Source: Deltaproteobacteria bacterium (GTDB taxonomy: Bacteria; Myxococcota_A; UBA9160; SZUA-336). From it: a stretch of DNA of 64,000 nt. Under the pieces are notes generated by a model. That model was not told the origin of the DNA, ran no database searches, and saw only the letters and a program-made list of their open reading frames with translations. Both the position numbers and the translations under genes were made by a program. The stretch lies in assembly GCA_029261895.1 (NCBI GenBank), contig JAJDAK010000064.1, positions 18,582 through 82,581 on the forward strand, in the 5' to 3' direction. Below are positions 1 through 64,000 of the stretch, one piece after another (the first letter of the stretch is position 1; the number at the start of each line of letters is the position of its first letter).

Positions 1-3000
1 CGACCTTCCTATTGGGCGTGAGTGGGAGCGCTTCGAGAGAGATGAACTGCGACGGAATCATGTATGCGGGCAGGGCCTCTGCCAGATATCCACGCAACTC
101 GTCGGGTGCATCCAGTGTACCCACTACGTAGGCGACGAGCGCATCGGTCCCGGTCGAATCCTTTCTGCCGACAACAACAGCGTCGCGGATCTGATCGTGA
201 CGAAGCAGAAGCGATTCAATTTCCCCTAGCTCGATACGGTGACCTCTAATTTTTACCTGATGGTCGGTACGTCCCAGAAACTCGACTCCGCCGTCGTTCC
301 GAAGTCGGGCAAGGTCGCCGGTTCGGTAGAGGCGCTCCTTGCTATTCGGCTTAAACGGATGGGGAACGAACCGCTGTTGTGTAAGCTCGGGTTGTCCGCG
401 ATAGCCTCGCGCAAGCCCGGCACCGCCAATGTAGATTTCGCCGGTCGCGCCAACAGGTACCGGCTGTTGTTTGGGGCTCAAAATCAGAAGCTGCGTCTCC
501 GCGATGGGAGCGCCTAGCGAGATGTATGTGGATCCGGTTTCAACTCGTTTGACGGTAGACCAAATGGTCGTTTCAGTCGGGCCGTAGAGGTTCCAAACCT
601 CCCCGCAGTTCTGTGTCAACCACTCCGCGAGGTCCAGCGGGAGTGCTTCACCTCCACAGAGGACCCGCAGGCTCGGATGACCCGTCCAGCCAGAATCGAC
701 CAGCATTCGCCAAACGGAAGGGGTGGCTTGCATCACACTCACTCCGTGCTGGAGTAGCGCGCGTGCGAGTAGCTGCGGATCGCGAACGGTTTCGGAGTCA
801 GCGATCACCACCCGCGCTCCAGTGATCAACGGAAGGAATAGTTCCAAGCCCGATATATCAAACGAGAGCGAGGTAATGGCGAGTAGCGCGTCGTTATCTC
901 GAAGCCCGGGTTCTGCTTGCATGGAACGGAGAAAATTCAGTAGGGCGCGATGTTCTATTTCGACACCTTTCGGACGACCCGTAGAACCAGAGGTATAGAG
1001 CACGTAGGCTAGATTCTCTCCGCCAATCGATCGATGCGGGGCGGTGGTGGGAAAGTCCGCGGCGGCGAGCATGATGGCGTCAAGATCTAGGACTTCGCCA
1101 GCGGAACTCGAGGCGAATACTGCGCGGTTCTGTTTCTGAGTGATCAGAATCTCGGCGCCACAGTCTTTGACCATGAATGCGAGCCGATCGCTGGGGAAAC
1201 TCGGATCCAACGGCACATAGGCGCCGCCTGACTTAAGCACCGCAAGCAAAGCGACGAGCATGTCGACGGAGCGCTCTACACCGATTCCTACGGTTGTCTC
1301 CGTATCGATGCCCAACCGATCTAGATAATGTGCGACCGCGTTCGCGCGTCCGTCCAGCTCAGCGTAGGTTAAGCTCTGCGTCGCGTCCTCTACGGCGATC
1401 GCATCCGGGGCGGTTATGACCTGTTTTTCGAACGCATCGATCCATGTGGGTTCAGCGAGCGGCAGAGGGCGACCGTAAAGACTGGCAACGTGGCTGTTAC
1501 GTTCTGCTGACGTGAAGAGTTCGAGATCACTGAGCGCGCAGTCTGGCGCCGCGACGATGCTCTCAAGGAGCGTTTGGAAGTGCCGTGCCATGCGTTCAGC
1601 AGTCGCGTCCTCAAAGAGGTCTGTGCTGTACTCGAGCTTCCCCTGTAGCTCCCCGTTGTTTTCAAAGAATAGAAGGTTGAGATCGAAGATACAGCCACCT
1701 CCATCAACGAGGAGGCGGTCTGCAGCCAGTCCAAACCGATCGAAGTCCTGGCTGTCAAATGCGCGATTCATACCAACACCGACTCGGACTACGGGATCGC
1801 GCCCACCGTCATGGGCGCGCTGCAAATCCGCAACCAGGCGATCGATGGGTACGTCCTGATGCGCGTAGGCGTCGAGACAAGTTTCACGCACGCGCTCAAG
1901 CAAATCTCGGAAGCTCGGGTCGTTTGCAAGGTCTGTGCGAAGCACCAACGTATTAACAAAGAAGCCGACTGATTCACGAACCTCGGAATTCCGGCGCGTG
2001 GAAACAGGCGCGCCGATCGTGATATCGCACTGTCCCGAATATCGGTGCAGTAGGGTCTTGAGTGCAGCAACAACGCTCATGAATAGCGATACGCCTTGCT
2101 GCTTAGCAATCTCAGCTAAGCCCTCGCGTACATGGTTTGGAACTTCGAAGAAGACGGCTGCTCCGCCCAAGCTTTCGCCGGAAGCAGAAGGATAATCTGA
2201 AGGAAGCTCCAATGTTTCCATGCCGCTGAGCTTTTCTAGCCAGTACTCGCGCTGTGGCGCGATTAGATTATCCAGTCGCCCTTCATGCCAGCGGGCGAAG
2301 TCGGCATACTGGATTGGAAGAGCCTCGAGGTCATCCCCCGCATAGAGCTGGAAGAGCTCTCGAACGAGGACGTGCATCGATTCAGCATCGGAGACGATAT
2401 GGTGCATGGTCAATAGAAGCAGGTGATCGTCTTCGGCGAAACGCACGGCACGTACGCGTAACAACGGGGCTTGCCCGAGATCAAAGGGCGTACTGGATTC
2501 CTGTGCTGCGATGACGCGAGCGGTTTCATCTCGCTGATCGATATTTAGATTTTGAAGATCTTGGAAACCCAGTTCAAGTGTTGAAACCGATTCCACGATT
2601 TGCGCGTGCGTCGTGAGCTCCGATGCGAAACGCGTACGTGTCGTTTCGTGTCGCGAACCCAATTCGCGGACGGCAGCTTTGAGTTTGTCGAGATCGAGAG
2701 CGCCGTGCAGGCGAAATGCAATGGGTACGTTGTACGCGGCGGTATTGGAATGTAGCTGATCCAAGAACCAGAGACCCGCTTGTGCCGGAGCCAGCGGGAA
2801 CCGATGTACTTCTTCCGCGTCTCTCTGTAGGGGTGGGATCGGATCTGGCTCGATCATCCGGAATTCGTGTGATGAAACTTGAGCGCTGAGTGCGAGCGCG
2901 AGCGAACGCGGTGTGGGATGCTCCCAGGTGAGCCGGTTGCTTATACGTCGATTGAGCCAGTCACCCAGTTCGACCGCGAGACCGATTGCTCGCGCGGAAT

Positions 3001-4916
3001 CGAGTCCATAGGAATCGAATTGCTCGTCGGGATCGATTTCGTCAACGTCAAGACCACAGATACCCGCGAGTCGCTCGACCAGTAATGACTCAATGGCTGA
3101 GGTGTCCAGACCGCTGCTGTCTTGTTCAGTCGTTTGGTCGGCTGTGCTTGGTTCAGACCATTCAGCAACAATTGCCAGTTCGCTGCTGAGAAACTGGTTC
3201 CGACACAAGCGCCGTTGAATCTTGCCACTCGATGTCTTGGGAATACTGCGTGCTTTGACCAGGACGACGGCGTGGGGTGCAACGTCGTGCTCAGCGATAA
3301 TCTGCCGACGGATGAGTTGTAAAACCTCTTTGGGTTCTAATCCCTCAACGACGTTAACTTCCTGGACTACAACGAGCTTCTCTTCGTTATCGTGCTCGAT
3401 CGAAAATGTGGCACTGCAGCCTGGCCGAACTGCAGCGTGGACTGAGTCACAGCTGAATTCGATGTCTTGTGGATAGTGATTGCGCCCTCGGATGATGATT
3501 AGATCCTTGAGGCGACCTGTGATGTAGAGTTCGTCGTCGTGGAAGAATCCAAGATCGCCAGTGCGTAAAAACGTTTGGTGATTATCGGACGAAAGTCGGG
3601 CACCAAAAGTCTCTTGGCTCTCCTCGGGTCGATGCCAGTAGCCGGAAGAGACACTCGGTCCAGAAAGCCAAATCTCACCAATTCGGTCCGGCGCTACGGG
3701 TTCGTGAGATTCAGGGTCTACGACCTCCGCCCGCAGGTCGTCCCGCGGCTGACCTTGCCCAACAAGTACGCGAGCTACCGCATTCGCATCGGCGATCTTG
3801 ATCTCATTGTTCTCAAGCGCATCTGCGTCCAAGCGAGCAACACCGAGCGGGGCATCTAACTCGCCACCGGTCACCATGAGCGTCGCTTCGGCGAGTCCGT
3901 AGGCCGGTCGAAAGGCGTTTTGCCGAAAGCCACAATCTGCAAAGACGGAGGCAAAACGTTCAAGTGTTTGATGACGAACAGGCTCTGAACCCACCATCGC
4001 GACCTGCCAACTGCTCAAGTCCAATTTAGCGCGATCGTCCGCTCCAATTCGTCGTACGCAATAGTCGAACGCGAAGTTGGGGCCGCCGCTAAGGGTTCCA
4101 CGATAGTGTGAAATAGCGCGCAGCCAGCGTAGAGGTTCCTGTATGAAAGCCTCGGGTGGCATAAAGACCGAATGCCCGCCGCAATAGACCGTCTGAATCA
4201 CATTCCAGATCAAACCCAGATCATGAAAGAGGGGGACCCAGCTAACCATGACGGATCCCGGTATGCGTCCCCATGCATTTCGAAGCATCTCGGAGTTTGC
4301 AGTTAAATTGCCGTGGCTCACCACAACGCCCTTGGGTTCGCCCGTTGAGCCTGACGTGTACTGCAGGTAGGCAGGCGAGTCAGGCCGCGCTACGAAATCA
4401 AACGCATCAGCAAAGCCTTCGAGGAGGCTATCAGTGGGTAACCAAGTACAGCCTTTGAACTTAGGTGCGTTTGCTTCGATCTCATGGCTGCGAGCTGCAA
4501 GCTCCGCGTTCGTCAGGACTAGCCGTGCACCTGAGTCAACCAAGATGCTCTGCAACCGCGGCAAAGTACGCGCCGCTCGGGCCAGATTGGGAGCGGGCGT
4601 GGGTACCGCAATGGCACCGGCATAGAGACAGCCGTAGAGCGCCACGATGAACTCGATCCCCGACGGAAGGATTACTAAAACGGGTTTGCCCTGTGCCTCA
4701 TGCTTGCGCAGCTCAGCCGCAACCTGCCTGGCACGACGGTCAAGTTCCGAGTAGGAGAGATTTATTTCGCCAGTGTTGTTTTCACCGTTAGGTAGAAACG
4801 TAAACGCGATCTTATCTGCGTTCAACCGAGAGAACCTACGGAGCCTATCTACGATAGGTTCAGGATTCAGCTCTTGACCTTCCTGCTGGGGCAATTCAAA
4901 AACCTCGTCAGGCATG
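1..4916 (-). CDS. Non-ribosomal peptide synthetase, partial (C-terminal part runs off the window start). Domain order from the N-terminus is fatty acyl-AMP ligase (FAAL), carrier (T), condensation (C), adenylation (A).
   Basis: A continuous minus-strand frame with no stop between 4916 and 1 (absent from the ORF track because it is open at the window edge). The start is ATG at 4916-4914 (MPDEVFELPQQ). FAAL/AMP-binding motifs are YLQYTSGSTGEPKGVVVSHGNL and a later YTSGSTGRPKGV with GELYIGGAGLARGY and a TGDLARL-type core. The carrier motif is FDSYGLDSARAIGL. The condensation region has MHHIVSDAES (HHxxxDG-like). Confidence 0.85.
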
Positions 4917-4980
4917 TACCGTGGCAGTCAATGCGATGCGCAACATCACGTTAACTGAGTTGTTGCAACCTGATTCACCA

Positions 4981-4990
4981 CTATTATAAG
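4981..4990 (-). promoter_or_regulatory. Candidate -10 box (TATAAT on the minus strand) about 65 nt upstream of the NRPS start codon, in the AT-richer 4920-5120 intergenic region
   Basis: The minus strand reads ...cggaatctcttataatagtgg... The -35 is weak (atccac). Confidence 0.2.
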
Positions 4991-5304
4991 AGATTCCGCT
5001 ACGAGGTGGATTCCGATCGCAACCACGAACTATCATTTGAAATCATCCGCGCGTATTCCCCGATTATTGTGTCAATATTTGAGTAGGTTCGATCCCAAGC
5101 GCAATTTTACACCGACTCATTTAGCACTAGATACACGGGCAATATGAGGAGAGTGGTAAACCCAGCATATAGGTGTCGAGCGCGGATGCACGATGCGCAA
5201 CTGTCGCGCAGCGTCGTTGGGGGTTGCGCGTGTGGTGTGCAAAGTATCCGCGCTAAACACGCAGCTATGCAGCATGCTGCGTGCTTCTACGGCTGTTTGA
5301 TTTT

Positions 5305-6765
5305 CTAGATCAGCGTGAAGCTGTTCAGGTGAAGTTGAATACTGTGTCCGCAGGATTCTTTCGTTACAGCGTGTTGGGCGAGTTGCGGGTCGTTGGACGT
5401 GGCGATGGTTCGGCGGCCATCGGGAAGATCGCAGAGTGCGATCGTTGTTGCCGGTGCGTTGTTCATATACAACACGGTGTAGGTCGCGATCGTGGCCGGC
5501 CCCCTTGCTTCGTCTGCGAGTTCCAAGCGTGGAGTGTCGGCACAGGTGGCTTCCGTCACGTCGTCGAAATGGAATTTGCTGGTTCGCGGTTCGGTGGACC
5601 ATAGGCTTACGCCCTGTTTGGTCAGAATGCCGCTCACCGCGGTCGCCATACCCAAGCTTCCCGGATCCGCGCGTAGGACTTCGACCATTCGCGGGAGGGC
5701 TTGAAGTACGTAGTGGTTGAACGGTCCGCCTGCGAACGTCATTCCACCCGTTAGTGTCAGTGCGCGTGCCGCGGTCAGGCCGAGCTCCTGGAGTTGGACG
5801 CGAACGGCTGCAGGAAAGCAGCTATAGAGTTCGAGATGCTGGACCTCAGAGATTTCAGCAGAGATACGTCCTAACGCGGTCGTGGCCGCGTGTGCGAAAC
5901 CCGGGCATCGCTCGATTTGACGCCGGCGTGAAAGCGCACATACATCGTTGGAGTCTGCGATCGCCAGTGGAATGACCCAACGCTCGCGAGGAATACCAAA
6001 ACGCTGGGCTGTTGCGACCGAACACAGAATTAGTGCGGCGGCTTGGTTTACGTTCCATTGCGAAGCGAGCATTTTTGTATAGGGAAATGCAAGTTCGCCG
6101 CTACGCAGAATCATTTCCGCATCGACAGGTTCTTGGGTCCACGCCTGAGGGTTTGTTTGTGCGACGCGGCTATAGGCAGCCCATAGTCCGGCGAGTTCTT
6201 CCCGGTGGCGCCTTACGTCTTGGCCGGAGTTCGCACGGAGTGAGTTTTCGATCATTGCGTATTGCGTAACCGGTCCCGCCAAGCCCCTTTGAATCTCGAG
6301 CAGGTCGATCACCAGCGCGTCTGGTTTAATGAGCGAATCAGGTTTGCACGGAGCTTGCTCCGTGTTTTTCACGTTAATACCGAGACGTTTCGCTTGTTGC
6401 TCGCGATATTTCGCCTCTGCGCCAACGACGAGTGCAATCTCCGACTTACCGTTCGCAATGTCTCGAGCCGCGCGTCCGAGCAGCGTGGTCTGCAGAACGC
6501 CAACGTCTGCGATTTCTGTGCGCGCGCGAGTCGCGCCGAGTTGATCTGCGAGCAACCGACCCGGATCGGAATACGACCAGAGCCCACGTGGGATCCGGAT
6601 CGAATCCGCGTTCGTGATCAGTTCGTGAGACCCCGCATCTTTCGCGGCGGCGTCCAACGCGCTGAGCATTAACGCCAACGCTTCCCTGGCACGCGCCGGA
6701 TCGGCTTCGTACTCTTGAACGGCTGCGGCGCCCACCAGAACGGGCGTACTTGGGTCGATCGTCAT
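5305..6765 (-). CDS. Thiolase-fold (SCP-x / lipid-transfer-protein type) protein. The catalytic N-terminal Cys is not obvious.
   Basis: ORF 5305..6855 trimmed to ATG 6765 (MTIDPSTPVLVGAAAVQEY) with a GAGGGGG RBS. The N-terminus is thiolase-like, an IALVVGAEAK segment resembles the VGxEKM region, and the C-terminus has a GGMTFAGGPFNHY glycine-rich loop. No NxxCxSG motif was seen. Confidence 0.55.
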   Translation of the reverse strand: MTIDPSTPVLVGAAAVQEYEADPARAREALALMLSALDAAAKDAGSHELITNADSIRIPRGLWSYSDPGRLLADQLGATRARTEIADVGVLQTTLLGRAARDIANGKSEIALVVGAEAKYREQQAKRLGINVKNTEQAPCKPDSLIKPDALVIDLLEIQRGLAGPVTQYAMIENSLRANSGQDVRRHREELAGLWAAYSRVAQTNPQAWTQEPVDAEMILRSGELAFPYTKMLASQWNVNQAAALILCSVATAQRFGIPRERWVIPLAIADSNDVCALSRRRQIERCPGFAHAATTALGRISAEISEVQHLELYSCFPAAVRVQLQELGLTAARALTLTGGMTFAGGPFNHYVLQALPRMVEVLRADPGSLGMATAVSGILTKQGVSLWSTEPRTSKFHFDDVTEATCADTPRLELADEARGPATIATYTVLYMNNAPATTIALCDLPDGRRTIATSNDPQLAQHAVTKESCGHSIQLHLNSFTLI

Positions 6766-6888
6766 CGGGCCCCCTCGAGGTTGCGCTAGTTGGGTTCGCC
6801 ACGAAGGCGTCGATATCGATCGAGTGTACACGGCAGATAGCAGCGTTGACACCACGGTGATTCCGGCCGACCATCGCCAACCGATCGT

Positions 6889-6965
6889 GGCCCAGTAGCT
6901 CAGCTGGATAGAGTACTAGCCTCCGGAGCTAGGAGTCGCAGGTTCGAACCCTGCCTGGGTCACCA
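6889..6965 (+). tRNA. tRNA-Arg (anticodon CCG) with encoded CCA
   Basis: Cloverleaf: acceptor GGCCCAG/CTGGGTC, D-arm GCTCAGCTGGATAGAG, anticodon stem CTAGC / loop CTCCGGA / GCTAG, T-arm GCAGGTTCGAACCCTGC, discriminator A, CCA. Confidence 0.9.
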
Positions 6966-7014
6966 TCACCGTCGGATCCTGGTCGTACGGCTTGTGGAGG
7001 CGCTACGGGCTGCT

Positions 7015-10000
7015 TTAGGGAGTCTCGTCGAGCCGATCGATCAAATAGGCTCGGAGATTTTCGGGCGAAACAATCGCTTCCAATGAACCGACTTTGAGCG
7101 CGCGCTCTACTGTGTGTACGCGGTCAAATTCCGTCGCGACTTCGGCCTGCTTTTCTAGTCGTACGGCATGCTCGATAGAATCGAGTTCCTCACGCGAACT
7201 GAAAGCGCCATTAATCTTGGCCGTGCGCAGGTTTCGAATCCTCTGATCCGCGGCCATGCGTGCACGGACTTCGCGGTGAAAAACAACCGCCGCCGCAGGC
7301 CCGCCTCCGATCACCGATGCAAACGAGCCGGTGAGTGCGGTTGCACGAAGCTCGGAGTTGAGCTCGCGCGAAAACACGACGTAAGCGCCGCCGTGATAGC
7401 GGGACACTACAGTGAAGAGTAGGGGACCCTTGAAATTGACCACCGCGCGCGCGATTTCGGCACCGTACTCGAGCTGCAGCGCTCGCATGGATTCGGGCGA
7501 CCCGTCAAAGCCCGAGAGATTCGCAAGAATCACGGCAGGTCGATTACCGCTCGCAGCGTTGATCGCGCGTGCCAGTTTTTTGGAAGACAATGGGAACAGA
7601 GTGCCGCCTGACCAGGTCGACGGTCCGTCAGTGGATGCATAGCCCTCGCGTGGTAGAGGTTGACTCTCAATACCGATCAGTGAGATCGCATGTCCGCCGA
7701 GCCGTGTGTCCCAGACGATGGTGGTACCTGCGTCCTGCCAGCGGAGCCAACGTTCCAGGTAGCCTGCGTCTTGGTCCACAGTTGCGCGCATCACATCGCG
7801 CATCGCGAATGCGCATTTACGTTCCGGGTTTTTAGATGCACTGAATATATCGCCGACACGTTCAAAGCCATGGTCTGCATTAGGTTCGCACGCATACTCG
7901 GTGATGTTGCGGTCTCGAGGGTCGGCTGTTGCAGTCCGTGATGGTCGAGAGGTACCAGAAGCGACGTAGGTGAAGCGATAGTGTTCATAGAGCGTCTGAT
8001 ACGCATCGAATAAACTCCGCGCGTAGTACTGGGCTTCGCCGTTGGGGCCCATGACTCGCTCAAAACCGCCGATCGCAACCTCGTCCTCCGCCGAGACCGA
8101 TCCGGAAGCTTCCAGCGCCGCGCGTCCAGTGAGAACCATCGCACCCGCCGGCGTCATGATCAATGCGCCACGGGACCGAGAGTGCATGGTTGCGAGTGCA
8201 TTAAAGTAGCTTTGCGCGCCGACGTTCACTCCTGAAACCAAGATATGAATTGTTCCGCCAGCCTCTGTAAATTCGATGATTCGACGGACTACGCGTGCCG
8301 TCGCGTCTAAGTTTTCTGTGCCGCTATCCATAGCGATCCGAGCACCGCTGGAAATGGGCACCCATTCAACCGGCACCTCATTGCGCTCCGCCAGATCGAT
8401 TGCAGCCTGTATGCGATCGCATTCTCTTGCACTGAGCGCGCCCATGCCTTGGGTCGGATCGGAAAGGATCAGCATGCGACGAATTCCGCTGGGGAACTCC
8501 GGTGTTGGCGTGTTGATTAGTCCGACCACAACGCCTGCCGTGTTTTGCCCGTAGTTTCGATCCGCGACACTCATTAGCCGTGGCTCGGTGCTTTCAGGGT
8601 CCAGATCGTATTCCTGAAACTGGCCTGTAGGGAGGCGTACCGCGTCGGAATCCGAGCTCAACCCGTTGGCTCGTGCACCGCCCGTGAGCATACGAATGAT
8701 CTCGTAGGGATAGATGAGTCCGTGACGCCGCGCCCGAACCAATTTGCGTTCGTAATCTTGCGCAGGTTCCAAAGGCGCATGATGGACGGAGCGCGCGTAG
8801 ACCTCGGAGTGTGCGCCCGTAGGATCTGCAATGACCAATTCGATGGGACCGTCGGCCCCGTCTTGAATCGGTTGCTCGACCCGAACTACAACTTTTTCCA
8901 GCCCCAAATGACGAACCGCCGGTGCCAATCGATGGATCACCGGCTTGGTTGTTTCCGCGTCCACAGAAACCGGGGATGCAACCGCAAGAAAGATTCGGTT
9001 CCACTGCAATTGGCGACGGGGGTCTCGCTCGCCGATGACGTGGCGTAGGGTACGCGCAGCTTCAAAGAACGCGTGCTCGAACTCGGGAATCAGTAAGGTG
9101 TCGGGATCTGTCCCGCCGACGATATCCGCCAGAACAAAAATTCTTTCATCACTCGGTACCTCTTTGCTGCGTAGGTGGAAGCAGAAAAGGTCTTCGGGGG
9201 CGTCCAATCTTTCGAGGTCAAAGGCCTGTAACCGCTCGAGTCCTACGCGTGCTGCGGTTTCGGGATGTATTCCATGCAACTCCTTCTGGAGTACGACTTG
9301 TCCGTCACAGCACAAGAAGCTGAGATGTTGCGGCGCCAACTGCGCGCGCTGAAGCGTGATGCAAAGGCGTTTAAACGGGAATTCGCTATGAAGCTGATGT
9401 AGTACAGCGCTGGCGAGTTCGTCTTCTTTGATATCATGCTCGCAGTCAACGAAGAGTTCCAATGCGGTCGGTTGGATGGATTGGGCCAAGCGTCCGATCT
9501 GATTCAAGCAAGAGCTTAGTTCATCGAGTCTGGTTCGGGTCGCCCAGACCGTGCGACCATCGTCGAACTCAAAGCATTCGATGGTGGGATGAGTGTTTGC
9601 TAACAGGCTGGGACCATTGGATACGTGCGGTACATAGAGTCGGGCAACGATAGCTTCGATGGAATCCGGTCGATCGGCTCTACCCATGGCATTCTTCTCT
9701 AGCACGGGTCGATTGAAAATCGTGTATGCGGTCTCGATCGCGAGATCTGCAACAGAATCGGACACGAGGCCTCGGAGTCCAGCGATCGCGATCAACGACG
9801 CGTGGAAAGCCTGGTCGGCTTCAAGGTTGAGCCCGCTCGCCGCAAGCGCACCGAGAAGCTTGGTGATTCCTAGCACCAGACGCAGCCGCCGGTCACGGGA
9901 TTGCTGTGACGCGAGCAGGCGCAACAAACCGCGCTCTAGGCCGGCACTGGGTTCTAGTCGGGTGACGCCGTAGTGCGCAAGCGCGTGTTCAAGGAGAATC

Positions 10001-12444
10001 CGAAAGTTTGGTGAAACTCCTTCGCCAGCCGCACCGATCCGCCGCATGTACTTACGTAGATGCGCGTGGTTGGAGAAGCCCAATTCACCCTCGATCGAGG
10101 CTTGTGGGCGTTTGACGAAAAGGCGTTCGATATCGACGAATGTTTGGAGTTCATGTCGGAGTTCAGAAAGTTCCAAGCGAAATGTTTCAGGCAAGTCGTC
10201 TGGAACCTCTGCGTTCAGGATCGCGAGCAGCAGGTCGCACCGTTGGGGATTAAGATCGTATCCCATCAACACACGACGAATTTCATTTCGTGCACCATCG
10301 ATTGCGTTTAATCGATGTTCCCTTGTGTCTCCCGCCGCAGAACTGAGGTCGGGGACCAGGTCTGCGGCTTCGTCAGTGGAGCGAAAAAAAGTCTCCAGTG
10401 GATCAGGCTCCGCCGGAAATTCGATGCGTAGTTTTGAAGCTGGTTCACTGACCTCGAGAGAGTCGGTAGCATCTGGTTCGATGATTACGAGGAGATCAGT
10501 ATCGCTCACCTGTTGACCCATCTGCACGCGAACTTCTTTGACTTGACCGGCTATGGGTGACTGAACCGCAATTTCCATCTTCATGGCTTCCAAAAGACCC
10601 AATGATTGGCCAGGGACTACGTGGTCGCCCTTAGCGATATGTATTGCGGTCACGCGTGCAGGTGCTTGCGCACGGACGTAGCCCGCAAGGTCACTACCAA
10701 AACGATAGGGATGGCTTTCGACTTCTATGCGAATGCCTTGTTCAGATACGTCGTGAAGCACTCGCAGTGCACGCCCTTCACGTTCCAGTGATGCGACATT
10801 CAAATCCCGTGCAAGGAGGGTCGCGTGTACGACTTTTCCATCGAGGTATACACGGTATTTCCAGGCGCCAACTGCGAATACATCAAGCCGATATTCCTCA
10901 AGACTGTGCGTGAGCTGAATCTGTTGTCCTGTTGACGCAGGGATCCAGTTCGGGGAGAGATTGCCTGGGTCGGTAAGAAACTTTCGGCGTGCCGCGTCTC
11001 GATTTCGCTGATACGAGAGAATCGCCGCCGCGATCAGGGCATCGCTAAGGTAGCGATCGGACCCGTCTCGAAGCGCGGGATTCTGGTCCAGCCACTCCGT
11101 GTCAAACCGACCTGCACGAAAGGTCGGATGATCAAGTAAATGGATCAAAAACCCCTTGTTACTTGTGCCGCCCTGAACCACGAGTTCGAAGTCTTTCAGT
11201 CCAGCGAGCAAGCGTGCGTGCGCTTCCTCGCGTGTTTGTCCGCTGGCAATGACTTTGGCGATCAGCGAATCGAATGCTGCGGGTATCTCGGCACCACCGA
11301 CGATGTCGGTGTCAATGCGTATCCCGGGACCGTGGCACGGTGCGAAGTGAACGATCCGGCCGGGTGAAGGTTGAAATCCCGTGGCCGGGTCCTCTGCGCA
11401 GACTCGAGCTTCCAGCGCGAATTTTCCAGGCGCGTTAGGTTGAATCGAAAGCACTTCGCCTTGTGCAATACGAATCTGTTGATGGATCAGGTCGATGCCC
11501 GTAACGGCTTCGGTGATTCCGTGTTCAACTTGGAGTCGTGGATTGACTTCGAGGAAGTAGATGTGGTTTTCAGAGACCAGGAATTCAACGGTTCCAACGC
11601 CGCGGTACTCTGCCTGGGTTGCGAGTCGAACAGCGAGATCTTCGATCTCCTGTAGCAGTTCAGTGGGTAGATTAGGAGGCGGAGTTTCTTCCAATACCTT
11701 CTGATGTCGTCGTTGAACCGAGCAGTCCCGGCAACCGAGTGCGATCACGTGGCCATACATATCCGCCACGATTTGCACTTCGATATGTCGACCGTGTGGA
11801 AGTTTCTTCTCGATAAAGAGCGTATCGTCGCCGAACGCTGACTTGGCTTCAGCGGCGGCGGAGCGAAACGCATCGGGGAGTTCTGCGGGCGTCTCCACAA
11901 TGCGGATGCCGCGACCGCCACCGCCCGCGCTTGCTTTGACGACCAACGGAAAGCCCACGCGTTTTGCGCAATCTCGAGCCGCATCCAGGGTATCAACGCG
12001 ACTACCGCTCCAGGGAATGACTGGAACGCCAGCGGCTACAGCGAGTTGCTTCGCACAGATTTTGTCACCGAGGCTGCGCATTACATCAGCGGGAGGCCCT
12101 AAAAAACAAATGCCAGTCTGGTCCAGGCGGGAGACAAACTCTGGATCTTCGGATAGAAATCCCCAACCAGGCCATACGGAATCTGCACCGACGTCTTGGA
12201 TGGCGCGAATCAAACCGTCGTAGTCGAGGTAGGCTTGAACGGGTCCGTCTGGGGAGGGGAGTCGTACGGCCCGATCCGCATGACGCACAAAGCTCGCGTC
12301 GCGGTCGACGTCGGTATAGAACGCAACGCACTCGAGCTCCACGTTTTCCAGTTCGCGAAACGTTTTGACCGCACGGATACAGCGCATCGCGGGCTCGCTA
12401 CGATTGACAATCGCCAGACGTCTTAAGTTACGACGATGTGTCAT
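7015..12444 (-). CDS. Single-polypeptide multidomain acyl-CoA carboxylase (biotin carboxylase, biotin carboxyl carrier and carboxyltransferase domains), about 1809 aa
   Basis: ORF 7015..12525 trimmed to ATG 12444 (MTHRRNLRRLAIVNRSEPAMRCIRA). BC domain: ATP-grasp with EVNPRLQVEH. Biotinyl-lysine motif: EAMKMEI. C-terminal half: carboxyltransferase N and C subdomains (SGGARI, LIMTPAGAMVLTG). Confidence 0.85.
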   Translation of the reverse strand: MTHRRNLRRLAIVNRSEPAMRCIRAVKTFRELENVELECVAFYTDVDRDASFVRHADRAVRLPSPDGPVQAYLDYDGLIRAIQDVGADSVWPGWGFLSEDPEFVSRLDQTGICFLGPPADVMRSLGDKICAKQLAVAAGVPVIPWSGSRVDTLDAARDCAKRVGFPLVVKASAGGGGRGIRIVETPAELPDAFRSAAAEAKSAFGDDTLFIEKKLPHGRHIEVQIVADMYGHVIALGCRDCSVQRRHQKVLEETPPPNLPTELLQEIEDLAVRLATQAEYRGVGTVEFLVSENHIYFLEVNPRLQVEHGITEAVTGIDLIHQQIRIAQGEVLSIQPNAPGKFALEARVCAEDPATGFQPSPGRIVHFAPCHGPGIRIDTDIVGGAEIPAAFDSLIAKVIASGQTREEAHARLLAGLKDFELVVQGGTSNKGFLIHLLDHPTFRAGRFDTEWLDQNPALRDGSDRYLSDALIAAAILSYQRNRDAARRKFLTDPGNLSPNWIPASTGQQIQLTHSLEEYRLDVFAVGAWKYRVYLDGKVVHATLLARDLNVASLEREGRALRVLHDVSEQGIRIEVESHPYRFGSDLAGYVRAQAPARVTAIHIAKGDHVVPGQSLGLLEAMKMEIAVQSPIAGQVKEVRVQMGQQVSDTDLLVIIEPDATDSLEVSEPASKLRIEFPAEPDPLETFFRSTDEAADLVPDLSSAAGDTREHRLNAIDGARNEIRRVLMGYDLNPQRCDLLLAILNAEVPDDLPETFRLELSELRHELQTFVDIERLFVKRPQASIEGELGFSNHAHLRKYMRRIGAAGEGVSPNFRILLEHALAHYGVTRLEPSAGLERGLLRLLASQQSRDRRLRLVLGITKLLGALAASGLNLEADQAFHASLIAIAGLRGLVSDSVADLAIETAYTIFNRPVLEKNAMGRADRPDSIEAIVARLYVPHVSNGPSLLANTHPTIECFEFDDGRTVWATRTRLDELSSCLNQIGRLAQSIQPTALELFVDCEHDIKEDELASAVLHQLHSEFPFKRLCITLQRAQLAPQHLSFLCCDGQVVLQKELHGIHPETAARVGLERLQAFDLERLDAPEDLFCFHLRSKEVPSDERIFVLADIVGGTDPDTLLIPEFEHAFFEAARTLRHVIGERDPRRQLQWNRIFLAVASPVSVDAETTKPVIHRLAPAVRHLGLEKVVVRVEQPIQDGADGPIELVIADPTGAHSEVYARSVHHAPLEPAQDYERKLVRARRHGLIYPYEIIRMLTGGARANGLSSDSDAVRLPTGQFQEYDLDPESTEPRLMSVADRNYGQNTAGVVVGLINTPTPEFPSGIRRMLILSDPTQGMGALSARECDRIQAAIDLAERNEVPVEWVPISSGARIAMDSGTENLDATARVVRRIIEFTEAGGTIHILVSGVNVGAQSYFNALATMHSRSRGALIMTPAGAMVLTGRAALEASGSVSAEDEVAIGGFERVMGPNGEAQYYARSLFDAYQTLYEHYRFTYVASGTSRPSRTATADPRDRNITEYACEPNADHGFERVGDIFSASKNPERKCAFAMRDVMRATVDQDAGYLERWLRWQDAGTTIVWDTRLGGHAISLIGIESQPLPREGYASTDGPSTWSGGTLFPLSSKKLARAINAASGNRPAVILANLSGFDGSPESMRALQLEYGAEIARAVVNFKGPLLFTVVSRYHGGAYVVFSRELNSELRATALTGSFASVIGGGPAAAVVFHREVRARMAADQRIRNLRTAKINGAFSSREELDSIEHAVRLEKQAEVATEFDRVHTVERALKVGSLEAIVSPENLRAYLIDRLDETP

Positions 12445-13004
12445 GCACAGGCAAAAGCCACGAAGCGGCCGTGATGGGAAAGAGAAACGGGAAGACCGCG
12501 CTGTAGATCGCCAATGTGTAGCCACGGCATCCGGCGCTTTCGCTCGATCGTGATATTCGAAGCAGCGATGCCCCAGCGCTTGGCCAGCTGTTCGCGGACG
12601 AGACGGCGTACCTCGATACTCTGGGCATCGCTGTCGAGTGCGAAGTCAAAACAACGCAGAGCATGGAAGGGTTCGGTTTCAGACCGCGTCTGGGCAATCG
12701 CGTGAACGTAGTCCGGTCCGTTAAAAAAATGGACGGTGAGGTCGTGTTGCTGATGGATTAGGTTTGCCTTATGGCCGCGGATGGGTCCGCAGACGAAACA
12801 GCGCGGAGAAAATGGCAGTCGTGAGTCCATACGGCGTAATGCTTTGAATGCGGCTTCCTTGGCTGCCCAAAACATCCACCGGGCACGCATGGGGTCGGTC
12901 GACTGTTCAATCATGTCCCGCTCCGAATCTGCGAATACCCGCGAGTCGAATCTCGGATGCGTCTGTTTCGCGCTGGATAGGTCGACCAGGTCATTACCGA
13001 TCAT
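12441..13004 (-). CDS. 4-prime-phosphopantetheinyl transferase, Sfp/EntD type
   Basis: Motifs GNDLVDL and WAAKEAAFKA (PPTase motifs 2 and 3). Start chosen at MIGNDLVDL. Overlaps the carboxylase start by 4 nt and the upstream acyltransferase stop. Confidence 0.75.
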   Translation of the reverse strand: MIGNDLVDLSSAKQTHPRFDSRVFADSERDMIEQSTDPMRARWMFWAAKEAAFKALRRMDSRLPFSPRCFVCGPIRGHKANLIHQQHDLTVHFFNGPDYVHAIAQTRSETEPFHALRCFDFALDSDAQSIEVRRLVREQLAKRWGIAASNITIERKRRMPWLHIGDLQRGLPVSLSHHGRFVAFACA

Positions 13005-13737
13005 CGAAGTATTCTCGCTCCATGTGTGCAAGCCGCCCCACGATTTGCTGGGAGATATCCCGTGCCGCGCGCAGGCCACTACTTTCTGTTTTAGGGTCGA
13101 AGAGTTCTATTATGACTGAGAAGCGTTCATTTCGGTGCGGCAGGTTGGAATAGGTTCCCTGTCCATCGCCGCGTAAATAGACACAAAGCACGCGACAGCG
13201 GGGAATTGAATCGATCAAGCCGCCGACGCCGTAGGCAGCGTTCGTTACGTCTATGCGACCGCTGCGGCTGCGTCCCCCTTCGGGGAATACCATGCCGACC
13301 TCACCGTTTTCGACGCAGAAACCAAATCGACTCATCGTGGCCTGAACTTCCTTTCGAGGCCCGCCACGTTGAATGGGTATGCACTTGAATAGGTAGGATA
13401 GGACGCGAAGCGCGATGCCGTGAGAGAAGTTTGTGCGCTCTGGAACGTTCCATGGCAACGCATGGAAGTTCCTGAGGTACCATCCCGGAGACCCTAGAGC
13501 CCAAGCGATGATGGCGGAATCCACCATCGTCAAATGATTCGGGCAGATCATCAACGGAGCGTCATTGGAGTCGAGGATCCGCCGATATTCGCGTCGCAGG
13601 TGGACTTGATCCCGAATCTGATATCCGAAGCCAAAACGCATGAGCATGATTACCGAAGGAACCGTCAGCGGTGCGAATATTAGGCTGATCCAACGCTGGA
13701 GTTGTATGCGTAGATATGTGCCTGCAGAAACGTTCAC
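12994..13737 (-). CDS. PlsC-family (lysophospholipid/glycerol-3-phosphate-type) acyltransferase
   Basis: HxxxxD motif NHLTMVD and acceptor-binding motif VFPEGGRS. GTG start forms a GTGA overlap with the ACP stop. Confidence 0.8.
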   Translation of the reverse strand: MNVSAGTYLRIQLQRWISLIFAPLTVPSVIMLMRFGFGYQIRDQVHLRREYRRILDSNDAPLMICPNHLTMVDSAIIAWALGSPGWYLRNFHALPWNVPERTNFSHGIALRVLSYLFKCIPIQRGGPRKEVQATMSRFGFCVENGEVGMVFPEGGRSRSGRIDVTNAAYGVGGLIDSIPRCRVLCVYLRGDGQGTYSNLPHRNERFSVIIELFDPKTESSGLRAARDISQQIVGRLAHMEREYFDDR

Positions 13738-13985
13738 GCGCCGAGCTTCGACTCGATCAGTTGTACCGCATTCTCGACGGTTTCCACGAGATCGATGTCT
13801 TCATCCTCGATCTGGATGTCGAACACATCTTCAAACTCGAGGATGATGTCTACGAGTCGTGCGGAGTTTATTTTTAGGTCATCGAGCAAGTGCGTCTTGA
13901 GGGAAATCTTATCGCGCGCGTCTTCGTTTCGAATAAACGGCGCAAGGATGGAAATGATTTTGTCAAAGATATCTTGTCGATTCAT
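13734..13985 (-). CDS. Acyl carrier protein
   Basis: 83 aa, acidic, with DDLKINSARLVDII (DSL-type phosphopantetheine attachment Ser). RBS AAGGAGG lies 7 nt upstream. Confidence 0.85.
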   Translation of the reverse strand: MNRQDIFDKIISILAPFIRNEDARDKISLKTHLLDDLKINSARLVDIILEFEDVFDIQIEDEDIDLVETVENAVQLIESKLGA

Positions 13986-14012
13986 GAATGGCCTCCTTAG
14001 GGTGAAGTGAAT

Positions 14013-15293
14013 CTAGGCGTTCTGCCAATTACCGATCATCAAACACGCATTCACATCGCCGAATCCGAACCCAGCTTTCGCTGCGATCCGTAGTTCGGGT
14101 GCGTCGCGCGTCGTACGGGGTATTGAATGCGAATACCTTTCGATCTCAGGATGAACATCCTCGCAGTTGATCGAAGGATGAATGAAACCTTCGTAGAGCA
14201 TTTGGACGGTAGCAATCGATTCAATCGCACCCGCCGCCCCGAGACTGTGACCGATCATCGATTTGGTGGAGGTGATCGGAGGCAGGTGATCGGGCGTCTG
14301 CTCCAACGCTGTCGCCCAAGCCGCGACTTCCTTTGGATCTGCTCCCGTGGCGGTGAGGTGACCGTTGATGAGACCTACTTCCGATCCGCTGATTCCCGCA
14401 TCTTGCAATGCTGCACGGATACAACGCACAACACCGTTGGGATTAGGTGCGCTCATACTGCCGCCACCACGGTGTCCACCACAGTTGAGCGCGGTTCCTA
14501 GGATCTCCGCGTAGATTCGTGCACCGCGTTGAACCGCGCTCTCGTAGGACTCGAGCAAGAGTACTCCGGCGCCCGCGCTGGGGACGAATCCACCCGCGGA
14601 AGCACTCATGGGTCGGGAAGCTTCTTCTGGGCGATCGTTGAATCCTCGACAGAGCACACGCATGGAATCAAAACCAGCATAGATGTAATGGCTTGCAGCT
14701 TCGGCGCCGCCGCAGAGCATGCGTTCCGCGAGTCCCTGGCGAATTCGATTCGTGCCTTCGGCGATAGCTTCGGTACCTGTGCTACACGCGCTCGAATTGG
14801 TGGTGACTTGGTTCCCGAGTGCAAGCAACCCGGAGATCCGTGCGGAGATACCACTTGCCATGACCTGTTCGACGACGGTACTTCCGAGACGACGAATCTT
14901 GCCCGCATTCGTGAGGGGTACGATGCGTTCGGCGATCGTGTCCATGCCACCAATGCCTGTTCCCAAAATGGCACCTGTATCCCAGTCGACGCGGTCGCTT
15001 TCGGCCTCAGGTCGTTTGAATCCCGCATCTTCCCAGGCATCCACCGCTGCGATACTTGCCAGACGATGACTTGAATTCATGGCGAGCAACTGCTCGCGAC
15101 TGAAATAACGTGATGCGATCTCATCGACACCTTGAGGAATGCCTGCGACCTGGCAACCGAAGCCGAGTTCAGCCATGATAGGATTGAGTCGAATTCCTGA
15201 CTTGCCTTCGCGGAGTGACTGCGTAAACGCGTGTAGATCGGATCCGTTGGCCGCGACGACGCCCATACCCGTGATGACGACCCGCCGTCTCAT
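14013..15293 (-). CDS. Beta-ketoacyl-ACP synthase I/II (FabB/FabF family)
   Basis: N-terminal VVITGMGVV. An internal segment reads TNSSACSTGTEAIAEG in the supplied translation, and the text Cys-His-His triad is HLTATGADPKE ... IGHSLGAAG. 426 aa. Confidence 0.85.
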   Translation of the reverse strand: MRRRVVITGMGVVAANGSDLHAFTQSLREGKSGIRLNPIMAELGFGCQVAGIPQGVDEIASRYFSREQLLAMNSSHRLASIAAVDAWEDAGFKRPEAESDRVDWDTGAILGTGIGGMDTIAERIVPLTNAGKIRRLGSTVVEQVMASGISARISGLLALGNQVTTNSSACSTGTEAIAEGTNRIRQGLAERMLCGGAEAASHYIYAGFDSMRVLCRGFNDRPEEASRPMSASAGGFVPSAGAGVLLLESYESAVQRGARIYAEILGTALNCGGHRGGGSMSAPNPNGVVRCIRAALQDAGISGSEVGLINGHLTATGADPKEVAAWATALEQTPDHLPPITSTKSMIGHSLGAAGAIESIATVQMLYEGFIHPSINCEDVHPEIERYSHSIPRTTRDAPELRIAAKAGFGFGDVNACLMIGNWQNA

Positions 15294-15727
15294 AGGGGAA
15301 CTCCGGTTCCAGAAAGCGTACCTGCACAGACCAGCGAACCACCGGGGAGGCGCATTTCGGCTGAGACGCGGAGCGTCCGCCGTCGATAAAAGACCTTCTT
15401 CGCCGAGGTCGTGACCTCAGTGCCGGGTAGCACGATTCCTGCGAACTCTACGTCCGCATGGGAGAAGAGGGTTGTAATCTTGGCGTCGGGATCCTCACGG
15501 TGCAATAGATAGAGTCCGAGCGCGACCACTGCCGCTTGCGCCATGGTTTCAATGAGAATGACGCCGGGTGTAATCGGCCGACTTGGGAAATGTCCGCGAT
15601 AGAAATCGGCATCTTCACGATAGCGATAAGTAGCGACGACATGATCTTCGTCGAGTTCTAGGATGCGATCGATAAAGCGAAACGGTTCTTGCTGTGGGAT
15701 CGCGGCCAGTATTTCTTCTTTTGTCAT
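15290..15727 (-). CDS. fabZ: 3-hydroxyacyl-ACP dehydratase, FabZ-like hotdog
   Basis: GHFPSRPITPGVILIETMAQ motif. ATGA overlaps on both flanks. Confidence 0.8.
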   Translation of the reverse strand: MTKEEILAAIPQQEPFRFIDRILELDEDHVVATYRYREDADFYRGHFPSRPITPGVILIETMAQAAVVALGLYLLHREDPDAKITTLFSHADVEFAGIVLPGTEVTTSAKKVFYRRRTLRVSAEMRLPGGSLVCAGTLSGTGVPL

Positions 15728-16320
15728 GACTCTCGCACGAGCCTCCCGCCGCGAGAATGTTTTGAAGGCCGTGGATAGTCGGGATAATCGATATTTCGAA
15801 ACGTTCCGACCTTGGCACGTTGAACGCTGTAAATCGGTTCGTCATCGACAAAGAGGGTCGCGTCGCCAAGAACCACTGACGCTCCGACGTTCGTCAGCTC
15901 GGTATAGCGCCGCACATCGACTTCGTAACGTATGAGTCGATCGTGCGGACGAACCTGTCCAAAGAATTCAACCTCGCCACAGCCCAACGCACGTCCTGCC
16001 CCAAGACCACCGCTCCAAGCACAGAAGAAACCAAGCAGTTGCCAGATTCCATCGACGCCCAAGCAACCCGGCTGGACAGGATCGCTCGCAAAGTGACATT
16101 GAAAGAACCAATCATCGAGCCTGACGTCGTACTCGGCGACGATTCGACCGCGTGTTTTCTGTCGATCGATCTCTAAGATGCGGTGAATCATCAGCATCGG
16201 AGGTAAGGGGAGGCGCGCTTTGAATTCGGCAGGAGCGTCAGAGATGAGCGTCCCATTTGCGAAGGCAAGCAGTTCCAATTGCGTGAAACTTTTGCGGTCT
16301 CGAAATTCGACGTAGTTCAT
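15724..16320 (-). CDS. fabA: 3-hydroxydecanoyl-ACP dehydratase/isomerase, FabA-like
   Basis: FFQCHFASDPVQPGCLGVDG matches the FabA active-site region. Start chosen at MNYVEF (ATGA overlap with the KAS III stop). The ORF extends to 16356 if the first Met is used. Confidence 0.75.
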   Translation of the reverse strand: MNYVEFRDRKSFTQLELLAFANGTLISDAPAEFKARLPLPPMLMIHRILEIDRQKTRGRIVAEYDVRLDDWFFQCHFASDPVQPGCLGVDGIWQLLGFFCAWSGGLGAGRALGCGEVEFFGQVRPHDRLIRYEVDVRRYTELTNVGASVVLGDATLFVDDEPIYSVQRAKVGTFRNIDYPDYPRPSKHSRGGRLVRES

Positions 16321-17312
16321 CGCGAATCCTCGGAACGGAGTAGGTAACTTGCCCAAGTCAAGCCTGCGCCTACGCCTGCGACGGCAATATCATCGATGGT
16401 GTCCCATTTTTCCCAACGCATCGAGATGACCGATGCGGAGCTGGCGCAGCCGGTGTTACCGAAAAACTCGACATTGCTGTGATGCTGTGACGTTGAAACT
16501 CCGGCAGCATGGCAAACGGATTCGAGCATACGTAGGTTGGCCTGGTGTCCGACGAAGTGGAAAGATCGGCCGGCGGTCTCATGCTGCTCGCGCAATGAAC
16601 GCACCGCTTGACTCATACGCCTGATTCCGAATGCCTGAACGGTTCGGCCTTCTTGATAGAAGTGGCCGATACGCGGCACGACCACTTTATCTGCGGCGCT
16701 GGGCTTAGATTGGAGCGACGGATTGAGCACACGAAATCGACCGGGGCGCCGGGTAGAGATCACCGCGGCCGCGGCACCATCGCCCCAGAGTACAGACGAC
16801 GAGCGATCCGCGTAGTCGACGGTCTTGGTGAGGGTATCGACTGCGACCAATAGGAGATACTCGGGAAGTGCATCGCTGCGCATCATCGACAGGAGATATA
16901 GCTGGGCGTAGAAACTGGTGCAGGCTGACCGTACGTCAAAACTCGGTACGTCGAGCCCTAGGGCTTGCGCGATATTGCAGGCTTCAGCGGGAGAGGCGGT
17001 ATCTGTCGCAGAGCTACCAGCGATGACCATGCCGATGGCTTCTTTCGGAACGGCTGCCCGTCGGAGCGCGTGCTCCGCGGCCCGTGCGCCAAGTTCTGCG
17101 TTCGATAGCGTCGCAGCTTCAATCGCTGCGCGTGGGTTTTGGTTTCGCGTTTCCCGAATGTAGTCGAGAGGCAAAACAGTTCGGCGTGAGCGTATCCCAA
17201 CGCGTTCGAGGATCCACTCATTCGAAGTTCCAATATCGAGCGATTCGAGGAAGGCGTTGGTTATTTCGTTTTCAGGATGGCAATGGCCGAGGCCGTGAAT
17301 GAAGGTATTCAA
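16317..17312 (-). CDS. fabH: 3-oxoacyl-ACP synthase III (FabH-like)
   Basis: Thiolase-fold KAS III with GNTGCASSA and C/H/N-type residues. Probable TTG start (MNTFIHGLGH) overlapping the upstream stop as TTGA. The alternative is ATG at 17372, which overlaps by 64 nt. Confidence 0.7.
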   Translation of the reverse strand: MNTFIHGLGHCHPENEITNAFLESLDIGTSNEWILERVGIRSRRTVLPLDYIRETRNQNPRAAIEAATLSNAELGARAAEHALRRAAVPKEAIGMVIAGSSATDTASPAEACNIAQALGLDVPSFDVRSACTSFYAQLYLLSMMRSDALPEYLLLVAVDTLTKTVDYADRSSSVLWGDGAAAAVISTRRPGRFRVLNPSLQSKPSAADKVVVPRIGHFYQEGRTVQAFGIRRMSQAVRSLREQHETAGRSFHFVGHQANLRMLESVCHAAGVSTSQHHSNVEFFGNTGCASSASVISMRWEKWDTIDDIAVAGVGAGLTWASYLLRSEDSR

Positions 17313-18256
17313 CGGGTCGCTCCGGAAATATGTTCGCCGCCGTCGACCCGGATGATTTCGCCGTTGATCCATGCGGCGTCATCCTGAGCGAGCAAGTGGA
17401 TTACGTTTGCAACATCGCGCGTCGTCGTGAGTCGACCGAATGGATTACGCGTCCTGGCTTGCGCTTTGAGGTGGTCGCTCCCCGGGATGGCTTTCAGTGC
17501 AGGTGTCTCCGTAATACCTGCTTGAATAATGTTGGTTCGGATACCGTATGGCGCAAATTCAAGCGCCATTGAGCGCGCAAGTGCTTCGAGCGCGACTTTG
17601 GCAGCCGATACTGCGGCATAGCCTTTCCAGGCGACCTTGTTTCCCTCGCTCGTAAGTCCGAAGACCCGTGCGTCGTCTGCAAAGAGATTCCTCGCGTGGA
17701 GACTTTGCACCCAACCCAACAAACTTGTTCCCATACTGTGGATGGTGCGACCGAAGTCTTCCTCGTCGAGAAACGAACGGGTTGGGTATTCGGGGGCTGT
17801 GGCCAAAGCATGTAGCCCGTCATGTCCTGCATTGAAAGATTCGTTGGCGAGGTCTTCCAGTCGGGAGGGCTCAACTCCGAGCCGTTGGGCCAGTTCATTT
17901 CGACTCGTATTGAGACGGGGTTTCTCTGCGACCAGCAGCTTCAAGTTTCCAAATGCGATTGAGTGCAGGAACAGCCTCACCCGACCCTGCGATCCGAGCT
18001 CAGACGTCAATTGATCCAGCACTTCTTCACGCTTCTCGGGGTTGAGTGCGTCGAGGTTAAGACAGAGAACTCGATGGCCGTGGCTGCGAACCTTTTCAAA
18101 CTCCGGTTCGATCTGTGCCATTGCGCCACGACGATCGCGGTGAATCAGGCAAAGATTCATGCCGTTTTCAGCCAGTTTATGCGCGGTCGCCAGGCCAAAG
18201 CCGCTCGAGCCGCCAAGGATCAACGCCCATTGATTCGGACCAAAGCGATCTACCAC
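17309..18256 (-). CDS. Enoyl-ACP reductase of the FabI/FabL/FabV SDR lineage
   Basis: GGSSGFGLATA nucleotide-binding loop, Y-x6-K catalytic motif (YAAVSAAK) and GIRTNIIQAG. GTG start. Confidence 0.7.
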   Translation of the reverse strand: MVDRFGPNQWALILGGSSGFGLATAHKLAENGMNLCLIHRDRRGAMAQIEPEFEKVRSHGHRVLCLNLDALNPEKREEVLDQLTSELGSQGRVRLFLHSIAFGNLKLLVAEKPRLNTSRNELAQRLGVEPSRLEDLANESFNAGHDGLHALATAPEYPTRSFLDEEDFGRTIHSMGTSLLGWVQSLHARNLFADDARVFGLTSEGNKVAWKGYAAVSAAKVALEALARSMALEFAPYGIRTNIIQAGITETPALKAIPGSDHLKAQARTRNPFGRLTTTRDVANVIHLLAQDDAAWINGEIIRVDGGEHISGATR

Positions 18257-18299
18257 TGCTCCCCCCCTGCCTACTGAGACCGTTCGTAGACGTAATTAA

Positions 18300-18343
18300 T
18301 GACTCTCAGTCACATCGGTGGCTGAGAATATGACTCAGAGTCA
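18300..18343. promoter_or_regulatory. Two 13-bp palindromes, TGACTCTCAGTCA (18300-18312) and TGACTCAGAGTCA (18331-18343), 31 bp centre to centre. Putative operator pair.
   Basis: Both are perfect TGACT-N3-AGTCA dyads. One lies in the promoter spacer and one at about +5 to +17. Confidence 0.45.
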
Positions 18344-18354
18344 TGGAGAGTCAA
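18325..18354 (-). promoter_or_regulatory. Sigma70-like promoter for the lipid cassette. On the minus strand it reads TTGACT-N18-TATTCT, and the spacer is occupied by a TGACT-N3-AGTCA palindrome.
   Basis: Minus strand: TTGACTctccatgactctgagtcaTATTCT. The -35 is plus 18349-18354 and the -10 is plus 18325-18330. Confidence 0.4.
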
Positions 18355-18547
18355 GTCCTGCTGTAGGTAATTGAAAAATATGAACTTTCTGGTACTCGAG
18401 GCGAGCAGATTTTTAATCAACCAGGAATCTGGGGGGTAAATGGGCTCCGAAGAATCTCATTTGAGCGGAATGTACTTGAGCGTGGAGGAGCGTGGCCTAA
18501 GTCGTTATACAGTGACCGCTTAGGGCTTGGGTATGTCACTTTGATAG

Positions 18548-18576
18548 CGCAGGTTCGAACCCTGCCTGGGTCACCA
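18548..18576 (+). repeat. 29-bp direct repeat identical to the 3-prime end of tRNA-Arg (6937-6965). Putative att-type island boundary.
   Basis: cgcaggttcgaaccctgcctgggtcacca occurs at both sites in the same orientation. The second copy has no D-arm or anticodon arm upstream. Confidence 0.7.
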
Positions 18577-18592
18577 CCTTGAAAGGTACGCC

Positions 18593-18886
18593 GTGTCGGA
18601 AGGATCAAAGCCAGCCAAAATAAACGTCAATATCGAGGACGAAATCGCGCAGGGCATGTACATCAACTTAGCGATGGTGCGTCATGCCGAAGCCGAATTC
18701 ATCATCGACTTGATGTACCTGCAACCGCAGCAACCCTCCGCGCGCGTGCGCGCGCGTGTTATTTCGAGTCCGAAGCACACCAAGCGTCTGATGTTGGCGC
18801 TGCAAGAAAATGTAAAACGCTTTGAAGAAAGATTTGGCGAGATCGAAGTTTCTGGTCCGAATCCGGCAGACGAACTCCTGCACTGA
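18593..18886 (+). CDS. Small conserved hypothetical protein (DUF3467-like)
   Basis: 97 aa (KINVNIEDEIAQGMYINLAMVRHAEAEFIIDL). No catalytic motifs. Confidence 0.5.
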   Translation: MSEGSKPAKINVNIEDEIAQGMYINLAMVRHAEAEFIIDLMYLQPQQPSARVRARVISSPKHTKRLMLALQENVKRFEERFGEIEVSGPNPADELLH

Positions 18887-19920
18887 TGCAACCAGCGCCT
18901 CCGCCACCACCGCTCCCCGGTCCGCTCGAACTTTCGAGTGAAAGCAGCGGGCCAAGTTGGCTCGTCGGTTGTGCAATCGGCTGCGGCACCATTCTGCTGG
19001 TTGGGCTGTTGTTGCTGGCGGGCTTCGCCTATTGGTTATTTACTACAGGTGATCAGCAACCGACACTGCGCATTGTCCAAGCCAATTCGCTGGGACATGC
19101 ACACGTTGCAGACCTTGCTGAAGACAAAGAGTTTCGCGAGATGGTCGAGCTCTTGGCAGTCGAGTTTAAAAAGACGCAGGGGCAGTCGGGCGTCGGATTT
19201 TCTCAAGGCGGGTCGAGCGATCGTTACTTGGTTCCTCGCGACGCGACATTCGCGTTGGATCGCAATGCGGAAGGTCAACTCGAGTTGATCCACGCGATCA
19301 ACCTGAAAATGTTTACCCGCGTAATTTCGTTCTATTTGAAAGTAGTCGCGCAAGGAGAACAGGCGGAGCGACCCGAGGTTACGGAAGAAAACGGTGATCA
19401 GATCTACTTCGGTGGCCTACTCGGTGAGCTGGCCATTGGACTGCACGAAGGCACAATCGTGCTCGCGAGTAGCGTCGATGCCGCGCGACGCGGTCTGATC
19501 CGATTGACCGATCCCACGCAAGCGATCGTGATCGACCCCCCTGCTGATCCTTGGGATGCCAGTGGTGCGCTCACGATCCAACCACAGGTCAGCGAGTGGT
19601 TGAAGGGTATTGGGTTGCAGGAGGCTGCACTTCGAGGCGCCGAAAGAATGGACGCCAATCTCGATATAGCCTCGACCGATCAGCTGACCGTGGAGCTCAG
19701 GATTCAGTATTTGGGTCCCACAGAAGCGGTCGCGGCCCGTTCCCCGCTCGAAGCAGCAGTCGCCCGGCTAGGAACGCGCCTCCAAGAATACGGATTTGCC
19801 CTCGACCATCAGGTTTCGATCGCCGGAAGTGAAGCAATAATACCCTTTAAAATTCAAGGGTTTAGGGCGAAAATTGCGAGCTGGGCGCAGCGTCTTGCGG
19901 ACCTCGCTGCACAGCGATAA
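18886..19920 (+). CDS. Membrane-anchored hypothetical protein (Pro-rich N-terminus, one TM helix)
   Basis: N-terminal PPPPPLPGP is followed by a hydrophobic stretch LVGLLLLAGFAYWLF. The start overlaps the upstream stop (TGATG). Confidence 0.5.
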   Translation: MQPAPPPPPLPGPLELSSESSGPSWLVGCAIGCGTILLVGLLLLAGFAYWLFTTGDQQPTLRIVQANSLGHAHVADLAEDKEFREMVELLAVEFKKTQGQSGVGFSQGGSSDRYLVPRDATFALDRNAEGQLELIHAINLKMFTRVISFYLKVVAQGEQAERPEVTEENGDQIYFGGLLGELAIGLHEGTIVLASSVDAARRGLIRLTDPTQAIVIDPPADPWDASGALTIQPQVSEWLKGIGLQEAALRGAERMDANLDIASTDQLTVELRIQYLGPTEAVAARSPLEAAVARLGTRLQEYGFALDHQVSIAGSEAIIPFKIQGFRAKIASWAQRLADLAAQR

Positions 19921-20115
19921 TTATTTTCGTCACCTCACGCGGTAATTGACGACTCCTCTATCAACGAATCCTGGTGCGCTTGGACCAGGTTTGGTCGAGA
20001 TTCACCAGCTTTTGCAGTGACTTAGTGCTGGGACTATTTGGCCTTTTGGGCTGAATATTCATTGCCGGATCGAACTGTGGCGTTTTAGTATGGTGAGTCG
20101 GGGTCGATTGGCCCC

Positions 20116-20814
20116 ATGAAGGAGGGATGGATGCGCTCTCGGAAGCTCACAAGTTGGGTAGTTGTTGCCGCTGTTGCGATGATGATGTCGTTGTCCACGA
20201 CGGCCGATGCGACCGCGATTTTAGGCGTTCAGGTCGGTGATTCATTCACGGTTGATAACGGTTCGGGACTCACCCTTTCGATGCAGTTTTTAGGTTTAGG
20301 CACGGGCACGCCTGCCGGCGGGCAGCAGGTGGGTGCAACCGCATTGCCAGGTGCGAGCGACCTGACTTTTCAGTTCGCACTCGAAGTGCTGACCGGTACG
20401 CTGACAAATCTGAGTGTAGGTGCTGTGCACTGCGCGCCGGGTCCGTTTAACGGAAACGCGCCGGGTGATTGTGGAACGTCGTTCCCTGCAGACTTCGGCC
20501 GTAGCTCGACGGGCGCTGGCACGGTTCCAGGTGCAGGTTCCGATGTGCAGGGTATTTCGGGTACCAGCTCGACACGTGTTTTTGAGTTCGGTTCTTTAAT
20601 TGCCGGAGCTAACTCTGACGCTTTCTTTTTGTCGTTCGCGCCGGGAGACCTTGGCTTCAACGGCAACACCTTCATCAATTTCGCCACAACCCCAAGCGGC
20701 AGTGCGGACCAGACGAGTATTCAGCTGGTCCCCGAGCCGTCGACCTGGGCTTTGCTCGGTCTTGGGTTGGGTGGCCTCGGTTTATCGGCGCGGCGAAGGA
20801 AGCGGCGCCCGTAA
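20116..20814 (+). CDS. PEP-CTERM sorting-domain secreted protein
   Basis: N-terminal signal peptide. The C-terminus is VPEPSTWALLGLGLGGLGLSARRRKRRP (PEP motif, TM helix, basic tail). Confidence 0.8.
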   Translation: MKEGWMRSRKLTSWVVVAAVAMMMSLSTTADATAILGVQVGDSFTVDNGSGLTLSMQFLGLGTGTPAGGQQVGATALPGASDLTFQFALEVLTGTLTNLSVGAVHCAPGPFNGNAPGDCGTSFPADFGRSSTGAGTVPGAGSDVQGISGTSSTRVFEFGSLIAGANSDAFFLSFAPGDLGFNGNTFINFATTPSGSADQTSIQLVPEPSTWALLGLGLGGLGLSARRRKRRP

Positions 20815-20963
20815 ATAGCCCTACGGGTCGAAAGACAGGGCGTTAGAGCTGAATGCTGGGGACGAACCAGAATCGGCCGATAGAAGCTATCGGCGAATAG
20901 AGTCGATTAGGGATAAGCCCATCGTCCCGGGCGCAGTCTCTAAGTTACGGAGGAACGCTGGCT

Positions 20964-22145
20964 ATGAAACCGAATCTTTTATCTTTGGCGGCTGTAGTGC
21001 TCGCCCTTTCTTTTGCGCCGACCGCATCGTTTGCGGTAATTGGCGACGTGGCATCGAGCGAGTGCAGCGTGGATATCGAGCTGGATCTCGGTATTCTCAA
21101 TGCGCTGGTTAACTGCGAAGTATTTTCCGGACCTTCACCAAACAACCCGATGCCGGTCGCTGGAAACTTCACCTACGTTTACACGGTGACCAATGATGCG
21201 AATTCAGATTTTAATCTTGAAGCATTCGCAGCGGACTTTGTCGACGGCGCAGTGACGAACGCGAGTCAGGTTGGCGCATTCGTGACGTCCGACGTCACAC
21301 CATCGGCGATCGATATCATCGATACGCCGACCGAAAAGGAAGTGCGTTGGCGTTTTGAAAGTCCGTCGGTCGCACCTGGTCAAATGGTGGAGCTTTTCAT
21401 CATTAGTGAATTCGCACCGGGTACGACGCAAATTACCGCGACCGGAGAGTTTGCTGTGCAGGGTTCGGGTGACGGTTGTCTTGGACCCGTCAATGATCCG
21501 CCCGCACCGTCAGAGATTCAGCTCCAGGGGCAGGCCGATACCTTTCTTCGTGCCGGTGTGCGCAACACCAACGAGGGGAAGAACGAGATCCTTCGACTGC
21601 GGTCGGATGGAAACAACCGGGTGTTGGTGAACTTCGACCTAAGTGAAGTTCCGCCCAGCGCCAGCTTGTCCCGTGCGACGTTGGTACTGCATATCAACGG
21701 CGAAAAGAGCCCGAGCAGCTGGGGCAAGGATTTTGACCGCACGGTAGAAGCTCATCTGCTGAACGAGCCTTTTGCGGAAGGAAACGGCAAGAATGCCGAA
21801 CTTCCAGGATCCCAGAAGACGCGCGGTAGCGGTGCCGCTGCAACCTGGAACTGCGGCATCGATACGGTGATCCAGGACCAGAACAGCGACTGCGCTACGA
21901 AATGGGCCGGTGGGAACTTCGCGCCCGCGACCGCGCCGCCCGTGGTTCATTTCAACGATCGCGCCGGGGATGTCGAATGGGATGTCACCGATGACATCGA
22001 AGCCGTGTTAGGCGGCGAGCCCTTCTACGGATTCCTGATCAAGAAGACGAATGAAGGCAAGGGCGGCAATGTTCGATATTTCAGTCGCGAGGGCGCGGCT
22101 GGAGACACCAGCAAGGAGCCACGGTTGATCCTCGAGTTCAACTAA
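20964..22145 (+). CDS. Secreted protein with a DNRLRE-like extracellular domain
   Basis: Signal peptide MKPNLLSLAAVVLALSFAPTASFA. Downstream is DTFLRAGVRNTNEGKNEILRLRSDGNNRVLVNFDLSEVP..ASLSRATLVLHI ... WDVTDDIEAVLGGEPFYGFLIKK. Family call from motif arrangement. Confidence 0.55.
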   Translation: MKPNLLSLAAVVLALSFAPTASFAVIGDVASSECSVDIELDLGILNALVNCEVFSGPSPNNPMPVAGNFTYVYTVTNDANSDFNLEAFAADFVDGAVTNASQVGAFVTSDVTPSAIDIIDTPTEKEVRWRFESPSVAPGQMVELFIISEFAPGTTQITATGEFAVQGSGDGCLGPVNDPPAPSEIQLQGQADTFLRAGVRNTNEGKNEILRLRSDGNNRVLVNFDLSEVPPSASLSRATLVLHINGEKSPSSWGKDFDRTVEAHLLNEPFAEGNGKNAELPGSQKTRGSGAAATWNCGIDTVIQDQNSDCATKWAGGNFAPATAPPVVHFNDRAGDVEWDVTDDIEAVLGGEPFYGFLIKKTNEGKGGNVRYFSREGAAGDTSKEPRLILEFN

Positions 22146-22164
22146 GCTCGAAACAGAGCTCATT

Positions 22165-22200
22165 TAAGGCCCCTTTCTGCGGAAAGGGGCCTTTTCTTTG
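22165..22200 (+). terminator. Rho-independent terminator
   Basis: AAGGCCCCTTTC-tgcg-GAAAGGGGCCTT followed by TTCTTTGT. Confidence 0.8.
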
Positions 22201-22243
22201 TGCTATCGTGGAATATGACGGACCGTCAGATAGGAGTTCCGCG

Positions 22244-23500
22244 ATGCGTACCGATGACATGATTCTCGTGAGTGTGGACGATCACGTCGTTGAGCCGCCC
22301 GACCTGTTTAAGCATCATCTCGCACCCGAGGAACTCGATCAGGCGCCAAAGGTCATTCGTCGCGATGATGGGAGTGACGTTTGGGTCTACGACGGCAAGC
22401 AAATCCCTAACATTGCGTTGAATGCTGTAGCGGGCCGGCCGCCGGATGAGTACGGGGTGGAGCCGACTTCCTTTGACGATATTCGCAAGGGTTGTTACGA
22501 CGTGCACGCGCGCATCGACGACATGAATGTAAACGGTGTTCTCGGTGCAATGTGCTTTCCTTCGTTTCCTCAGTTCTGCGGTCAGCTCTTTGCCACCTCG
22601 AGTGACCGCGAAACCGGTCTGCGTATGCTTCGTGCCTATAACGATTGGCATGTCGACGAATGGTGTGGCAGCTACCCGGGTCGTTTTATCCCGCTCACGT
22701 TGCCGCCGCTCTGGGATCCGCTGTTGATGGCTGAAGAGGTGCGGCGTGTGGCGAAGAAGGGTTGCCATGCGATCAGTTTTTCGGAAAATCCATCTAAGCT
22801 GGGCTATCCGAGTTTTCACAGCGATCACTGGGATCCATTTTTCGCCGCGTGTTCGGACGAAGGCACGATTCTTTGCCTGCACATCGGTTCATCTTCCCAT
22901 CTCATCATGACCGCACCCGATGCCCCGATTGACGCCATGATTACACTGCAACCGATCAATATCATTCAAGCTGCGACCGACCTGCTCTGGTCACCGGTAT
23001 TGCGCAAGTTTCCGACACTCAAGTTCGCAATGTCCGAAGGGGGAATCGGTTGGATCCCATACTTCTTGGAGCGAGTTGACTACGTCTACGACCATCACAG
23101 GCAATGGACTGGACAAGATTTCGGTACCCAACGACCGAGCGAGGTATTTCAAGATCGAATCATCACGTGCTTCATTGACGACAGAACTGGAATCGAACTT
23201 CGTGACCGTGTTGGAATCGACAACATCACTTGGGAATGTGACTACCCCCATTCTGATTCCACATGGCCGCATGCACCTGAGACACTCGCGAGTTCACTCA
23301 ACGGTGTCTCGGATGTACATATCAATCAGATCACGCATGAAAATGCCATGCGCCACTTCCGGTTGGATTCGTTTAGACATCGACCGCGTGAGAAATGTAC
23401 GGTCGGTGCCTTGCGCGCGGAAGCGAAGCACGTAGATGTCACGCCCCATAGTCGCGGTAAAAAGTCGGGCGACCCTATGTTGCCGTTCAGGACCAACTAG
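22244..23500 (+). CDS. Amidohydrolase-2 family (TIM-barrel metal-dependent hydrolase/decarboxylase-like) protein
   Basis: The ILVSVDDHVVEP N-terminus and overall length fit the amidohydrolase_2 fold. Start at MRTDDM with an AGGAG RBS. Confidence 0.65.
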   Translation: MRTDDMILVSVDDHVVEPPDLFKHHLAPEELDQAPKVIRRDDGSDVWVYDGKQIPNIALNAVAGRPPDEYGVEPTSFDDIRKGCYDVHARIDDMNVNGVLGAMCFPSFPQFCGQLFATSSDRETGLRMLRAYNDWHVDEWCGSYPGRFIPLTLPPLWDPLLMAEEVRRVAKKGCHAISFSENPSKLGYPSFHSDHWDPFFAACSDEGTILCLHIGSSSHLIMTAPDAPIDAMITLQPINIIQAATDLLWSPVLRKFPTLKFAMSEGGIGWIPYFLERVDYVYDHHRQWTGQDFGTQRPSEVFQDRIITCFIDDRTGIELRDRVGIDNITWECDYPHSDSTWPHAPETLASSLNGVSDVHINQITHENAMRHFRLDSFRHRPREKCTVGALRAEAKHVDVTPHSRGKKSGDPMLPFRTN

Positions 23501-23535
23501 CGCTGAGAGGCCAGTTGTCGTGATAGGATTTGAAT

Positions 23536-24687
23536 ATGGATCTTTCGTACACAGCGGATGAAGAAGCGTTTCGCTCGCGCGTTCGTAGCTTTCTGGATGA
23601 GAACTGTCCTGCGAAAGGCTTTGGCGAGATGTCGCTCGAGGAGGGTCGAGCGTGGCAGCAACGGCTCTTTCGTGCGGGTCTCTTGGGGGCAGCGTGGCCC
23701 AAAGAGCATGGGGGTGCGGGTCTCACCGAAATGGAACAAGCGATTCTCAATGAGGAATTCGCGCGCGCAAACGCACCGGGGGTGCCTGGGCAAATGGGAA
23801 TTTGGTGGGTCGGCCCAGCGATTCTGAAGCACGGCACAGCAGAACAGAAAGAGACTTGGGTTAGCCAGATTCTTTCTGGCGAGCATATTTGGGCAACGGG
23901 GTACTCCGAGCCTGCTGCGGGCAGTGACATGTTCAACACGCAGACCCGCGCAGAACCCGATGGTGATCATTACGTCGTGAATGGCCAAAAGGTCTGGACC
24001 ACTTTGGCACATCTTTCGAATTGGTTCTTCTGTCTGGTACGCGTTCCGCAGGAGAACCCCAAATCAAAATATGACGGCTTGACGGTCTTGCTCATCGAAA
24101 TGAATTCGCCCGGTCTCGAAGTGAAACCAATTCGACAAATTACCGGTGGCTCAGAATTCAATGAAGTGTTCATGACGGATGTTCGCGTGCCGATCTCGCA
24201 TCGCCTGGGTGCAGAGGGCGAGGGATGGAAGATTATTTCGGGTGCGTTGGTGAACGAGCGCAGCGGTATCGCATCAGGAATGCGTTTCGAACAATCACTT
24301 CATAAATTGGTTGGTATCGCGAAGCGCCGGCAGAAGGTCCAAGATCCGATTTGGCGCCAGCGGATTGCCGATCTTGCGATTTCTACTGCGATCAGCAAGT
24401 ACTCCGGGTATCGAAGCACATCAGATGGTATTGCCGGTAGGCTCAATCCTCATCTTTCGGCCGCGATGAAACTGCATGGCACAACGCTGTCTCAAAATTT
24501 TTCCTCCACCATTTCTGCGCTTCTAGGTGCGTACGGACAGCTTTATCAAAGCCATGCCGAGGTACCAGAAGCGCGTCAGGTTTCGGAGCGTCTTCTGGGG
24601 GAGCGCGCGATGACGATTGCCGGGGGTACCAGTGAGATTCAAAAGAATATTGTCGCGGAGCGAATTCTCGGTCTACCCCGGCGCTAA
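23536..24687 (+). CDS. Acyl-CoA dehydrogenase
   Basis: ACAD N, middle and C-terminal domains (YSEPAAGSD, GGTSEIQKNIVAE). Confidence 0.85.
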   Translation: MDLSYTADEEAFRSRVRSFLDENCPAKGFGEMSLEEGRAWQQRLFRAGLLGAAWPKEHGGAGLTEMEQAILNEEFARANAPGVPGQMGIWWVGPAILKHGTAEQKETWVSQILSGEHIWATGYSEPAAGSDMFNTQTRAEPDGDHYVVNGQKVWTTLAHLSNWFFCLVRVPQENPKSKYDGLTVLLIEMNSPGLEVKPIRQITGGSEFNEVFMTDVRVPISHRLGAEGEGWKIISGALVNERSGIASGMRFEQSLHKLVGIAKRRQKVQDPIWRQRIADLAISTAISKYSGYRSTSDGIAGRLNPHLSAAMKLHGTTLSQNFSSTISALLGAYGQLYQSHAEVPEARQVSERLLGERAMTIAGGTSEIQKNIVAERILGLPRR

Positions 24688-27453
24688 TATCTTTTTCTCT
24701 TCGAGGTAGCGGCCGATCATGTCGAGTAGTTGATCGCGGTCTACTGGTTTCGTGAGATAGTCATCACAGCCCGCTGACAGGCATCGTTCTCGGTCGCCCG
24801 CCAGCGCATGCGCGGTAAAGGCGATGATGGGACCCTCGAATCCGTGTTCGCGCAGCCAACGAGTTGCTTCGTAGCCATCCATCACGGGCATATCTATGTC
24901 CATAAGAATTAGGTCGAACGCAGCATCGATATCCTCTGCTGCGCAAACCGCATCCGTTGCGGCTTGGCCGTTCTCAGCGATTTCAACTTGAAAGCCCGCT
25001 TTCTTGAGCAGCATTCTTACCAGACGTTGATTGTCGATCCCGTCTTCGGCCACGAGAACTTTTCCTGAAAAGCGTCGCGTCACGGCGACGGTGGATTTAG
25101 TTTGGCCATCGATCAACCGCGCGGGTGGCGTTGCTGCAATGTTCGCTACATCGTCCAATGGCCCAGTGGGTAAGTACACCGTAAACGTGCTTCCGTTACT
25201 CGGAATACTGTGTACCCGAACCTCTCCGTTAAGTACGTCCAGAAGGCGTCTTGTGATCGCAAGCCCGAGCCCGGTTCCGCCGAATTGTCGTGTAGAAGAT
25301 GTATCGACTTGGACGAAGGGCTCAAAGATTCGAAGCAGTGCTTCTTCCGTCATCCCGACGCCTGTATCTACGACTTCGAATTGTAATTGAGGATTGGCGG
25401 TGTCGGCATCGATCGTCCGAATCCGTACTTGAACGCTCCCGCGTTCCGTGAACTTGATCGCATTGCCGATGACGTGCATGAGAATTTGCCGTAAGCGAAT
25501 CGGGTCGGTTTCAATCGTCTCAGGAATGAGGCCGATATACTCGACGTGAAAATCCAGCTGCTTGTTGACGGCTTTGCTCTGGAGTAGAAGTGTGACATCG
25601 TTCACGATGTCTACCGCGCGAACCTTGGTGAGTCCCAGTGATATTTGACCTGATTCGATCTGGGAAAGATCCAGAATGTCGTTGATAATCTGCAGAAGTT
25701 GGGCTCCGTTGCGATGGATCGCTTCGCGATAAGAGGCGCGGGCTTCAGGCGGCTCGTCGAGTTCTTCAATGAGGTTGACGTAGCCGAGGATTGCGTTCAT
25801 TGGTGTGCGGATCTCATGGCTCATGTTGGCAAGAAATTCACCCTTCGCACGGCTTGCGGCTTCTGCCAGATATTTCTCCCGGCGCAGCCCCTCGATCAAG
25901 CGTTGGTTTGACAGTGCCAGAGACAGTTGGGCGCCCACAGTGACGATGGTTCGAAGTTGGATATCGTCTAGGCGGGTTCTTTCTTTGCGCTCGACCACCA
26001 ATACGCCGACGGGTACGTCTGCTGCATAGAGCGGATTGTAGAGCGCGAAGCCACCGCGTTTCTCTCTTCCAGGAATATTACCTTGAAACTCGCAAATGGC
26101 GCGCTCTTTCAGCGTGGCGCGCGCGGTCTTCATATCGACGGTCCGCGTTTTCTCGGCGCGCGACCATTGAACGGGTTCGCGGGTGATGCGTCCATCTTCG
26201 TCCGCGATGGCCAAAGCGACCGAAGTCGCATCGACGACGTCTCCGAGAAGCGCCAAGCTGAGCTGAATTCCGTTCTGATCGGTTGGACCGACTGCGGTTT
26301 CTCCAACGCGAAACAATGTAGATAGGGAATGTTCGCGTTCGGTGAGTCCGTCGCGAAAGCGCGCGCGCACGGTTTCGGAACTCAGCACGTATTGCGCAGC
26401 GACTGCGACGAACGGTGCGACGGGATCGATCAAAATACCGAATACGATCGGAAACCCGATCGCGGAACTCGCGATCGTTACTAAAATACCCAGGAGCCCC
26501 AGCGCACGGTTCGCCTCAAAAACACCTGCAAACAACGCAACCAGCCCCGATAGTGCGAAGATGAGCGCGATTTGCAGCGGTATGGACTCGTCTTGAAAAC
26601 TGCTCTCGCCAGCGTGTTCTGCGAGCAGCGTTCGAGCGATCAATGCATGGATGTGCACGCCGGGCATGTTTTTTGAAATAGGTGTGGGCCACAAATCATG
26701 GTGTTCAGGCGTGGTAGAACCAACAAGGACGATGCGATCTTTTACAAGTGCATGGTCGAAGCTGTCGTCAATAACCTTATAGTACGGAATCGTCGGGATC
26801 GGCGGATTCCATCGACGATAGTCGATGGAAAGCTCGTGGTGCTTGTGTTCCTCCTGCAGTACCAAGTTGACCGACGCGTACGCGAGCAATGGCACGCGAA
26901 CGGCCCACATTTCTACGGTCCGTGGCGCGTGACGCACGACTCCGTCGTCATCTTGGAATACGTTTCCATTACCCAGTGCGGCTGCTGCTTCCATGAAATT
27001 CGGAGGTGGCATTACGGAGAACTCGACGGGTTCGTCGACGCCGTCAATCTGGCTGAACTGCCGGAATCCACCCAGGACAACATTGTTTGTTTCCTCGAGG
27101 GCTCGGACGAAGGTCTCATCGTCGGCCGCGTCCATTTCGGTTGCAAAGGCCACATCGAAACCAATGACCCTAGCGCCCGCACGATTTAGATTTCGTACGA
27201 GCTTCGCGTGTTGGCTGCGAGGAAAGGGCCATTCATGACCGATCTCGCGTGCACTTTGAGTATCAATCGCAACAACCGCGACATCTGGGTAGTTGTCGGG
27301 GTACGCGGGAGGGTACGTGGATGCGATTTTTGTCACCGCGTCGCGTACTACACGTTGCATCGGTGAAAACACGCCCAGTACTAGACCGGCACTGATCGTC
27401 ATCGCAACCAAGGTTGCGAGTGTAAGCGTGCGGATCCAGCGGGAGTCGGGCAT
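24673..27453 (-). CDS. Hybrid sensor histidine kinase with CHASE2 extracytoplasmic sensor, TM segments, HisKA, HATPase_c and a C-terminal receiver domain
   Basis: H-box SHEIRTPMNAI. G-boxes DTGVGM and GGTGLGL. Receiver LILMDIDMPVMDG. The N-terminal region has the CHASE2 pattern. The start is uncertain (TTG 27474 or ATG 27453). Confidence 0.8.
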   Translation of the reverse strand: MPDSRWIRTLTLATLVAMTISAGLVLGVFSPMQRVVRDAVTKIASTYPPAYPDNYPDVAVVAIDTQSAREIGHEWPFPRSQHAKLVRNLNRAGARVIGFDVAFATEMDAADDETFVRALEETNNVVLGGFRQFSQIDGVDEPVEFSVMPPPNFMEAAAALGNGNVFQDDDGVVRHAPRTVEMWAVRVPLLAYASVNLVLQEEHKHHELSIDYRRWNPPIPTIPYYKVIDDSFDHALVKDRIVLVGSTTPEHHDLWPTPISKNMPGVHIHALIARTLLAEHAGESSFQDESIPLQIALIFALSGLVALFAGVFEANRALGLLGILVTIASSAIGFPIVFGILIDPVAPFVAVAAQYVLSSETVRARFRDGLTEREHSLSTLFRVGETAVGPTDQNGIQLSLALLGDVVDATSVALAIADEDGRITREPVQWSRAEKTRTVDMKTARATLKERAICEFQGNIPGREKRGGFALYNPLYAADVPVGVLVVERKERTRLDDIQLRTIVTVGAQLSLALSNQRLIEGLRREKYLAEAASRAKGEFLANMSHEIRTPMNAILGYVNLIEELDEPPEARASYREAIHRNGAQLLQIINDILDLSQIESGQISLGLTKVRAVDIVNDVTLLLQSKAVNKQLDFHVEYIGLIPETIETDPIRLRQILMHVIGNAIKFTERGSVQVRIRTIDADTANPQLQFEVVDTGVGMTEEALLRIFEPFVQVDTSSTRQFGGTGLGLAITRRLLDVLNGEVRVHSIPSNGSTFTVYLPTGPLDDVANIAATPPARLIDGQTKSTVAVTRRFSGKVLVAEDGIDNQRLVRMLLKKAGFQVEIAENGQAATDAVCAAEDIDAAFDLILMDIDMPVMDGYEATRWLREHGFEGPIIAFTAHALAGDRERCLSAGCDDYLTKPVDRDQLLDMIGRYLEEKKILAPG

Positions 27454-27534
27454 GCCATACGCATCGGAATTCAAGCCTTTGGAGCTGTAGCTGCTTGCAA
27501 AGATCGCGTGGCGGCGTTGGCGTAGAAGAGGGCT

Positions 27535-29424
27535 CTAGGGTGTCATCAGCACTGCACCGCAGGATGTGCCCAGAGGCGGGCCGTATCCGTTCAGCGCGCG
27601 TTGGAGTAATGCGGCATCTTCGATGCCGCATTCGCCAGCGGGATCGAGTGGGTTGGTGATGGTTGGGTCTTGTGGACCATTGATATTGCAGAGCGCAGGC
27701 GTGGCCAAGCCCGCAGAAAGACCGATGAGGGCTGCTTTGAGTTCGATCAGATCGTCGGTCCAAACGCGACCGTCGTCGTTGACGTCCCCGCATTGACATA
27801 GGTCGCCGATGCCGTCTGGATCCAAAGCAAAACCGAAGCCACCGCGATCGAGTTGGTCAGGATTGACCACATGCCGACAGTTGTCTTCAAAGTTGAACAC
27901 GCCATCATCATCGGTGTCGCAGTTGAAGACCGTCGGGTCGAACGCGAGGCTCAACGTCGAAATCGGTGTGAACGTCGACCCACTGAGGATCGGTGCGGTG
28001 TCTACATCGCCATAGCGAAGTTGGATGGATCCGAATACCGCGTCGGTTTCAAGTGTGCTGTCGGTGATCGAAAGCTGGCGCGATGCTGCGATATCGATAT
28101 CACCCAGAAAGACCTTCGTGTCGATGATTGAACCCGGTCGAATATCGACGGTGCAACCGACAATGTCCACGTCGCCGCCGAAACCATCATTGTCCGAGGC
28201 GCCCGACGCGAAGATATTGGCATCGATCACCACAGGCCCGAGCGCGTCGAGTGAGACCGCTCCGCCAGAACCTGCCTCTCCCTTGCCATCGGCTTGGATC
28301 GGACCCAAGAGATCGATGGTGCCGAACGAAGATAGGTCGATGGTGGACTCACCGTTCGAACCGCCCTCTGCGAGCATCGCTCCCGTCGAACTCAATAGAA
28401 TTGATTCGTCCGCGCGAATTTCGATCGTTCCACCACAACCGGTCAGCGTCGTAGCTTGGATTTCGAGGTCACCAAAGATTTCGACGCTATGGCAGCCCAG
28501 TAGTATCGACCCACCACAGCTCTCGGCACCCCGGCCTTGAACGCGCAGATGATCGTTGATTCTAACCGAGCTACCTTCGAAACCAACGATCGATATGGTT
28601 CCCGCAGTGCCGTTCAGGTTGGTGCCATCGGCACCTCGGAGCAGTCCGTTGACCGTGATATTTCCGACCGCGGTAACGGTGAACTCTCCACCATCCCCGT
28701 CCCCGCCGCCGCGAAAATCGACGGTGTCGATGACAACGTTCCGACCCGCATTGATTTCAAACGATCCACCACCGCCCTCACCGCCGCTCACGTCCAGGTC
28801 ATTCAACGTTACATCTCGACCCGCAGTAATACCGAGGCCAACAGAGGAGTCGCTGCCTCGACCAAAACTTCCGCCTTGGCCCAAAACAGGACCGAACAAG
28901 TCGACGTCGAGCGCGGCCACGAAGTCCATCGTGCCAGCATCGGCGGCAATGACCGAGTTGGATACGGAGATCTTACTGATGCTCAGGATCGAACCCGTGA
29001 ATGCATCGAGTGCGAGCTCGCCGCCGGGGTTGCCCGTGAGGGAAACGGGGGCAGGACTCAGACTCGAGTTGTTAAAGAAGATACTCTCGTCTGCGTCGAC
29101 AGAAATATTGCCGCCAGAGTTGACCGAATCACCGTTCGCTCGTAGCCGACCCGAACCCGAAAGTGTGAAGTTCCGAGCGTGAATACTCATGGTATTGGAG
29201 CCGACGTCGAGTGTACCGTGCAAAATGACGTCGCGATCGCCGAAATCCAAGTTTGCAAAGTCATCGATCACGTACGTTCCACTTGGAATGGTGCACGGAT
29301 CTTGGTTGGCCGGGCAGAGCAGGTTGGGATCGTTGATTCCGTAGGCGGTGTTTCCAATCCCGACGAGGCCGAACACGCATGCGCTGAGCCAGACCCGGAA
29401 CAGGCGCCGGGATTGAGACTTCAT
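27535..29424 (-). CDS. Secreted Gly-rich beta-helix repeat protein with C-terminal TSP3-like and dockerin/EF-hand-like calcium-binding repeats (paralog B)
   Basis: Signal peptide, then DPNLLCPANQDPCTIPSGT, then degenerate G/D/S/T-rich repeats. The C-terminus is CDTDDDGVFNFEDNCRHVVNPDQLD ... CQCGDVNDDGRVWTDD. Confidence 0.7.
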   Translation of the reverse strand: MKSQSRRLFRVWLSACVFGLVGIGNTAYGINDPNLLCPANQDPCTIPSGTYVIDDFANLDFGDRDVILHGTLDVGSNTMSIHARNFTLSGSGRLRANGDSVNSGGNISVDADESIFFNNSSLSPAPVSLTGNPGGELALDAFTGSILSISKISVSNSVIAADAGTMDFVAALDVDLFGPVLGQGGSFGRGSDSSVGLGITAGRDVTLNDLDVSGGEGGGGSFEINAGRNVVIDTVDFRGGGDGDGGEFTVTAVGNITVNGLLRGADGTNLNGTAGTISIVGFEGSSVRINDHLRVQGRGAESCGGSILLGCHSVEIFGDLEIQATTLTGCGGTIEIRADESILLSSTGAMLAEGGSNGESTIDLSSFGTIDLLGPIQADGKGEAGSGGAVSLDALGPVVIDANIFASGASDNDGFGGDVDIVGCTVDIRPGSIIDTKVFLGDIDIAASRQLSITDSTLETDAVFGSIQLRYGDVDTAPILSGSTFTPISTLSLAFDPTVFNCDTDDDGVFNFEDNCRHVVNPDQLDRGGFGFALDPDGIGDLCQCGDVNDDGRVWTDDLIELKAALIGLSAGLATPALCNINGPQDPTITNPLDPAGECGIEDAALLQRALNGYGPPLGTSCGAVLMTP

Positions 29425-31287
29425 CTAGGGGACCGCGTTCCGGCAGCTCTGAGGAATGAAAGGGATGAGGCCGTTTGCATTGCGCTCGAGAACCGCCCAA
29501 TCGTCGACCTTGCAGTCGGGTGCGATATTAAACACATCCCAAGTATCCCCATCGACGGGTCCGGTGACGTTGCACTTCCGCGGCCCGGCGATTGAGGACA
29601 CCTGTGCGAGGGCCAGTTTAACCCCATCTGCGTCTGTTTGATTGACGAAACCGTCGCCGTTCACGTCGCCGCATTGGCAGACGGTACCGATACCGTCGCC
29701 GTTTGAGTCGGCCTGGCCGGCATTCGCGAAGAAAGGACAGTTGTCATCAAAGTTCAAGATGCCATCGTTGTCGTCGTCGCAGCTAGGAATATTTGGATTC
29801 AGAATCAGATTGGGCGCGGGCGTGATCGTGCTGCCGGTGAGATCGGGTGCGGTGTTTCGATAGAAGATGTTGACCATGCCACTTGTCGGATCTGCAGTAA
29901 TGGATCCCGCGATGGAACCATCTTCGCGGATCGTGAGATCAAATAGTCCGATCGCGTTGGGCTCGGTCATCAAAATCGAGGAGGCCGCGGCCATGTCGAC
30001 AAGACAGGCGGACATCGTAATATTGCCTGGTCTGCCGCCGTTCGATCCACGTACGTCGATCGAACCGCCCACACTGAGAGTATTTTCTGCATCGAGAGAG
30101 ATATCGGCCCCGATGCCCAGAATTCCGGTGGCGTCACCGTCAATGGTTCCGTTCATCGCAATCGATCCGTCGGCAGTAAAATCAATACTTCCTCCGCCTC
30201 CGGTACCGGGTTCGATTAAAATGCGTCCGTTGGTCGTGAGGTTAATGTCCCGCGTAGCAAAGATGTCTACGCTTCCCGCGGTACCATCGGGGGTGGTGCG
30301 TCCCATTTGGATATCATTTTGAATGTTCACCGTGTCACCGCTGATATCGACCGTACCCGCTGCCGCGCCCGCGCCACGTCCTTGCAATTGCAACTCATCG
30401 AAGATGAAGACGGTACTGTTTTCTTCGGTGATCACTTCGAGAGACCCGGCAAGGCCGCCATCGGCCTGACCGTCCATGGTGCGGAGTATGCCGGTGAAGA
30501 TCACATCGGCTTCGGCGGTTACCGTCAAGTCGCCACCGTCGCCCAAGCCCGTAGCAGACAGGTCGATCAGTCCAAGTGTGACGCTGCCGCTACCGCTACA
30601 CGTAACGTCGAGAAAACCGCCGCCGTCTTCGCCGCCTGAAAAATCCACGTCGTTTACAAAAATCGGCCCCGCGGTCGCATCGAGACCGTCCGGAAGCGAC
30701 GATTCACTTCCAGCGCCCGCGCTGCCGCCGTGACCGTCGACTTTGCCATTGAGTTGAATCTCGCCTGCGGCCACAACGGTGAGTGTTCCGCCCGACTCGT
30801 CCGAAGAGATCGAGCTCACGTCAATCTTGCCTTCGACGAAGACTGAACCGGATCCGGATTCGAGCGATATTGAGCCGCCCGGTGCACCGGACGCTTGTAA
30901 GGGTGGTGGAACGTTGTCGTTATTCGTCACGTTGATATCGTCGTCGGTAAAGATATCGATGGTGCCACCCTCGAGTGTGGATGATCCTTGCGCATCGATC
31001 CGACCCCCAAGTCCGAACGTCATCGATTTCGCGAAAATATTGATCGTGCCTGCGTCGACGACGATCATCATGGCGTTCACGGAATCCACGGTGCGGAGCG
31101 TGCCTTCGAGTATGACGTCACGCGCTCCGAAATCTAGAATTGCACTATCGGCGATCAGAAATGTGCCGCTGGGAATGATGCAGGGGTCCCCGGTGCACAG
31201 ATCGTTTGGATCTGAAATAATTTGCGCTTCGACCTGTACTGCCGCCAGCAAAAACAGGGACGCCGCGAAGATAACCAAACTGCGCAT
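29425..31287 (-). CDS. Secreted Gly-rich beta-helix repeat protein with C-terminal TSP3-like and dockerin-like repeats (paralog A)
   Basis: Start at MRSLVIFAASLFLLAAVQVEAQ (signal peptide). DPNDLCTGDPCIIPSGT ... CDDDNDGILNFDDNCPF ... CQCGDVNGDGFVNQTDADGVKLAL. The stop abuts the start of paralog B with zero spacing. Confidence 0.7.
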   Translation of the reverse strand: MRSLVIFAASLFLLAAVQVEAQIISDPNDLCTGDPCIIPSGTFLIADSAILDFGARDVILEGTLRTVDSVNAMMIVVDAGTINIFAKSMTFGLGGRIDAQGSSTLEGGTIDIFTDDDINVTNNDNVPPPLQASGAPGGSISLESGSGSVFVEGKIDVSSISSDESGGTLTVVAAGEIQLNGKVDGHGGSAGAGSESSLPDGLDATAGPIFVNDVDFSGGEDGGGFLDVTCSGSGSVTLGLIDLSATGLGDGGDLTVTAEADVIFTGILRTMDGQADGGLAGSLEVITEENSTVFIFDELQLQGRGAGAAAGTVDISGDTVNIQNDIQMGRTTPDGTAGSVDIFATRDINLTTNGRILIEPGTGGGGSIDFTADGSIAMNGTIDGDATGILGIGADISLDAENTLSVGGSIDVRGSNGGRPGNITMSACLVDMAAASSILMTEPNAIGLFDLTIREDGSIAGSITADPTSGMVNIFYRNTAPDLTGSTITPAPNLILNPNIPSCDDDNDGILNFDDNCPFFANAGQADSNGDGIGTVCQCGDVNGDGFVNQTDADGVKLALAQVSSIAGPRKCNVTGPVDGDTWDVFNIAPDCKVDDWAVLERNANGLIPFIPQSCRNAVP

Positions 31288-31466
31288 GGATCTATTCGAC
31301 TCGCTTCCTTGATTGTTGTATTTTACCCTCACTGTAACTGTACCTTGAGACTTTGAGACCTGACAACATAAATGTGGGAAATCAGCGTGTTCGGTGGCAA
31401 TATCGGTGCGCTAAATGGGAATTCGATCGAAGCTGTAGGTGTAACCCCGCAGTAGGAGGGTCAGGG

Positions 31467-32075
31467 ATGGATTGTCGGAACCACGTCTTAGTCGGTATGT
31501 CTGCACTTGCGTTGCTATGTAACGCTTGTAGCGGTGGGGACCCGCCAGGTTCCGATGCCGAAACAGCCGAGCCCGCGACCGTACCTGCATCGCCCACGCC
31601 TGGACCGTCCACCAAAACGGTGCCGCAGCCCGTGCTCGATGTTGTCCAAATTCCAGCAAATGTAGAGGATCCTGAAGAAGCGCTTCGCCAGCTTGAGGTC
31701 GCGATGGCGAGCGAGGATAGAGAGATTAGGGAAGCCGCAATTCTGGCGATTTGGGAGATTGAGTCCGATCGATCGAACGATGTTCTTGCCTCGGCCGCAA
31801 AGGCGGAGAAAGATACGGAGCTGCGCAGCTATTTGATGGAAGAGTTGCTGGATCGTGAAGCCCCGCAAGCATTCGATACGGCTCTTTTGTATTTGCAGGA
31901 TTCGACGCCCGATTTGCGGGAAGAAGCTGCGGAAGCGCTGGAGTCTTTAGAAAATTCAGCGGCAGCGCCATCGCTCTTGGCCGCGCTCAAATCCGAACAG
32001 GACGAAGATGTCCGCGACGCATTGATATCGGCGCTCGAGGAATTGGATCCAAGTTTCGAGGCGCCCGAGGAGTAG
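31467..32075 (+). CDS. HEAT-repeat (PBS-lyase-like) protein, probably exported
   Basis: Start at MDCRNHVLVGMSALALLCNACSGG with an AGGAGGG RBS. Acidic EExxR HEAT-like repeats follow. Confidence 0.6.
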   Translation: MDCRNHVLVGMSALALLCNACSGGDPPGSDAETAEPATVPASPTPGPSTKTVPQPVLDVVQIPANVEDPEEALRQLEVAMASEDREIREAAILAIWEIESDRSNDVLASAAKAEKDTELRSYLMEELLDREAPQAFDTALLYLQDSTPDLREEAAEALESLENSAAAPSLLAALKSEQDEDVRDALISALEELDPSFEAPEE

Positions 32076-32077
32076 TC

Positions 32078-33115
32078 TCAGTTATCGAGATTATCGATCG
32101 CGGTTTCGGCGGCTTCCTGGACGGAGCGGTCCGTATCGCGTTTCCAAATTTCGACCAGCGCTTCTCTATCTTCCGCATCACCCAACGCTTCAACTGCGGT
32201 GATCCGAATCTCAGCATCTTTGTCTTTAGCCGCGGCTTTGAGTGCATTGGTGACCACAGGATCGGTGCCGTCGCTGGTGGCGAGCGCACTCAGCGCTTCG
32301 AGTGCGACAATTCTGACCTGCTTGCTGCTATCGCGAAGGGCAGTCGCGAGAACTTTGCGCGAAGTGGGATCGTCTTCTGCCCACTCCGCGAACCCCTCTT
32401 CGATCGCATGCAGGCGGACGCCGGCGTCTTTATCGTTGAGCGCCGCCTCACGCAGTGGACCCTTCGGTGTGTTTTCCTCGTACCAAAGTAGGTTTTCTAC
32501 GGCCGCCTCGCGTACCCGCGGATCCCTATCTTGTCCGAGCACCTGAACCAAAATGTCCTTGGCTAATTCCTCGTCCAGGCCGACGAGTTGTTCGACCGCG
32601 TCGATTCGTTGGCTTGCCTTTTTGCTCCGCAGCGCGCGTTTCGTGACGTTTTCGAAGCTATCCTCGTCGACATCCTCTTTGGGTAGAGCTTGAAGTGCAG
32701 ATGGGATCCGTTTTGCGCCACTGCCTGCGAGCTTGCTTACTCCGTCCAAAATCCAAACCTCTGTCAATATTGTATGTAAGGCGTCGGCGTTCGGACCGGG
32801 CCCGTATACCGCGACCACATTTCGGTCGCCGAGTAAGCGGTTGAGCGCTTTTTCCATCGGCAAGGGTCCGACATCCAGATGAATCGAGTCTCTCGGCGGC
32901 TCCGCGGCGATGAATTGGACACCCGTCAGTTCGCTGATTCCCGCGAGCAGCTGATCGATCGGTGCTCCCGCCGAATTGATTGAAAGCCGATTGTTTTCAT
33001 GTAGTTCAAGCTGATATTGCGGTCCGCGTTTGGACTTCGTGGCCGCTTCCTCTGCACGCGACTCCGGCGCAGGGAGGAGTGCTATGCAAATGATGACCGA
33101 CATCAGCAGTTTCAA
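32078..33115 (-). CDS. HEAT-repeat (PBS-lyase-like) secreted protein
   Basis: Signal peptide MKLLMSVIICIALLPAPESRA. Repeated DPRVREAAVENL / DAGVRLHAIE / SKQVRIVALEAL / DAEIRITAVEAL units. Confidence 0.65.
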   Translation of the reverse strand: MKLLMSVIICIALLPAPESRAEEAATKSKRGPQYQLELHENNRLSINSAGAPIDQLLAGISELTGVQFIAAEPPRDSIHLDVGPLPMEKALNRLLGDRNVVAVYGPGPNADALHTILTEVWILDGVSKLAGSGAKRIPSALQALPKEDVDEDSFENVTKRALRSKKASQRIDAVEQLVGLDEELAKDILVQVLGQDRDPRVREAAVENLLWYEENTPKGPLREAALNDKDAGVRLHAIEEGFAEWAEDDPTSRKVLATALRDSSKQVRIVALEALSALATSDGTDPVVTNALKAAAKDKDAEIRITAVEALGDAEDREALVEIWKRDTDRSVQEAAETAIDNLDN

Positions 33116-33130
33116 AGGCTCGTTTTCTCC

Positions 33131-33155
33131 AATCCGAATGACTCTTTTTCGGATT
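33131..33155. promoter_or_regulatory. Hairpin (8-bp stem AATCCGAA/TTCGGATT, 9-nt loop) in the 5-prime leader of the minus-strand HEAT-repeat gene
   Basis: Lies 16-40 nt upstream of the ATG at 33115, immediately before the GGAGAAAA RBS. Confidence 0.3.
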
Positions 33156-33364
33156 CTAGGACACTTAAACCATAGCCCTTCATAGGGTGGCGGTACCGGT
33201 GAAAAGAGAGCGGATTCCAGGCATGAGAATACTTGTATCCATGGGGTTTAGGACCCGGATGGATCTTGACATCTCCCCACAGTCCGCGTTTCATAACTCA
33301 CTCGTTCTGTTTGGGACGGCTAGGGCTGTAGTGTGCTTCAAAAGAGGCGTAAGGAGGGACTGGG

Positions 33365-35254
33365 ATGAACTGTAAGCGGAATGGACTCGCCGCGTTCATG
33401 GTGCTGGCGATCGCAACGTTTTGGGTGGGCGCCGCAGAGGTGCACGCAGTAGGCGGTGACGACGTAAATACCGCGAAGAAAGTGTCTAAGGACACCGAGA
33501 AATGTGGAAAGGCCATCGCAGATAAGGGCAACCAGTACATCCAGAAACGCGCCAAGGCGATCAACAGTTGTTTGGATACGGTTCTGAAATGCGATGAGCA
33601 AGCCGACGCGGTCAAGGCGGCGGCGTGTCGTGCCAAGGCAGTTGATCCAGGCAAGGGAAAGTGCTCGGTTGGTAAGTTGGACGGCGGCGCCACCACGATT
33701 GGTGCCGGCGCGAGTAACGGCGTTAATAAGACCAACAAGCCCACGCTTGATAAGGAACTCGCGAAGTATCGCGATGCGATTCAAAAAGCATGCTTCACCC
33801 CGGGCAAGCTAGCCGACGTTACAAGCATTCTGACCGGTATGGGTTTCAATCCCTTAGAAAACCCCACCGATGCCGACTCTCTAATGGATCAGATCAATAA
33901 TGATGATGACGGCGTAAGTTGTTTGGCAAATCAACTGGTGCTCGAGACGACACCGCTCGCGAACGAAATCGTCGCGTTGCTTGATCCCAACAATAATTCC
34001 AACGTCGCGTTCGCGCTACGAGAAGAGGGCGGCAGTATTTCGAGCTGCCCGCGACCATTGTTTACGGGAGCGAATCTCGAATGTCGTTTTGATCGACAGG
34101 GGATTTGTTTTGGCGGTACCACACCCGGCATTCCGTGTGCTCCGCTCGGTAGTCTCGCTTGCCCGGATGATCCGCTGGTTCCGTCGAATCGCGGTGCATG
34201 CCTAGCGAAGAGCCGGATCTTGGTCTTCGCGCCCGAATCCAGTCCGGGTGCAGGGATCACGACGCTGCCGATTTCGGTGATCGGCTCGATCGGTGTGAAC
34301 TGCGATCCCGAAGATCCCAACACCAATGGCTCGTCGTGTACCTGTGATTTCTTAGCGTCGGGCAGCATCTTCATCCCTGGAATCGGGGTCGCTTGTCTTG
34401 AGGCGTTCTCCGGTTGCCCCGCGGGTGAGCTGACCTGTGACGCCGGTGCGCGCGTGGATACCAAGGCGATTATGGATCATGACATTGGTTTCTGCTCGGG
34501 TACCTGCACGGGTGGTACACAGGACGGTAAGCTCTGTGCGGCTTCGGTGCAGCTTGGCTCCGACTTTGATCAGTGCAATCCATTCATTGGTGACCCGACT
34601 AGCTGTACGACGCCGTCGAATTGTACAACTGGCGGTGGTACCTGTGGTGGGGGGCAAGCGGATTGTGCAACCCAATGCGATGCATATTGCGATGCGTTGG
34701 GTCCCGACTATGAGTTCTTTGAGCAGGGCTGCGAAAACTTCTGCTTCCTGGGCGATACCCCGGATGTGTCATGCAACGTTGAGGGAGATTGCCCCAACGG
34801 AAGTTGCAGTGGAAAAGACGCTCAGTCGCCGAAGCAGCCTTTTTGCCAATGTAAGTGCCTCCAAGTGGGCGGTGCCGAATCCGCCGTTGCGGATGAGGGT
34901 TCACTGACTTGCAGCATCGGTATCCAGATCACGGTATTTGACACGGCAGACCCAAATGCGAAGTGTGAGGATCAGACCGACAATAAACTTTTGGAACTCC
35001 CCGACACTTGCATACCGATCACCACGGGGGCATCCGAAGCCTCGATCACGAATTTCGAACGCCACCAAGGAAGTGGGGTTAGTTTCGGTCCGTTCGGTAC
35101 GCAGGGTGCGAGCGTGACATGTCATGACCTAAACGAGGAGTCGATTCGACGGCTCCAGCTCGGTGGTACATTGACGTTCGGTGATTCGAATATCGGTGAT
35201 CTCGTGATCCCGCTCACGCTTGACTGCGCGGACGATCCAAGCGTCGCCGACTAG
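33365..35254 (+). CDS. Large Cys-rich secreted protein, hypothetical
   Basis: Signal peptide MNCKRNGLAAFMVLAIATFWVGAAEVHA. More than 45 Cys in clustered CxxC / CxC patterns (CTTPSNCTTGGGTCGGGQADCATQCDAYCDALG...). Confidence 0.6.
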   Translation: MNCKRNGLAAFMVLAIATFWVGAAEVHAVGGDDVNTAKKVSKDTEKCGKAIADKGNQYIQKRAKAINSCLDTVLKCDEQADAVKAAACRAKAVDPGKGKCSVGKLDGGATTIGAGASNGVNKTNKPTLDKELAKYRDAIQKACFTPGKLADVTSILTGMGFNPLENPTDADSLMDQINNDDDGVSCLANQLVLETTPLANEIVALLDPNNNSNVAFALREEGGSISSCPRPLFTGANLECRFDRQGICFGGTTPGIPCAPLGSLACPDDPLVPSNRGACLAKSRILVFAPESSPGAGITTLPISVIGSIGVNCDPEDPNTNGSSCTCDFLASGSIFIPGIGVACLEAFSGCPAGELTCDAGARVDTKAIMDHDIGFCSGTCTGGTQDGKLCAASVQLGSDFDQCNPFIGDPTSCTTPSNCTTGGGTCGGGQADCATQCDAYCDALGPDYEFFEQGCENFCFLGDTPDVSCNVEGDCPNGSCSGKDAQSPKQPFCQCKCLQVGGAESAVADEGSLTCSIGIQITVFDTADPNAKCEDQTDNKLLELPDTCIPITTGASEASITNFERHQGSGVSFGPFGTQGASVTCHDLNEESIRRLQLGGTLTFGDSNIGDLVIPLTLDCADDPSVAD

Positions 35255-35277
35255 TCAAAGCGGAAGCCTTAAACAGA

Positions 35278-35318
35278 AACGGCCACCGGCGCGTAGCGCG
35301 GGTGGCCGTTTTCTTTCT
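35278..35318. terminator. Bidirectional hairpin terminator between convergent genes
   Basis: AACGGCCACC-ggcgcgtagcgcg-GGTGGCCGTT followed by TTCTTTCT. Confidence 0.65.
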
Positions 35319-35326
35319 GCAGCGAC

Positions 35327-35848
35327 CTAGTAGACCAGGCCGAAAGAATCGAAGAACGCTTCGGCTGCCGCTGGGTCTTCTTGGCCGGCCGGTGTGGTGA
35401 CTTTCAACTCGTAGATGCGGTCATCGATGAAATAGATTCGTACGTAGACGACTTGATCGTCGTCGGTTTCTACCACGAATTTTTGCCCTGGTTGTTCATC
35501 GCCGAGTTCGATGACTTCATGCGTATCGCGAATCTTACCCTTCAGATCGGCTTTGACCTGTGCGCGTCGCGCATCGAGCAACTGCCATCGCTCACCCAAC
35601 ATGAAGATGGTGGGCGGATACTCGTGGTAAGTGAGTTGATGCGTGATCGAACCGCCCTCAGGGGCAAGTGTAAACCTGCGCATCTTTACTTCGCCGAAAC
35701 CCGAGGCCTCGGTTTCCGTTTCGTCCTGCGGCGCCGCGGGGAAGACGATTTGAAAATCCTCGTCTTCGGGCGAAACGCGCACGCTCTGGTCACCCGCGCT
35801 ACAAGAACCCAGGAACAGAATTCCGAGAGTCCAGACTATTGCTTTCAT
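35327..35848 (-). CDS. Lipoprotein, hypothetical
   Basis: MKAIVWTLGILFLGSCSAG signal with lipobox Cys. Confidence 0.6.
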   Translation of the reverse strand: MKAIVWTLGILFLGSCSAGDQSVRVSPEDEDFQIVFPAAPQDETETEASGFGEVKMRRFTLAPEGGSITHQLTYHEYPPTIFMLGERWQLLDARRAQVKADLKGKIRDTHEVIELGDEQPGQKFVVETDDDQVVYVRIYFIDDRIYELKVTTPAGQEDPAAAEAFFDSFGLVY

Positions 35849-35920
35849 TGAGTGGTTCCTCCCGTGCTGCGAAACCGGGGAGGATGCTAGGCCTCGAGAG
35901 CTGGGTTGTCGACCGCCCGG

Positions 35921-37108
35921 TTATGCGTCGAGTTCGACCGGAAGATGTGTGACCAGACGGAAGAACGGACTCGAGTGGTATTCGAGCCGCTCGTGCTGGA
36001 GGACGCAAAATCCGCGGGTGCGCCGCAGCAGGGTGCGGAGTGCGATCAGAGCCTCAAGGCGTACAAGTCGTGCACCCAGGCAGTAATGGGGTCCGATTCC
36101 GAAGGCGATGTGTCGATTGTCAGTTCGGGTGCAGTCGAATTGCTCTGCATTCGGGAATACGTTTTCGTCGCGATTCGCGGAACCGAGCCAGAGCAGAACG
36201 GTCTTTCCTTCTTTGACGAGCGTATCGGCGAGCACATGGTCCCGTCGTGCGAGGCGCAGGGTTAGTTGCGCGGGCGAGGTGTAACGCAGTACTTCTTCGA
36301 TCGCTTGGGGAATGGCCTCAGGATGTTGGCGAAGGAAACCCTGTTGATCCGGATGTCGGGAGAGTTCGATGACCGCGTTCCCGATCAGCCCGCCCGTGGT
36401 CTCGGTGGAGGCCATCACGATTAGCATGAGCATCTGTAGGAGTTCTTTTTCGTTGAGCTGGTCTCCCGCTGCGTTGGGGTTCGCCAATTCAGAGAGTAGG
36501 TCGTTCCGAGGCTGCCCACGTCGTTCATCCAACAACGCAGTAAAGTACTGATTCATTTCCTGAAGAACGCGTAGCTCTTTTTCGTATGCGTCGTTATTGG
36601 GATTGTCGCGTGCGAGACGAGCGCCAAGTCGATCACTGAGTATGTCGGCCCACGTTCGAAGTCGCGTCCAGTCCTCGTCCGGAACACCGAGGATGGATCC
36701 GATCACGATCACGGGGAGTGGGTGGGCGACGGTATCCGCGAAGTCGACTCGGCCCTTCGGTATCGCGTCGTCGAGCAAGCGTTGAACGATGCTTTCGACG
36801 CGACCGCCCAGGGTTCGGACAACCCGCGGCATGAACTGATCACGTATGAAGCCGCGCAGGCGCTGATGTTCGGGCGGGTCCTGGGACAACATATTGGGCG
36901 GGAGGTCGGGATGTGAGGAAATTTCAGGCACTCGGACGCCGTCAGATGCCCAGCCCGACCAATCCTTGAGCACCGAGATGATATCTTCGTAGCGGAAGAT
37001 CGAGCGATACCCGGTGTTTTCATGGTAGATGAAGGGGTGATGTCGACGCGCTTGCGCGTAAAACGGATACGGATTCCGCCGAATCTCTGGATCGAATGGG
37101 CCGACCAA
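35921..37108 (-). CDS. Cytochrome P450
   Basis: Heme-binding loop FGIGPHYCLGARL, ETLR-like ExxR (EVLRY), 395 aa. Confidence 0.85.
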   Translation of the reverse strand: MVGPFDPEIRRNPYPFYAQARRHHPFIYHENTGYRSIFRYEDIISVLKDWSGWASDGVRVPEISSHPDLPPNMLSQDPPEHQRLRGFIRDQFMPRVVRTLGGRVESIVQRLLDDAIPKGRVDFADTVAHPLPVIVIGSILGVPDEDWTRLRTWADILSDRLGARLARDNPNNDAYEKELRVLQEMNQYFTALLDERRGQPRNDLLSELANPNAAGDQLNEKELLQMLMLIVMASTETTGGLIGNAVIELSRHPDQQGFLRQHPEAIPQAIEEVLRYTSPAQLTLRLARRDHVLADTLVKEGKTVLLWLGSANRDENVFPNAEQFDCTRTDNRHIAFGIGPHYCLGARLVRLEALIALRTLLRRTRGFCVLQHERLEYHSSPFFRLVTHLPVELDA

Positions 37109-37229
37109 AGACGTCCCCCCCTGAGTCGTAGCGCGGACAGTATTCCATAGATTTCCGACCGCACAATCTTCTTCGGGGTGGAAGTCCCTCGCTCAGATAC
37201 AATTCGCGGAAGCTTGAAAGGAAATGCTC

Positions 37230-37925
37230 ATGTCGGATCGAAACAAGCATGTGATTGTTACCGGTGGGACGGGCGCGCTCGGGCGCGCGGTGGTGCAGCG
37301 GTTTCTGGCGGCAGGCGATCAGGTATGGGTGCCTTGGATCGAGAAGCGCGAGCGTGACGAAGTATTGGAGCTGTGCGCCGCAGAGATTGAATCCAAAAAG
37401 CTCATTTTGACCGAGGCTGATATTACGGATGACGCGGCAGCGCTTGCGTTGGTGGCATCCGTCGGCGACGTCGACGTGTTGATCCATGGGGTCGGTGGCT
37501 TCGGCGGCGGTTCACCGCTGCATGAAACCGGGCCAGAGCTTTGGAAACACATGTTTCGAATCAACCTGGAGACGGTTCTCTGTATGAGCCGCGCGGTAAT
37601 TCCCGGAATGATCCAACGGCGTGCCGGTGCGATTGTCGGCGTGAGTTCGGTCGCGGTTGAGAATGCTCCCGCAGGACTTTCGGCTTACGCCTGTTCAAAA
37701 GCCGCGGTGGCGACGTTGCTTCGCACGCTACAGCATGAAGTTGCGAACGCCGGAGTGCGCGTCAATGCCGTAGTTCCGACGACAATCGACACGCCGGCAA
37801 ACCGTGCCGCGATGCCGGATGCTGATTTCAGCAGCTGGACATCGTCGGACGCAATCGCATCAACCATCTACTGGTTGAGCAGCGATGCAGCACGAGCGGT
37901 CCGAGGCGCGTTCGTACCCGTCTAA
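37230..37925 (+). CDS. Short-chain dehydrogenase/reductase (SDR)
   Basis: TGGTGALG Rossmann loop, SSVAV..........YACSKAAV (Y-x3-K). Start at MSDRNKHV. Confidence 0.8.
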   Translation: MSDRNKHVIVTGGTGALGRAVVQRFLAAGDQVWVPWIEKRERDEVLELCAAEIESKKLILTEADITDDAAALALVASVGDVDVLIHGVGGFGGGSPLHETGPELWKHMFRINLETVLCMSRAVIPGMIQRRAGAIVGVSSVAVENAPAGLSAYACSKAAVATLLRTLQHEVANAGVRVNAVVPTTIDTPANRAAMPDADFSSWTSSDAIASTIYWLSSDAARAVRGAFVPV

Positions 37926-39130
37926 AGTGTTGCCAACAGTGTTTTGCAGGTCTCCCAAGTTCGTTCAACCGCCTCATGCATGCGTTCCGTTGGTCGATCC
38001 AATTCGGTTTGCAACCAGCGTGCTTCCAGCGGATCAAATGCGGCGCGTACGCGCGGTAAATGATTCGCGAAATCGGATTCGACGACCGTTTGGAGACGCT
38101 TGAGATGCCACCAGAGCGATCGTTCGCGATCTTCGAATTCACCCAGCGCTGCCGGTAGCTCACCGTCTATAAACAAGGGTAGATAGACGCTGCTGCACGG
38201 CGTAGTAAGCGCGAAGAACGAAACCCTGCGGTCGAGCGGAGCCACCATCGAAGCCGTCGTGTGTTGCTGGATTTCATTATGCGCGCAGATCGTGAAATAG
38301 CGCGGGTCTTCGCGATCATCCGTGCATGGATGATCGTTTTGGGATCCGTGATCACGTAGGATCGCCATGAATGTTTCGGAATCGAACGGCCCCTCAGTTT
38401 TTTCGAGCATCTCGCGTGCGCGCGTCTGACGTGAGTCGGAAAAAGCGCGCGTTACCAATTTTGTTGAGCGATAGGCTGCCGCGAAGTCAAAACGGGTACC
38501 GTCGGCTTTCCACCAGCCACGCTGGATGGCAAACACTTCGGCATCATCACTGAGTAAATCCCAGTCGGTCCCGATGCACGGGTGATTAGAGATCGCATCG
38601 AATGCGCCGACCCGTTTGGCCGCCCAGCGTCGGGACGAGGTTTGTAGGATCCAACTTTCTGCCGGGTCGGCGATCAAAAACCCGTTGGAATAGCCGAGGC
38701 GCAAATGCACCCAACCGGGTCCGCCTTGTCCGTATGTCTCGATCAAGCCCGTGATAACTTCCACCGCTTCACGCGCACTCCGCGCGCGTTCAAGTCCGAG
38801 TCGCACGAGATCCATCCCCAAAAGTCCGCGGTCAGGCAATTCGAGCTCCTCATGGGTGAAAACGGTTTCATTGCCAATCGCGACCCCGTGCTCGTTTACG
38901 CCTTGCTCAAATCCCCAGGTCCAGTACGGGCCGCTGCCCAAAACGCGCGCGGTCTGCGGCACCTGGGGGATCTCGAGATAGGTGGTTTGGAGGGAGCTTT
39001 GCCGGGGGTGGGCCAGCCCTGGAACGAGCTGGATCGGCTGGGGCTCGTCCTTCTCGCGGTCGCTGTTCTTGCCGAGGATTGTCGCGCCGCGCGCGGTATT
39101 GGGTCCTAGAGCCACGAGGCAGTCGCACAT
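37922..39130 (-). CDS. Ntn-hydrolase, peptidase C69 / secernin-like (N-terminal Cys nucleophile)
   Basis: MCDCLVALGP...ATILGKNSDREKDE parallels the C69/secernin N-terminus (Cys after the initiator Met, then GKNS-R). Confidence 0.6.
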   Translation of the reverse strand: MCDCLVALGPNTARGATILGKNSDREKDEPQPIQLVPGLAHPRQSSLQTTYLEIPQVPQTARVLGSGPYWTWGFEQGVNEHGVAIGNETVFTHEELELPDRGLLGMDLVRLGLERARSAREAVEVITGLIETYGQGGPGWVHLRLGYSNGFLIADPAESWILQTSSRRWAAKRVGAFDAISNHPCIGTDWDLLSDDAEVFAIQRGWWKADGTRFDFAAAYRSTKLVTRAFSDSRQTRAREMLEKTEGPFDSETFMAILRDHGSQNDHPCTDDREDPRYFTICAHNEIQQHTTASMVAPLDRRVSFFALTTPCSSVYLPLFIDGELPAALGEFEDRERSLWWHLKRLQTVVESDFANHLPRVRAAFDPLEARWLQTELDRPTERMHEAVERTWETCKTLLATL

Positions 39131-39233
39131 GCATCAAATCTTGCCAAGAAATGAAAGTTTATGAAAATGGATGCACTGTCCGATCAGTCTTAGACAGCAA
39201 CGGCCGGTTCTGCCGTCCGAAAGGAAAACCTGC

Positions 39234-39503
39234 ATGCGCATCTGTGTACTCATCTTGGCTCTCGGGCTGCTGATTCCCGTGGAAGCTGAGGCCGCGGAGT
39301 ACAATTCACGCCAAGCGGGCCATCCGCTGCGCGTGGCGGCGTATTTGCTGCATCCCGTGGGTGTGGTGCTGGATTGGGTGATCTTTCGCCCGGCGTGGCA
39401 CCTGGCCCAGTACGAGCCTGTTGCAACGTTGGTGGGAATGGATACTGGCGGGACTACCGAAGCGGATGAGGATGAGATTCCTAACCCGTTCATTGAGCCT
39501 TAG
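39234..39503 (+). CDS. Small secreted hypothetical protein
   Basis: MRICVLILALGLLIPVEAEA signal peptide. AAGGAAAA RBS. Confidence 0.45.
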   Translation: MRICVLILALGLLIPVEAEAAEYNSRQAGHPLRVAAYLLHPVGVVLDWVIFRPAWHLAQYEPVATLVGMDTGGTTEADEDEIPNPFIEP

Positions 39504-39577
39504 CCCGAGACCCCATAAATTCTTGATTCCTCAATAAACTTGCGGCTTTAGCAGCTGGAACGGTATGTTTCTTGCTA

Positions 39578-40111
39578 ATGCTTTATAGGAATCAATATGG
39601 TGCCGCCGCCTTTGTGGCTGTGATCCTCTGGATCGGTTGTGCGGAGCCCGCCGAGGTTGGATCGCCTCCGCCGCGGATTACTGCACCCCCCGCGGAGCTG
39701 GAGGGCGTGGAGTTCCAAGGCTACCGCCGCGGCGATAGCGACATCGAAGTCCTGGCGAAGCGCGCCACGGTGAACAACGAGGACCGTGTCGTCGACCTCG
39801 AAGCGGTTCGGATCCAATTCCGAGATCCGTATAACGGCTCGGTCGAAGTCAGAGCGAAGACCGCCAAGCTAGAAATGGACACGGACGATTTCGTATTGAG
39901 CGGAGGGGTGACGGGAACCACCGCGGACGGTGCGAAGTTCGAAACCGCGGAAATTCATTTTGACCAAGCGCGAAATCGAATGCATTCCACACATCCAGTG
40001 CGCTTCTACCGCGGTCAGACCATTTTACGTGGTCAGCGCATGGAGTTTGATGTTCCTACGCATACCTTGCGGCTCACGGGTGGCGTTTCCGTGCGGGCGG
40101 AGGGTGGATGA
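39578..40111 (+). CDS. lptC: LPS export protein LptC
   Basis: Single N-terminal TM then a periplasmic beta-jellyroll. Sits directly upstream of lptA-lptB-rpoN. The start is ambiguous (TTG 39572 or ATG 39578). Confidence 0.65.
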   Translation: MLYRNQYGAAAFVAVILWIGCAEPAEVGSPPPRITAPPAELEGVEFQGYRRGDSDIEVLAKRATVNNEDRVVDLEAVRIQFRDPYNGSVEVRAKTAKLEMDTDDFVLSGGVTGTTADGAKFETAEIHFDQARNRMHSTHPVRFYRGQTILRGQRMEFDVPTHTLRLTGGVSVRAEGG

Positions 40112-40635
40112 GTCGAAGGCGCAGTGCGCAATGGATAATGTTTCTCTGTCTGCTACCGGCAATGGGTTCTGCGGAAGGGGACCCGAAGGCTGCGGCAACG
40201 CGGTTTGGCTTTGAGTTCGAGGAAGGCGTTCCAATGAAGATCGACGCCGACGAACTCGAAGCGAGGCGGGATGAGAAGACCGGTCGCGAACGCGTGGAGT
40301 TTACCGGCAACGTGCGCGTAGAGCAGGGCGATCTTCGGATTCAATGCAATTGGCTCGAAGCCATTTATCCCAAGGGTGGCGGTGGCAAGCCGTCGCGGAT
40401 TACTGCGCGTGGAGCTGTGCGCATCAAACAATTGAACAACGAAGCGCAATGTACGGAAGCGATTTTGAACAATGACCGTTGCACTGCGCGTTGCATCAGC
40501 GATGACGGACCTGCGGTACTCAAGAGGGGGGAAGAGGTTGTGAAGGGCGAGCAGATCCTGATGGATATGTGTAAAGGCGTGCTCAAGGTGAAGGGTGCGA
40601 AGGTTCAGTTTGGCGCGGAAAAGGCGAAGCCGTGA
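40108..40635 (+). CDS. lptA: LPS transport periplasmic protein LptA (OstA-N family)
   Basis: Signal peptide, [21 protein letters not shown] OstA-like repeat. ATGA overlap with lptC. Confidence 0.7.
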
Positions 40636-41357
40636 GCCAGACGCTACATGCACGCAACCTAGTCAAACGCTACGGCGCCAAAGAAGCGGTTCGGGATATT
40701 CGGCTGGCTGTCGCACCTGGCGAGATCGTGGGATTGCTGGGGCCAAACGGCGCAGGAAAGACCACAACGTTCAATATGGTCGTGGGCCGAATTCGTCCAA
40801 GTGAAGGTCAGGTGTATCTGGGTGATGAAGAAATCACCAATCTGCCGATGTATCAGAGAGCGCGGCGTGGCATCACGTATTTGCCACAGGAGCCGTCGAT
40901 TTTCAGGAAGCTTTCAGTAGAGGACAATATTCTCGCAATTCTGGAGACGTTACCGATGTCGCGTAGACAGCGTCGGGAGCGATTGGACCAGTTGCTGGCG
41001 GAATTGGATCTTCAAGCGAAGGCGAAACAGAAAGGCGCAACGTTATCGGGCGGTGAACGGCGCCGGGTAGAAATTACTCGGGCGCTGGTATTAGATCCGC
41101 GCTTCATGTTGCTCGATGAACCGTTTTCAGGGATTGATCCAATCGCGGTGATTGAAATTCAAAAAATAATCGCGCAGTTGCGGGAACGGGGCATTGGGAT
41201 CGTAATTACGGATCACAACGTGCGTGAAACACTTACGATTTGTGATCGCGCATATATTATCAAGGACGGCCGCATTATCCGCGAAGGCTCGCCAAGCGAA
41301 ATCACCGAAGATCCGACGGTACGTGAAATCTATTTAGGGCAGAACTTCTCGTTGTAG
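40632..41357 (+). CDS. lptB: LPS export ABC transporter ATPase LptB
   Basis: Walker [10 protein letters not shown], signature LSGGERRR, Walker B LLDEP. GTGA overlap. Confidence 0.9.
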
Positions 41358-41365
41358 TTGAAACA

Positions 41366-42814
41366 ATGGCACTTGAACTAAAACAACAGATAAAGCTTTC
41401 GCAGTCACTCGTGATGACGCCACAGCTGCAGCAAGCGATTAAGCTGCTGCAACTTTCAAGGCTCGAGCTCACGAACACGGTTCAGCAAGAGCTGGTGGAG
41501 AACCCGGTTCTCGAAGAGGTCCAAGAGGACGAAGTGACGCCGTCCCCCACTGAAACGGGCGCCGAAGAGACTCAGGCGCCGGAACCGGAAATCAATCCGG
41601 ACGACCTGCAGGCGCCCGAACCGACAGCAGAAGAATTGGTCAGTGATCTGGACTGGGACAACTACATGGAATCGAGTCCTCAGACCAGCATGGCGAACAA
41701 CGACGACCAGCGCATGACCGCTGAGGATAATCTGACGCTATCGACATCGCTCGCAGATCATTTGCTCTGGCAGCTCAGTCTCAGCGATCTAAACGATGAA
41801 TCGAAACAGATCGGTGTCACGATCATTGGTAACGTCGATGATAATGGCTATCTCGTTGAGGAACTCGACACGATCGCAGCGCATCATGAGGTGGAGCTGA
41901 AAGAGATAGAAGCCGTATTGTATCGCGTTCAAAAATTCGATCCGGTCGGTGTCGCTGCACGAAACCTGGTCGAATGCCTGTTGGTGCAGATCGAACTGTT
42001 GGGCGTGAAAGATCCGTTGGTTCAATCCGTGATTGAGAAACATCTCGATCTGCTGCAACGCAAAGACTATAAGGGCGTCGCGAAACTCGAAGGAAAGACG
42101 GTCGAGGAAGTCGCTGTAGCGGCTGGCGTCATTGGAAGTTTAGAGCCGCGGCCTGGCCGTCTATTTAATGAGGAGGATCCGGTCTACATCACACCGGATA
42201 TCTACGTTCACAAAGTAGCCGACGAATATCACGTGGTTCTGAATGAAGATGGCATGCCAAAGTTGCGCGTGAGTCCGGCCTATCGAAGTGTCCTCATCAA
42301 GGGTAGCGACGAGCCCAAGGAAACACGTACCTATGTGCGAGAAAAATTGCGCTCTGCGGTTTGGCTAATCAAGTCGATTCATCAACGTCAGCGTACGATC
42401 GTCAAAGTGATGCAGTCGATCATTCGATTTCAGCGCGACTTCTTCGACAACGGCACTGAGCATTTGCGACCACTCAATCTCCGCGATGTCGCGGAAGATA
42501 TTGAGATGCATGAGTCCACCGTGAGTCGCGTCACGACCAATAAGTATGCCCAGACGCCGCATGGTATTTTTGAACTCAAATTCTTTTTCAACTCGAGCAT
42601 TCGGACCCGCGATGGCGAATCGATCGCGTCTGAGTCCGTAAAAGAAAAGATTCGAGAGATCATTCGTAATGAGAATGATCGATCACCGCTCTCTGACCAG
42701 CGGATCGCTGAGGTATTACGCGATTCGGATATTCGTATAGCCAGACGTACGGTTACGAAGTACCGCGAGGGTATGCGGATCCTCTCTTCGACACGACGCC
42801 GAAAAGTCGGTTAG
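41366..42814 (+). CDS. rpoN: RNA polymerase sigma-54 factor RpoN
   Basis: The N-terminal MALELKQQIKLSQSLVMTPQLQQAIKLLQLSRLEL is region I. The C-terminal RpoN box ARRTVTKYRE is also present. Confidence 0.95.
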   Translation: MALELKQQIKLSQSLVMTPQLQQAIKLLQLSRLELTNTVQQELVENPVLEEVQEDEVTPSPTETGAEETQAPEPEINPDDLQAPEPTAEELVSDLDWDNYMESSPQTSMANNDDQRMTAEDNLTLSTSLADHLLWQLSLSDLNDESKQIGVTIIGNVDDNGYLVEELDTIAAHHEVELKEIEAVLYRVQKFDPVGVAARNLVECLLVQIELLGVKDPLVQSVIEKHLDLLQRKDYKGVAKLEGKTVEEVAVAAGVIGSLEPRPGRLFNEEDPVYITPDIYVHKVADEYHVVLNEDGMPKLRVSPAYRSVLIKGSDEPKETRTYVREKLRSAVWLIKSIHQRQRTIVKVMQSIIRFQRDFFDNGTEHLRPLNLRDVAEDIEMHESTVSRVTTNKYAQTPHGIFELKFFFNSSIRTRDGESIASESVKEKIREIIRNENDRSPLSDQRIAEVLRDSDIRIARRTVTKYREGMRILSSTRRRKVG

Positions 42815-42844
42815 ACTGCCCCGCAATACGTAGGGACGGACCCG

Positions 42845-43306
42845 ATGAAGCTCACAGACATCCTGATTCAAGACGCGTGCATAATCGATCTCGAAGCGCG
42901 CACAAAAAAGGAAGCGCTTCGTGAGCTCGCCGAGCGACTCACGGCGAACATCGATGAGCTCGACACCATGGAGCTTCTCGACCTGCTGCTAGAGCGCGAA
43001 AAGCTCGGTACCACGGCGATGGGCGATGGCATCGCAATTCCGCACGCGCGGATTGAATCGATTGATCGTTTGGTGGCGAGTTTCGGCCGTAGCCGTCACG
43101 GCGTCGACTTCGACGCGATCGATGGCAAACTCACCCAGCTATTTTTTCTCCTGGTCGCACCGGGTAAAGAGGGAAGCGCGCATCTGCTGACCCTGGCCAA
43201 GCTTTCTCGCTATTTGGCACTTCCTGAATTTCGCACCAAATTGATCGATGTTGAATCCGAGGAGGAACTCTTCCGCATCTTTGAAGAAGAGGAATCTCGG
43301 CACTGA
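42845..43306 (+). CDS. ptsN: Nitrogen-regulatory PTS EIIA(Ntr), PtsN
   Basis: PTS EIIA type-2 fold with the phosphorylatable His in GIAIPHARIE. Confidence 0.85.
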   Translation: MKLTDILIQDACIIDLEARTKKEALRELAERLTANIDELDTMELLDLLLEREKLGTTAMGDGIAIPHARIESIDRLVASFGRSRHGVDFDAIDGKLTQLFFLLVAPGKEGSAHLLTLAKLSRYLALPEFRTKLIDVESEEELFRIFEEEESRH

Positions 43307-43315
43307 GCCGGCGCC

Positions 43316-43855
43316 ATGGCGGACGCCAAGGCAAATCGGGTGCACGGTACGCTGGTCGAGGTTGCAAGCGTTGGCGTGCTTGTATTCGGGCGCAGCGGGA
43401 TCGGAAAGAGTGAGTGTGCACTTGAGCTCGTGATGCGGGGCCATCGCCTCGTTGCCGACGACGTGGTGCTTATCGATGTCGACGCTGATGATCGGCTGAT
43501 TGGTACGAGTCCAGAATTGGTTCGGCACTACATGGAGCTGCGCGGAATCGGCATCGTTCACGTTCCGAGTGTGTTTGGGCCAAATTCTGTGGTGGATGCG
43601 GCTACGATCGACTTGGTGGTTCAGCTCTGGGAATGGGGTTCGGGTGATGTGGATCGAACGGGATTGGATCGTCGCACAACCCAGTTGGTGGGATTCGAAA
43701 TCGACGCATTGTATCTACCCGTCGCTCCGGGCCGAAATGTCGCGAGTCTGGTTGAAGTCGCCGCACGCAATCATCTCCTGCGCAAAAGAGGACGCAGTGG
43801 TGCAGCCGACTTAGAAACGCGTGTCGCTGCAACGTTGCGCGACGGTTCGTCATGA
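43316..43855 (+). CDS. hprK: HPr kinase/phosphorylase, short form (C-terminal kinase domain only)
   Basis: P-loop GRSGIGKSE, then LVADD and ELRGIGI motifs. At 179 aa it lacks the N-terminal domain of long HprK. Confidence 0.85.
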   Translation: MADAKANRVHGTLVEVASVGVLVFGRSGIGKSECALELVMRGHRLVADDVVLIDVDADDRLIGTSPELVRHYMELRGIGIVHVPSVFGPNSVVDAATIDLVVQLWEWGSGDVDRTGLDRRTTQLVGFEIDALYLPVAPGRNVASLVEVAARNHLLRKRGRSGAADLETRVAATLRDGSS

Positions 43856-43877
43856 TGAAAAAAAGGAGGGTGAAGCC

Positions 43878-44300
43878 TTGATCGGAGTCGTCATCGTAAC
43901 GCACTACCACCTGGCGGAGGAATTCCTGCGAGCGCTGCAGTTGATCGTGGGTGAGCTAGATCACTTTCGCGCGATCGGGCTGGATCCGTCGTTCACGCCC
44001 GAAGACATGCGGGCACGCATCGACAAGGCGGTTCACGAAGTGGATACAGGTGCGGGCGTACTGCTCGTCGTTGATATGTTTGGCGGTACGCCATCGAATA
44101 TCTGTCTGAGTTTTCTCGATGCAGGTCGCGTTGAGGTCGTCACCGGGCTCAATCTGCCGATGATTGTCAAGATCGCCCGACTGAGAGACCCCATGCCCGT
44201 TCATGAAGTGGCCGAGATCGCACGCGACTACGGTCAGAAAAATATTTCCGTCGCTAGCGATATCCTTTCCAACAACAGCGATGGAGGGAGCGGATCGTGA
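43878..44300 (+). CDS. PTS EIIA, mannose/fructose family
   Basis: IGVVIVTHYHLAEE (EIIA-Man phospho-His region). TTG start with an AAGGAGG RBS 8 nt upstream. The ORF-track GTG at 43821 overlaps hprK. Confidence 0.75.
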   Translation: MIGVVIVTHYHLAEEFLRALQLIVGELDHFRAIGLDPSFTPEDMRARIDKAVHEVDTGAGVLLVVDMFGGTPSNICLSFLDAGRVEVVTGLNLPMIVKIARLRDPMPVHEVAEIARDYGQKNISVASDILSNNSDGGSGS

Positions 44301-44572
44301 GCCAGATCGAGGCCGAATGCGTGATTTGCAACCGACTGGGGCTGCACCTCCGCGCTGCCGCGGAATTCGTAAAGCTGGCCGAGCGATTCGAGAGTGAAAT
44401 CAGCTTGATTCGAGGCGGAGCATCTGCCAATGGCAAGAGCATCATCTCGCTGGTGACGTTGGCGGCGGCGCAGGGTACCGCGGTTCGCGTGGTTGCGGAC
44501 GGAGAAGATGCCGAGCAGGCTGTCGCGGCTTTGCAGGGGCTTATCGAGAATCGTTTCGGGGAGGATGCGTGA
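44297..44572 (+). CDS. ptsH: Phosphocarrier protein HPr
   Basis: GLHLRAA (His-15 region) and GKSIISL (Ser-46 region for HprK). Confidence 0.9.
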   Translation: MSQIEAECVICNRLGLHLRAAAEFVKLAERFESEISLIRGGASANGKSIISLVTLAAAQGTAVRVVADGEDAEQAVAALQGLIENRFGEDA

Positions 44573-46338
44573 GTTCCACGTCTCCAGAACGCTGGGGTGT
44601 CGCGGCTTCGCCGGGAATCGCGATCGGCCCCGCCTACGTGCTGCGGCGCGAGCGGTTGGTGATTCCGGAATACCGCATCGAAGCCAGCCAAGCGGACGCT
44701 GAAGTTACGCGACTCGAAAAAGCGTTCACCGACACCACATCGCGTTTGCAGGAGATTCGCGATGGCATGGAGAGCACGGGTCTCGTCGGCGATATTTTCG
44801 ATTCGCAGTTCCTATTTTTGAAGGACCCGACGCTGCTCGAACACGCCAAGCGCAATATTCGTGAGCTGTCGCTGAACGCTGAGTGGGCATTGCAACGTGA
44901 GCTGTCCCGTTTGCGTGCTGTATTTGAATCCATCGCTGATCCGTACATTCGTGAGCGCAGCAGCGATGTGGGATTCGTGGTGCGTCGCGTGCTTGAAGCC
45001 CTGATGGGCCGTGAGCCGGAAGGCTTGGGTAATGCGCCTGCCGGAGTTGTTGTTGTCGCAGAAGATATTTCGCCGGCGGAGCTCGCGCAGGTGACACGGG
45101 AGAGCATCGCGGGTTTCGTGACCGAAAGTGGTTCACGCACGGGTCATGTGACCATCATGGCACGAAGTCTCGAGATTCCAGCTGTGGTGGGAGCGGGTAC
45201 GGGGTTTGTGCGCAATATCACCGATGGCGATCCGATGATCGTCGACGGTCGTACCGGTCGCTTATTGGTAAACCCTGGCAAAGAGACCGTCGAGGACTAT
45301 CGGCATCGACGCGAGGACTACCAGACGCTGACACGCCAGCTGATGCGCTACGTCGATCTGCCGGCAGAAACGCGAGATGGCGTGAGCGTGCGCATGTGCG
45401 CAAACGTCGATTTGCTCGAAGAAGTCGAAGACGCCCGACGTTACGGCGCGGAGGGGATCGGCCTTTATCGAACCGAATTCATGTTCATGAACCGTCGCGA
45501 TCTACCCAACGAAGACGAGCAGTACCTTGCCTATAAATCGATTCTTGAAGCGGTCGCACCGCAGTCCGCAGTGATTCGTACGCTCGACTTGGGTGGAGAA
45601 AAGATCCCGTCGGGGCTTGATTTGGCGGAGGAGCCAAATCCTGCGCTCGGCCTCCGCGGGGTTCGCATGTCGTATTCAAGACCTGAAGTGTTTCGAACCC
45701 AGCTTCGCGCGCTGCTTCGCGCCAGTGCGCATGGCCGGTTGAAGATTCTCCTTCCCATGGTTTCGAATCGGTCGGAGGTCGATTTCGCGCGCTCGGTGCT
45801 CGATCGTGTGAAGACGGAGCTCGAAGCGGAGGGCATCAAGATCGATCATCAGGTTCAATTCGGCGTGATGATTGAAACGCCGGCCGCGGCAATGATCGCG
45901 GATTTGATCGCACCCCAAGCCGATTTCCTATCAATTGGTACCAATGATTTGCTTCAGTACACGCTGGCGGTCGATCGCACCAACGAACAGGTCGCCTATC
46001 TATATGAACCGCTCCATCCGGCGCATCTGCGGCTGGTTCAGCAGATTTGCCAGGCCGGCCGCCGTGCTGGAATCGTGGTGGGGATGTGCGGCGAGATGGC
46101 GGGCGATCCGCTGCATTGCTGGATTTTACTGGCACTCGGGATCGGAGAGCTCAGCATGGCGCCTTTCGCGATCCCTTTACTGAAGAAGATCCTGCGGGAT
46201 TCGACCATCGCAGAAGCTCGGGCACTGCTTGCGGAGGTGATCCAGCTCTCATCGGCCCTCGAGATTCGTGAGCGGGTCGAACGCACCATGCGCCAGCGTT
46301 TTCCGGTCGAATTCGAGCGCATCGTCGCCACCGGTTAG
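44569..46338 (+). CDS. ptsI: PEP-protein phosphotransferase, Enzyme I
   Basis: GSRTGHVTIMARSLEIPAVVG (phospho-His domain), C-terminal PEP-utilising TIM barrel. Confidence 0.9.
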   Translation: MSSTSPERWGVAASPGIAIGPAYVLRRERLVIPEYRIEASQADAEVTRLEKAFTDTTSRLQEIRDGMESTGLVGDIFDSQFLFLKDPTLLEHAKRNIRELSLNAEWALQRELSRLRAVFESIADPYIRERSSDVGFVVRRVLEALMGREPEGLGNAPAGVVVVAEDISPAELAQVTRESIAGFVTESGSRTGHVTIMARSLEIPAVVGAGTGFVRNITDGDPMIVDGRTGRLLVNPGKETVEDYRHRREDYQTLTRQLMRYVDLPAETRDGVSVRMCANVDLLEEVEDARRYGAEGIGLYRTEFMFMNRRDLPNEDEQYLAYKSILEAVAPQSAVIRTLDLGGEKIPSGLDLAEEPNPALGLRGVRMSYSRPEVFRTQLRALLRASAHGRLKILLPMVSNRSEVDFARSVLDRVKTELEAEGIKIDHQVQFGVMIETPAAAMIADLIAPQADFLSIGTNDLLQYTLAVDRTNEQVAYLYEPLHPAHLRLVQQICQAGRRAGIVVGMCGEMAGDPLHCWILLALGIGELSMAPFAIPLLKKILRDSTIAEARALLAEVIQLSSALEIRERVERTMRQRFPVEFERIVATG

Positions 46339-46444
46339 GGCCTTCCGGAAGGAAGCTCGTTTTCCGGGGGCGTCTTCTGAGCTGTATTGCTAGGATTCGT
46401 CGCCACGACGTCGGCCATAGGGGCCGAGGGGAAGGGGTGCGGAT

Positions 46445-47608
46445 ATGGCGCGAAGGCTTTTCACGTCCGAATCGGTGTCTATGGGGCATCCGGACAAGTT
46501 GGCAGATCAGATTTCAGACTCGATTTTGGACGCGTTCCTCACCCAGGATCCCGAAAGTCGTGTCGCCTGTGAAACCTTGATTAAAACCGGTTTCGTAGTG
46601 GTTGCGGGCGAAGTCACGACCAATGGTTTCGTTGATATTCCCAAGCACGTGCGCGAGGCGATTCTCGATGTGGGGTATGACGATGCCGCGATGGGGATCG
46701 ATGGCGCGAGCTGCGGCGTGCTGGTCGCGATCGAAGAGCAATCTCCCGATATCTCACAGGGCGTGACCGAGGGCGAAGGCCTGTACAAGGAACAGGGCGC
46801 CGGCGATCAAGGCATGATGTTTGGCTTCGCCTGTGACGAGACCCCGGAACTGATGCCCCTCCCGATTATGCTGGCGCATCAGCTGATGAAAAAGCACGCC
46901 GAGATTCGTTTCTCCGGTGAGCTCGACTTTTTACGACCCGATGCCAAATCCCAGGTGACGGTGGAGTATGCGGGTGATCGTCCCGCGCGGATAGATGCGG
47001 TCGTACTTTCGACCCAGCACGCACCCACAGTGAGTCACGATGACCTCAAGGCCGCGGTGCTGGAAAAGATTATTTACCCGGTGATTCCCAAAGAGTTGAT
47101 CGACAACGAAACACGACTTTTCGTAAACCCGACGGGTCGCTTTGTTGTCGGGGGGCCAGCGGGCGATGCAGGTTTGACGGGTCGCAAGATCATCGTGGAT
47201 ACCTATGGTGGCATGGGTCGTCATGGTGGGGGTGCTTTCTCCGGCAAGGATCCATCGAAGGTGGATCGGTCCGCGGCCTATGCGTCGCGCTGGGTCGCGA
47301 AGAACTTGGTGGCGGCCGGTGCCGCGACGCGCCTTGAACTTCAGGTTTCCTACGCGATCGGTGTTGCTGAACCGGTTTCAATTTTGGTGGATACTTTTGG
47401 TACCGGCCGTGTGAGCGATGAAGACATCGTGCGCGCAGTCCGCAAGCGTTTCGACCTAACACCCAAAGGCATTATCGACTCGCTCGATTTGCGTCGGCCC
47501 ATCTATCGCCAGACCGCGTGTCATGGTCACTTTGGTCGCAGCGAATCGGACTTCTCGTGGGAAGACATCAGTAAAGCGGATGAGTTACGCCGCGATCTCA
47601 GCCTCTGA
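46445..47608 (+). CDS. metK: S-adenosylmethionine synthetase
   Basis: [20 protein letters not shown] and [19 protein letters not shown]. Confidence 0.95.
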
Positions 47609-47623
47609 TTCAGGAGCAAATAA

Positions 47624-49069
47624 ATGGATTCAACAGAACGCTACCGTGTAGCGAATATCAACGAGAACGACTTCGGTCGTAAAGAAATACTGCTTGCCGA
47701 GAAAGAGATGCCGGGATTGATGTCCCTGCGCGAGCGCTTTGGCGGCAACAAACCACTCCAGGATGTTCGGATCATGGGCAGTTTGCATATGACGGTGCAG
47801 ACTGCGGTGCTGATCGAGACGCTGGTTGAGTTGGGCGCCGATGTTCGCTGGGTGAGCTGCAATATTTTTTCGACGCAGGATCATGCCGCGGCCGCGGTTG
47901 CGGTTGGGCCCAAGGGCACGATCAAGCAGCCGGACGGTGTCGTGATCTTCGCGTGGAAAGGCGAATCACTCGAAGACTATTGGTGGTGCACGCAGGAAGC
48001 GCTGCGTTGGCCCGATGGCGGTGGACCCGACTTGATCGTCGATGATGGTGGGGACGCTACCATGCTCATTCACAAGGGCGTCGAGTTTGAGAAGACGGGC
48101 AGTGTTCCCGATTTCGATCCGGAAAAGGACTCAGAAGAGTGGGGCGTCTTCCTCGAGCTCCTGCGCCGCGAACTCAAGGAAAATCCAAAGCGTTGGCACG
48201 AAACCGCCGAACGCTGTCGTGGCGTGAGCGAGGAAACAACGACGGGTGTGCATCGCCTGTATCAAATGGAGCAGGCGGAAACGCTGCTCTTCGCGGCGAT
48301 CAACGTCAATGACTCGGTAACCAAGAGCAAGTTCGATAATGTTTACGGCTGCCGACACTCACTTCCCGATGGGCTCTGCCGCGCGACGGACGTGATGTTG
48401 GGTGGCAAGGTCGCCGTTATTGTTGGTTATGGCGAAGTTGGCAAAGGGTGTTCCCAAGCGCTCCGGGGCCAGGGCACCCGCGTTATTATCGCGGAGATCG
48501 ATCCGATTTGTGCGCTACAAGCGGCGATGGATGGTTTCCAGGTGGATGTCTTGGAAGACGTGGTGGGTACCGCAGATCTCTTCATCACCACGACAGGCAA
48601 TAAAGACATCATTTGTGTCGAGCATATGCTGAAGATGAAAGACGGCGCGATCATCGGCAACATCGGCCACTTTGATAACGAGATCGATATGGCCGGACTG
48701 AAGAAAATTCCGGGTGTGCGGAATATCAACATCAAGCCGCAATACGATCAGTGGGTCTTCCCAGATGGCCGCAGCATTATGATTCTGGCGGAAGGTCGAC
48801 TCCTGAACCTGGGTTGTGCCACTGGACATCCGAGTTTCGTCATGTCGGCGTCGTTTACCAATCAGGTGCTTGCTCAGCTGGAGCTTTGGCAGAACTCGGA
48901 ACAATACGAGCGCAAGGTTTACATGCTGCCGAAAACACTGGATGAGGAAGTTGCACGACTGCATCTCGATCATCTGGGTGTGAAGTTGACCAAGCTCACG
49001 CCGGATCAAGCGGAGTACATCGGTGTTCCCGTCGAAGGCCCGTACAAGCCGAGTCACTATCGCTATTAG
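47624..49069 (+). CDS. ahcY: Adenosylhomocysteinase
   Basis: NAD-binding GYGEVGKGC and the C-terminal KPSHYRY. Confidence 0.95.
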
Positions 49070-49085
49070 CGGCGAGGAGAGCGCC

Positions 49086-50198
49086 TTGCTTCGTTGGTTC
49101 TGCTGCCTCGCGATGCTCCTGTCTGGGAGCATTTCGCAGTCCGTCTACGCGGACGGCGTACGTGTACGCGTCGGCCGCGAGCTTCTGGAAGCGACCGTGG
49201 CAGGCTCGGGGCTGCGGGTTGGGACCCAAGCCATGAGCGCGGGTTCGGTAAAAGTTAGCTCAGTCTCTGGTTCGGTTCGGGTGGATGGTGCTGAATACCA
49301 ACGCCCGGTGGCGGTCACGGCGAACGGCTCCGTCCGCCTGAACGGTCGCAGGTATCCAGGCGAATTCGTCATTGTTGCCAGGGAAGGCAATCGGATCGAC
49401 GTGATCAATCATGTTCCACTTGAAGACTATGTGGCGCGCTCCGTCAGCGCCGAAGTTTATTCAGGTTGGCCCGAAGAAGTGTTGAAGGCCCAAGCGGTAC
49501 TCGCCCGAACGTACGCGTTGCATGAGCGACACCGCTTGAGCAACAAGTCGTTTGAGCTCGAGGCATCTACGGTTTCGCAGGCCTATAGCACGGCCAAAGT
49601 TCCGGCGAGCGTACGCGATGCGACACGAAAGACCCGCGGCGAGGTTTTGCTTCACGCTGGCGAACCGATTCTGGCGGTTTATCATTCCAATGCGGGAGGG
49701 CAGACCGCGGCATCCGAAGAAGTTTGGTCATCCGCACTGCCTTACCTGCGACCGGTCCTGTCGCCGGACGATGCCGCACCCGACTATTTCTGGTCGTACG
49801 AAATTCAGGATCATGATTTGGCTGAGGCGCTGTACGATGCGGGTTTGGAGCGACGCGCAGATGCGGATGAAGTGAAGATTCTGCAGCGATCGGACAGCGG
49901 TCGAGTGAGCCGCATCCGTTTACTCGGAATCGAGTTGAGTGGGCGGCAGCTGCGGCAGGTACTCGGTGGACGCGCGATTCGCAGCGCGCTTTTCGATGTG
50001 CGATATGAGGATGGCGTCGTACGCTTTCTCGGCAGTGGATCGGGTCACGGGGTTGGCTTGAGCCAGTGGGGGGCGCGTGAACTGGCGCGCAAAGGTCGCA
50101 ATTACAAGGCGATCCTTTCGCACTACTATCCCCAAACCAAACTGAGACAGGTGCGTGAGTTGCCGCCCGTCTCCTACGGTGGGAGCACAGCGCGATGA
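49086..50198 (+). CDS. SpoIID/LytB-domain protein (amidase enhancer-like), secreted
   Basis: AVLARTYALHERHR, HSNAGGQTAASEEVW, YLRPVLSPDD. Probable TTG start with a GAGGAG RBS, giving signal peptide MLRWFCCLAMLLSGSISQSVYA. The ORF-track start at 49023 overlaps ahcY. Confidence 0.7.
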   Translation: MLRWFCCLAMLLSGSISQSVYADGVRVRVGRELLEATVAGSGLRVGTQAMSAGSVKVSSVSGSVRVDGAEYQRPVAVTANGSVRLNGRRYPGEFVIVAREGNRIDVINHVPLEDYVARSVSAEVYSGWPEEVLKAQAVLARTYALHERHRLSNKSFELEASTVSQAYSTAKVPASVRDATRKTRGEVLLHAGEPILAVYHSNAGGQTAASEEVWSSALPYLRPVLSPDDAAPDYFWSYEIQDHDLAEALYDAGLERRADADEVKILQRSDSGRVSRIRLLGIELSGRQLRQVLGGRAIRSALFDVRYEDGVVRFLGSGSGHGVGLSQWGARELARKGRNYKAILSHYYPQTKLRQVRELPPVSYGGSTAR

Positions 50199-50539
50199 AA
50201 ACACATGCGGAAATTCAAGTCGCTCAGGCGATACCCAGTCCCGAAGGGGGGGGGCCTCCGGGTGCGGGTCTCAATATGTTCTTCCTGCTGGGAGCCATGG
50301 TGCTCTTCATGTATGCATTGATCATTCGCCCGGAACAGCGCCGCCGTAAAGAACATAAGACGATGCTTTCGGAGATGCAGCGTGGCGATATGATCGTGAC
50401 CACGGGTGGGCTTCACGGAAAGGTGACAGGTATTTCTGACGAGATCCTGACTGTGGAGATTGCCGATCGCGTCAAGGTCAAGGTCAGCGCATCGGCCGTG
50501 ACCGCGCGCGTTCCCGTGAAAGGGGGAGAGTCAAGTTGA
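50195..50539 (+). CDS. yajC: Preprotein translocase subunit YajC
   Basis: LIIRPEQRRRKEHKTMLSEMQRGDMIVTTGGLHGKVTGI. Confidence 0.85.
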   Translation: MKTHAEIQVAQAIPSPEGGGPPGAGLNMFFLLGAMVLFMYALIIRPEQRRRKEHKTMLSEMQRGDMIVTTGGLHGKVTGISDEILTVEIADRVKVKVSASAVTARVPVKGGESS

Positions 50540-52095
50540 GTCTACGTGGGCGGATCATTTGGGTTTTTGTCCCGGTCATTCTTTTCGGTTATATCGCGGC
50601 CTCGAGCTTCTTTACAGATGAAGAGCGGGAGGCGAGTCCATGGATTTCGAACCAAGGCATTAATCTCGGTCTCGATCTCCAGGGCGGCATTCACTGGTTG
50701 CTTGGCATCGACCAAGCCGCGGCGATCCAGCAGGAGCTCGATCGTTATCGCGATGTGATCGAAGAGGAGGCGGAGGCGCAGGGTCTCGAAATCACCAACA
50801 CCGAAATATTGGACGACGGAGACGTCCTTCTCTATGGCGATGTCTCGTTGCTCAAGGGTTTGATCGAAGAAGAGCTCGAGACCGTGGAAGTCGAGGAGCG
50901 CGGGGATCACGTCGCTTTCCGGCTCACGGAAGCGCAGGTGGTTGCTGTCACCGAACGTGGCGTCCGCCAGGCGATCGAGGTGCTTCAGCGGCGCATCGAT
51001 GAGCACGGCGTTCGCGAGCCGGTGATCGCATCCCAGGGCAAGGGCCGTATTTTGGTGCAGCTACCGGGCGAGATTGATCCCAAACGCGCGCGAAAATTCA
51101 TCGAGGGCACCACCTTCTTGGAGTTCAAACACGTGGAGGCCTCCGCACCGAGCGAGGAAATTTTGACCGCAAGCTTGCCAGATGGTGTGCCAGAAGATCA
51201 GCAAATTGTCTTCGCAACCGACGACGATGGCGTTCAGACCGAAGCGCTGCTGGTTTCCAAAACCCCACTTCTCACGGGCGATTTACTGGAAGACGCGCGA
51301 CTGGGCTTTGACAATCGCAATCAACCCATCGTGCTGTTTTATTGGAATACCGCGGGTGCAAAGGTTTTTCGTGACTACACGACGGATCACATCGGCCAAC
51401 GCATGGCGGCGATTATCGACAACAACGTGATTACCGCGCCGACGATTCAAAGCACGATCGGTCGTCAGGGGCAGATCTCCGGTTCGTTTTCCCAGCAGGA
51501 AGCGGCCGACCTGGCGATCTCACTGCGCTCGGGCGCGTTGCCGATTCCATTGATCATTGAGGAAGAACGCGCCGTGGGCCCGGCTCTGGGCGCGGATTCA
51601 ATTCGGCAGGGATTGCGTTCGATTCTGATTGGCGGGGTCTTGGTCATCCTTTTCATGTTGTTCTACTACCGCACTGCCGGTTTGCTCGCCGACGTGACGT
51701 TGGTGGTCAACATTATTTTGATTCTGGGAATGATGGGTTTCGCGGAAGCGACGCTGACGCTGCCTGGGATCGCGGGTCTGGTGCTCACGATTGGTATGGC
51801 GGTGGATGCCAACGTGATCATCTTTGAGCGCATACGCGAAGAACTACGTGCGGGGAAGAGTATGAAGAACGCGATCCAGATTGGCTTCAAGCGCTCGTCT
51901 CTAACGATTCTTGACGCAAACGTCACGACGATGATCGTGGCGCTGATTCTCATTAGTTATGGCCGCGGTCCGGTGCAGGGCTTCGGTGTAACGCTCTCCA
52001 TCGGTATTGTTTCGAGCGTGTTCACGGCATTGATCGTGACACGACTTCTCGTCGATATCTGGACTCGCGGGAATCCGGAAAGGCTTAAGGTCTAA
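50536..52095 (+). CDS. secD: Protein translocase subunit SecD
   Basis: Large periplasmic loop then 6 TM. Conserved VDANVIIFERIREE. Confidence 0.9.
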   Translation: MSLRGRIIWVFVPVILFGYIAASSFFTDEEREASPWISNQGINLGLDLQGGIHWLLGIDQAAAIQQELDRYRDVIEEEAEAQGLEITNTEILDDGDVLLYGDVSLLKGLIEEELETVEVEERGDHVAFRLTEAQVVAVTERGVRQAIEVLQRRIDEHGVREPVIASQGKGRILVQLPGEIDPKRARKFIEGTTFLEFKHVEASAPSEEILTASLPDGVPEDQQIVFATDDDGVQTEALLVSKTPLLTGDLLEDARLGFDNRNQPIVLFYWNTAGAKVFRDYTTDHIGQRMAAIIDNNVITAPTIQSTIGRQGQISGSFSQQEAADLAISLRSGALPIPLIIEEERAVGPALGADSIRQGLRSILIGGVLVILFMLFYYRTAGLLADVTLVVNIILILGMMGFAEATLTLPGIAGLVLTIGMAVDANVIIFERIREELRAGKSMKNAIQIGFKRSSLTILDANVTTMIVALILISYGRGPVQGFGVTLSIGIVSSVFTALIVTRLLVDIWTRGNPERLKV

Positions 52096-52099
52096 AGCG

Positions 52100-53008
52100 A
52101 TGCAACTCATCCGATCTGATACCAATATCAATTTCGTGGGGCAGTCCCGCGTGTTTTCCATCGTTTCCTTAATCATGATCATCACGGCCGTCGGGCTGAT
52201 GTTCTTCAAAGGTTTGAACCTCGGCATCGATTTCGCTGGCGGCACCGTGTTGCAGGTTCAACTTCCCGAAGATGCGACTTCGATCGACGAGGGACCGATC
52301 CGTGCCGCGCTAGCGGACCTTGGATACGGAGACGCCGTCGTGGTGCGGTTTGGCGAGATCTCGGAGCGTATGTTCCGGCTCAATGTCGCTGCATCTCAGG
52401 ATGAAAATCGCGATCTATCCATTCAGATCGTCGAGGGGCTCAGCGAAAAGCTGGGCCATCCTGTCGTCGCGCAGGGTGTTGAATCCATCGGGGCGCGTGT
52501 GAGTGCCGAGCAGAGCGAGCAGGGCTTCTACGCGCTGCTCATCTCCTGGGGTTTGATTCTGCTGTATGTCTGGTTTCGATTCGATCTACGCTACGCACCC
52601 GGCGCCGTGCTGGCCTTGGTACACGATGTGCTGTTCACCATCGGAGTCTTCGTACTCTTCGGCTTGGAGTTCAATCAGCAAGTCCTGGCGGCACTCTTGG
52701 TCGTGATCGGGTATTCGCTGAACGACACCATCGTGATCTATGACCGCATCCGTGAAAACATGGAGCTGCGTGGCACAACCCATTTGGAAGACGTCGTGAA
52801 TCAGAGCATCAATCAAACGCTCTCTCGAACCCTGCTCACATCACTCACGACGATCGGCGTCGTACTCGCACTGCTGATCTTTGGTGGCCCGGTGATCCAT
52901 GACTTCGCATTGGCGCTGCTGATCGGTGTCACGGTCGGCACGTATTCGACGGTTTACGTCGCGAGCGCGCTGTTGATCTTTCTCGAGCGCAGGTTGGCGA
53001 AGTCTTAG
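52100..53008 (+). CDS. secF: Protein translocase subunit SecF
   Basis: SecF TM core, DTIVIYDRIREN. Confidence 0.9.
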   Translation: MQLIRSDTNINFVGQSRVFSIVSLIMIITAVGLMFFKGLNLGIDFAGGTVLQVQLPEDATSIDEGPIRAALADLGYGDAVVVRFGEISERMFRLNVAASQDENRDLSIQIVEGLSEKLGHPVVAQGVESIGARVSAEQSEQGFYALLISWGLILLYVWFRFDLRYAPGAVLALVHDVLFTIGVFVLFGLEFNQQVLAALLVVIGYSLNDTIVIYDRIRENMELRGTTHLEDVVNQSINQTLSRTLLTSLTTIGVVLALLIFGGPVIHDFALALLIGVTVGTYSTVYVASALLIFLERRLAKS

Positions 53009-53021
53009 AGGAGCGCGGAGC

Positions 53022-53047
53022 ACCAGGTGCTCCGCGCCTCAGTTCCT
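53022..53047. terminator. GC-rich hairpin between convergent secF and the bactofilin gene
   Basis: GCGCGGAGCA-ccagg-TGCTCCGCGC. No T-tract. Confidence 0.4.
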
Positions 53048-53064
53048 CTGAGCCTCTCAGTCTC

Positions 53065-53562
53065 TTAGGATGCGGCGGCGGTCGGTGCCTTTTCAGGCCG
53101 CTTCGGAGGCATCCCCAGAGCGCCGGTGGCTGGGGTCTGCATCTTGATCGTGCCATTGATCTGCGCGCCTTCCTGGACCAGTAGTTTCGGTGTCATCAAG
53201 TCACCGTCGACCCGGCCAGATTCGCGGAGTTCAATACGCTCGGTCGAAACCACGTTGCCAGCGACGACTCCGACAACCGTTACCTGCTTCGCAGAAATCT
53301 CACCTTGTACATCGCCGTTCGGTCCTACCGTCAGGTGATGATTCTTTAATTCGATTCGGCCTTCGACCTTGCCCTCAATCACGGTGTCTTCGTCACCGAT
53401 GACATCGCCCTTGATCGTGATCGACTTTCCAATATTCGCCATCTGACTCTCTTCCCCCTCGTCGCGGCGGAACGCCGGTTGGGATTCTGAGCTAGATCCA
53501 ATCACGGGTGACTCTCCCCCCAAGGATCCACTCTCACCATCCGGATTCTTCCACAAACTCAT
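53065..53562 (-). CDS. Bactofilin (CcmA-like) with N-terminal low-complexity extension
   Basis: Repetitive beta-helical core KSITIKGDVIGDEDTVIEGKVEGRIEL...VTVVGVVAGNV. Alternative start at MANIGKS (53442). Confidence 0.75.
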   Translation of the reverse strand: MSLWKNPDGESGSLGGESPVIGSSSESQPAFRRDEGEESQMANIGKSITIKGDVIGDEDTVIEGKVEGRIELKNHHLTVGPNGDVQGEISAKQVTVVGVVAGNVVSTERIELRESGRVDGDLMTPKLLVQEGAQINGTIKMQTPATGALGMPPKRPEKAPTAAAS

Positions 53563-53691
53563 GCATGCCTTTCCTGGGACCGGGCCCGCGTCTCTTAATC
53601 ATGCGGTTTTCGACGCCCTACGTAACGTGAGGGATATCACAGCCGGCAGGGGACGTGAACCCTTTTTGCGCATGCGCGTTAAAAATGCGCA

Positions 53692-55254
53692 CTAACGCGA
53701 TATCTCGTCGGTAATCGAGATATCACGACTGGCCAGAAGTGTGCCCTGCGACTTTTCGATCGCGGTGATCGCGGTGCGGTAACTCTGCAGGGCTCTGATT
53801 TCCTGTTGCTCCGCTTCGGCGAGGTCTTCCTCGAATTCCAAGACCTGGAACGGCGTTGAATCGCCCAGCCGCAGCCTTTCCTGTTCGGCACGGAGGGTTT
53901 CGAGTTGTGCGGCCTTGCGGCGCTTTGCAGCTTCAACCGCGTCGACGGCATCGTGCAGACCCCGGACTGCCCGTCTGACGCCTAGCACGACATTCTGTTC
54001 GGTGCGGCGCAATTCCGCGCGTACACGACGCAGCTCGATACGCCGCTGGGCCACCCGGGCCTTCGCGGTTCGATTGCCGAACGGAACCTCGAAATTGGCC
54101 TTAACCGACCAGCTGTGAGTGCCGTCCGAGCGAAAGAACGCGTTATCGGCGTCGTCACTGTTGCTGAGATTCGGGATGGTGCCCGCGAACGCTGGCTTTG
54201 GTTGGCCCGCAAGGCCGCTCGGGGTGAATGATCCCACCACGTCGAATGTCGGCAGTCGCTGATTCAATGCGTGGTCGAGCTGGGCTTCAGCATCCTTGAC
54301 CCGATTCTGTGATGCGAGAATTTCTGGCCGGCGTTCCATCGCGGTACGGAGCGAGTCGCTGAGATTCGCCAGATAGTCGGTGTAACTCGGGGGTTCCGGT
54401 TTTAGGACCGTTCGTGCAAACGCCGCGATGTCGGGTGCGAGGATGAGATTGAGCAAGTCGTCTTGTGCATTGTCCGAGCGGTTCCGCGCCGATACGAAAT
54501 CGAAGTCGCGCTCCGCGACACCGGCTTCGGCTTGGGTGACCGCCACGCGGGAAACCACGCCTACGTCGTATTGCACTTTTGTCTGCTCGAGCAGATCGGT
54601 GGCAGTTCTAAGGCTCTTTTCTGCGACGTTCTGCTCTGCGCGCGCGGCGGAAAGCTCCCAGTAGGCGGTGTCGACGTTTTCAATGATGTCACTCATCACG
54701 CGCCGAAACTCTTCATCCGAGAAATCCTTGCTGAGCCGGCTTCGTTTCACCGCCAGTCGCGTGTCGTTATTGTGAAGATCTCGAAGCAGTGGCAATCGAA
54801 TTTCGTTTGCCCAGCTGGCGCGCCATTCGCGTTCCAACAGAATGATCGGCGAGTTGGATTCTAGACGCCGCATATTGTACGTCGATGAATACTCGACCCC
54901 CCAGGGTAGGACACCACGAAAGCCGCCGCCGTAGTTCCGCTCATCGTCTTCAGCGTTGGGGTTCGCGATTGAGTTTGCGGTGGAACTCTCACTATGTTCG
55001 AAATCGTATTTGGCGAAGATCGTCGGGTCGTAACCACCGAGGGCTTCGCGCACGCCCTGACGGGCGATTTGTGGATCTGTTCGCGCGATCGCGATATCGA
55101 GATTGTTTTGAAGTGCCATGCGCTCCGCCGCGCGAAGGTTCAAGATGGTTTCTTCAGTGATGACGACCCTATTGGGTTCGCTGAGAAGCAGCCGATCTCC
55201 CGCAGTGGCGGTGCTCGCGAGAGCGACCCCTATCAAAATCAGTATTCGTTTCAT
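53692..55254 (-). CDS. TolC-family outer-membrane efflux protein
   Basis: Signal peptide [18 protein letters not shown]. Two OEP repeats. ATGA overlap with the upstream TetR gene. Confidence 0.8.
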
Positions 55255-55874
55255 GAGTTATCTCCTGCACTGATGCCGTGAAAGAAAAAATGCACGACAT
55301 CGTCAATCTCTTGGCGTTGTTGACTTCGAGACTCTCGAAGGCCATCGCTAAGCGAGCCGCGTACCAATGCCAGCAAATGGCGTGCGGACCGCCGCGCATT
55401 TATCCGGCGAAACGCAGTCCCACGTGTGCCTTGCGCAATGGTTTTAGAGACACTGTTTAGGTAGCGATCCAGATCTCGCTGAACCGGAGCCAAATGGATC
55501 AACGTTGGATCGGCGCGCAGGATCTCGATCAGCGCGTGATTCTTTGTCGCATGCTCCATCGCGGTGGCAACGATTGCGCGGACACGTGACTCAAACACCG
55601 TGGTTTCCTGCGTCGCTTGGGTGGTGCTCGTCTCAAGTTCCACCAACGCATGTTCAAAAACACGTTGCAGTAAGCTTTCCTTGTTCTTGAAGTAGAGGTA
55701 GAGCGTTCCCTTGGATAGGCCCGCGACCTGGGCGATTCGTTCCATGGAAACGTCTTTCCATCCCTGTTCCGCAATCACTTCGTTCGCGGCGTCGAGGATC
55801 CCTGACGTACGGAAATCACGGACAACTTCGTCCTTGGTTTTGCTCGGTTGCACCGTAGACATGGCAGCTTCCAT
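55251..55874 (-). CDS. TetR-family transcriptional regulator
   Basis: [26 protein letters not shown]. Confidence 0.8.
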
Positions 55875-55981
55875 CAAATGACTGATGGGTTAGTCTACTG
55901 AATCATGGGTCAGTAATGGAAGCCCCGTCCGTGGACGCACGGTCGTGGTACGATCAAGTCGCCGTGAAGGCAGGGGGGGCG

Positions 55982-56494
55982 ATGCAGACTCAGGATCTCG
56001 ACTGGGCGACGCGACTCGGGGAGTTGGCAGTCTATCCAGGTTATGGCGTCGTGCGCTTGGAAGCGATCGACGTCCAAGAAGTCGGCGGGGCGCGTCAGGA
56101 ATTTCTAGTCCTACGACGCATGGAAGACGGTGCGCGGATCCTTATTCCTCGCTCCAAGTCCGAGTTGGCGGGGTTACGCGGCATTGTCGAGCCCAAAGAA
56201 GCCAATCGTGCGTGGGAGGTCCTGCAGCCCTCGGCGGGACCCGGTAGCCGCTCTAGTCTTCCATGGAGTCGGCAATTCAAAGTCTATCAGGAGACATTGC
56301 GCACCGGTGTGTTCCTCGAAATTGCAGGCGTATTGCGAGACTTGCTGCAGCTGCAGAGATCCAAAGAGCTGAGCTTCGCCGAACATAAAGTCTTGGACGA
56401 TGCTCGCTCGCAAATCGTGCAGGAGCTCGCCGCATCTCAAGGCACCGAGGCGGAGAGCGTCGAAGCCAAGATCCGCGCGTCGTTCCGAGACTAG
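55982..56494 (+). CDS. CarD/CdnL-family RNA-polymerase-interacting regulator
   Basis: VYPGYGVVRLEAIDVQEVGGARQEFLVLR matches the CarD_CdnL_TRCF N-domain. G7 RBS, then ATG. Confidence 0.8.
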   Translation: MQTQDLDWATRLGELAVYPGYGVVRLEAIDVQEVGGARQEFLVLRRMEDGARILIPRSKSELAGLRGIVEPKEANRAWEVLQPSAGPGSRSSLPWSRQFKVYQETLRTGVFLEIAGVLRDLLQLQRSKELSFAEHKVLDDARSQIVQELAASQGTEAESVEAKIRASFRD

Positions 56495-56516
56495 CGACTC
56501 ACGCTATAGTTCCCGT

Positions 56517-57215
56517 ATGGAACGAGTCGCAATCGTACTGGCGGCGGGTCGCGGTGAGCGTCTGGGATCCTCGGAACCCAAGGCCTTCGTCGAAGTGGCA
56601 GGCCACCCCGTATTGGAGCACAGCGCGCGAGCGCTGGCGGCTGCGCCCTCGGTTGATGCGGTTTTACCCGTTTTACCTGCTGGAATGTTGGACGGGGCCG
56701 AGTCGCTTCGGGCCGCCTGGGATCTCGATACGGTGCTCCTGGATCCCATCAACGGGGGTAAGACACGCCAGCAATCCGTTTACAACGCAGTTCGTTGGTT
56801 GCTGGAATATCAGCCGGCGGTGTGCTGGGTCTGGGTGCACGATGCGGCGCGTTGTTTCGTGAGCGCCGAAGACGCGGAGCGTGTACTGGCGGCGGCCGCG
56901 AAGACGGGCGCCGCGCTCCCGGTGATTCCGATACACGAGACCGTGAAACGCGTGGTATCGGGTCACGTATCCCAAACGGAGGATCGGCGCGAATTGTTTC
57001 TGGCCCAGACCCCGCAGGTATTTCGTCTCGAGATCCTGCGCGAAGCGCTGGATAAAGCCGCACGTGATCATGTGCAGGGCACCGACTGTGCAAGTTTGGT
57101 GGAACGCCTGGGCGTTGAGGTCAATGTGGTGGACGGCCGCCGCGAGAACTGGAAGCTCACCGAGGCCGGCGACCTGGACCGCGCCGAGCGTCAGTTTGCG
57201 GAGTCTCGCCAATGA
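56517..57215 (+). CDS. ispD: 2-C-methyl-D-erythritol 4-phosphate cytidylyltransferase
   Basis: VAIVLAAGRGERLG..PKAF. Separate from ispF (ATGA overlap). Confidence 0.85.
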   Translation: MERVAIVLAAGRGERLGSSEPKAFVEVAGHPVLEHSARALAAAPSVDAVLPVLPAGMLDGAESLRAAWDLDTVLLDPINGGKTRQQSVYNAVRWLLEYQPAVCWVWVHDAARCFVSAEDAERVLAAAAKTGAALPVIPIHETVKRVVSGHVSQTEDRRELFLAQTPQVFRLEILREALDKAARDHVQGTDCASLVERLGVEVNVVDGRRENWKLTEAGDLDRAERQFAESRQ

Positions 57216-57694
57216 ATCTACGCATTGGACAAGGCTTCGACACCCACCGTCTCGTGCGGGGGCGAAAGTTGATGTTGGGCGGGGTGGAGATCGAATCCGA
57301 ATTCGGGCTCGACGGTCATTCCGACGCAGACGTCCTGGCGCACGCGGTGGCGAGCGCGGTACTTGGTGCATGCGGTGCGGGTGATTTGGGTACGCATTTC
57401 CCGAGTCGCGATGAGCGTTGGCGGGGCGCGTCGGGTGAAGACTTGATCGTCGAAGTTCTGCGCGTGATGAAATCGAAGGCCTATGCGATCGTCAACTTGG
57501 ACACGACGCTGATCGCGCAGCGGCCTCGCCTCGGCAGCCATCGTGAGGCGATCCAACGAAGTCTGACGAAGATTCTCGGTCTTGCAGAAGGACAGGTGAA
57601 TCTGAAGATCACCAGTACGGATGAGTTGGGCGCGATCGGGCGGGGCGAAGGTATTGCGGCGATGGCGGTGGTTTTGTTGGAGGGATCCTCTTGA
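57212..57694 (+). CDS. ispF: 2-C-methyl-D-erythritol 2,4-cyclodiphosphate synthase
   Basis: IGQGFDTHRL, HSDADVLAHA. Confidence 0.9.
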   Translation: MNLRIGQGFDTHRLVRGRKLMLGGVEIESEFGLDGHSDADVLAHAVASAVLGACGAGDLGTHFPSRDERWRGASGEDLIVEVLRVMKSKAYAIVNLDTTLIAQRPRLGSHREAIQRSLTKILGLAEGQVNLKITSTDELGAIGRGEGIAAMAVVLLEGSS

Positions 57695-59094
57695 GCGAGC
57701 TCATGCTGTACAACACATTGACGCGTCGCAAAGAACGCTTTGAGCCTCTGGGCCCCGGTGCGGTGGGGATGTACAGCTGCGGACCGACGGTCTACAGCCA
57801 TCAACATCTGGGAAATATGCGCGCCTACGTATTCGCAGATTTGGTGAAGCGCGTCTTGGGGTATTTCGGTCACGACGTAAATCACATTGTGAACATTACC
57901 GATGTCGGCCACCTGACCGACGACGCCGACGCCGGTGAAGACAAAATGGAAGAGGCCGCGCGCCGTGAAGGCATGACGGCTTGGGAGGTCGCGGCAAAGT
58001 GGACCGCCGTTTTCGAAGAAGACCTGAAACGCCTTCACGTGCTCGAACCCTCGCGTTGGTGCAAGGCGACTGATCACATTCCAGAGCAAATCGAAATGAT
58101 TGCGACGCTCGAAGCCAAGGGCTTTACGTATACGAACCGCGATGGGGTCTACTTCGACACCTCGAAAGAGCCGCACTACGGCGAACTCGCGCGCTTGGAT
58201 CTGGAATCTCAAGAGACGCAGGAACGCATCGAAGGGGTGGGGGATAAGCGCAATCCGTCCGATTTCGCGTTATGGAAGCTTTCCAAAGCCGACGGCAACA
58301 AGCGTCAGATGGAATGGGAAAGCCCCTGGGGCAATGGGTTCCCAGGTTGGCATATCGAGTGCTCGGCGATGAGCTCCAAATACCTCGGTGAAACGTTTGA
58401 TATCCACACCGGAGGTGTTGACCATATTCCGGTTCATCACACCAATGAAATCGCGCAGTCGGAGAACGCATTTGGCGTACGTCCGTGGGTACGCTACTGG
58501 CTGCACGGCGCGTGGCTAATGTTCGACAATGAAAAGATGTCTAAGTCGAAGGGCACGACGGTAACTTTGGATGACATCGTCGAACATGGCATCGACAGTT
58601 TGGCGTACCGCTACTTTCTATTGACCGCGCACTACCGTCAGCAGATGAGTCTTTCGGATGCGGCATTGGATGGCGCACAGGCTTCGTATCAGCGACTCGT
58701 TCGACACGCGATCGAGCTGCGCGATTCGGACGAGAGCCAAGGCGCTGCAGCGATGGAAGGTTTCAAGTCGCGTTTTGATAGGGCACTCGCCGACGATCTC
58801 AACACGCCGCAAGCGCTAGCCGTGGTCTGGGAAGCGGTTCGCTCGAACGATCTTGGCGCGGTTGAAAAATGGCAGCTTCTTTCGGGCTTCGACGTGGTTC
58901 TCGGCCTGGGCTTGGCGGATGCGAATCTGCTGGTTCCGACGATCGATGCCGAGATTGAAGCGAAGATTCAGGAACGTGAAGCCGCCCGCGCGGCGAAAGA
59001 TTACGCCCGATCCGACGAGATTCGTGATGAGCTCATCGCCGACGGGATTGTGCTGGAGGACACGCCGGAAGGCGTGCGCTGGCGTCGTGGCTGA
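57691..59094 (+). CDS. cysS: Cysteinyl-tRNA synthetase
   Basis: [13 protein letters not shown] (HIGH-type) and KMSKS. Confidence 0.95.
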
Positions 59095-61135
59095 TTTCGA
59101 GGTCGTCAGCGACTATCGGCCGGCGGGCGATCAACCCGCGGCCATCGAAGCCCTGGTCGCCGGGGTTGAACGCGGCGAGGCACATCAGACTCTGCTCGGA
59201 ATTACCGGAAGTGGAAAAACCGCGACCGTGTCGTGGGTTATTGAAAAGCTGCAGCGGCCAGCGCTGATCATTGCACCCAATAAGACCCTGGCCGGACAGC
59301 TCTACGGCGAGTTCAAAAAGCTGTTTCCCAAGAACGCGGTTGAGTACTTTGTTTCGTACTATGATTACTATCAACCAGAAGCCTATCTACCGACGACCGA
59401 TACGTTCATCGAAAAAGATTCTTCGATAAACGACGATATCGATAAGCTTCGTCACTCCGCTACGCGATCCATTCTTTCGCGCCGGGACGTGATCGTGGTT
59501 GCGAGTGTTTCATGCATTTACGGGCTCGGTTCGCCGGAAACCTACGGTCAGATGCACGTGTTTGTAGAGCGCGGCGTAGAGCTGAATCGTGATGAGTTTC
59601 TGAAAAAACTTGTTGAGATGCTCTACAAGCGAAACGACTACGATTTCCATCGCGGTACATTTCGCGTGCGTGGAGATGTCGTCGAGATTTTTCCCGCCTA
59701 TGAAGACGATCGCGCGATACGCGTGGAGTTCTTCGGTGACGAGGTGGAATCGATTACCGAAATGGACCCGTTGCGCGGCCACGTGATCGCGCGTCCCCGC
59801 CAGGCGATTATTTTTCCAAATAGCCACTACGTATCGACGCAAGAACGCATCCGGAACGCGATCGAAGGGATCCGCGAAGAACTCCGGGACCGCATTCAGG
59901 TGCTCAAAGGCGGCGACAAATTGCTTGAGGCGCAACGGATTGAGCAGCGCACGATGTATGACATCGAAATGATGGCTGAGATGGGTTTCTGTACCGGGGT
60001 TGAGAATTATTCGCGCTGGCTCGATGGCCGGAGCGAAGGAGACCCGCCGTACACGCTTCTCGACTACTTCGAAAAGGATTTCTTGGTTTTCGTAGATGAG
60101 AGCCACGTCACCGTGCCTCAAATCGGCGGCATGTACCGCGGCGATCGACGGCGCAAGGAAACGCTGGTCGACTTCGGCTTTCGCTTACCCTCCGCACTTG
60201 ATAATCGCCCGCTGCAGTTCGAAGAGTGGACAAAACGCTGTCGGCAGCTGGTCTATGTTTCTGCAACTCCGGGTGATTACGAGTTAGAAAAAAGCCAGGG
60301 CGTTATCGTCGAACAGATCATTCGCCCGACGGGGTTGATGGACCCCGAGATCGAGGTTCGGCCTGCGACGAACCAAGTAGAAGATCTGTTGGGCGAGATC
60401 AGAGAGCGCGTCGCGATGGGCGATCGTGTCCTGGTCACAACGCTGACCAAGCGCATGTCAGAGGAGCTGACGAAGTACTACGAAGAACTCGGTCTTCGCG
60501 TTCGCTATTTGCATTCGGAGATTAAGACGATCGAACGCTCGGAGATCCTACGTGACTTGAGGCAAGGTGTTTTTGATGTCTTGGTGGGGATCAACCTGCT
60601 TCGCGAAGGCTTGGATCTGCCGGAAGTCTCTCTGGTCGGGATCTTGGATGCGGATAAAGAGGGCTTCCTACGCTCGGCGCGCTCGTTGATTCAGACCATG
60701 GGTCGTGCGGCACGAAACGAGCGAGGCAAGGTCATTCTGTACGCGGATCGCGAGACGAACTCGATGCGCGAAGCGATCAATGAAACCCAGCGCAGGCGAA
60801 AAGTACAGGAACAGCACAACGCGAAGCACGGTATTACGCCGAAAACCATCCAGTCAACAATCTCCAGTTTGCGCGACAGTCTGTACGAGGCGGATTACCA
60901 CGATGTGCCGATGGTCGCCGACGCTGACCTGGCCCTGGAACAAATTCCCAAGGAGATCAACAAGCTCAAGCAGGAGATGAAGAAGGCTGCAGCGGATCTC
61001 GATTTCGAACGTGCAGCTTCGCTTCGAGATCGAATACGCGAACTGTCAGACAGCATGGTGTTCGGGGCGTGGGATACGCCGTCGGAGGAGCGTTCGAGCG
61101 AACGCGGGTCGCGAGGCGGCCGCAAGAAGCGGTGA
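59087..61135 (+). CDS. uvrB: Excinuclease ABC subunit B
   Basis: [22 protein letters not shown] start overlaps the cysS stop. The ORF-track extension to 58853 is unlikely. Confidence 0.9.
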
Positions 61136-63066
61136 GCGACGAACTTCAGCAAAAAGTTCGTAATCTGCCCACGCAGCCGGGCGTGTATCTCTTCATGGAC
61201 GGCGAAGGCACGGTGCTCTACGTCGGTAAAGCGAAGAGCCTACGAGCGCGGGTCCGCACCTACTTCGTTCAAGGTGGCGATGGTCGTTTTAGTATGCACC
61301 GATTGGTTCCACGCATTCGCGATGTCGAAATCGTCGTAACGGGCAACGTGAAAGAGGCGCTGCTGCTTGAAAACCAGCTCATCAAGAAACATCGTCCCCG
61401 CTACAACGTTCGGCTGCGAGATGATAAGAACTATCTGTCCTTGAGAATCGATCCCAAGGAGCCGTTCCCCCGATTTACGCAGACTCGAGGTTTCGCGCAG
61501 GACGGCGCAGCCCATTTTGGCCCGTACACCTCAAGCCTGTCACTTCGCGAAACGCTGAGCACGCTGCAGGGGATTTTCCCGCTCCGAACCTGCTCGGATG
61601 CCGTGATGCGAAGCTACGGCCGTCGCGGTCGACCGTGCATCGAACACGCGATGGGACGTTGTTCGGCACCGTGTTGCGATCGCGTTGACGAAGCCACCTA
61701 TGCATCGTTGGTTCAGGGCGCGATGCTTTTTCTCAAGGGAAAATCTTCCAATCTGTTGAGCGAGATGCGTGGAGCGATGCAAGAAGCATCCGCGGAAGAG
61801 CGATACGAGGATGCCTCCCGCTTGCGTGACCGAATTCGTGCGATCGAGCGCACGATGGAACAGCAATCGATGATTTCAACGGGTTTCGAGGACCGCGACG
61901 TCATCGCGCTCGCGCGTGAAGCTGGCGAGGTCGAGTTCCAGGTGATGCACGTGCGCCAAGGAAAACTGATCGGGGGCGATGGCCACGCGTTTCGAAACGT
62001 GCAGATGGCTGATTCCGATTTGATGAGTTCGTTTCTGGCGCAGTTCTACGATGCGGAGCGGGAATTGCCGCCGGAGGTGCTGGTTTCGGTCGAAGTCGAG
62101 AACGCGGATGCGTTCGAAGAGCTTTGGCGTGAGCGCGTCGGTAAGCGGGTAACGCTTGCGACCCCTCAACGCGGCGAGCGTCGTCGACTTGCAGACTTGG
62201 CGCTGCGGAATGCGCGGCTTACGTTGATGGAGCGCAGTCGCAGCGAACGGTCCGTCATGGAGGCGCTCGAGGAGCTTCAAGCTAAGTTGCGGCTCCCTGA
62301 ACTTCCCGCGCATATCGAATGTTATGACGTGAGTCATCTCAGCGGGCAGCAACATGTTGCGTCACGCGTGGTGTTCGTGGACGGCGTTCCGAATAAGCAG
62401 AAGTACCGACGTTACAAACTGCGCGCTGTAACACCGGGGGACGACTACGGTGCGCTTCGTGAGGTGCTCACGCGGCGGCTTTCGAAGTTGGATCGTGACG
62501 AGGCACCCGATTTGATTTTGATCGATGGGGGGAAGGGGCAACTTAATACAGTTCGGGTGGTGGCCAAGGACCTGGGTGTTGAAGAGATTCCGCTGGCGTC
62601 GATCGCGAAGAATCGTGATCCCGAAAGCGCGTCGGGACGTGTGCAAAGACACGGAGGTGCTAAACCGGAACGTATCTTCCTACCCAATGTCAAAGACCCG
62701 ATCATGCTCGTGGCGGATTCGGCCGCGCTGCTCTTGGTGCAGCGTCTTCGTGATGAGTCGCATCGATTCGCGATCGAGTATCATCGTAAATTGCGGCAGA
62801 AGAGTGGCTTGCGATCGTCGCTGGAGGACGTGCCTGGAATCGGCCCCGCGAAACGGAAGGCGCTGTTGAAACACTTCGGTGGTTTGGCGGGAATTCGGAA
62901 CGCCGCTGAATCCGAACTGCTCGCCGTGCCGAAGCTGAATCAGCAAGATGCCGAAAACCTGCGGCTCTTTTTCCGGTCAAGCGATACGCCCAGTGAGATC
63001 CCGCAGGGGGTCAAGCCCGTCGTTCAAACGTCCGATTCTTCTACGGATGGTGAAGATCAGTCGTAA
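61132..63066 (+). CDS. uvrC: Excinuclease ABC subunit C
   Basis: GIY-YIG N-terminus ([20 protein letters not shown]), UvrC homology region, C-terminal HhH. GTG start overlaps the uvrB stop. Confidence 0.9.
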
Positions 63067-63958
63067 AACCCTTTTTGCCCGAAACTCCGCTGTGATTCTG
63101 GTGATTTGTGCGGGGATTTGCGTCTGGCCTGCGTCGCTACGAGCGGAACTCTATCAATGGACCGACCCCCAGGGGCGAGTTCATTTCACCGATGACTTGA
63201 GCCAGGTTCCCGCTAGCCAGCGCGCGAAGGCCGCGAGATCGGATGCGGAAGATACCGCGACGCGCCGCCATCGCTGGAACGCGGTCGAGGTGCCGAGTTC
63301 TGTGCACCGTGCAGCAGAGCCGCGAGATACCGCGGCCAAGCCGGGGCAGCGACATGTTCTTCGTGTGGAGCGTGGCGGCGAGAGCATGGTGGTGATCGCG
63401 CGATTAAACGGCGAGGTGAATGTTCCGTTTGTTGCGGATACGGGCGCGATGGGTTGTACCGTTCCGCTTGCGGCGGTTGAGGCCGCGGGGATTCGGATTG
63501 ATGAGGCGACGCCTCGGAAGTACGTGACAGGAATTTCGGGCCAGCCGATGTCGGTTCCCGTCGTGACCTTCGACGAAGTACGCGTTGGAACCGCGATGGT
63601 ACGTAACGTCGAGATGGCCGTGCTGGATACGATGCAGGAAGGGCTCCTCGGCATGACGTTCTTCAATCACTTTAAGGTAGAGACGGACCCGATGAGCGGG
63701 ACGCTGACTTTGGAGGAGATTGATGTTAACGCGATTGACGGTATCTACGGCGGACACAGTCGCTCTTATTGGCAGCGTCGGTTCCGCGCACTTGAAGGCC
63801 AACTTACACGCGTGCGGCAGCTCCGCAAGGAAACGCCGAGCTCCCGGATATCGGAACACGAACGCCTCGATCGGGCTGAAGCCAGCCTGGTTCAGCAGAA
63901 TGATGACCTGCACATGCGAGCGTCAGCGGCCGGGGTGCCGCGCGAGTGGCGTGAGTAA
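63047..63958 (+). CDS. DUF4124-like N-terminal domain fused to a retropepsin-type (clan AA) aspartic protease
   Basis: LYQWTDPQGRVHFTD (DUF4124-like), FVADTGA (D-T/S-G active site). Start at [10 protein letters not shown] overlaps the uvrC end by 20 nt. Confidence 0.65.
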   Translation: MVKISRKTLFARNSAVILVICAGICVWPASLRAELYQWTDPQGRVHFTDDLSQVPASQRAKAARSDAEDTATRRHRWNAVEVPSSVHRAAEPRDTAAKPGQRHVLRVERGGESMVVIARLNGEVNVPFVADTGAMGCTVPLAAVEAAGIRIDEATPRKYVTGISGQPMSVPVVTFDEVRVGTAMVRNVEMAVLDTMQEGLLGMTFFNHFKVETDPMSGTLTLEEIDVNAIDGIYGGHSRSYWQRRFRALEGQLTRVRQLRKETPSSRISEHERLDRAEASLVQQNDDLHMRASAAGVPREWRE

Positions 63959-64000
63959 TCCATTTCCGGTCCCCGGTAACGTACTTCCTCCTTTGCCGTC

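What the first reader, a model, noticed from the sequence alone, without database searches (positions are those of the whole stretch)
13734..18256. Cassette has both FabA and FabZ but no FabD (malonyl-CoA:ACP transacylase) or FabG (ketoreductase)
Two different hotdog dehydratases sit side by side (the FabA active-site signature FFQCHFASDPVQPGCLG and the FabZ-type GHFPSRPITPGV). Yet no acyltransferase of the FabD family and no classical Y-x3-K ketoreductase are encoded anywhere in the cassette. Either these steps are borrowed from the housekeeping pathway, or a non-canonical enzyme in the locus covers them (the thiolase-fold protein or the Y-x6-K reductase).
Basis: seen in the sequence. Interest (0 to 1): 0.5.

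Follow-up and report, generated by a model that had tools for sequence, protein, structure and literature searches.

The report
Accessory fatty-acid synthase lacking FabD and FabG
This is a compact operon for a second fatty-acid-making machine, shared by hundreds of uncultured bacterial species; the two "missing" enzymes are almost certainly borrowed from the cell's main pathway, because one is nearly always absent from this operon family and the other is absent from about half of its members.

Summary
On the minus strand a FabA-type gene (15724-16320) and a FabZ-type gene (15290-15727) overlap by ATGA. Neither the cassette nor the 64-kb window holds a FabD. The cassette's only SDR (17309-18256) is a FabL-like enoyl-ACP reductase with Y-x6-K, not a ketoreductase.

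Two corrections. The 1836-aa ORF (7015-12525) is a single-chain biotin carboxylase-BCCP-carboxyltransferase, not an NRPS. The real NRPS (FAAL-T-C-A) lies at 2-4927.

The cassette is ENR-FabH-FabA-FabZ-KAS-ACP-acyltransferase-PPTase-carboxylase. It recurs in MAGs labelled Myxococcota, Gemmatimonadota, Acidobacteriota and Binatia. The ENR query found relatives in 470 matched stretches of the species-genome collection.

Of 70 loci spanning FabH to FabZ, 34 carry a FabG-type KR (Y-x3-K) between FabA and FabZ, and 32, including the window and its closest relatives, do not. FabD is adjacent in only one locus.

Best reading: an uncharacterised accessory type II FAS that takes FabD, and in this clade FabG, in trans. 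This is ordinary logic for accessory type II systems. The thiolase-like gene and the NRPS are not conserved with the cassette. Nothing indicates that the ENR doubles as a KR. The rest of the genome could not be searched.

The parts
17309..18256 (-). FabL-like enoyl-ACP reductase (315 aa) with a roughly 60-aa helical insertion (about residues 105-165). First gene of the operon.
   Evidence: Pfam adh_short_C2 147 bits. Best NCBIfam model is FabL NF005975, 123 bits, below its cut-off of 328. Best PDB match by sequence and by fold is B. subtilis FabL 3oic/3oid. Y213-x6-K220 is invariant in 22 homologues, with no Tyr at K-4. AF2 model pLDDT 84.5.
16317..17312 (-). FabH-like KAS III (331 aa from a TTG that overlaps the ENR stop; the maximal ORF reaches 17372).
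   Evidence: Pfam ACP_syn_III and ACP_syn_III_C. NF006829 195.7 bits, cut-off 249. Cys/His/Asn motifs (ACTSF, GHQAN, GNTG) are visible in the translation. TTGA overlap with the ENR stop. Relatives are 331 aa.
15724..16320 (-). FabA-type 3-hydroxyacyl-ACP dehydratase/isomerase homologue (about 198 aa; the maximal ORF starts at 16356).
   Evidence: NF003509 200.3 bits, above its cut-off of 124; TIGR01749 172.9 bits, below 238. 41% identity to E. coli FabA over the full length, with His (CHF) and Asp (LGVD) conserved. The same dyad is present in 66 of 66 relatives.
15290..15727 (-). FabZ-type 3-hydroxyacyl-ACP dehydratase homologue (145 aa). Its ATG overlaps the FabA stop.
   Evidence: PF07977 58.4 bits. 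FabZ models score 78.8 bits, below their cut-offs. 30% identity to E. coli FabZ, with His (GHFP) and Glu (IETMAQ) present. ATGA junction.
14013..15293 (-). Elongating beta-ketoacyl-ACP synthase (426 aa), slightly nearer FabB than FabF.
   Evidence: Pfam ketoacyl-synt N and C domains. FabF model 302 bits and FabB model 261 bits, both below their cut-offs. 33.5% identity to E. coli FabB against 31.2% to FabF. Cys/His/His motifs are visible.
13734..13985 (-). Dedicated, divergent acyl carrier protein (83 aa).
   Evidence: PP-binding 23.4 bits. ACP models reach about 50 bits, below their cut-offs. 26% identity to E. coli AcpP. The Ser sits in an N-S-A context instead of D-S-L in 63 of 66 loci.
12994..13737 (-). 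PlsC-type (HX4D) acyltransferase (247 aa). Presumed to off-load the product from the ACP.
   Evidence: Pfam Acyltransferase PF01553, 39 bits. Weak match to the acyltransferase part of acyl-ACP:phospholipid O-acyltransferase. The NHLT-x2-D motif is conserved in all 65 relatives examined.
12441..13079 (-). 4'-phosphopantetheinyl transferase (at most 212 aa; the true start is probably near 13004).
   Evidence: Pfam ACPS 41.3 bits plus a weak AASDHPPT_N match. Syntenic in relatives.
7015..12525 (-). Single-chain biotin-dependent acyl-CoA carboxylase, BC-BCCP-linker-CT. 1836 aa as the maximal ORF; about 1809 aa from the ATG at 12444 that overlaps the PPTase stop. This is not an NRPS.
   Evidence: Pfam Biotin_carb_N, CPSase_L_D2 and Biotin_carb_C (residues 34-481), Biotin_lipoyl (625-682) and Carboxyl_trans (1347-1831). 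No AT, KR, C or A domains. PDB hits are biotin carboxylases and MCC/PCC alpha subunits. It ends the cassette in Myxococcota-type relatives.
5305..6855 (-). Thiolase-like protein type 1 (TLP1). Neighbour of the cassette, not a conserved member.
   Evidence: Pfam TLP1_add_C; NF006103 338.7 bits, below its cut-off. PDB 4egv, E 5.7e-47. No homologue downstream of the carboxylase in 61 relatives.
2..4927 (-). NRPS that starts with a fatty-acyl-AMP-ligase-like domain (FAAL-T-C-A...) and runs off the left end of the window. Neighbour of the cassette, not conserved with it.
   Evidence: Pfam AMP-binding x2, AMP-dom_DIP2-like, PP-binding, Condensation and AMP-binding_C. Among 61 relatives there are only two distant AMP-binding hits, both on the opposite strand.

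Best explanation
The region is a translationally coupled operon for an accessory type II fatty-acid synthase of a widespread, uncharacterised family.

Shown here:
- It encodes its own carboxylase, PPTase, divergent ACP, FabH-like primer, FabB/F-like elongating KAS, FabZ-type and FabA-type dehydratases, a FabL-type enoyl reductase and a PlsC-type acyltransferase.
- It encodes no FabD and no ketoreductase.

Inferred mechanism:
- The carboxylase supplies malonyl-CoA.
- The cell's housekeeping FabD loads it onto the PPTase-activated cassette ACP.
- FabH-like and KAS enzymes condense.
- The housekeeping FabG (or another unlinked FabG-type SDR) reduces the 3-keto group. Two dehydratases and an enoyl reductase would have no substrate otherwise.
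- FabZ and FabA dehydrate, with FabA plus the FabB-like KAS possibly introducing a cis double bond.
- The FabL-like enzyme reduces the enoyl intermediate.
- The acyltransferase moves the finished chain from the ACP to a lipid acceptor.

The KR is a dispensable module of this cassette family: present between FabA and FabZ in about half of the members, and absent in the clade that holds the window.
For: -
- Operon structure: 4-nt overlaps ENR/FabH (TTGA) and FabA/FabZ (ATGA). The same tight packing is seen in relatives.
The labels are Myxococcota, Gemmatimonadota/Longimicrobiales, Vicinamibacteria, Thermoanaerobaculia, Binatia and 'Spirochaetales' MAGs.
- Gene order is the same in relatives.
- KR is variable: 34 loci FabA+KR, 32 FabA only (window included), 3 KR only, 1 neither.
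- The inserted KR is FabG-like: TIGR01830 252 bits, Y-x3-K in all 50 examined.
- KR-less loci sit in at least three places of an ENR neighbour-joining tree. The window's two closest ENR relatives (72% and 70% identity) are also KR-less. The state is therefore inherited and stable, not an assembly gap.
- FabD is adjacent in only 1 cassette locus, L076.
- Accessory rather than primary: the ACP is 26% identical to AcpP and carries N-S-A instead of D-S-L. FabH, FabZ, KAS, ACP and ENR all score below NCBIfam equivalog cut-offs.
- Precedents for borrowing. The rhizobial acpXL-fabZXL-fabF1XL-fabF2XL-lpxXL cluster has a dedicated ACP, KS, DH and acyltransferase only (PMC5613085). For type II PKSs, PMC7949117 describes malonyl loading either by a malonyl-CoA:ACP transacylase or by self-malonylation as an open debate. 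That type II PKS clusters usually lack such a transacylase and use the fatty-acid FabD is general knowledge.
Against: - No fabD or fabG could be shown elsewhere in this genome.
- No experiment or paper on this cassette was found.
- ENR-KR pairs occur alone at the same chromosomal position where a relative has the full cassette. This hints that these reductases may serve general fatty-acid synthesis, so the accessory/primary boundary is not clean.
- One ENR position (269) correlates with having a KR in cis. This is unexplained.
Confidence: 0.68

Rival explanations
1. The cassette is the organism's primary fatty-acid synthase, and fabD and fabG are simply scattered elsewhere, much as fabA, fabB, fabI and fabZ are scattered in E. 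coli. The practical answer to the finding is the same (both genes lie outside the cassette), but there would then be no second FAS.
For: - Cassette proteins are very strongly conserved across phyla: ENR is 63-72% identical.
- L076 has fabD directly upstream, giving a complete set.
- ENR-KR pairs persist alone in the same genomic context, as expected for essential housekeeping reductases.
Against: - The ACP lacks the near-universal D-S-L motif and is only 26% identical to AcpP.
- Most components score below NCBIfam equivalog cut-offs.
- A private PPTase, a private carboxylase and an off-loading acyltransferase are hallmarks of accessory systems.
- FabA and KR come and go between relatives, which is unexpected for an essential pathway.
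Confidence: 0.17
2. A non-canonical cassette enzyme covers the missing steps. The insertion-bearing Y-x6-K reductase would reduce both the 3-keto and the enoyl intermediates. Malonyl loading would be done by ACP self-malonylation, the FabH-like enzyme or the thiolase-like TLP1.
For: - The ENR carries a conserved roughly 60-aa insertion of unknown role, with an invariant Tyr157.
- ENR position 269 differs between KR-plus and KR-minus loci.
- Self-malonylation of type II ACPs has been reported, though it is disputed (PMC7949117).
Against: - The same ENR, with the same motif and insertion, is present where a FabG-type KR is encoded next to it, so the insertion is not a substitute for the KR.
- No catalytic-site difference separates KR-minus from KR-plus ENRs. 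The discriminating columns mostly follow phylogeny.
- There is no Tyr at K-4.
- TLP1 is absent from all 61 relatives.
- Fold search cannot separate ENR from KR among SDRs, so it adds no support.
Confidence: 0.07
3. The KR-less cassette is a decaying remnant that no longer works.
For: A step that is logically required (keto reduction) is not encoded in the cassette.
Against: - All nine ORFs are intact and tightly coupled.
- Catalytic residues are retained.
- The KR-less order is conserved in 32 loci from different clades and phyla, with clean FabA-FabZ junctions: the FabH-to-FabZ spacing is 593-649 nt.
Confidence: 0.03

Closest known systems
E. coli-type dissociated FAS II with the FabA/FabB anaerobic unsaturated-fatty-acid branch
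   Same: - The same enzyme families and the same logic of having both a FabZ (general dehydratase) and a FabA (His/Asp dehydratase-isomerase type) next to a FabB-like KAS.
- FabA is 41% identical to E. coli FabA.
   Different: - All genes sit in one operon, together with a private single-chain carboxylase, a PPTase and a PlsC-type acyltransferase.
- The ACP has N-S-A instead of D-S-L.
- The ENR is FabL-like with an insertion, rather than FabI.
- FabD is absent, and in this clade FabG as well.
- Isomerase activity has not been tested.
Rhizobial acpXL-fabZXL-fabF1XL-fabF2XL-lpxXL cluster (very-long-chain fatty acid of lipid A)
   Same: - An accessory type II system with a dedicated ACP, KS, hotdog dehydratase and an acyltransferase that off-loads from the special ACP.
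- The five genes listed for that cluster include no FabD, FabG or enoyl reductase (PMC5613085). That the missing steps come from the main FAS is my inference.
   Different: - The present cassette also has FabH, FabA, an ENR, a PPTase and a carboxylase.
- Its acyltransferase is PlsC-type, not LpxXL.
- There is no sequence-level orthology.
- Its product is unknown.
Bacillus subtilis FabL (enoyl-ACP reductase III, PDB 3oic/3oid)
   Same: - Best sequence match (98 bits) and best fold match.
- Y-x6-K aligned residue for residue.
- Gly-rich N-terminal dinucleotide-binding motif.
   Different: - About 24% identity.
- A roughly 60-residue three-helix insertion after strand 4.
- Scores far below the FabL equivalog cut-off (123 against 328 bits).
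- Cofactor and substrate have not been tested.
Aryl-polyene / flexirubin type II clusters
   Same: - Accessory type II KS/ACP/hotdog DH/KR/lysophospholipid-type acyltransferase sets that lack FabD.
- Faint ApeI/ApeP-like Pfam hits on the FabZ-like protein.
- The relatives' KR scores 196 bits on the FlxB model.
   Different: - An enoyl reductase is present here, so a saturated or mono-unsaturated chain is expected rather than a polyene.
- No CLF, ammonia-lyase, LolA-like or MMPL genes.
- All matches are below the family thresholds.

Membership tests
FabA (3-hydroxydecanoyl-ACP dehydratase/isomerase) | Hotdog fold with a catalytic His70/Asp84 dyad (E. coli numbering) | tested here: met
   CHF and LGVD align to E. 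coli FabA His70 and Asp84. The dyad is present in 66 of 66 relatives.
FabA (3-hydroxydecanoyl-ACP dehydratase/isomerase) | Score above the curated family thresholds | tested here: inconclusive
   NF003509 200.3 bits, above its cut-off of 124. TIGR01749 172.9 bits, below its cut-off of 238.15.
FabA (3-hydroxydecanoyl-ACP dehydratase/isomerase) | trans-2 to cis-3 decenoyl-ACP isomerase activity | not testable with these tools
   Needs an enzyme assay or complementation of an E. coli fabA mutant.
FabZ | Hotdog fold with a His/Glu dyad, and a score above the equivalog cut-off | tested here: inconclusive
   GHFP His and IETMAQ Glu are present and aligned. The 78.8-bit score is below the cut-offs of 113 and 155.
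FabG (3-oxoacyl-ACP reductase, classical SDR) | A cassette ORF with the classical SDR catalytic Tyr-x3-Lys | tested here: not met
   The only SDR has Y-x6-K with Val at K-4 and no Y-x3-K in its sequence. A profile of 43 cassette KRs finds no orthologue in the window. Relatives' KRs do have YTM-x-K.
FabD (malonyl-CoA:ACP transacylase) | An Acyl_transf_1 domain anywhere in the cassette or window, free-standing or fused | tested here: not met
   No Pfam hit in any ORF, including the 1836-aa carboxylase and the visible 1642 aa of the NRPS. tblastn best E 0.34. Six-frame profile search best E 6.6. The unseen part of the NRPS is untestable.
FabL/FabI-type enoyl-ACP reductase | SDR fold with the Tyr-x6-Lys catalytic spacing | tested here: met
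   Y213/K220 are invariant and align to the FabL Y-x6-K. The top fold hit is FabL 3oid, though the margin over FabG-type SDRs is small.
FabL/FabI-type enoyl-ACP reductase | Score above the FabL or FabI equivalog cut-off | tested here: not met
   FabL NF005975 123 bits against 328. FabI models 81 bits against about 300-337. It works like an ENR by motif but is not a member of the curated FabL equivalog.
Complete, self-sufficient type II FAS | All of ACC, FabD, FabH, FabG, FabZ/A, ENR, KAS and ACP encoded together | tested here: not met
   FabD and FabG are lacking. Only relative L076 has the full set.

The most novel reading that the evidence does not exclude
The cassette family itself may be an undescribed, phylum-spanning 'secondary lipid synthase'. 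It would be a portable type II FAS with a private single-chain carboxylase, an N-S-A ACP, an insertion-bearing FabL-like reductase and a PlsC-type off-loading enzyme, making a special (possibly cis-unsaturated) acyl chain for membrane lipids. Its FabA and KR modules would be gained and lost between lineages. In this window it may have been coupled to a FAAL-initiated NRPS to make a lipopeptide. The more radical version, in which KR-less cassettes need no FabG because the insertion-bearing reductase does both reductions, is not excluded either. I put that version at about 0.05.
Probability: 0.45. Interest if true: 0.55.

Novelty: new variant of a known kind. Interest (0 to 1): 0.38.

Why it matters
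The missing FabD and FabG are not a puzzle in themselves: accessory type II systems routinely borrow them. What matters more is the comparative result. The same ten-gene fatty-acid cassette recurs in hundreds of uncultured species of several phyla, with no paper describing it in the library I searched. Its ketoreductase and FabA genes behave as optional modules. This gives a natural experiment on how far dedicated and housekeeping FAS components are interchangeable. It also points to an unknown lipid product in abundant soil and marine lineages. For annotation, it shows that the long ORF is a carboxylase rather than an NRPS, and that the Y-x6-K SDR should be called an enoyl reductase.

Tried and rejected
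- Exact-sequence lookup of the window's ENR, to get the rest of the contig, failed twice. The cluster lookup gave no accession or organism name.
- Fold comparison of the ENR model with the PDB puts FabL first, but FabG-type SDRs follow within one order of magnitude of E-value. Fold does not discriminate; the catalytic motif spacing and the sequence profile do.
- A hidden FabD or KR domain in the long ORF or in the NRPS: none found.
- TLP1 or the NRPS as conserved cassette members: rejected. There were 0 TLP1 hits in 61 relatives and only two distant AMP-binding hits, both on the opposite strand.
- Neofunctionalisation of the ENR in KR-less cassettes: 16 columns discriminate, but they mostly track phylogeny. 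Only position 269 keeps some correlation, and no catalytic residue is involved.
- The SDR at 37224-37925 as the missing KR: it is a generic SDR (best FabG model 172.8 against a cut-off of 288). It lies 19 kb away on the other strand next to a P450, and nothing links it to the cassette.
- Three literature searches for this gene set found no description.
- Promoter and terminator scans were uninformative: counts were at or below shuffled expectation.
The conclusions drawn from them are backed independently by Pfam, NCBIfam and PDB searches.

Full report
**What is at the coordinates**

The minus strand from 18256 down to about 7015 carries a tightly packed gene row. Pfam and NCBIfam scans assign the genes as follows:

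| Coordinates | Assignment | Key evidence |
|---|---|---|
| 17309-18256 | SDR of the enoyl-reductase type | adh_short_C2; best NCBIfam model FabL |
| 16317-17312 | FabH-like KAS III | |
| 15724-16320 | FabA-type dehydratase | NF003509 200 bits, above cut-off 124 |
| 15290-15727 | FabZ-type dehydratase | 78.8 bits, below cut-offs |
| 14013-15293 | Elongating KAS | |
| 13734-13985 | ACP | |
| 12994-13737 | PlsC-type HX4D acyltransferase | |
| 12441-13079 | Phosphopantetheinyl transferase | |
| 7015-12525 | Single-chain biotin carboxylase-BCCP-carboxyltransferase | |

Gene junctions are 4-nt overlaps. The ENR stop and the FabH start form TTGA. The FabA stop and the FabZ start form ATGA. The row is therefore one translationally coupled operon, and nothing can hide between FabA and FabZ.

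The long ORF is not an NRPS. It has Biotin_carb_N, ATP-grasp, Biotin_carb_C, Biotin_lipoyl and Carboxyl_trans domains, and its PDB relatives are biotin carboxylases. The real NRPS is a separate ORF at 2-4927 that runs off the left end. Its visible 1642 residues read FAAL-like adenylation, T, C, A. Between the two lies a thiolase-like protein type 1 (5305-6855; PDB 4egv).

**Are FabD and FabG really absent?**

Yes, as far as the window goes.
- No Acyl_transf_1 or additional KR domain appears in any of the eleven ORFs.
- tblastn with E. coli FabD finds nothing: best E 0.34.
- A FabD profile run with filters off against all six frames of the 64 kb gives a best E of 6.6.
- A profile of 43 cassette-type KRs from relatives hits only the ENR itself (60.6 bits) and an SDR at 37218-37922 on the other strand (55.9 bits). 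Both are at generic SDR level.
- That distant SDR sits beside a P450. Its best FabG model scores 172.8 bits, below the cut-off of 288.

**What is the Y-x6-K reductase?**

- Twenty-two homologues (66-72% identical to the window protein) keep Y213 and K220 invariant.
- A profile of them finds B. subtilis FabL (3oic) as the best solved relative. The FabL Y-x6-K aligns residue for residue. Classical SDRs align their catalytic Tyr to Val216.
- An AlphaFold model (pLDDT 84.5) matches FabL 3oid best. FabG-type SDRs follow closely, so fold alone does not decide.
- The protein has a conserved three-helix insertion of about 60 residues (about 105-165).
- It is best called a FabL-like enoyl-ACP reductase. 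It falls far below the FabL equivalog cut-off (123 against 328 bits).

**Relatives**

The ENR family is large: 6892 proteins with E ≤ 1e-5 among the 8000 candidates scored, and the top 120 are all 66-72% identical. The 80 loci kept are all MAGs, labelled Myxococcota/'Deltaproteobacteria', Gemmatimonadota/Longimicrobiales, Vicinamibacteria, Thermoanaerobaculia, Binatia and 'Spirochaetales'. A second sample came from metagenome contigs, using the carboxylase C-terminus as query.

Mapping all cassette proteins onto these loci gives a conserved order: ENR-FabH-FabA-(KR)-FabZ-KAS-ACP-AT-PPTase-carboxylase. Of the 70 loci that span FabH to FabZ:

| Content between FabH and FabZ | Loci |
|---|---|
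| FabA + KR (KR lies between FabA and FabZ) | 34 |
| FabA only (includes the window) | 32 |
| KR only | 3 |
| Neither | 1 |

- The FabH-to-FabZ spacing is 593-649 nt in FabA-only loci, so there is no pseudogene remnant there.
- The inserted KR is FabG-like: TIGR01830 252 bits. It has a classical YTM-x-K in all 50 examined.
- In a neighbour-joining tree of the ENR, KR-less loci fall in at least three places (no bootstrap).
- The window's two closest ENR relatives (72% and 70% identity) are KR-less with the same overlapping junctions.
- Longimicrobiales-type loci also lack the carboxylase.
- FabD is adjacent in a single cassette locus, L076 (TIGR00128 220 bits).

**Interpretation**

Two dehydratases and an enoyl reductase need a 3-hydroxyacyl intermediate, so a ketoreductase activity is logically required. 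Relatives that differ only by a FabG gene at a fixed position show that the family uses a canonical FabG-type enzyme. They also show that it tolerates having this enzyme encoded elsewhere. FabD is almost never in cis.

The simplest mechanism is that the housekeeping FabD, and in this clade FabG, serve the cassette ACP. There are precedents. The five-gene rhizobial acpXL cluster, as listed in PMC5613085, has no FabD, FabG or ENR. For type II PKSs, PMC7949117 reports a debate over whether malonyl loading needs a transacylase or occurs by self-malonylation. That type II PKS clusters usually recruit the fatty-acid FabD is general knowledge.

I regard the cassette as accessory for three reasons:
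- Its ACP is only 26% identical to AcpP and carries N-S-A in place of D-S-L in 63 of 66 loci.
- Most components fall below equivalog cut-offs.
- It brings its own PPTase, carboxylase and off-loading acyltransferase.

The FabA (His/Asp dyad, 41% identical to E. coli FabA) and a KAS slightly closer to FabB than to FabF suggest a cis-unsaturated product. This is inference only.

**Rivals**

*Primary FAS.* The cassette could be the primary FAS with dispersed fabD and fabG. This is supported by the strong conservation and by ENR-KR pairs that persist alone at the same chromosomal position where relative L001 has the whole cassette. It is opposed by the aberrant ACP and the patchy FabA and KR content.

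*Dual-function reductase or other non-canonical substitutes.* These are not supported.
- The same ENR, insertion included, accompanies a cis KR in half of the loci.
- Columns that separate KR-minus from KR-plus ENRs mostly follow phylogeny. None is catalytic. Position 269 is an unexplained exception.
- TLP1 is absent from all 61 relatives that extend at least 1.5 kb beyond the carboxylase.

*Decay.* This is unlikely, given intact, coupled ORFs and retained catalytic residues.

**TLP1 and NRPS neighbours**

They are specific to this window's lineage. A FAAL-initiated NRPS directly downstream of a fatty-acid cassette suggests a lipopeptide. The link is not conserved, and the gaps (159 nt and about 377 nt) allow separate transcription. 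I leave it as a possibility.

**Limits**

- The rest of the genome could not be examined.
- No publication on this cassette was found.
- The tree is unsupported by bootstrap.
- The E. coli reference sequences were recalled from memory. Pfam, NCBIfam and PDB results agree with them.

**Verdict**

The missing genes are ordinary for accessory type II systems. The moderately interesting part is the uncharacterised, widely distributed cassette family with optional KR and FabA modules.

Noticed in passing
window 7015-12525 (-): A single-chain BC-BCCP-linker-CT carboxylase of about 1800 aa, with a roughly 650-aa central region that has no Pfam match. 583 relatives were confirmed in metagenome contigs. 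Many of them (about 40% identity) stand outside any FAS cassette.
   Followed up: partly
window 17309-18256 (-), residues about 105-165: A conserved three-helix insertion of about 60 aa in the FabL-like reductase, with invariant Tyr157 and a conserved LDEEDF stretch. Its role is unknown.
   Followed up: partly
window 13734-13985 (-): The cassette ACP carries its phosphopantetheine Ser in a (V/I)-N-S-A-R context instead of the usual D-S-L. This holds in 63 of 66 related loci.
   Followed up: yes
L163/L164 10001-11667; L018 9986-11685; compare L001 10001-20945: In some Myxococcota MAGs only the ENR and the FabG-like KR remain as an adjacent pair. They sit behind the same DinG-like RNase_T/helicase gene that precedes the full cassette in L001, and the other eight genes are missing.
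   Followed up: partly
ENR alignment, window residue 269: This position is Leu in most loci with a KR in cis and almost never Leu in KR-less loci, even inside the mixed clade. It may reflect co-adaptation or phylogeny.
   Followed up: partly
L167 7112-7882; L005 7340-8056; L007 7381-8103: Several KR-less cassettes have an unrelated-looking SDR (32-33% identity to the cassette KR) about 2 kb upstream on the same strand. The window has none.
   Followed up: no
L076 6367-7221: The only cassette locus with a fabD gene (TIGR00128 220 bits) directly upstream of the ENR, which gives a complete FAS set.
   Followed up: partly
window 2-4927 (-) and 5305-6855 (-): A FAAL-T-C-A NRPS that runs off the window, with a TLP1 thiolase-like gene directly downstream of the FAS cassette. 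A lipopeptide link is possible, but the pair is not conserved in relatives.
   Followed up: partly
window 20116-20814 (+) and 20964-22145 (+): A secreted protein with a C-terminal PEP-CTERM sorting signal (VPEPSTWALLGLGLGGLGLSARRRKRRP), followed by a second signal-peptide protein.
   Followed up: no
window 24673-27474 (-): A CHASE2-GAF-HisKA-HATPase-receiver hybrid histidine kinase. It is followed by two large ORFs (27535-29424 and 29425-31332) with no Pfam hit or only a faint one.
   Followed up: no
window 35921-39130: Cytochrome P450 (-), classical SDR (+, 37224-37925) and a C69-family peptidase (-). This is the only other SDR in the window.
   Followed up: partly
L098 572-11434; L024, L066, L092: Cassette variants without FabA, and in L098 without either FabA or KR. 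FabA is therefore also an optional module.
   Followed up: partly

What the first reader, a model, noticed from the sequence alone, without database searches (positions are those of the whole stretch)
18300..18354. Twin TGACT-N3-AGTCA palindromes overlapping a TTGACT-N18-TATTCT promoter upstream of the cassette
Two perfect 13-bp dyads with identical half-sites sit 31 bp apart (three helical turns). One fills the -35/-10 spacer and the other lies just downstream of the predicted transcription start. This is a textbook repressor-operator layout for a dimeric HTH regulator, implying the whole cassette is under specific repression. No regulator gene is adjacent. A G/C homopolymer of seven lies between the operator and the FabI-like start codon (18261-18267).
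Basis: seen in the sequence. Interest (0 to 1): 0.5.

Follow-up and report, generated by a model that had tools for sequence, protein, structure and literature searches.

The report
Twin TetR-type operators on fatty-acid-synthesis promoter
Two identical 13-bp palindromes sit on the promoter of a self-contained fatty-acid-synthesis operon; the same promoter-plus-palindrome design recurs in dozens of uncultured bacteria and points to a fatty-acyl-CoA-sensing TetR-family repressor, encoded outside this window, as the switch.

Summary
TGACTCTCAGTCA (18300-18312) and TGACTCAGAGTCA (18331-18343) are the only two TGACTNNNAGTCA sites in 64 kb (0.02 expected). They lie on a minus-strand TTGACT/TATTCT promoter that drives an enoyl-reductase-to-carboxylase lipid operon.

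The repressor-operator reading holds up. In 41 related cassette loci the layout TTGAC-N6-TGACYNNNRGTCA, with a -10 that begins inside the dyad, is conserved. All 41 matches to the motif in about 1.1 Mb lie no more than 560 bp upstream of the reductase gene. Second dyads occur only 31-34 bp downstream.

The likely binder is a TetR-family protein. Half of 120 metagenomic twin-dyad loci carry a TetR gene beside the dyads. One conserved TetR family (P0121/P0203) is the last gene of a dyad-bearing cassette operon. It is also co-transcribed with stand-alone reductase genes behind the dyad, and it sits beside dyad-bearing ACP genes.

Its closest solved relative is PvrA, a palmitoyl-CoA sensor whose half-site is TGACCG/CGGTCA. 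No ortholog lies in this window.

Binding, ligand and transcription start are all inferred. This is a new regulon of a known kind and of moderate interest.

The parts
18331..18343 (.). Operator O1: dyad TGACTCTGAGTCA (read on the minus strand), inside the -35/-10 spacer with its last two bases in the -10
   Evidence: Exact match. The same position relative to TTGAC and to the -10 T is conserved in 32-35 of 41 related cassette promoters.
18300..18312 (.). Operator O2: dyad TGACTGAGAGTCA (minus strand), 31 bp downstream of O1, about +7 to +20 of the inferred transcript
   Evidence: Exact match. In relatives, second sites occur only at offsets 31, 33 or 34 bp: 8 loci at <=2 mismatches and 11 at <=3. 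The same 30-32 bp twin spacing is seen at autoregulated TetR genes.
18349..18354 (-). -35 hexamer TTGACT. Its TGACT is also a third half-site, 10 bp upstream of O1's left half
   Evidence: Promoter scan. TTGAC lies exactly 11 nt before the dyad in 32 of 41 loci. The 8-nt TGACTCTC also matches half of O2 (repeat I9).
18325..18332 (-). -10 region: CATATT (18332-18327, spacer 16) or TATTCT (18330-18325, spacer 18)
   Evidence: The T four nt after the dyad is present in 41/41 related promoters, which fits a CAnnnT -10 that begins inside the operator.
18257..18319 (-). Inferred 5' leader of about 63 nt. It contains O2 and the G-rich Shine-Dalgarno GGGGGGGAG (18267-18259)
   Evidence: Read from the sequence. 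It has no significant RNA structure (z = +0.97). The transcription start is inferred, not mapped.
17309..18256 (-). First gene of the regulated operon: FabI/FabL-like enoyl-ACP reductase (315 aa, GTG start) with an insertion of roughly 80-90 residues (query residues 109-196 unaligned to FabL)
   Evidence: Pfam and NCBIfam. Closest solved structure is FabL 3oic, and the insertion does not align to it. There are 6884 homologs at E<=1e-20, the best about 70% identical.
7015..17372 (-). Rest of the cassette: KAS III-like (16317-17372), FabA (15724-16356), FabZ-like (15290-15727), KAS I/II (14013-15293), ACP (13734-13985), PlsC-type acyltransferase (12994-13737), PPTase (12441-13079), single-chain biotin carboxylase/carboxyltransferase (7015-12525)
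   Evidence: The same gene order is found in L074, L075, L077, L081, L203/L208 and L219.

Best explanation
The two dyads are operators for a dimeric TetR-family repressor of the P0121/P0203 family, a distant relative of the palmitoyl-CoA sensor PvrA. They sit on a strong sigma-70-type promoter that drives the whole lipid cassette, from the enoyl reductase to the carboxylase. A dimer on O1 covers the spacer and the first bases of the -10. A second dimer on O2, three helical turns downstream and on the same face of the helix, covers +7 to +20. Together they exclude or trap RNA polymerase. By analogy with PvrA and other lipid regulators, occupancy is probably set by a long-chain acyl thioester, which would give end-product feedback on fatty-acid synthesis. 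The repressor gene is not in this window. In relatives it is either the last gene of the same operon, or co-transcribed with a stand-alone reductase, or placed beside an ACP gene elsewhere in the genome. Shown here: the sites, their conservation and register, and their genomic association with TetR genes. Inferred: binding, the sign of regulation, the ligand and the transcription start.
For: 1. Specificity. Two exact sites against 0.02 expected. TGACYNNNRGTCA occurs 41 times within 560 bp upstream of the reductase gene and 0 times elsewhere in ~1.1 Mb of 80 loci plus the window.

2. Fixed promoter register. TTGAC lies 11 nt upstream in 32/41 loci, and a T lies 4 nt after the dyad in 41/41.

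3. Second sites occur only at +31, +33 or +34 bp.

4. An unbiased metagenome scan for twin dyads returned 120 loci. Sixty have a TetR gene directly beside the dyads and 3 are reductase cassettes. Those TetRs share the recognition helix GVAKGTxYLYF.

5. Direct linkage. On contig Ga0118657_10012516 the promoter TTGACA-N5-TGACTTGCAGTCA precedes ER-KAS3-FabA-FabZ-KAS-ACP-AT-PPT-ACC-TetR, where the TetR is P0203. L007 and L210-212 have a dyad followed by an ER-like gene and a TetR. L213/214, L217 and L218 have the exact dyad between this TetR and an ACP gene.

6. The TetR family is as conserved as the reductase. It has 1302 homologs, the top 120 are 60-88% identical, and the recognition helix VAKGTLYRYF is present in 118/120.

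7. The best solved relative of P0203 is PvrA (E 7e-16, aligned over residues 16-199). PvrA binds palmitoyl-CoA, recognises CGGTCA/TGACCG, binds DNA better with the ligand and represses phaG (PMC10085694).
Against: No ortholog of the P0121/P0203 TetR lies in the 64-kb window. The only TetR there (55251-55877) is 27% identical to P0203 and has GLSKGT in place of GVAKGT. Whether the source genome has the ortholog could not be checked.

All evidence for binding is associative. PvrA shares only the TGACC half-site: its paired sites are reported mostly about 6 bp apart, not 13-bp dyads. PvrA also activates most of its targets, so the sign of regulation does not follow from homology.

Only about half of the PvrA CoA-contact residues align with identical residues in P0203 (my reading of the alignment), so the ligand is uncertain. 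Roughly half of the cassette loci, mostly Gemmatimonadota/Longimicrobiales, lack the dyad altogether.
Confidence: 0.72

Rival explanations
1. The dyads are operators, but for a regulator of another HTH class. One example is an Xre/BldD-like protein, since the BldD box TNAC-N5-GTNA has the same 13-bp geometry. A MarR or GntR protein encoded elsewhere is also possible.
For: The BldD box 5'-TNAC(N)5GTNA-3' (PMC4151990) is formally matched by TGAC-N5-GTCA. No regulator is linked in the window or in most relatives, so the identity of the binder is not proven.
Against: No Xre, MarR, GntR or DeoR gene appeared among 62 ORFs flanking dyad-bearing cassettes or among the window ORFs scanned. The only regulator class found repeatedly next to the dyad is TetR. 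BldD is described only for actinomycetes.
Confidence: 0.1
2. The binder is the window's own TetR (55251-55877). It heads an operon with a TolC-like outer-membrane protein 37 kb away and would cross-regulate the lipid cassette.
For: It is the only HTH regulator found in the window. Its best NCBIfam match is the Bacillus-type fatty-acid regulator FadR, though at 73.6 bits against a cut-off of 200. Its recognition helix [11 protein letters not shown] resembles the GVAKGTxYLYF of dyad-associated TetRs. Environmental TetR/efflux operons use the same twin-dyad promoter design.
Against: It is only 27% identical to the cassette-linked family. It lacks the VAKGT signature, which is present in 43 of 44 aligned dyad-associated TetR DNA-binding domains and in 118/120 members of the P0121 family. 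Its own 40-bp upstream region holds no TGACYNNNRGTCA but a different palindrome, TACTGA-N8-TCAGTA.
Confidence: 0.08
3. The sites bind a PvrA-like TetR that activates the promoter, or acts as a ligand-dependent dual regulator, and does not repress it.
For: PvrA activates most of its known targets, and its DNA binding is enhanced by ligand (PMC10085694).
Against: O1 occupies the spacer and the first bases of the -10, and O2 lies at +7 to +20. Both are inside the polymerase footprint, where bound proteins normally repress. The promoter has a near-perfect -35 (TTGACA in most loci) and often CATAAT, so it should not need an activator. The spacer is 16-18 bp and the dyad is not centred in it, so a MerR-type spacer-distortion mechanism does not fit.
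Confidence: 0.07
4. The dyads are not protein sites. They are chance palindromes, RNA or DNA hairpins, or a remnant of a mobile element or integration site, given the tRNA-like fragment 200 bp away.
For: Each dyad can form a 5-bp hairpin. A weak tRNA-like match lies at 18514-18573 (12.9 bits).
Against: Chance is excluded. The conserved dyad lies upstream of the transcript. The Y and R positions vary independently, with many TGACC...AGTCA and TGACT...GGTCA combinations, so base pairing is not what is conserved. The leader is no more stable than shuffled sequence (z +0.97). The element keeps a fixed register with -35 and -10 at orthologous promoters across many lineages, which no mobile-element remnant would do.
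Confidence: 0.02

Closest known systems
PvrA (PA2957) of Pseudomonas aeruginosa: TetR-family long-chain acyl-CoA sensor
   Same: It is the best solved relative of the cassette-linked TetR P0203, aligned over nearly the full length. Its reported half-site CGGTCA/TGACCG shares TGACC/GGTCA with the dyad. It controls lipid-related genes and represses phaG (PMC10085694).
   Different: The sequence relationship is distant, so it is not an ortholog. PvrA sites are reported as pairs mostly about 6 bp apart, not a 5-N3-5 dyad. PvrA mainly activates fatty-acid degradation genes. About half of its CoA-contact residues are not conserved in P0203 (my reading of the alignment).
TetR-type FadR of Bacillus subtilis (YsiA) and Thermus thermophilus; FabR and DesT of proteobacteria; FasR of actinobacteria
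   Same: These are TetR-family dimers that sense acyl-CoA or acyl-ACP and bind short palindromes overlapping the promoters of lipid genes (established knowledge). The best NCBIfam matches of the dyad-associated TetRs are to the Bacillus FadR model, all far below its cut-off.
   Different: All matches are below the family cut-offs, so none is an equivalog. The operator sequences I recall for these regulators differ from TGACYNNNRGTCA. FadR-type proteins control degradation genes, not a synthesis operon.
FapR (Bacillus) and FabT (streptococci): repressors of type II fatty-acid synthesis operons
   Same: The logic is the same: one repressor shuts down a whole fab operon from operators overlapping the promoter, in response to a pathway metabolite (malonyl-CoA or acyl-ACP).
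   Different: They belong to different protein families (DeoR-like plus hot-dog fold; MarR). No such gene was found near any cassette. The operator sequences differ as I recall them.
MftR of mycobacteria (acyl-CoA-responsive TetR)
   Same: Its operator core GGCA-N5-TGCC has the same 4-N5-4 geometry as TGAC-N5-GTCA, and long-chain acyl-CoA is the effector (PMC8728441).
   Different: The half-site sequence differs, the footprint is 27 bp, and the target (mycofactocin genes) is unrelated.
FarR-FarE of Staphylococcus aureus (TetR plus MMPL fatty-acid efflux pump)
   Same: The divergent TetR/MMPL gene arrangement with several operators is what 42 of the 120 metagenomic twin-dyad loci show. FarR responds to fatty acids (PMC12671165).
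   Different: This is a resemblance in gene arrangement only. The FarR operator sequence was not retrieved, and as I recall it differs. Those loci are in low-GC gut bacteria and have no link to the cassette.
BldD box of Streptomyces (TNAC-N5-GTNA)
   Same: An identical 13-bp pseudo-palindrome geometry, and TGAC-N5-GTCA is formally an instance of it (PMC4151990).
   Different: BldD is an actinomycete Xre-type developmental regulator that depends on c-di-GMP. No such gene is associated with the dyad here.

Membership tests
Operator of a PvrA-like (acyl-CoA-sensing) TetR-family regulator | Palindromic site built from TGACC(G)/(C)GGTCA-type half-sites | tested here: met
   Both window dyads are TGACT-N3-AGTCA. 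The consensus over 49 sites is TGACY-N3-RGTCA. The PvrA half-site is CGGTCA/TGACCG (PMC10085694). The spacing between half-sites differs from that reported for PvrA.
Operator of a PvrA-like (acyl-CoA-sensing) TetR-family regulator | Cognate TetR gene present in, or linked to, the regulated locus in this window | tested here: not met
   The only TetR in the window (55251-55877) is 27% identical to P0203 and has no dyad at its own promoter. No other HTH regulator turned up among the window ORFs scanned.
Operator of a PvrA-like (acyl-CoA-sensing) TetR-family regulator | Cognate TetR gene linked to the same operator in related loci | tested here: met
   In L208/L203 the dyad promoter precedes a cassette that ends in TetR P0203. 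L007 and L210-212 have a dyad, then an ER-like gene, then a TetR. L213/214, L217 and L218 have the dyad between the TetR and an ACP gene.
Operator of a PvrA-like (acyl-CoA-sensing) TetR-family regulator | Regulator has a TetR_N HTH plus a ligand domain homologous to PvrA | tested here: met
   Pfam TetR_N plus TetR_C_24/29. PvrA is the best PDB match, E 7e-16 over residues 16-199.
Operator of a PvrA-like (acyl-CoA-sensing) TetR-family regulator | Demonstrated DNA binding modulated by an acyl thioester | not testable with these tools
   This needs EMSA or footprinting with and without palmitoyl-CoA, acyl-ACP or malonyl-CoA.
Sigma-70-type promoter | -35 and -10 hexamers at 16-18 bp spacing, conserved at orthologous positions | tested here: met
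   (window). TTGAC is present in 32/41 loci, and the -10 A and T in 41/41. The transcription start itself was not mapped.
MerR-type spacer operator | Over-long 19-20 bp spacer with the dyad centred in it | tested here: not met
   The spacer is 16 or 18 bp. The dyad starts 5 bp after the -35 and runs into the -10, so it is not centred.
FapR / FabT / GntR-type FadR control of fab genes | A DeoR-hot-dog, MarR or GntR regulator gene associated with the locus | tested here: not met
   No such Pfam family appeared among 62 ORFs flanking dyad-bearing cassettes or among the window ORFs scanned. A gene elsewhere in the genome cannot be excluded.
BldD box | TNAC-N5-GTNA bound by an actinomycete BldD (Xre-type, c-di-GMP-dependent) | tested here: inconclusive
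   The sequence geometry is met. No Xre-type gene is linked, and the organisms are not actinomycetes as far as the MAG labels show.
Cis-acting RNA element (leader hairpin or riboswitch) | Transcribed, with a stable or covarying structure, or a match to a known RNA family | tested here: not met
   O1 is upstream of the transcript. There is no Rfam match at the gathering threshold and only chance-level matches at E<=10. The leader fold has z +0.97. The Y and R positions do not covary.

The most novel reading that the evidence does not exclude
The cassette, its promoter and its operator may form a self-regulating, horizontally mobile fatty-acid-synthesis module. That would be a complete type II synthase with its own ACP, PPTase, acyltransferase and single-chain carboxylase, controlled by a dedicated PvrA-like TetR that binds more tightly when loaded with long-chain acyl thioester (product co-repression). 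The repressor gene is sometimes carried as the last gene of the operon and sometimes moved next to the housekeeping ACP gene. This TetR would then be the master regulator of lipid synthesis in large uncultured lineages (Myxococcota-type MAGs) for which no such regulator is known.
Probability: 0.3. Interest if true: 0.6.

Novelty: new member of a known kind. Interest (0 to 1): 0.42.

Why it matters
How uncultured Myxococcota-like bacteria regulate membrane-lipid synthesis is, as far as I could find, unknown. This work predicts a regulator-operator pair in a directly testable form:

- a 13-bp operator, TGACYNNNRGTCA;
- a defined promoter architecture;
- a conserved TetR family, with a solved distant relative that senses palmitoyl-CoA;
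- a small lipid regulon: the cassette, stand-alone reductase genes and an ACP gene.

The pair also provides a compact, portable operator/repressor design that may respond to acyl-CoA and could serve as a biosensor. The same 13-bp dyad is used by other TetR regulators next to MMPL and efflux genes in gut and soil bacteria. These share the recognition-helix signature VAKGT, which hints at a readable DNA-recognition code within the TetR family.

Tried and rejected
- **Literature string search.** TGACTNNNAGTCA and four variants occur in no paper in the library.
- **Known lipid-regulator operators.** The papers read gave no operator sequence for C. glutamicum FasR/fasO or S. aureus FarR. M. xanthus AibR binds ACCTACCG-N2-CGGTAGGT, which does not match. 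A search for the B. subtilis FadR box consensus found nothing usable.
- **Regulator by linkage.** ORF clustering and a Pfam scan of 62 ORFs flanking the dyad-bearing loci found no HTH protein. This failed partly because the 8-kb flanks stop before the end of the carboxylase gene, which is where the TetR sits in L203.
- **Window TetR (55251-55877).** Rejected as the ortholog.
- **Enzyme acting as its own repressor.** The reductase insertion contains an HTH-looking stretch, NELAQRLGVEPSRLEDL. In the family consensus the would-be recognition helix is acidic and lacks conserved basic or polar residues. I dropped the idea without a structure prediction.
- **RNA explanations.** Rfam found nothing at gathering or E-value thresholds, and the leader fold is not significant.
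- **Source organism.** The window's reductase is not on record for context look-up, and its cluster carries no name or accession. The rest of the 101,752-bp contig and of the genome could therefore not be searched for the TetR.
- **Same-genome test.** I tried to match TetR contigs to cassette contigs by length or WGS prefix. Only one pair matched, P0083 and P0203 on a 15,967-bp contig, and that pair gave the key locus.
- **Long conserved leader in 13 relatives.** RNAalifold found no supported structure.

Full report
**1. The observation**

The window holds TGACTCTCAGTCA at 18300-18312 and TGACTCAGAGTCA at 18331-18343. These are the only exact matches to TGACTNNNAGTCA in 64 kb. Dinucleotide-preserving shuffles give a mean of 0.02, and none of 100 reached two. 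With up to two mismatches the window has 15 matches against 18.9 expected. Only the two perfect copies stand out.

**2. Local anatomy**

Read on the minus strand, the region is TTGACT-CTCCA-TGACTCTGAGTCA-TATTCT-(18 nt)-TGACTGAGAGTCA-(43 nt)-GGGGGGGAG-CA-GTG.

- The promoter scan reports TTGACT (18354-18349) with CATATT at a 16-bp spacer or TATTCT at an 18-bp spacer.
- The GTG at 18256 opens a 315-aa FabI/FabL-like enoyl-ACP reductase.
- Behind it, on the same strand, come a KAS III-like gene, FabA, a FabZ-like gene, KAS I/II, ACP, a PlsC-type acyltransferase, a PPTase and an 1836-aa single-chain biotin carboxylase/carboxyltransferase.
- The divergent neighbours are a DUF3467 protein and an unannotated ORF. 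No regulator is adjacent.

**3. Conservation across relatives**

The reductase has thousands of homologs at about 65-72% identity. A scan of species-representative genomes returned 80 loci, mostly MAGs labelled Myxococcota or Deltaproteobacteria, Gemmatimonadota/Longimicrobiales, or Spirochaetales.

- Exact TGACTNNNAGTCA occurs 14 times in the 39 kb lying within 500 bp upstream of the reductase gene, and 0 times in the other 1.05 Mb.
- The relaxed form TGACYNNNRGTCA occurs 41 times within 560 bp upstream and 0 times elsewhere, counting the whole window.
- The sites align into one architecture. Over the 41 cassette loci carrying the dyad, which also include loci fetched later, TTGAC lies exactly 11 nt before the dyad in 32 and one nt further in three more.
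- A T lies four nt after the dyad in 41 of 41.
- The -10 therefore reads CAnnnT, often CATAAT, and begins with the last two bases of the operator.
- The closest relative of the window gene (P0003, 70% identical) has TTGACG-N6-TGACTGTTGGTCA-TATTCC.

This is the pattern expected of a protein-binding site fused to a promoter.

**4. The twin arrangement**

Eight of the 41 loci have two exact sites. The start-to-start spacings are 31, 31, 31, 33, 34, 34, 43 and 84 bp. Scanning every offset from 14 to 99 bp, near-matches (<=2 mismatches) pile up only at 31, 33 and 34 bp. Eight loci reach that level, and 11 reach <=3 mismatches. The second operator is thus an optional but position-constrained accessory. 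It lies about three helical turns from the first, over roughly +5 to +20.

**5. Not an RNA or DNA structure**

- The conserved dyad lies upstream of the transcript.
- The Y and R positions vary independently, with many mixed TGACC...AGTCA and TGACT...GGTCA sites.
- The window leader folds no better than shuffled sequence (z +0.97).
- Rfam finds nothing.

**6. Which protein binds?**

Linkage failed at first. No HTH protein appeared among 62 ORFs flanking dyad-bearing cassettes. The window holds a single TetR, 37 kb away, in an operon with a TolC-like gene.

I then scanned metagenome contigs for TGACYNNNRGTCA-N10-40-TGACYNNNRGTCA. The sample of 120 loci broke down as follows:

- 60 have a TetR-family gene directly beside the dyads;
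- 42 have a divergent MMPL-type transporter, mostly in low-GC gut bacteria;
- 3 are reductase cassettes;
- the rest are tandem repeats or isolated hits.

The dyad-adjacent TetRs span 25-74% GC. They share an almost invariant recognition helix, GVAKGT(F/V/L)YLYF. High-GC members sit behind TTGACA-N2/3-dyad-TTTAnn, with a second dyad 30-32 bp later. That is the same design as in the window.

**7. Direct links between a TetR and the cassette**

A tblastn search with these DNA-binding domains against the cassette loci found TetR genes in a few of them.

- **L007.** A reductase homolog is followed by a TetR whose start overlaps the reductase stop (ATGA). A near-consensus dyad, TGACTTACCGTCA, lies 181 bp upstream.
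- **The family.** That TetR (P0121) defines a family with 1302 homologs at E<=1e-10. The best 120 are 60-88% identical. The named members come from Myxococcota or Deltaproteobacteria MAGs, and the helix VAKGTLYRYF is present in 118 of 120.

Its genomic contexts fall into three classes:

- **(A) Last gene of the cassette.** On the 15,967-bp contig Ga0118657_10012516 (loci L203 and L208), TTGACA-AAAAG-TGACTTGCAGTCA-TTCTCC lies 130 bp before the reductase. The operon runs through the carboxylase and ends with TetR P0203, which overlaps the carboxylase stop.
- **(B) With a stand-alone reductase.** In L210-212 an exact dyad lies 166 bp before a reductase-like gene that is co-directional with the TetR.
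- **(C) Beside an ACP gene.** The conserved neighbourhood is TruD-PALP-(hexapeptide transferase)-TetR-ACP-PolA. An exact dyad lies between the TetR and the ACP gene, downstream of a TTGACA promoter, in L213/214, L217 and L218, the last being the complete genome CP070734.1.

Other cassette lineages carry different, divergently transcribed TetRs. L077 has two TGAC-N6-GTCA dyads. L074 and L075 have none. Six TetRs that are not next to an N5 dyad all lack VAKGT.

**8. Link to a characterised protein**

The best solved relative of P0203 is the chain shared by 7w2o, 7y0y and 8hjb (E 7e-16, residues 16-199). This is PvrA of P. aeruginosa. According to PMC10085694, PvrA binds palmitoyl-CoA, recognises 5'-CGGTCA-3'/5'-TGACCG-3', binds DNA better with the ligand, represses phaG and activates fatty-acid utilisation genes. 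In the alignment, about half of the CoA-contact residues listed in that paper align with identical residues in P0203: Y92, F106, E110, L137, W163 and S175.

**9. Proposed mechanism**

A dimer of a P0121/P0203-type TetR binds O1 and blocks the -10 and the spacer. In promoters that have O2, a second dimer binds on the same helical face over the start region. This may happen cooperatively and should tighten repression.

Because the operon makes fatty acids, the sensible logic is one of two:

- co-repression by a long-chain acyl thioester, as for PvrA-enhanced binding and for FabT, FabR and DesT; or
- release by a precursor, as for FapR.

I favour the first. What is shown: the sites, their statistics, their conserved register with the promoter, and their association with TetR genes and with one TetR family in three lipid contexts. 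What is inferred: physical binding, the sign of regulation, cooperativity, the ligand, the transcription start, and the presence of the ortholog in the source genome.

**10. Rivals**

- **Another HTH class.** The BldD box has the same geometry. This remains possible but has no genomic support.
- **The window's own TetR.** It is a weak candidate.
- **Activation.** The position of the sites and the strength of the core promoter argue against it.
- **Chance, hairpin or mobile-element remnant.** These are excluded by sections 1, 3 and 5.

**11. Novelty and score**

No paper in the library contains the motif. None of the regulators I looked up has this operator. The kind of system, a TetR-family acyl-thioester sensor with palindromic operators on lipid-gene promoters, is well known. 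I therefore rate this as a new member of a known kind. It is a clean and testable regulon prediction for uncultured lineages, useful but not surprising, and I score its interest at about 0.4.

Noticed in passing
window 18514-18573 (+), within the 337-bp intergenic region between the promoter and the DUF3467 gene: A tRNA-like fragment with a good T-arm and 3' acceptor end (GCAGGTTCGAACCCTGC-CTGGGTCACCA). It scores only 12.9 bits against the Rfam tRNA model, and ARAGORN does not call it. It may be a decayed tRNA or the remnant of an integration site.
   Followed up: partly
window 1-5300: About 5.3 kb of normal GC content (52-59%) with no ORF longer than 115 aa, no Pfam match for its ORFs and no tandem repeats. 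It could be a heavily frameshifted large gene or non-coding DNA.
   Followed up: partly
window 15290-16356, compared with L081 12573-13328 and L077 10563-11264: The window cassette has no ketoreductase (FabG-like) gene between FabA and FabZ. L074, L075, L077 and L081 do have one. L203/L208 and L219 share the KR-less form, so two variants of the cassette exist.
   Followed up: partly
window 17309-18256 (reductase residues ~109-196): The enoyl reductase carries an insertion of roughly 80-90 residues relative to FabL (residues 109-196 do not align to 3oic). The insertion is conserved across the family and includes an HTH-looking but acidic stretch, NELAQRLGVEPSRLEDL. Its role is unknown; it might be a lid or an ACP-docking surface.
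   Followed up: partly
window 55878-55915 (between TetR 55251-55877 and the CarD-like gene starting at 55916): This 40-bp divergent intergenic region contains a perfect 6-N8-6 palindrome, TACTGA-ATCATGGG-TCAGTA (55896-55915). It is probably the operator of the window's own TetR/TolC-like operon.
   Followed up: no
L011, L018, L025, L033, L035, L037, L038, L041, L042, L045, L055, L063, L069 (for example L037 7590-7900): In 13 relatives the dyad promoter lies 320-520 nt before the reductase. The ORF-free leader has strongly conserved blocks (AATTTTGCGAGAGATTTGCA, CCGCTACTTTT, GTCGCAGCGAG, CCCCC-AGGCTGCGTC). There is no Rfam match, and RNAalifold finds no supported structure. It could be an unannotated leader element or a second protein-binding site. 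The window has no counterpart.
   Followed up: partly
L020, L021, L023, L027, L034, L036, L048, L068, L073, L076, L078, L080 (about 120-190 bp upstream of the reductase start): Gemmatimonadota/Longimicrobiales cassettes lack the dyad. Instead they share a nearly invariant block, TTCCTAGTCAGGACCGCTCCCCTTTGGTATCCTTGT, which looks like a promoter with an extended -10, followed by a conserved leader of about 100 nt. This suggests a different control system for the same operon.
   Followed up: no
L086, L091, L107, L111, L120, L126, L136, L150, L180, L191 and others (metagenome loci, GC 25-50%): In gut and other low-GC bacteria, divergent TetR/MMPL-transporter gene pairs carry two or three TGACYNNNRGTCA dyads. 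One dyad starts inside the -35 (TTGACTnnnGGTCA-N8-TATAAT). These TetRs share the helix GVAKGTFYLYF. This is a large, apparently undescribed operator class resembling the FarR/FarE gene arrangement.
   Followed up: partly
L077 7700-7960: A cassette lineage with a divergent EthR_C-type TetR has two TGAC-N6-GTCA dyads, one base wider than the N5 motif, in the shared intergenic region. A different TetR appears to recognise a closely related operator.
   Followed up: no
L204 9697, L206 9692, L213 9718, L217 9718: A dyad or near-dyad (TGACCGTCGGTCA-like) recurs about 300 bp upstream of the TetR start, inside the preceding hexapeptide-transferase gene. It could be an internal autoregulatory operator, or simply conserved coding sequence.
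   Followed up: no
L210 and L219 (same metagenome sample, 3300041074): The ER-like/TetR mini-operon (L210) and the full cassette (L219) lie in partly similar neighbourhoods: a Leu/Phe-transferase gene, a 256-aa SDR and a family-3 glycosyl hydrolase. Related genomes may carry either form at the same site.
   Followed up: no

What the first reader, a model, noticed from the sequence alone, without database searches (positions are those of the whole stretch)
27535..31287. Two tandem, abutting paralogous secreted beta-helix proteins with TSP3-like and dockerin-like calcium-binding C-termini
Genes of 629 and 620 aa share a signal peptide, a DPNxLC..PC.IPSGT head, long degenerate Gly/Asp/Ser/Thr-rich repeats typical of right-handed beta-helices, and a C-terminal block with CDxDxDGxxNFxDNC (thrombospondin type-3-like) and CQCGDVNxDGxV (dockerin/EF-hand-like) motifs. 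The stop of one gene and the start of the next are contiguous, which indicates a recent duplication and co-expression. Such architectures are typical of adhesins, S-layer-associated or polysaccharide-modifying surface proteins, and this pair has no obvious annotation.
Basis: seen in the sequence. Interest (0 to 1): 0.55.

Follow-up and report, generated by a model that had tools for sequence, protein, structure and literature searches.

The report
Tandem secreted beta-helix proteins, calcium-binding tails
Two neighbouring genes of an uncultured Myxococcota-like bacterium encode diverged copies of an acidic, secreted rod-shaped (beta-helix) protein with a calcium-binding tail; they belong to a sizeable, unnamed family of probable surface or matrix proteins, which is a useful annotation rather than a new kind of biology.

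Summary
Two minus-strand genes, A (29425..31287, 620 aa) and B (27535..29424, 629 aa), abut as TAG|ATG. They are full-length paralogs (38% identity, E=6e-96).

AlphaFold2 gives a confident right-handed beta-helix for residues 22-500 (pLDDT above 90), with rungs of about 28 aa. A profile of the C-terminal 120 aa matches thrombospondin type-3 repeats and the first segment of type I dockerins.

The duplication is not recent. A and B are sister sequences, and the syntenic relative carries a single copy.

The roughly 490-aa N-terminal module has no Pfam or NCBIfam model. It defines at least about 100 clusters at 50% identity, which carry various Cys-rich or Ca-binding C-termini. Named members are Myxococcota or 'Deltaproteobacteria' MAGs.

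Conservation in the module is almost entirely structural: Gly turns, four Cys, three Pro and an LDFGxR cap motif. No catalytic constellation is visible.

The rungs resemble the shafts of two-partner-secretion adhesins (EtpA, HMW1, giant TpsA proteins). However, there is no TPS domain and no TpsB gene, and the conserved cysteines set the family apart from Cys-poor TpsA proteins.

Best reading: non-enzymatic, disulfide-stapled adhesin or matrix rods with a Ca2+-dependent anchoring tail. A link to the downstream CHASE2 kinase is possible but is not conserved.

The parts
29425..31287 (-). Gene A: 620-aa secreted acidic protein. It comprises a signal peptide (aa 1-21), a beta-helix module (aa 22-503), a TSP3 repeat (aa 503-537) and a dockerin-like/Cys-knotted tail (aa 537-620).
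27535..29424 (-). Gene B: 629-aa paralog with the same architecture. Its ATG directly follows the TAG of gene A.
   Evidence: It is the sister of A in an NJ tree of 100 family members. Mature protein 60.7 kDa, pI 4.05.
31337..31366 (-). Sigma-70-like promoter match (TTGTCA-18-TACAGT) upstream of gene A. If it is used, it favours the ATG at 31287 over the GTG at 31332.
   Evidence: Consensus scan only, 9 of 12 matches. The number of sites in the region is not above the shuffled expectation, so this is weak evidence.
29779..31224 (-). Coding region for the conserved, unannotated beta-helix module of A (aa 22-503). It contains a Cys31-x4-Cys36 cap, an LDFGxR motif (aa 51-56), about 16 rungs of 26-33 aa, and Cys428 and Cys503.
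   Evidence: Alignments A2, A3 and A4; conservation table; rung layout; no Pfam or NCBIfam model in 66 members.
29428..29781 (-). Coding region for the C-terminal Ca-binding tail of A (aa 503-620). It contains a TSP3 repeat, CDDDNDGILNFDDNC...DGIGTVC, followed by CQCGDVNGDGFVNQTD (a dockerin/EF-hand-type loop plus helix), followed by the KCNV...C...DDWAVLER...C segment.
   Evidence: Subfamily alignment A5; profile hits to thrombospondin-2, COMP and type I dockerins. The AF2 model of this part has low confidence.
24673..27474 (-). Downstream same-strand gene: a CHASE2-GAF-HisKA-HATPase-REC hybrid histidine kinase. It starts 60-81 nt after the stop of B and may be co-transcribed. Its membership of the unit is uncertain.
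   Evidence: Pfam; sequence of the gap; no terminator-like site in the gap. The kinase is absent from the syntenic locus L001.
31353..33115 (.). Two HEAT-repeat proteins (31353..32075 + and 32078..33115 -) next to gene A. The 345-aa one has a signal peptide. Their linkage to the beta-helix gene is conserved in a diverged relative.
   Evidence: Pfam; synteny with L001; 36% identity of the HEAT protein against 69% for the flanking acyl-CoA dehydrogenase.

Best explanation
A and B are Sec-exported, very acidic (pI about 4), roughly 60-kDa proteins. After signal-peptide cleavage, residues 22-500 fold into a rigid right-handed parallel beta-helix of about 16 rungs, each 26-33 aa with Gly-Gly turns.

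The N-terminal cap is a conserved Cys-x4-6-Cys loop plus an LDFGxR motif. Near the C-terminal cap lie two further conserved cysteines (C428 and C503), which probably staple it. That these four cysteines form disulfides is inferred.

The last roughly 120 aa form a Ca2+-binding tail made of one thrombospondin type-3 repeat, a dockerin-type Ca loop with its helix, and a Cys-bridged second segment.

The helix carries no conserved catalytic residues. Its most likely role is therefore a non-enzymatic rod, such as an adhesin, spacer or matrix fibre. The tail would then give Ca2+-dependent attachment to a partner protein or to the cell-surface matrix. This division of labour is inferred.

The rungs are of the same sequence type as the shafts of two-partner-secretion adhesins. 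The family nevertheless lacks the TPS domain and has conserved cysteines. This suggests folding in the periplasm, with export as a folded protein or retention there, rather than passage through a TpsB pore. This too is inferred.

The pair arose by a lineage-specific tandem duplication that has since diverged to 38% identity. The two genes are probably translated as a coupled pair from one transcript.
For: - Genes and junction. Paralogy.
- Periodicity of 28-30 aa and rung layout.
- Family size: profile A2 finds 15956 proteins at E<=1e-3 and 1349 at E<=1e-30 among 1.84 billion representatives. About 100 of the top 150 align over the whole 490-position module.
- Conserved columns: across 100 members they are almost only Gly, C31, C36, C428, C503, P35, P481, P490 and D52/F53/G54/R56.
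- No model exists: 66 members have no Pfam or NCBIfam hit on the module. Their C-termini are DUF4215/myxo_disulf_rpt, Dicty_CTDC, TSP_3, EF-hand, MopE, dockerin or MYXO-CTERM.
- Tail: the profile hits thrombospondin-2 and COMP, and type I dockerins.
- Rung similarity to TpsA shafts: EtpA at E=1e-7. The giant hits carry TPS domains and about 0.1% Cys.
- Acidity.
- A and B are sisters, and the syntenic relative has a single copy.
Against: - No experimental data exist for any family member.
- Localisation (outer surface, matrix or periplasm) is not established, and no sorting signal or secretion-system gene lies in the window.
- Gene neighbourhoods of seven other members share nothing, so context gives no functional support.
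- The C-terminal tail model is unreliable (pLDDT 42), so Ca binding and the dockerin fold rest on motif and profile similarity only.
- No cohesin-like partner was seen among the scanned neighbours.
- Absence of conserved catalytic residues across a family with 25-35% identity does not exclude subfamily-specific enzymatic sites.
- The profile E-values are inflated to an unknown degree by Gly-rich repeat composition.
Confidence: 0.5

Rival explanations
1. The beta-helices are polysaccharide-active enzymes (a lyase, glycosidase or C5-epimerase of the pectate-lyase-like superfamily) that are anchored through the dockerin-like tail, as cellulosomal enzymes are.
Confidence: 0.12
2. A and B are extracytoplasmic accessory or co-sensor proteins of the CHASE2 hybrid histidine kinase encoded immediately downstream. 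They would play the role that secreted LysM/FecR proteins are thought to play for other CHASE2 kinases.
For: The kinase gene follows B on the same strand after 60-81 nt, with no terminator-like site between them. In another CHASE2 kinase locus a secreted LysM/FecR protein gene lies directly upstream (L013). That three-gene arrangement is described as the BiofilmReg operon in Burkholderia (PMC5192318).
Against: The syntenic locus of the closest relative has the beta-helix gene but no CHASE2 kinase. None of seven other family members has a CHASE2 gene nearby. No close ortholog of this kinase was found, so the reverse association could not be tested.
Confidence: 0.1
3. They are exoproteins of a two-partner (type Vb) or autotransporter (type Va) secretion system.
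Against: There is no TPS domain (no PF05860 hit at E<=1) and no NPNL or NPNGI motif. There is no C-terminal beta-barrel. No TpsB/Omp85 gene was found in the 64-kb window. The four conserved cysteines contrast with about 0.1% Cys in the TpsA hits.
Confidence: 0.03
4. They are Ca2+-dependent ice-binding or antifreeze-type beta-helices.
Against: There are no RTX-like GGxGxD or xGTGND turns. Foldseek E-values are above 0.1. No regular Thr/Asx ladder is conserved. Nothing indicates a cold habitat.
Confidence: 0.03

Closest known systems
Shaft regions of two-partner-secretion (TpsA) adhesins: EtpA (ETEC; PDB 8cpk, 8vba), HMW1 (H. influenzae; 2odl) and giant cyanobacterial-type TpsA proteins
   Different: A and B have no TPS secretion domain and no NPNL or NPNGI motifs, and no TpsB partner gene is present. 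They are much shorter, with a single module of about 480 aa. They have four conserved cysteines where TpsA proteins are nearly Cys-free. They have a distinct N-cap (C-x4-C plus LDFGxR) and Ca-binding Cys-rich C-terminal modules.
Thrombospondin type-3 (TSP3) Ca2+-binding repeats (thrombospondin-2 1yo8/2rhp, COMP 3fby; bacterial OmpA-family TSP3 proteins 5wtl)
   Same: The motif DxDxDGxxNxxDNCPxxxNxxQxDxxxDGIGDxC aligns with TSP3 repeats, including the Cys positions. The Pfam TSP_3 hit has E=5e-5.
   Different: There is a single repeat unit rather than an array wrapped around Ca2+ ions. The Pfam score of 23.3 is just below the gathering cut-off of 25. Ca binding is untested. No L-lectin-like C-terminal domain follows the repeat.
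Type I dockerin modules of cellulosomal enzymes (e.g. 1daq, 2mte, 1ohz, 4fl4)
   Same: GDVNGDGxVNxxD followed by a helix matches the dockerin F-hand consensus. Profile hits have E=1.6e-7 to 1e-4. One family member (P0050) has two duplicated segments, as a true dockerin does.
   Different: In A and B only the first segment has Ca ligands. The second is replaced by a Cys-bridged KCNV...C segment. The module is flanked by CQC and further cysteines. Pfam Dockerin_1 scores 17.3 against the cut-off of 22.9. No cohesin was found nearby, and the organism shows no cellulosome context.
Myxococcota secreted 'cysteine-rich acidic repeat' proteins (TIGR02232 myxo_disulf_rpt / Pfam DUF4215) and Dicty_CTDC-repeat proteins
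   Same: Many family members carry these repeats C-terminal to the same beta-helix module. Sources name them only 'cysteine-rich repeat protein'.
   Different: A and B have the TSP3/dockerin-like tail instead of these repeats. The repeats themselves have no known function.

Membership tests
Right-handed parallel beta-helix (pectate-lyase-like / adhesin-like solenoid fold) | Stack of three-stranded coils forming a right-handed solenoid | tested here: met
TpsA exoproteins (two-partner secretion, type Vb) | N-terminal TPS secretion domain (Pfam PF05860) with NPNL/NPNGI motifs | tested here: not met
   There is no PF05860 hit at E<=1 and no NPNL or NPNG motif. The same Pfam scan finds TPS at E=1e-44 to 1e-49 in the giant proteins P0072 and P0073.
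TpsA exoproteins (two-partner secretion, type Vb) | Cognate TpsB (Omp85/POTRA) transporter gene adjacent | tested here: not met
   Pfam scans of the ORFs of at least 200 aa in the window show no ShlB, POTRA or Omp85 family protein.
TpsA exoproteins (two-partner secretion, type Vb) | Shaft built of Gly-rich beta-helical rungs | tested here: met
   Profile A2 matches EtpA residues 197-556 and the shafts of TPS-domain proteins over profile positions 69-448.
Classical autotransporters (type Va) | C-terminal 12-stranded beta-barrel translocator domain | tested here: not met
   The C-terminus is a 120-aa Cys-rich Ca-binding tail, and no autotransporter Pfam hit is found.
Thrombospondin type-3 repeat (Pfam PF02412) | DxDxDGxxDxxDxC-type Ca-binding repeat that passes the family threshold | tested here: inconclusive
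   A scores 23.3 bits against the cut-off of 25, and B has no hit. The subfamily profile nevertheless hits thrombospondin-2 at E=4.7e-19 and COMP at E=3.2e-16. Nine of 66 family members hit TSP_3.
Thrombospondin type-3 repeat (Pfam PF02412) | Ca2+ binding | not testable with these tools
   This requires biochemistry or a reliable structure with ions. The AF2 tail model has pLDDT 42.
Type I dockerin (Pfam PF00404) | Two tandem segments of about 22 residues, each with an EF-hand-like Ca loop plus helix | tested here: not met
   Only the first segment matches: Pfam profile positions 2-23 of 57 at 17.3 bits against the cut-off of 22.9, and A5 positions 43-72 against PDB dockerins. The second segment of A and B lacks the Asp/Asn ligands.
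Type I dockerin (Pfam PF00404) | Cohesin-bearing partner | tested here: not met
   No cohesin family hit was found among the ORFs of the window that were scanned. The rest of the genome was not available.
Beta-helix polysaccharide lyases / hydrolases / epimerases | Family HMM match and conserved catalytic acid/base residues in the central rungs | tested here: not met
   There are no such Pfam or NCBIfam hits. The conserved columns are Gly, Cys and Pro plus the N-cap motif LDFGxR.
MtsC cell-cell cohesion MYXO-CTERM protein (NCBIfam NF047638) | Equivalog score of at least 350 bits; MYXO-CTERM sorting signal | tested here: not met
   Scores are 30.9 and 21.3 bits, and the hits cover only the TSP3 stretch. 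There is no MYXO-CTERM at the C-terminus.
RTX / MpAFP-type Ca2+ beta-helix | GGxGxD nonapeptide or xGTGND Ca-binding turns in every coil | tested here: not met
   The regex finds no GGxGxD in A or B.
Unnamed 'C-x4-C / LDFGxR' beta-helix module family (defined here) | Signal peptide; C31-x4-6-C36; LDFGxR; about 16 GG-turn rungs; C428; P481; P490; C503 | tested here: met
   Both A and B align over all 490 profile positions, at E=2e-145 and 2e-146. Both carry every conserved column.

The most novel reading that the evidence does not exclude
The roughly 490-aa module could define a previously undescribed class of TPS-independent, disulfide-stapled beta-helix rods. On this reading they share ancestry with TpsA adhesin shafts but have switched to a 'fold in the periplasm, export folded' route. 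Myxococcota and their relatives would use them, fused to thrombospondin-like, dockerin-like or Cys-rich Ca-binding modules, as building blocks of an extracellular matrix. In this genome the duplicated pair would additionally serve as the extracellular partner of a CHASE2 sensor kinase, a sensor domain whose ligand is unknown.
Probability: 0.1. Interest if true: 0.6.

Novelty: new variant of a known kind. Interest (0 to 1): 0.38.

Why it matters
The finding gives a structural annotation to two hypothetical proteins. More usefully, it delineates a sizeable protein family that has no Pfam or NCBIfam model. At least about 100 clusters at 50% identity carry the full module. Public sources label members only 'hypothetical' or by their C-terminal repeats.

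The family links the rung type of two-partner-secretion adhesins to a different cap and a different cysteine pattern, and therefore probably to a different export route. It combines this with eukaryote-like matrix modules, namely TSP3 repeats and Cys-rich repeats.

If these proteins are matrix or adhesion components of Myxococcota-like bacteria, they are candidates for work on cell-cell cohesion and biofilm matrix. None of this overturns existing concepts. It is a new variant of the beta-helix adhesin theme, and no experimental data exist.

Tried and rejected
- Gene-neighbourhood inference failed. The contexts of P0002, P0003, P0004, P0009, P0010, P0159 and P0172 share no gene. The one exception is the HEAT-HEAT-beta-helix-acyl-CoA dehydrogenase synteny with P0002.
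- The CHASE2 link could not be tested from the kinase side. A search with the sensor half found only distant CHASE2 proteins of at most 33% identity. Of the two contexts inspected, one had a LysM/FecR gene upstream and one had nothing relevant.
- A scan of GTDB genomes with the alignment failed because no stretch was conserved enough. The scan with protein A alone returned only TSP3-repeat proteins (L006, L007) and did not find the source genome.
- The Foldseek search against PDB gave no significant match. The afdb50 library was unavailable.
- The AF2 model of the C-terminal tail, built with an 8-sequence alignment, was unreliable (pLDDT 42), so the dockerin fold could not be confirmed.
- The cluster look-up gave almost no names.
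- Literature searches for CHASE2 with beta-helix found nothing. The search for DUF4215 found one diatom adhesive paper that only mentions the repeat. The search for Myxococcota, TSP3 and dockerin found nothing on this family.
- A lipoprotein reading of B (LSAC at residues 13-16) was rejected. The motif lies before the hydrophobic core, and the family alignment places the cleavage at AYG|I.


Full report
**1. Observation**

The ORF list shows two adjacent minus-strand ORFs. One is 27535..29424 (629 aa). Public gene calls on an independent contig of the same sample also use the 620-aa form.

The junction reads ...GTC CCC TAG ATG AAG.... The stop codon of the upstream gene (A) is therefore followed immediately by the start codon of the downstream gene (B).

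BLASTP of A against B gives 38% identity and 55% positives across the full length, E=6e-96. The shared features are visible in that alignment and:
- a signal peptide;
- the DPNxLC..DPC.IPSGT head;
- Gly/Asp/Ser/Thr-rich repeats;
- the motifs CDxDxDGxxNFxDNC and CQCGDVNxDGxV.

The repeats are degenerate but periodic. BLOSUM62 autocorrelation of the core peaks at lag 28 (z=4.0) with a harmonic at 56 in A, and at lags 27-30 and 56-58 in B. Cutting A at the conserved Gly-Gly turns yields 13 regular rungs of 26-33 aa with the pattern GGxhxhxAxxxhxhxGxh.

The mature proteins are about 60 kDa, with pI 4.05 and 83-84 acidic against 21-24 basic residues.

**2. Fold**

AlphaFold2 was run with a 15-sequence alignment. 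It gives mean pLDDT 79.8 and pTM 0.76. Residues 22-500 are almost all above 90 and consist only of short strands at a spacing of about 28 residues. The signal peptide and residues 509-620 fall below 50.

- HxuA, Vag8, PfbA, UpaB and FHA.

**3. The N-terminal module is a large unnamed family**

The word-indexed search found only 15 relatives. They share the first roughly 500 aa and then diverge completely.

A profile of the N-terminal module (A2) was run against 1.84 billion cluster representatives. It found 15956 proteins at E<=1e-3 and 1349 at E<=1e-30. About 100 of the 150 listed align in one stretch over essentially all 490 profile positions.

Of 66 such members, none has a Pfam or NCBIfam hit on the module. 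Their C-termini carry DUF4215/myxo_disulf_rpt (16-21 members), Dicty_CTDC (11), TSP_3 (9), EF-hand (5), MopE (2), dockerin (2) or MYXO-CTERM (1).

The names given by sources are 'hypothetical protein', 'cysteine-rich repeat protein' or 'thrombospondin type 3 repeat-containing protein'. The organisms named are Myxococcota or 'Deltaproteobacteria' MAGs.

In a 100-sequence alignment, the columns conserved at 90% or more are:
- C31, P35 and C36;
- D52, G54 and R56, within an LDFGxR motif;
- a series of Gly-Gly turns;
- C428, P481, P490 and C503.

No acidic, basic or His residue is conserved in the central rungs. The conserved features are therefore structural: caps, turns and probable disulfide staples. 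This argues against a common enzymatic active site.

**4. Relation to two-partner-secretion adhesins**

Profile A2 against all PDB sequences hits only EtpA. The whole-sequence E-value is 1.1e-7 with high composition bias, and the match runs through the Gly-rich rungs 197-556.

The multi-stretch giant hits (2441-3932 aa) carry Pfam TPS secretion domains at their N-termini (P0072 and P0073, E=1e-49 and 6e-44). The others share that N-terminus with the NLFHSF and LNPNG motifs. Their Cys content is about 0.0-0.3%.

The rung type is therefore shared with TpsA shafts. A and B, however, lack the features that define TpsA proteins:
- There is no TPS domain (no hit at E<=1) and no NPNL or NPNGI motif.
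- No TpsB/Omp85 gene lies anywhere in the window.
- They have four family-wide conserved cysteines.

Type V passengers are typically Cys-poor because they cross the outer membrane unfolded; this is established knowledge rather than something tested here. From that I infer that this family folds and is oxidised in the periplasm. It would then be either exported in folded form or retained there.

**5. The C-terminal tail**

Eight family members share the tail of A and B (alignment A5). They include A, B, P0002, P0027, P0029, P0040, P0050 and P0074.

A profile of A5 against PDB sequences matches in two regions:
- Positions 2-42 match the TSP3 repeats of thrombospondin-2 (E=4.7e-19), COMP (3.2e-16), thrombospondin-1 and a bacterial OmpA-family protein.
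- Positions 43-72 match type I dockerins (GH9 dockerin 4fl4 at 1.6e-7, CelS 1daq/2mte at 2e-6, Xyn10B 1ohz at 4e-5, and others).

Pfam on the single sequences is sub-threshold. TSP_3 scores 23.3 against a cut-off of 25, and Dockerin_1 scores 17.3 against 22.9, both in A only.

Only the first dockerin-type segment, GDVNGDGFVNQTD plus its helix, has Ca ligands in A and B. The second segment is replaced by a Cys-bridged KCNV...C...D.AVL.R stretch. One relative, P0050, retains two duplicated segments.

AF2 on the tail alone was unreliable (pLDDT 42), although it placed helices after both segments. The TSP3-like and dockerin-like labels are therefore supported at profile level. Full dockerin membership is not, and Ca binding remains untested.

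**6. History of the pair and its neighbourhood**

In an NJ tree of 100 members, A and B are each other's closest relatives. They sit within a small clade that also contains P0002, P0027, P0050 and P0074.

P0002 comes from a Myxococcota MAG (GCA_046754285.1) and lies in a syntenic locus: HEAT protein, HEAT protein, a single beta-helix gene, a 138-aa ORF, and a convergent acyl-CoA dehydrogenase.

The dehydrogenases of the two genomes are 69% identical. The HEAT proteins are 36% identical. The beta-helix proteins are 33-35% identical.

It follows that:
- The duplication is specific to the window's lineage.
- The copies have diverged as far from each other (38%) as from the ortholog, so the event is old or the genes evolve fast. 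It is not recent.
- Fast evolution of the beta-helix and HEAT proteins relative to the enzyme fits exposed, non-catalytic proteins. This last point is inference.

**7. Transcription and the CHASE2 kinase**

In the window, a CHASE2-GAF-HisKA-HATPase-REC hybrid kinase (24673..27474) follows B on the same strand after 60-81 nt. No terminator-like site lies between A, B and the kinase. A promoter-like match lies upstream of A, but the number of such matches is at background level, so this is weak evidence.

The kinase is absent from the syntenic locus. No CHASE2 gene lies near any of the other sampled family members.

Other CHASE2 kinases do have a secreted LysM/FecR protein gene directly upstream (L013; BiofilmReg operon, PMC5192318). 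A partner role for A and B is therefore conceivable, but it is unsupported by conservation.

**8. Most likely mechanism**

Shown here:
- Both proteins have a signal peptide.
- They are paralogs.
- The fold is a beta-helix, predicted at high confidence.
- Conservation is structural only.
- The tail has TSP3-type and dockerin-type motifs.
- The rungs are similar to those of TpsA shafts.
- The TPS domain, a TpsB gene, a beta-barrel and enzyme signatures are all absent.

Inferred:
- The proteins are disulfide-stapled, non-enzymatic rods.
- They act on the cell surface or in the matrix.
- The tail mediates Ca2+-dependent attachment.
- The two diverged copies offer different binding surfaces.
- The pair is translationally coupled.

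I put about 0.5 on the adhesin/matrix-rod model as a whole. The rivals are listed with their own probabilities: an enzyme, a CHASE2 partner, a type V exoprotein and an ice-binding protein.

**9. Novelty and score**

The fold class and the tail modules are known. The specific module, with its C-x4-C/LDFGxR cap, TpsA-like rungs and Cys staples, has no model in Pfam or NCBIfam and no literature that I could find. I rate it a new variant of a known kind.

A specialist would find it a sensible family to define, but not a surprise. No mechanism-level novelty has been demonstrated. Interest: 0.38.

Noticed in passing
window 1..~4930 (-) and 5305..18256 (-): An open frame of at least 1642 aa runs off the left end of the window and ends in an AMP-binding/NRPS-like C-terminus. 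On the same strand it is followed by a lipid/polyketide-type cluster: a thiolase-like protein, an 1836-aa fusion of biotin carboxylase, BCCP and carboxyltransferase, an acyltransferase, a PPTase, a KS, FabA, KASIII and an enoyl reductase.
   Followed up: partly
window 33365..35254 (+): A 629-aa secreted, very Cys-rich protein has no Pfam hit even at E<=1. It lies next to the HEAT/beta-helix block and may be another matrix-type protein.
   Followed up: partly
window 31353..32075 (+) and 32078..33115 (-); L001 3568..5058: Two HEAT-repeat proteins, the 345-aa one with a signal peptide, keep their position beside the beta-helix gene in a Myxococcota MAG whose flanking acyl-CoA dehydrogenase is only 69% identical. 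By eye, residues about 31-110 of the 345-aa protein look like a secretin/TonB short N-terminal (STN)-type domain, but Pfam did not report it.
   Followed up: partly
window 24673..27474 (-); L013 4344..7941: A CHASE2 hybrid kinase lies directly downstream of the pair. In another genome a CHASE2 kinase is preceded by a secreted LysM/FecR protein and a response regulator, the arrangement described as the BiofilmReg operon in PMC5192318. No close ortholog of the window's kinase was found in the 5.8-billion-protein collection.
   Followed up: partly
L004 1836..4100 (protein P0003): A third family member (754 aa, 30% identical to A, with a different C-terminus) comes from the same sample, SRR15505518, on a contig with the same G+C content (0.565) as the window. 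It is probably a dispersed paralog in the same genome.
   Followed up: no
window 18886..22145 (+): Three further probable exported proteins lie 5-8 kb from the pair: a 344-aa ORF without Pfam hits, a PEP-CTERM protein (20116..20814) and a CBM96-containing protein (20964..22145).
   Followed up: no
proteins P0037, P0060, P0073, P0149 (not in window): Giant proteins of 2.4-6.5 thousand aa are built from up to 25 stretches of the same rung type. Most have TPS secretion domains and almost no cysteine.
   Followed up: partly
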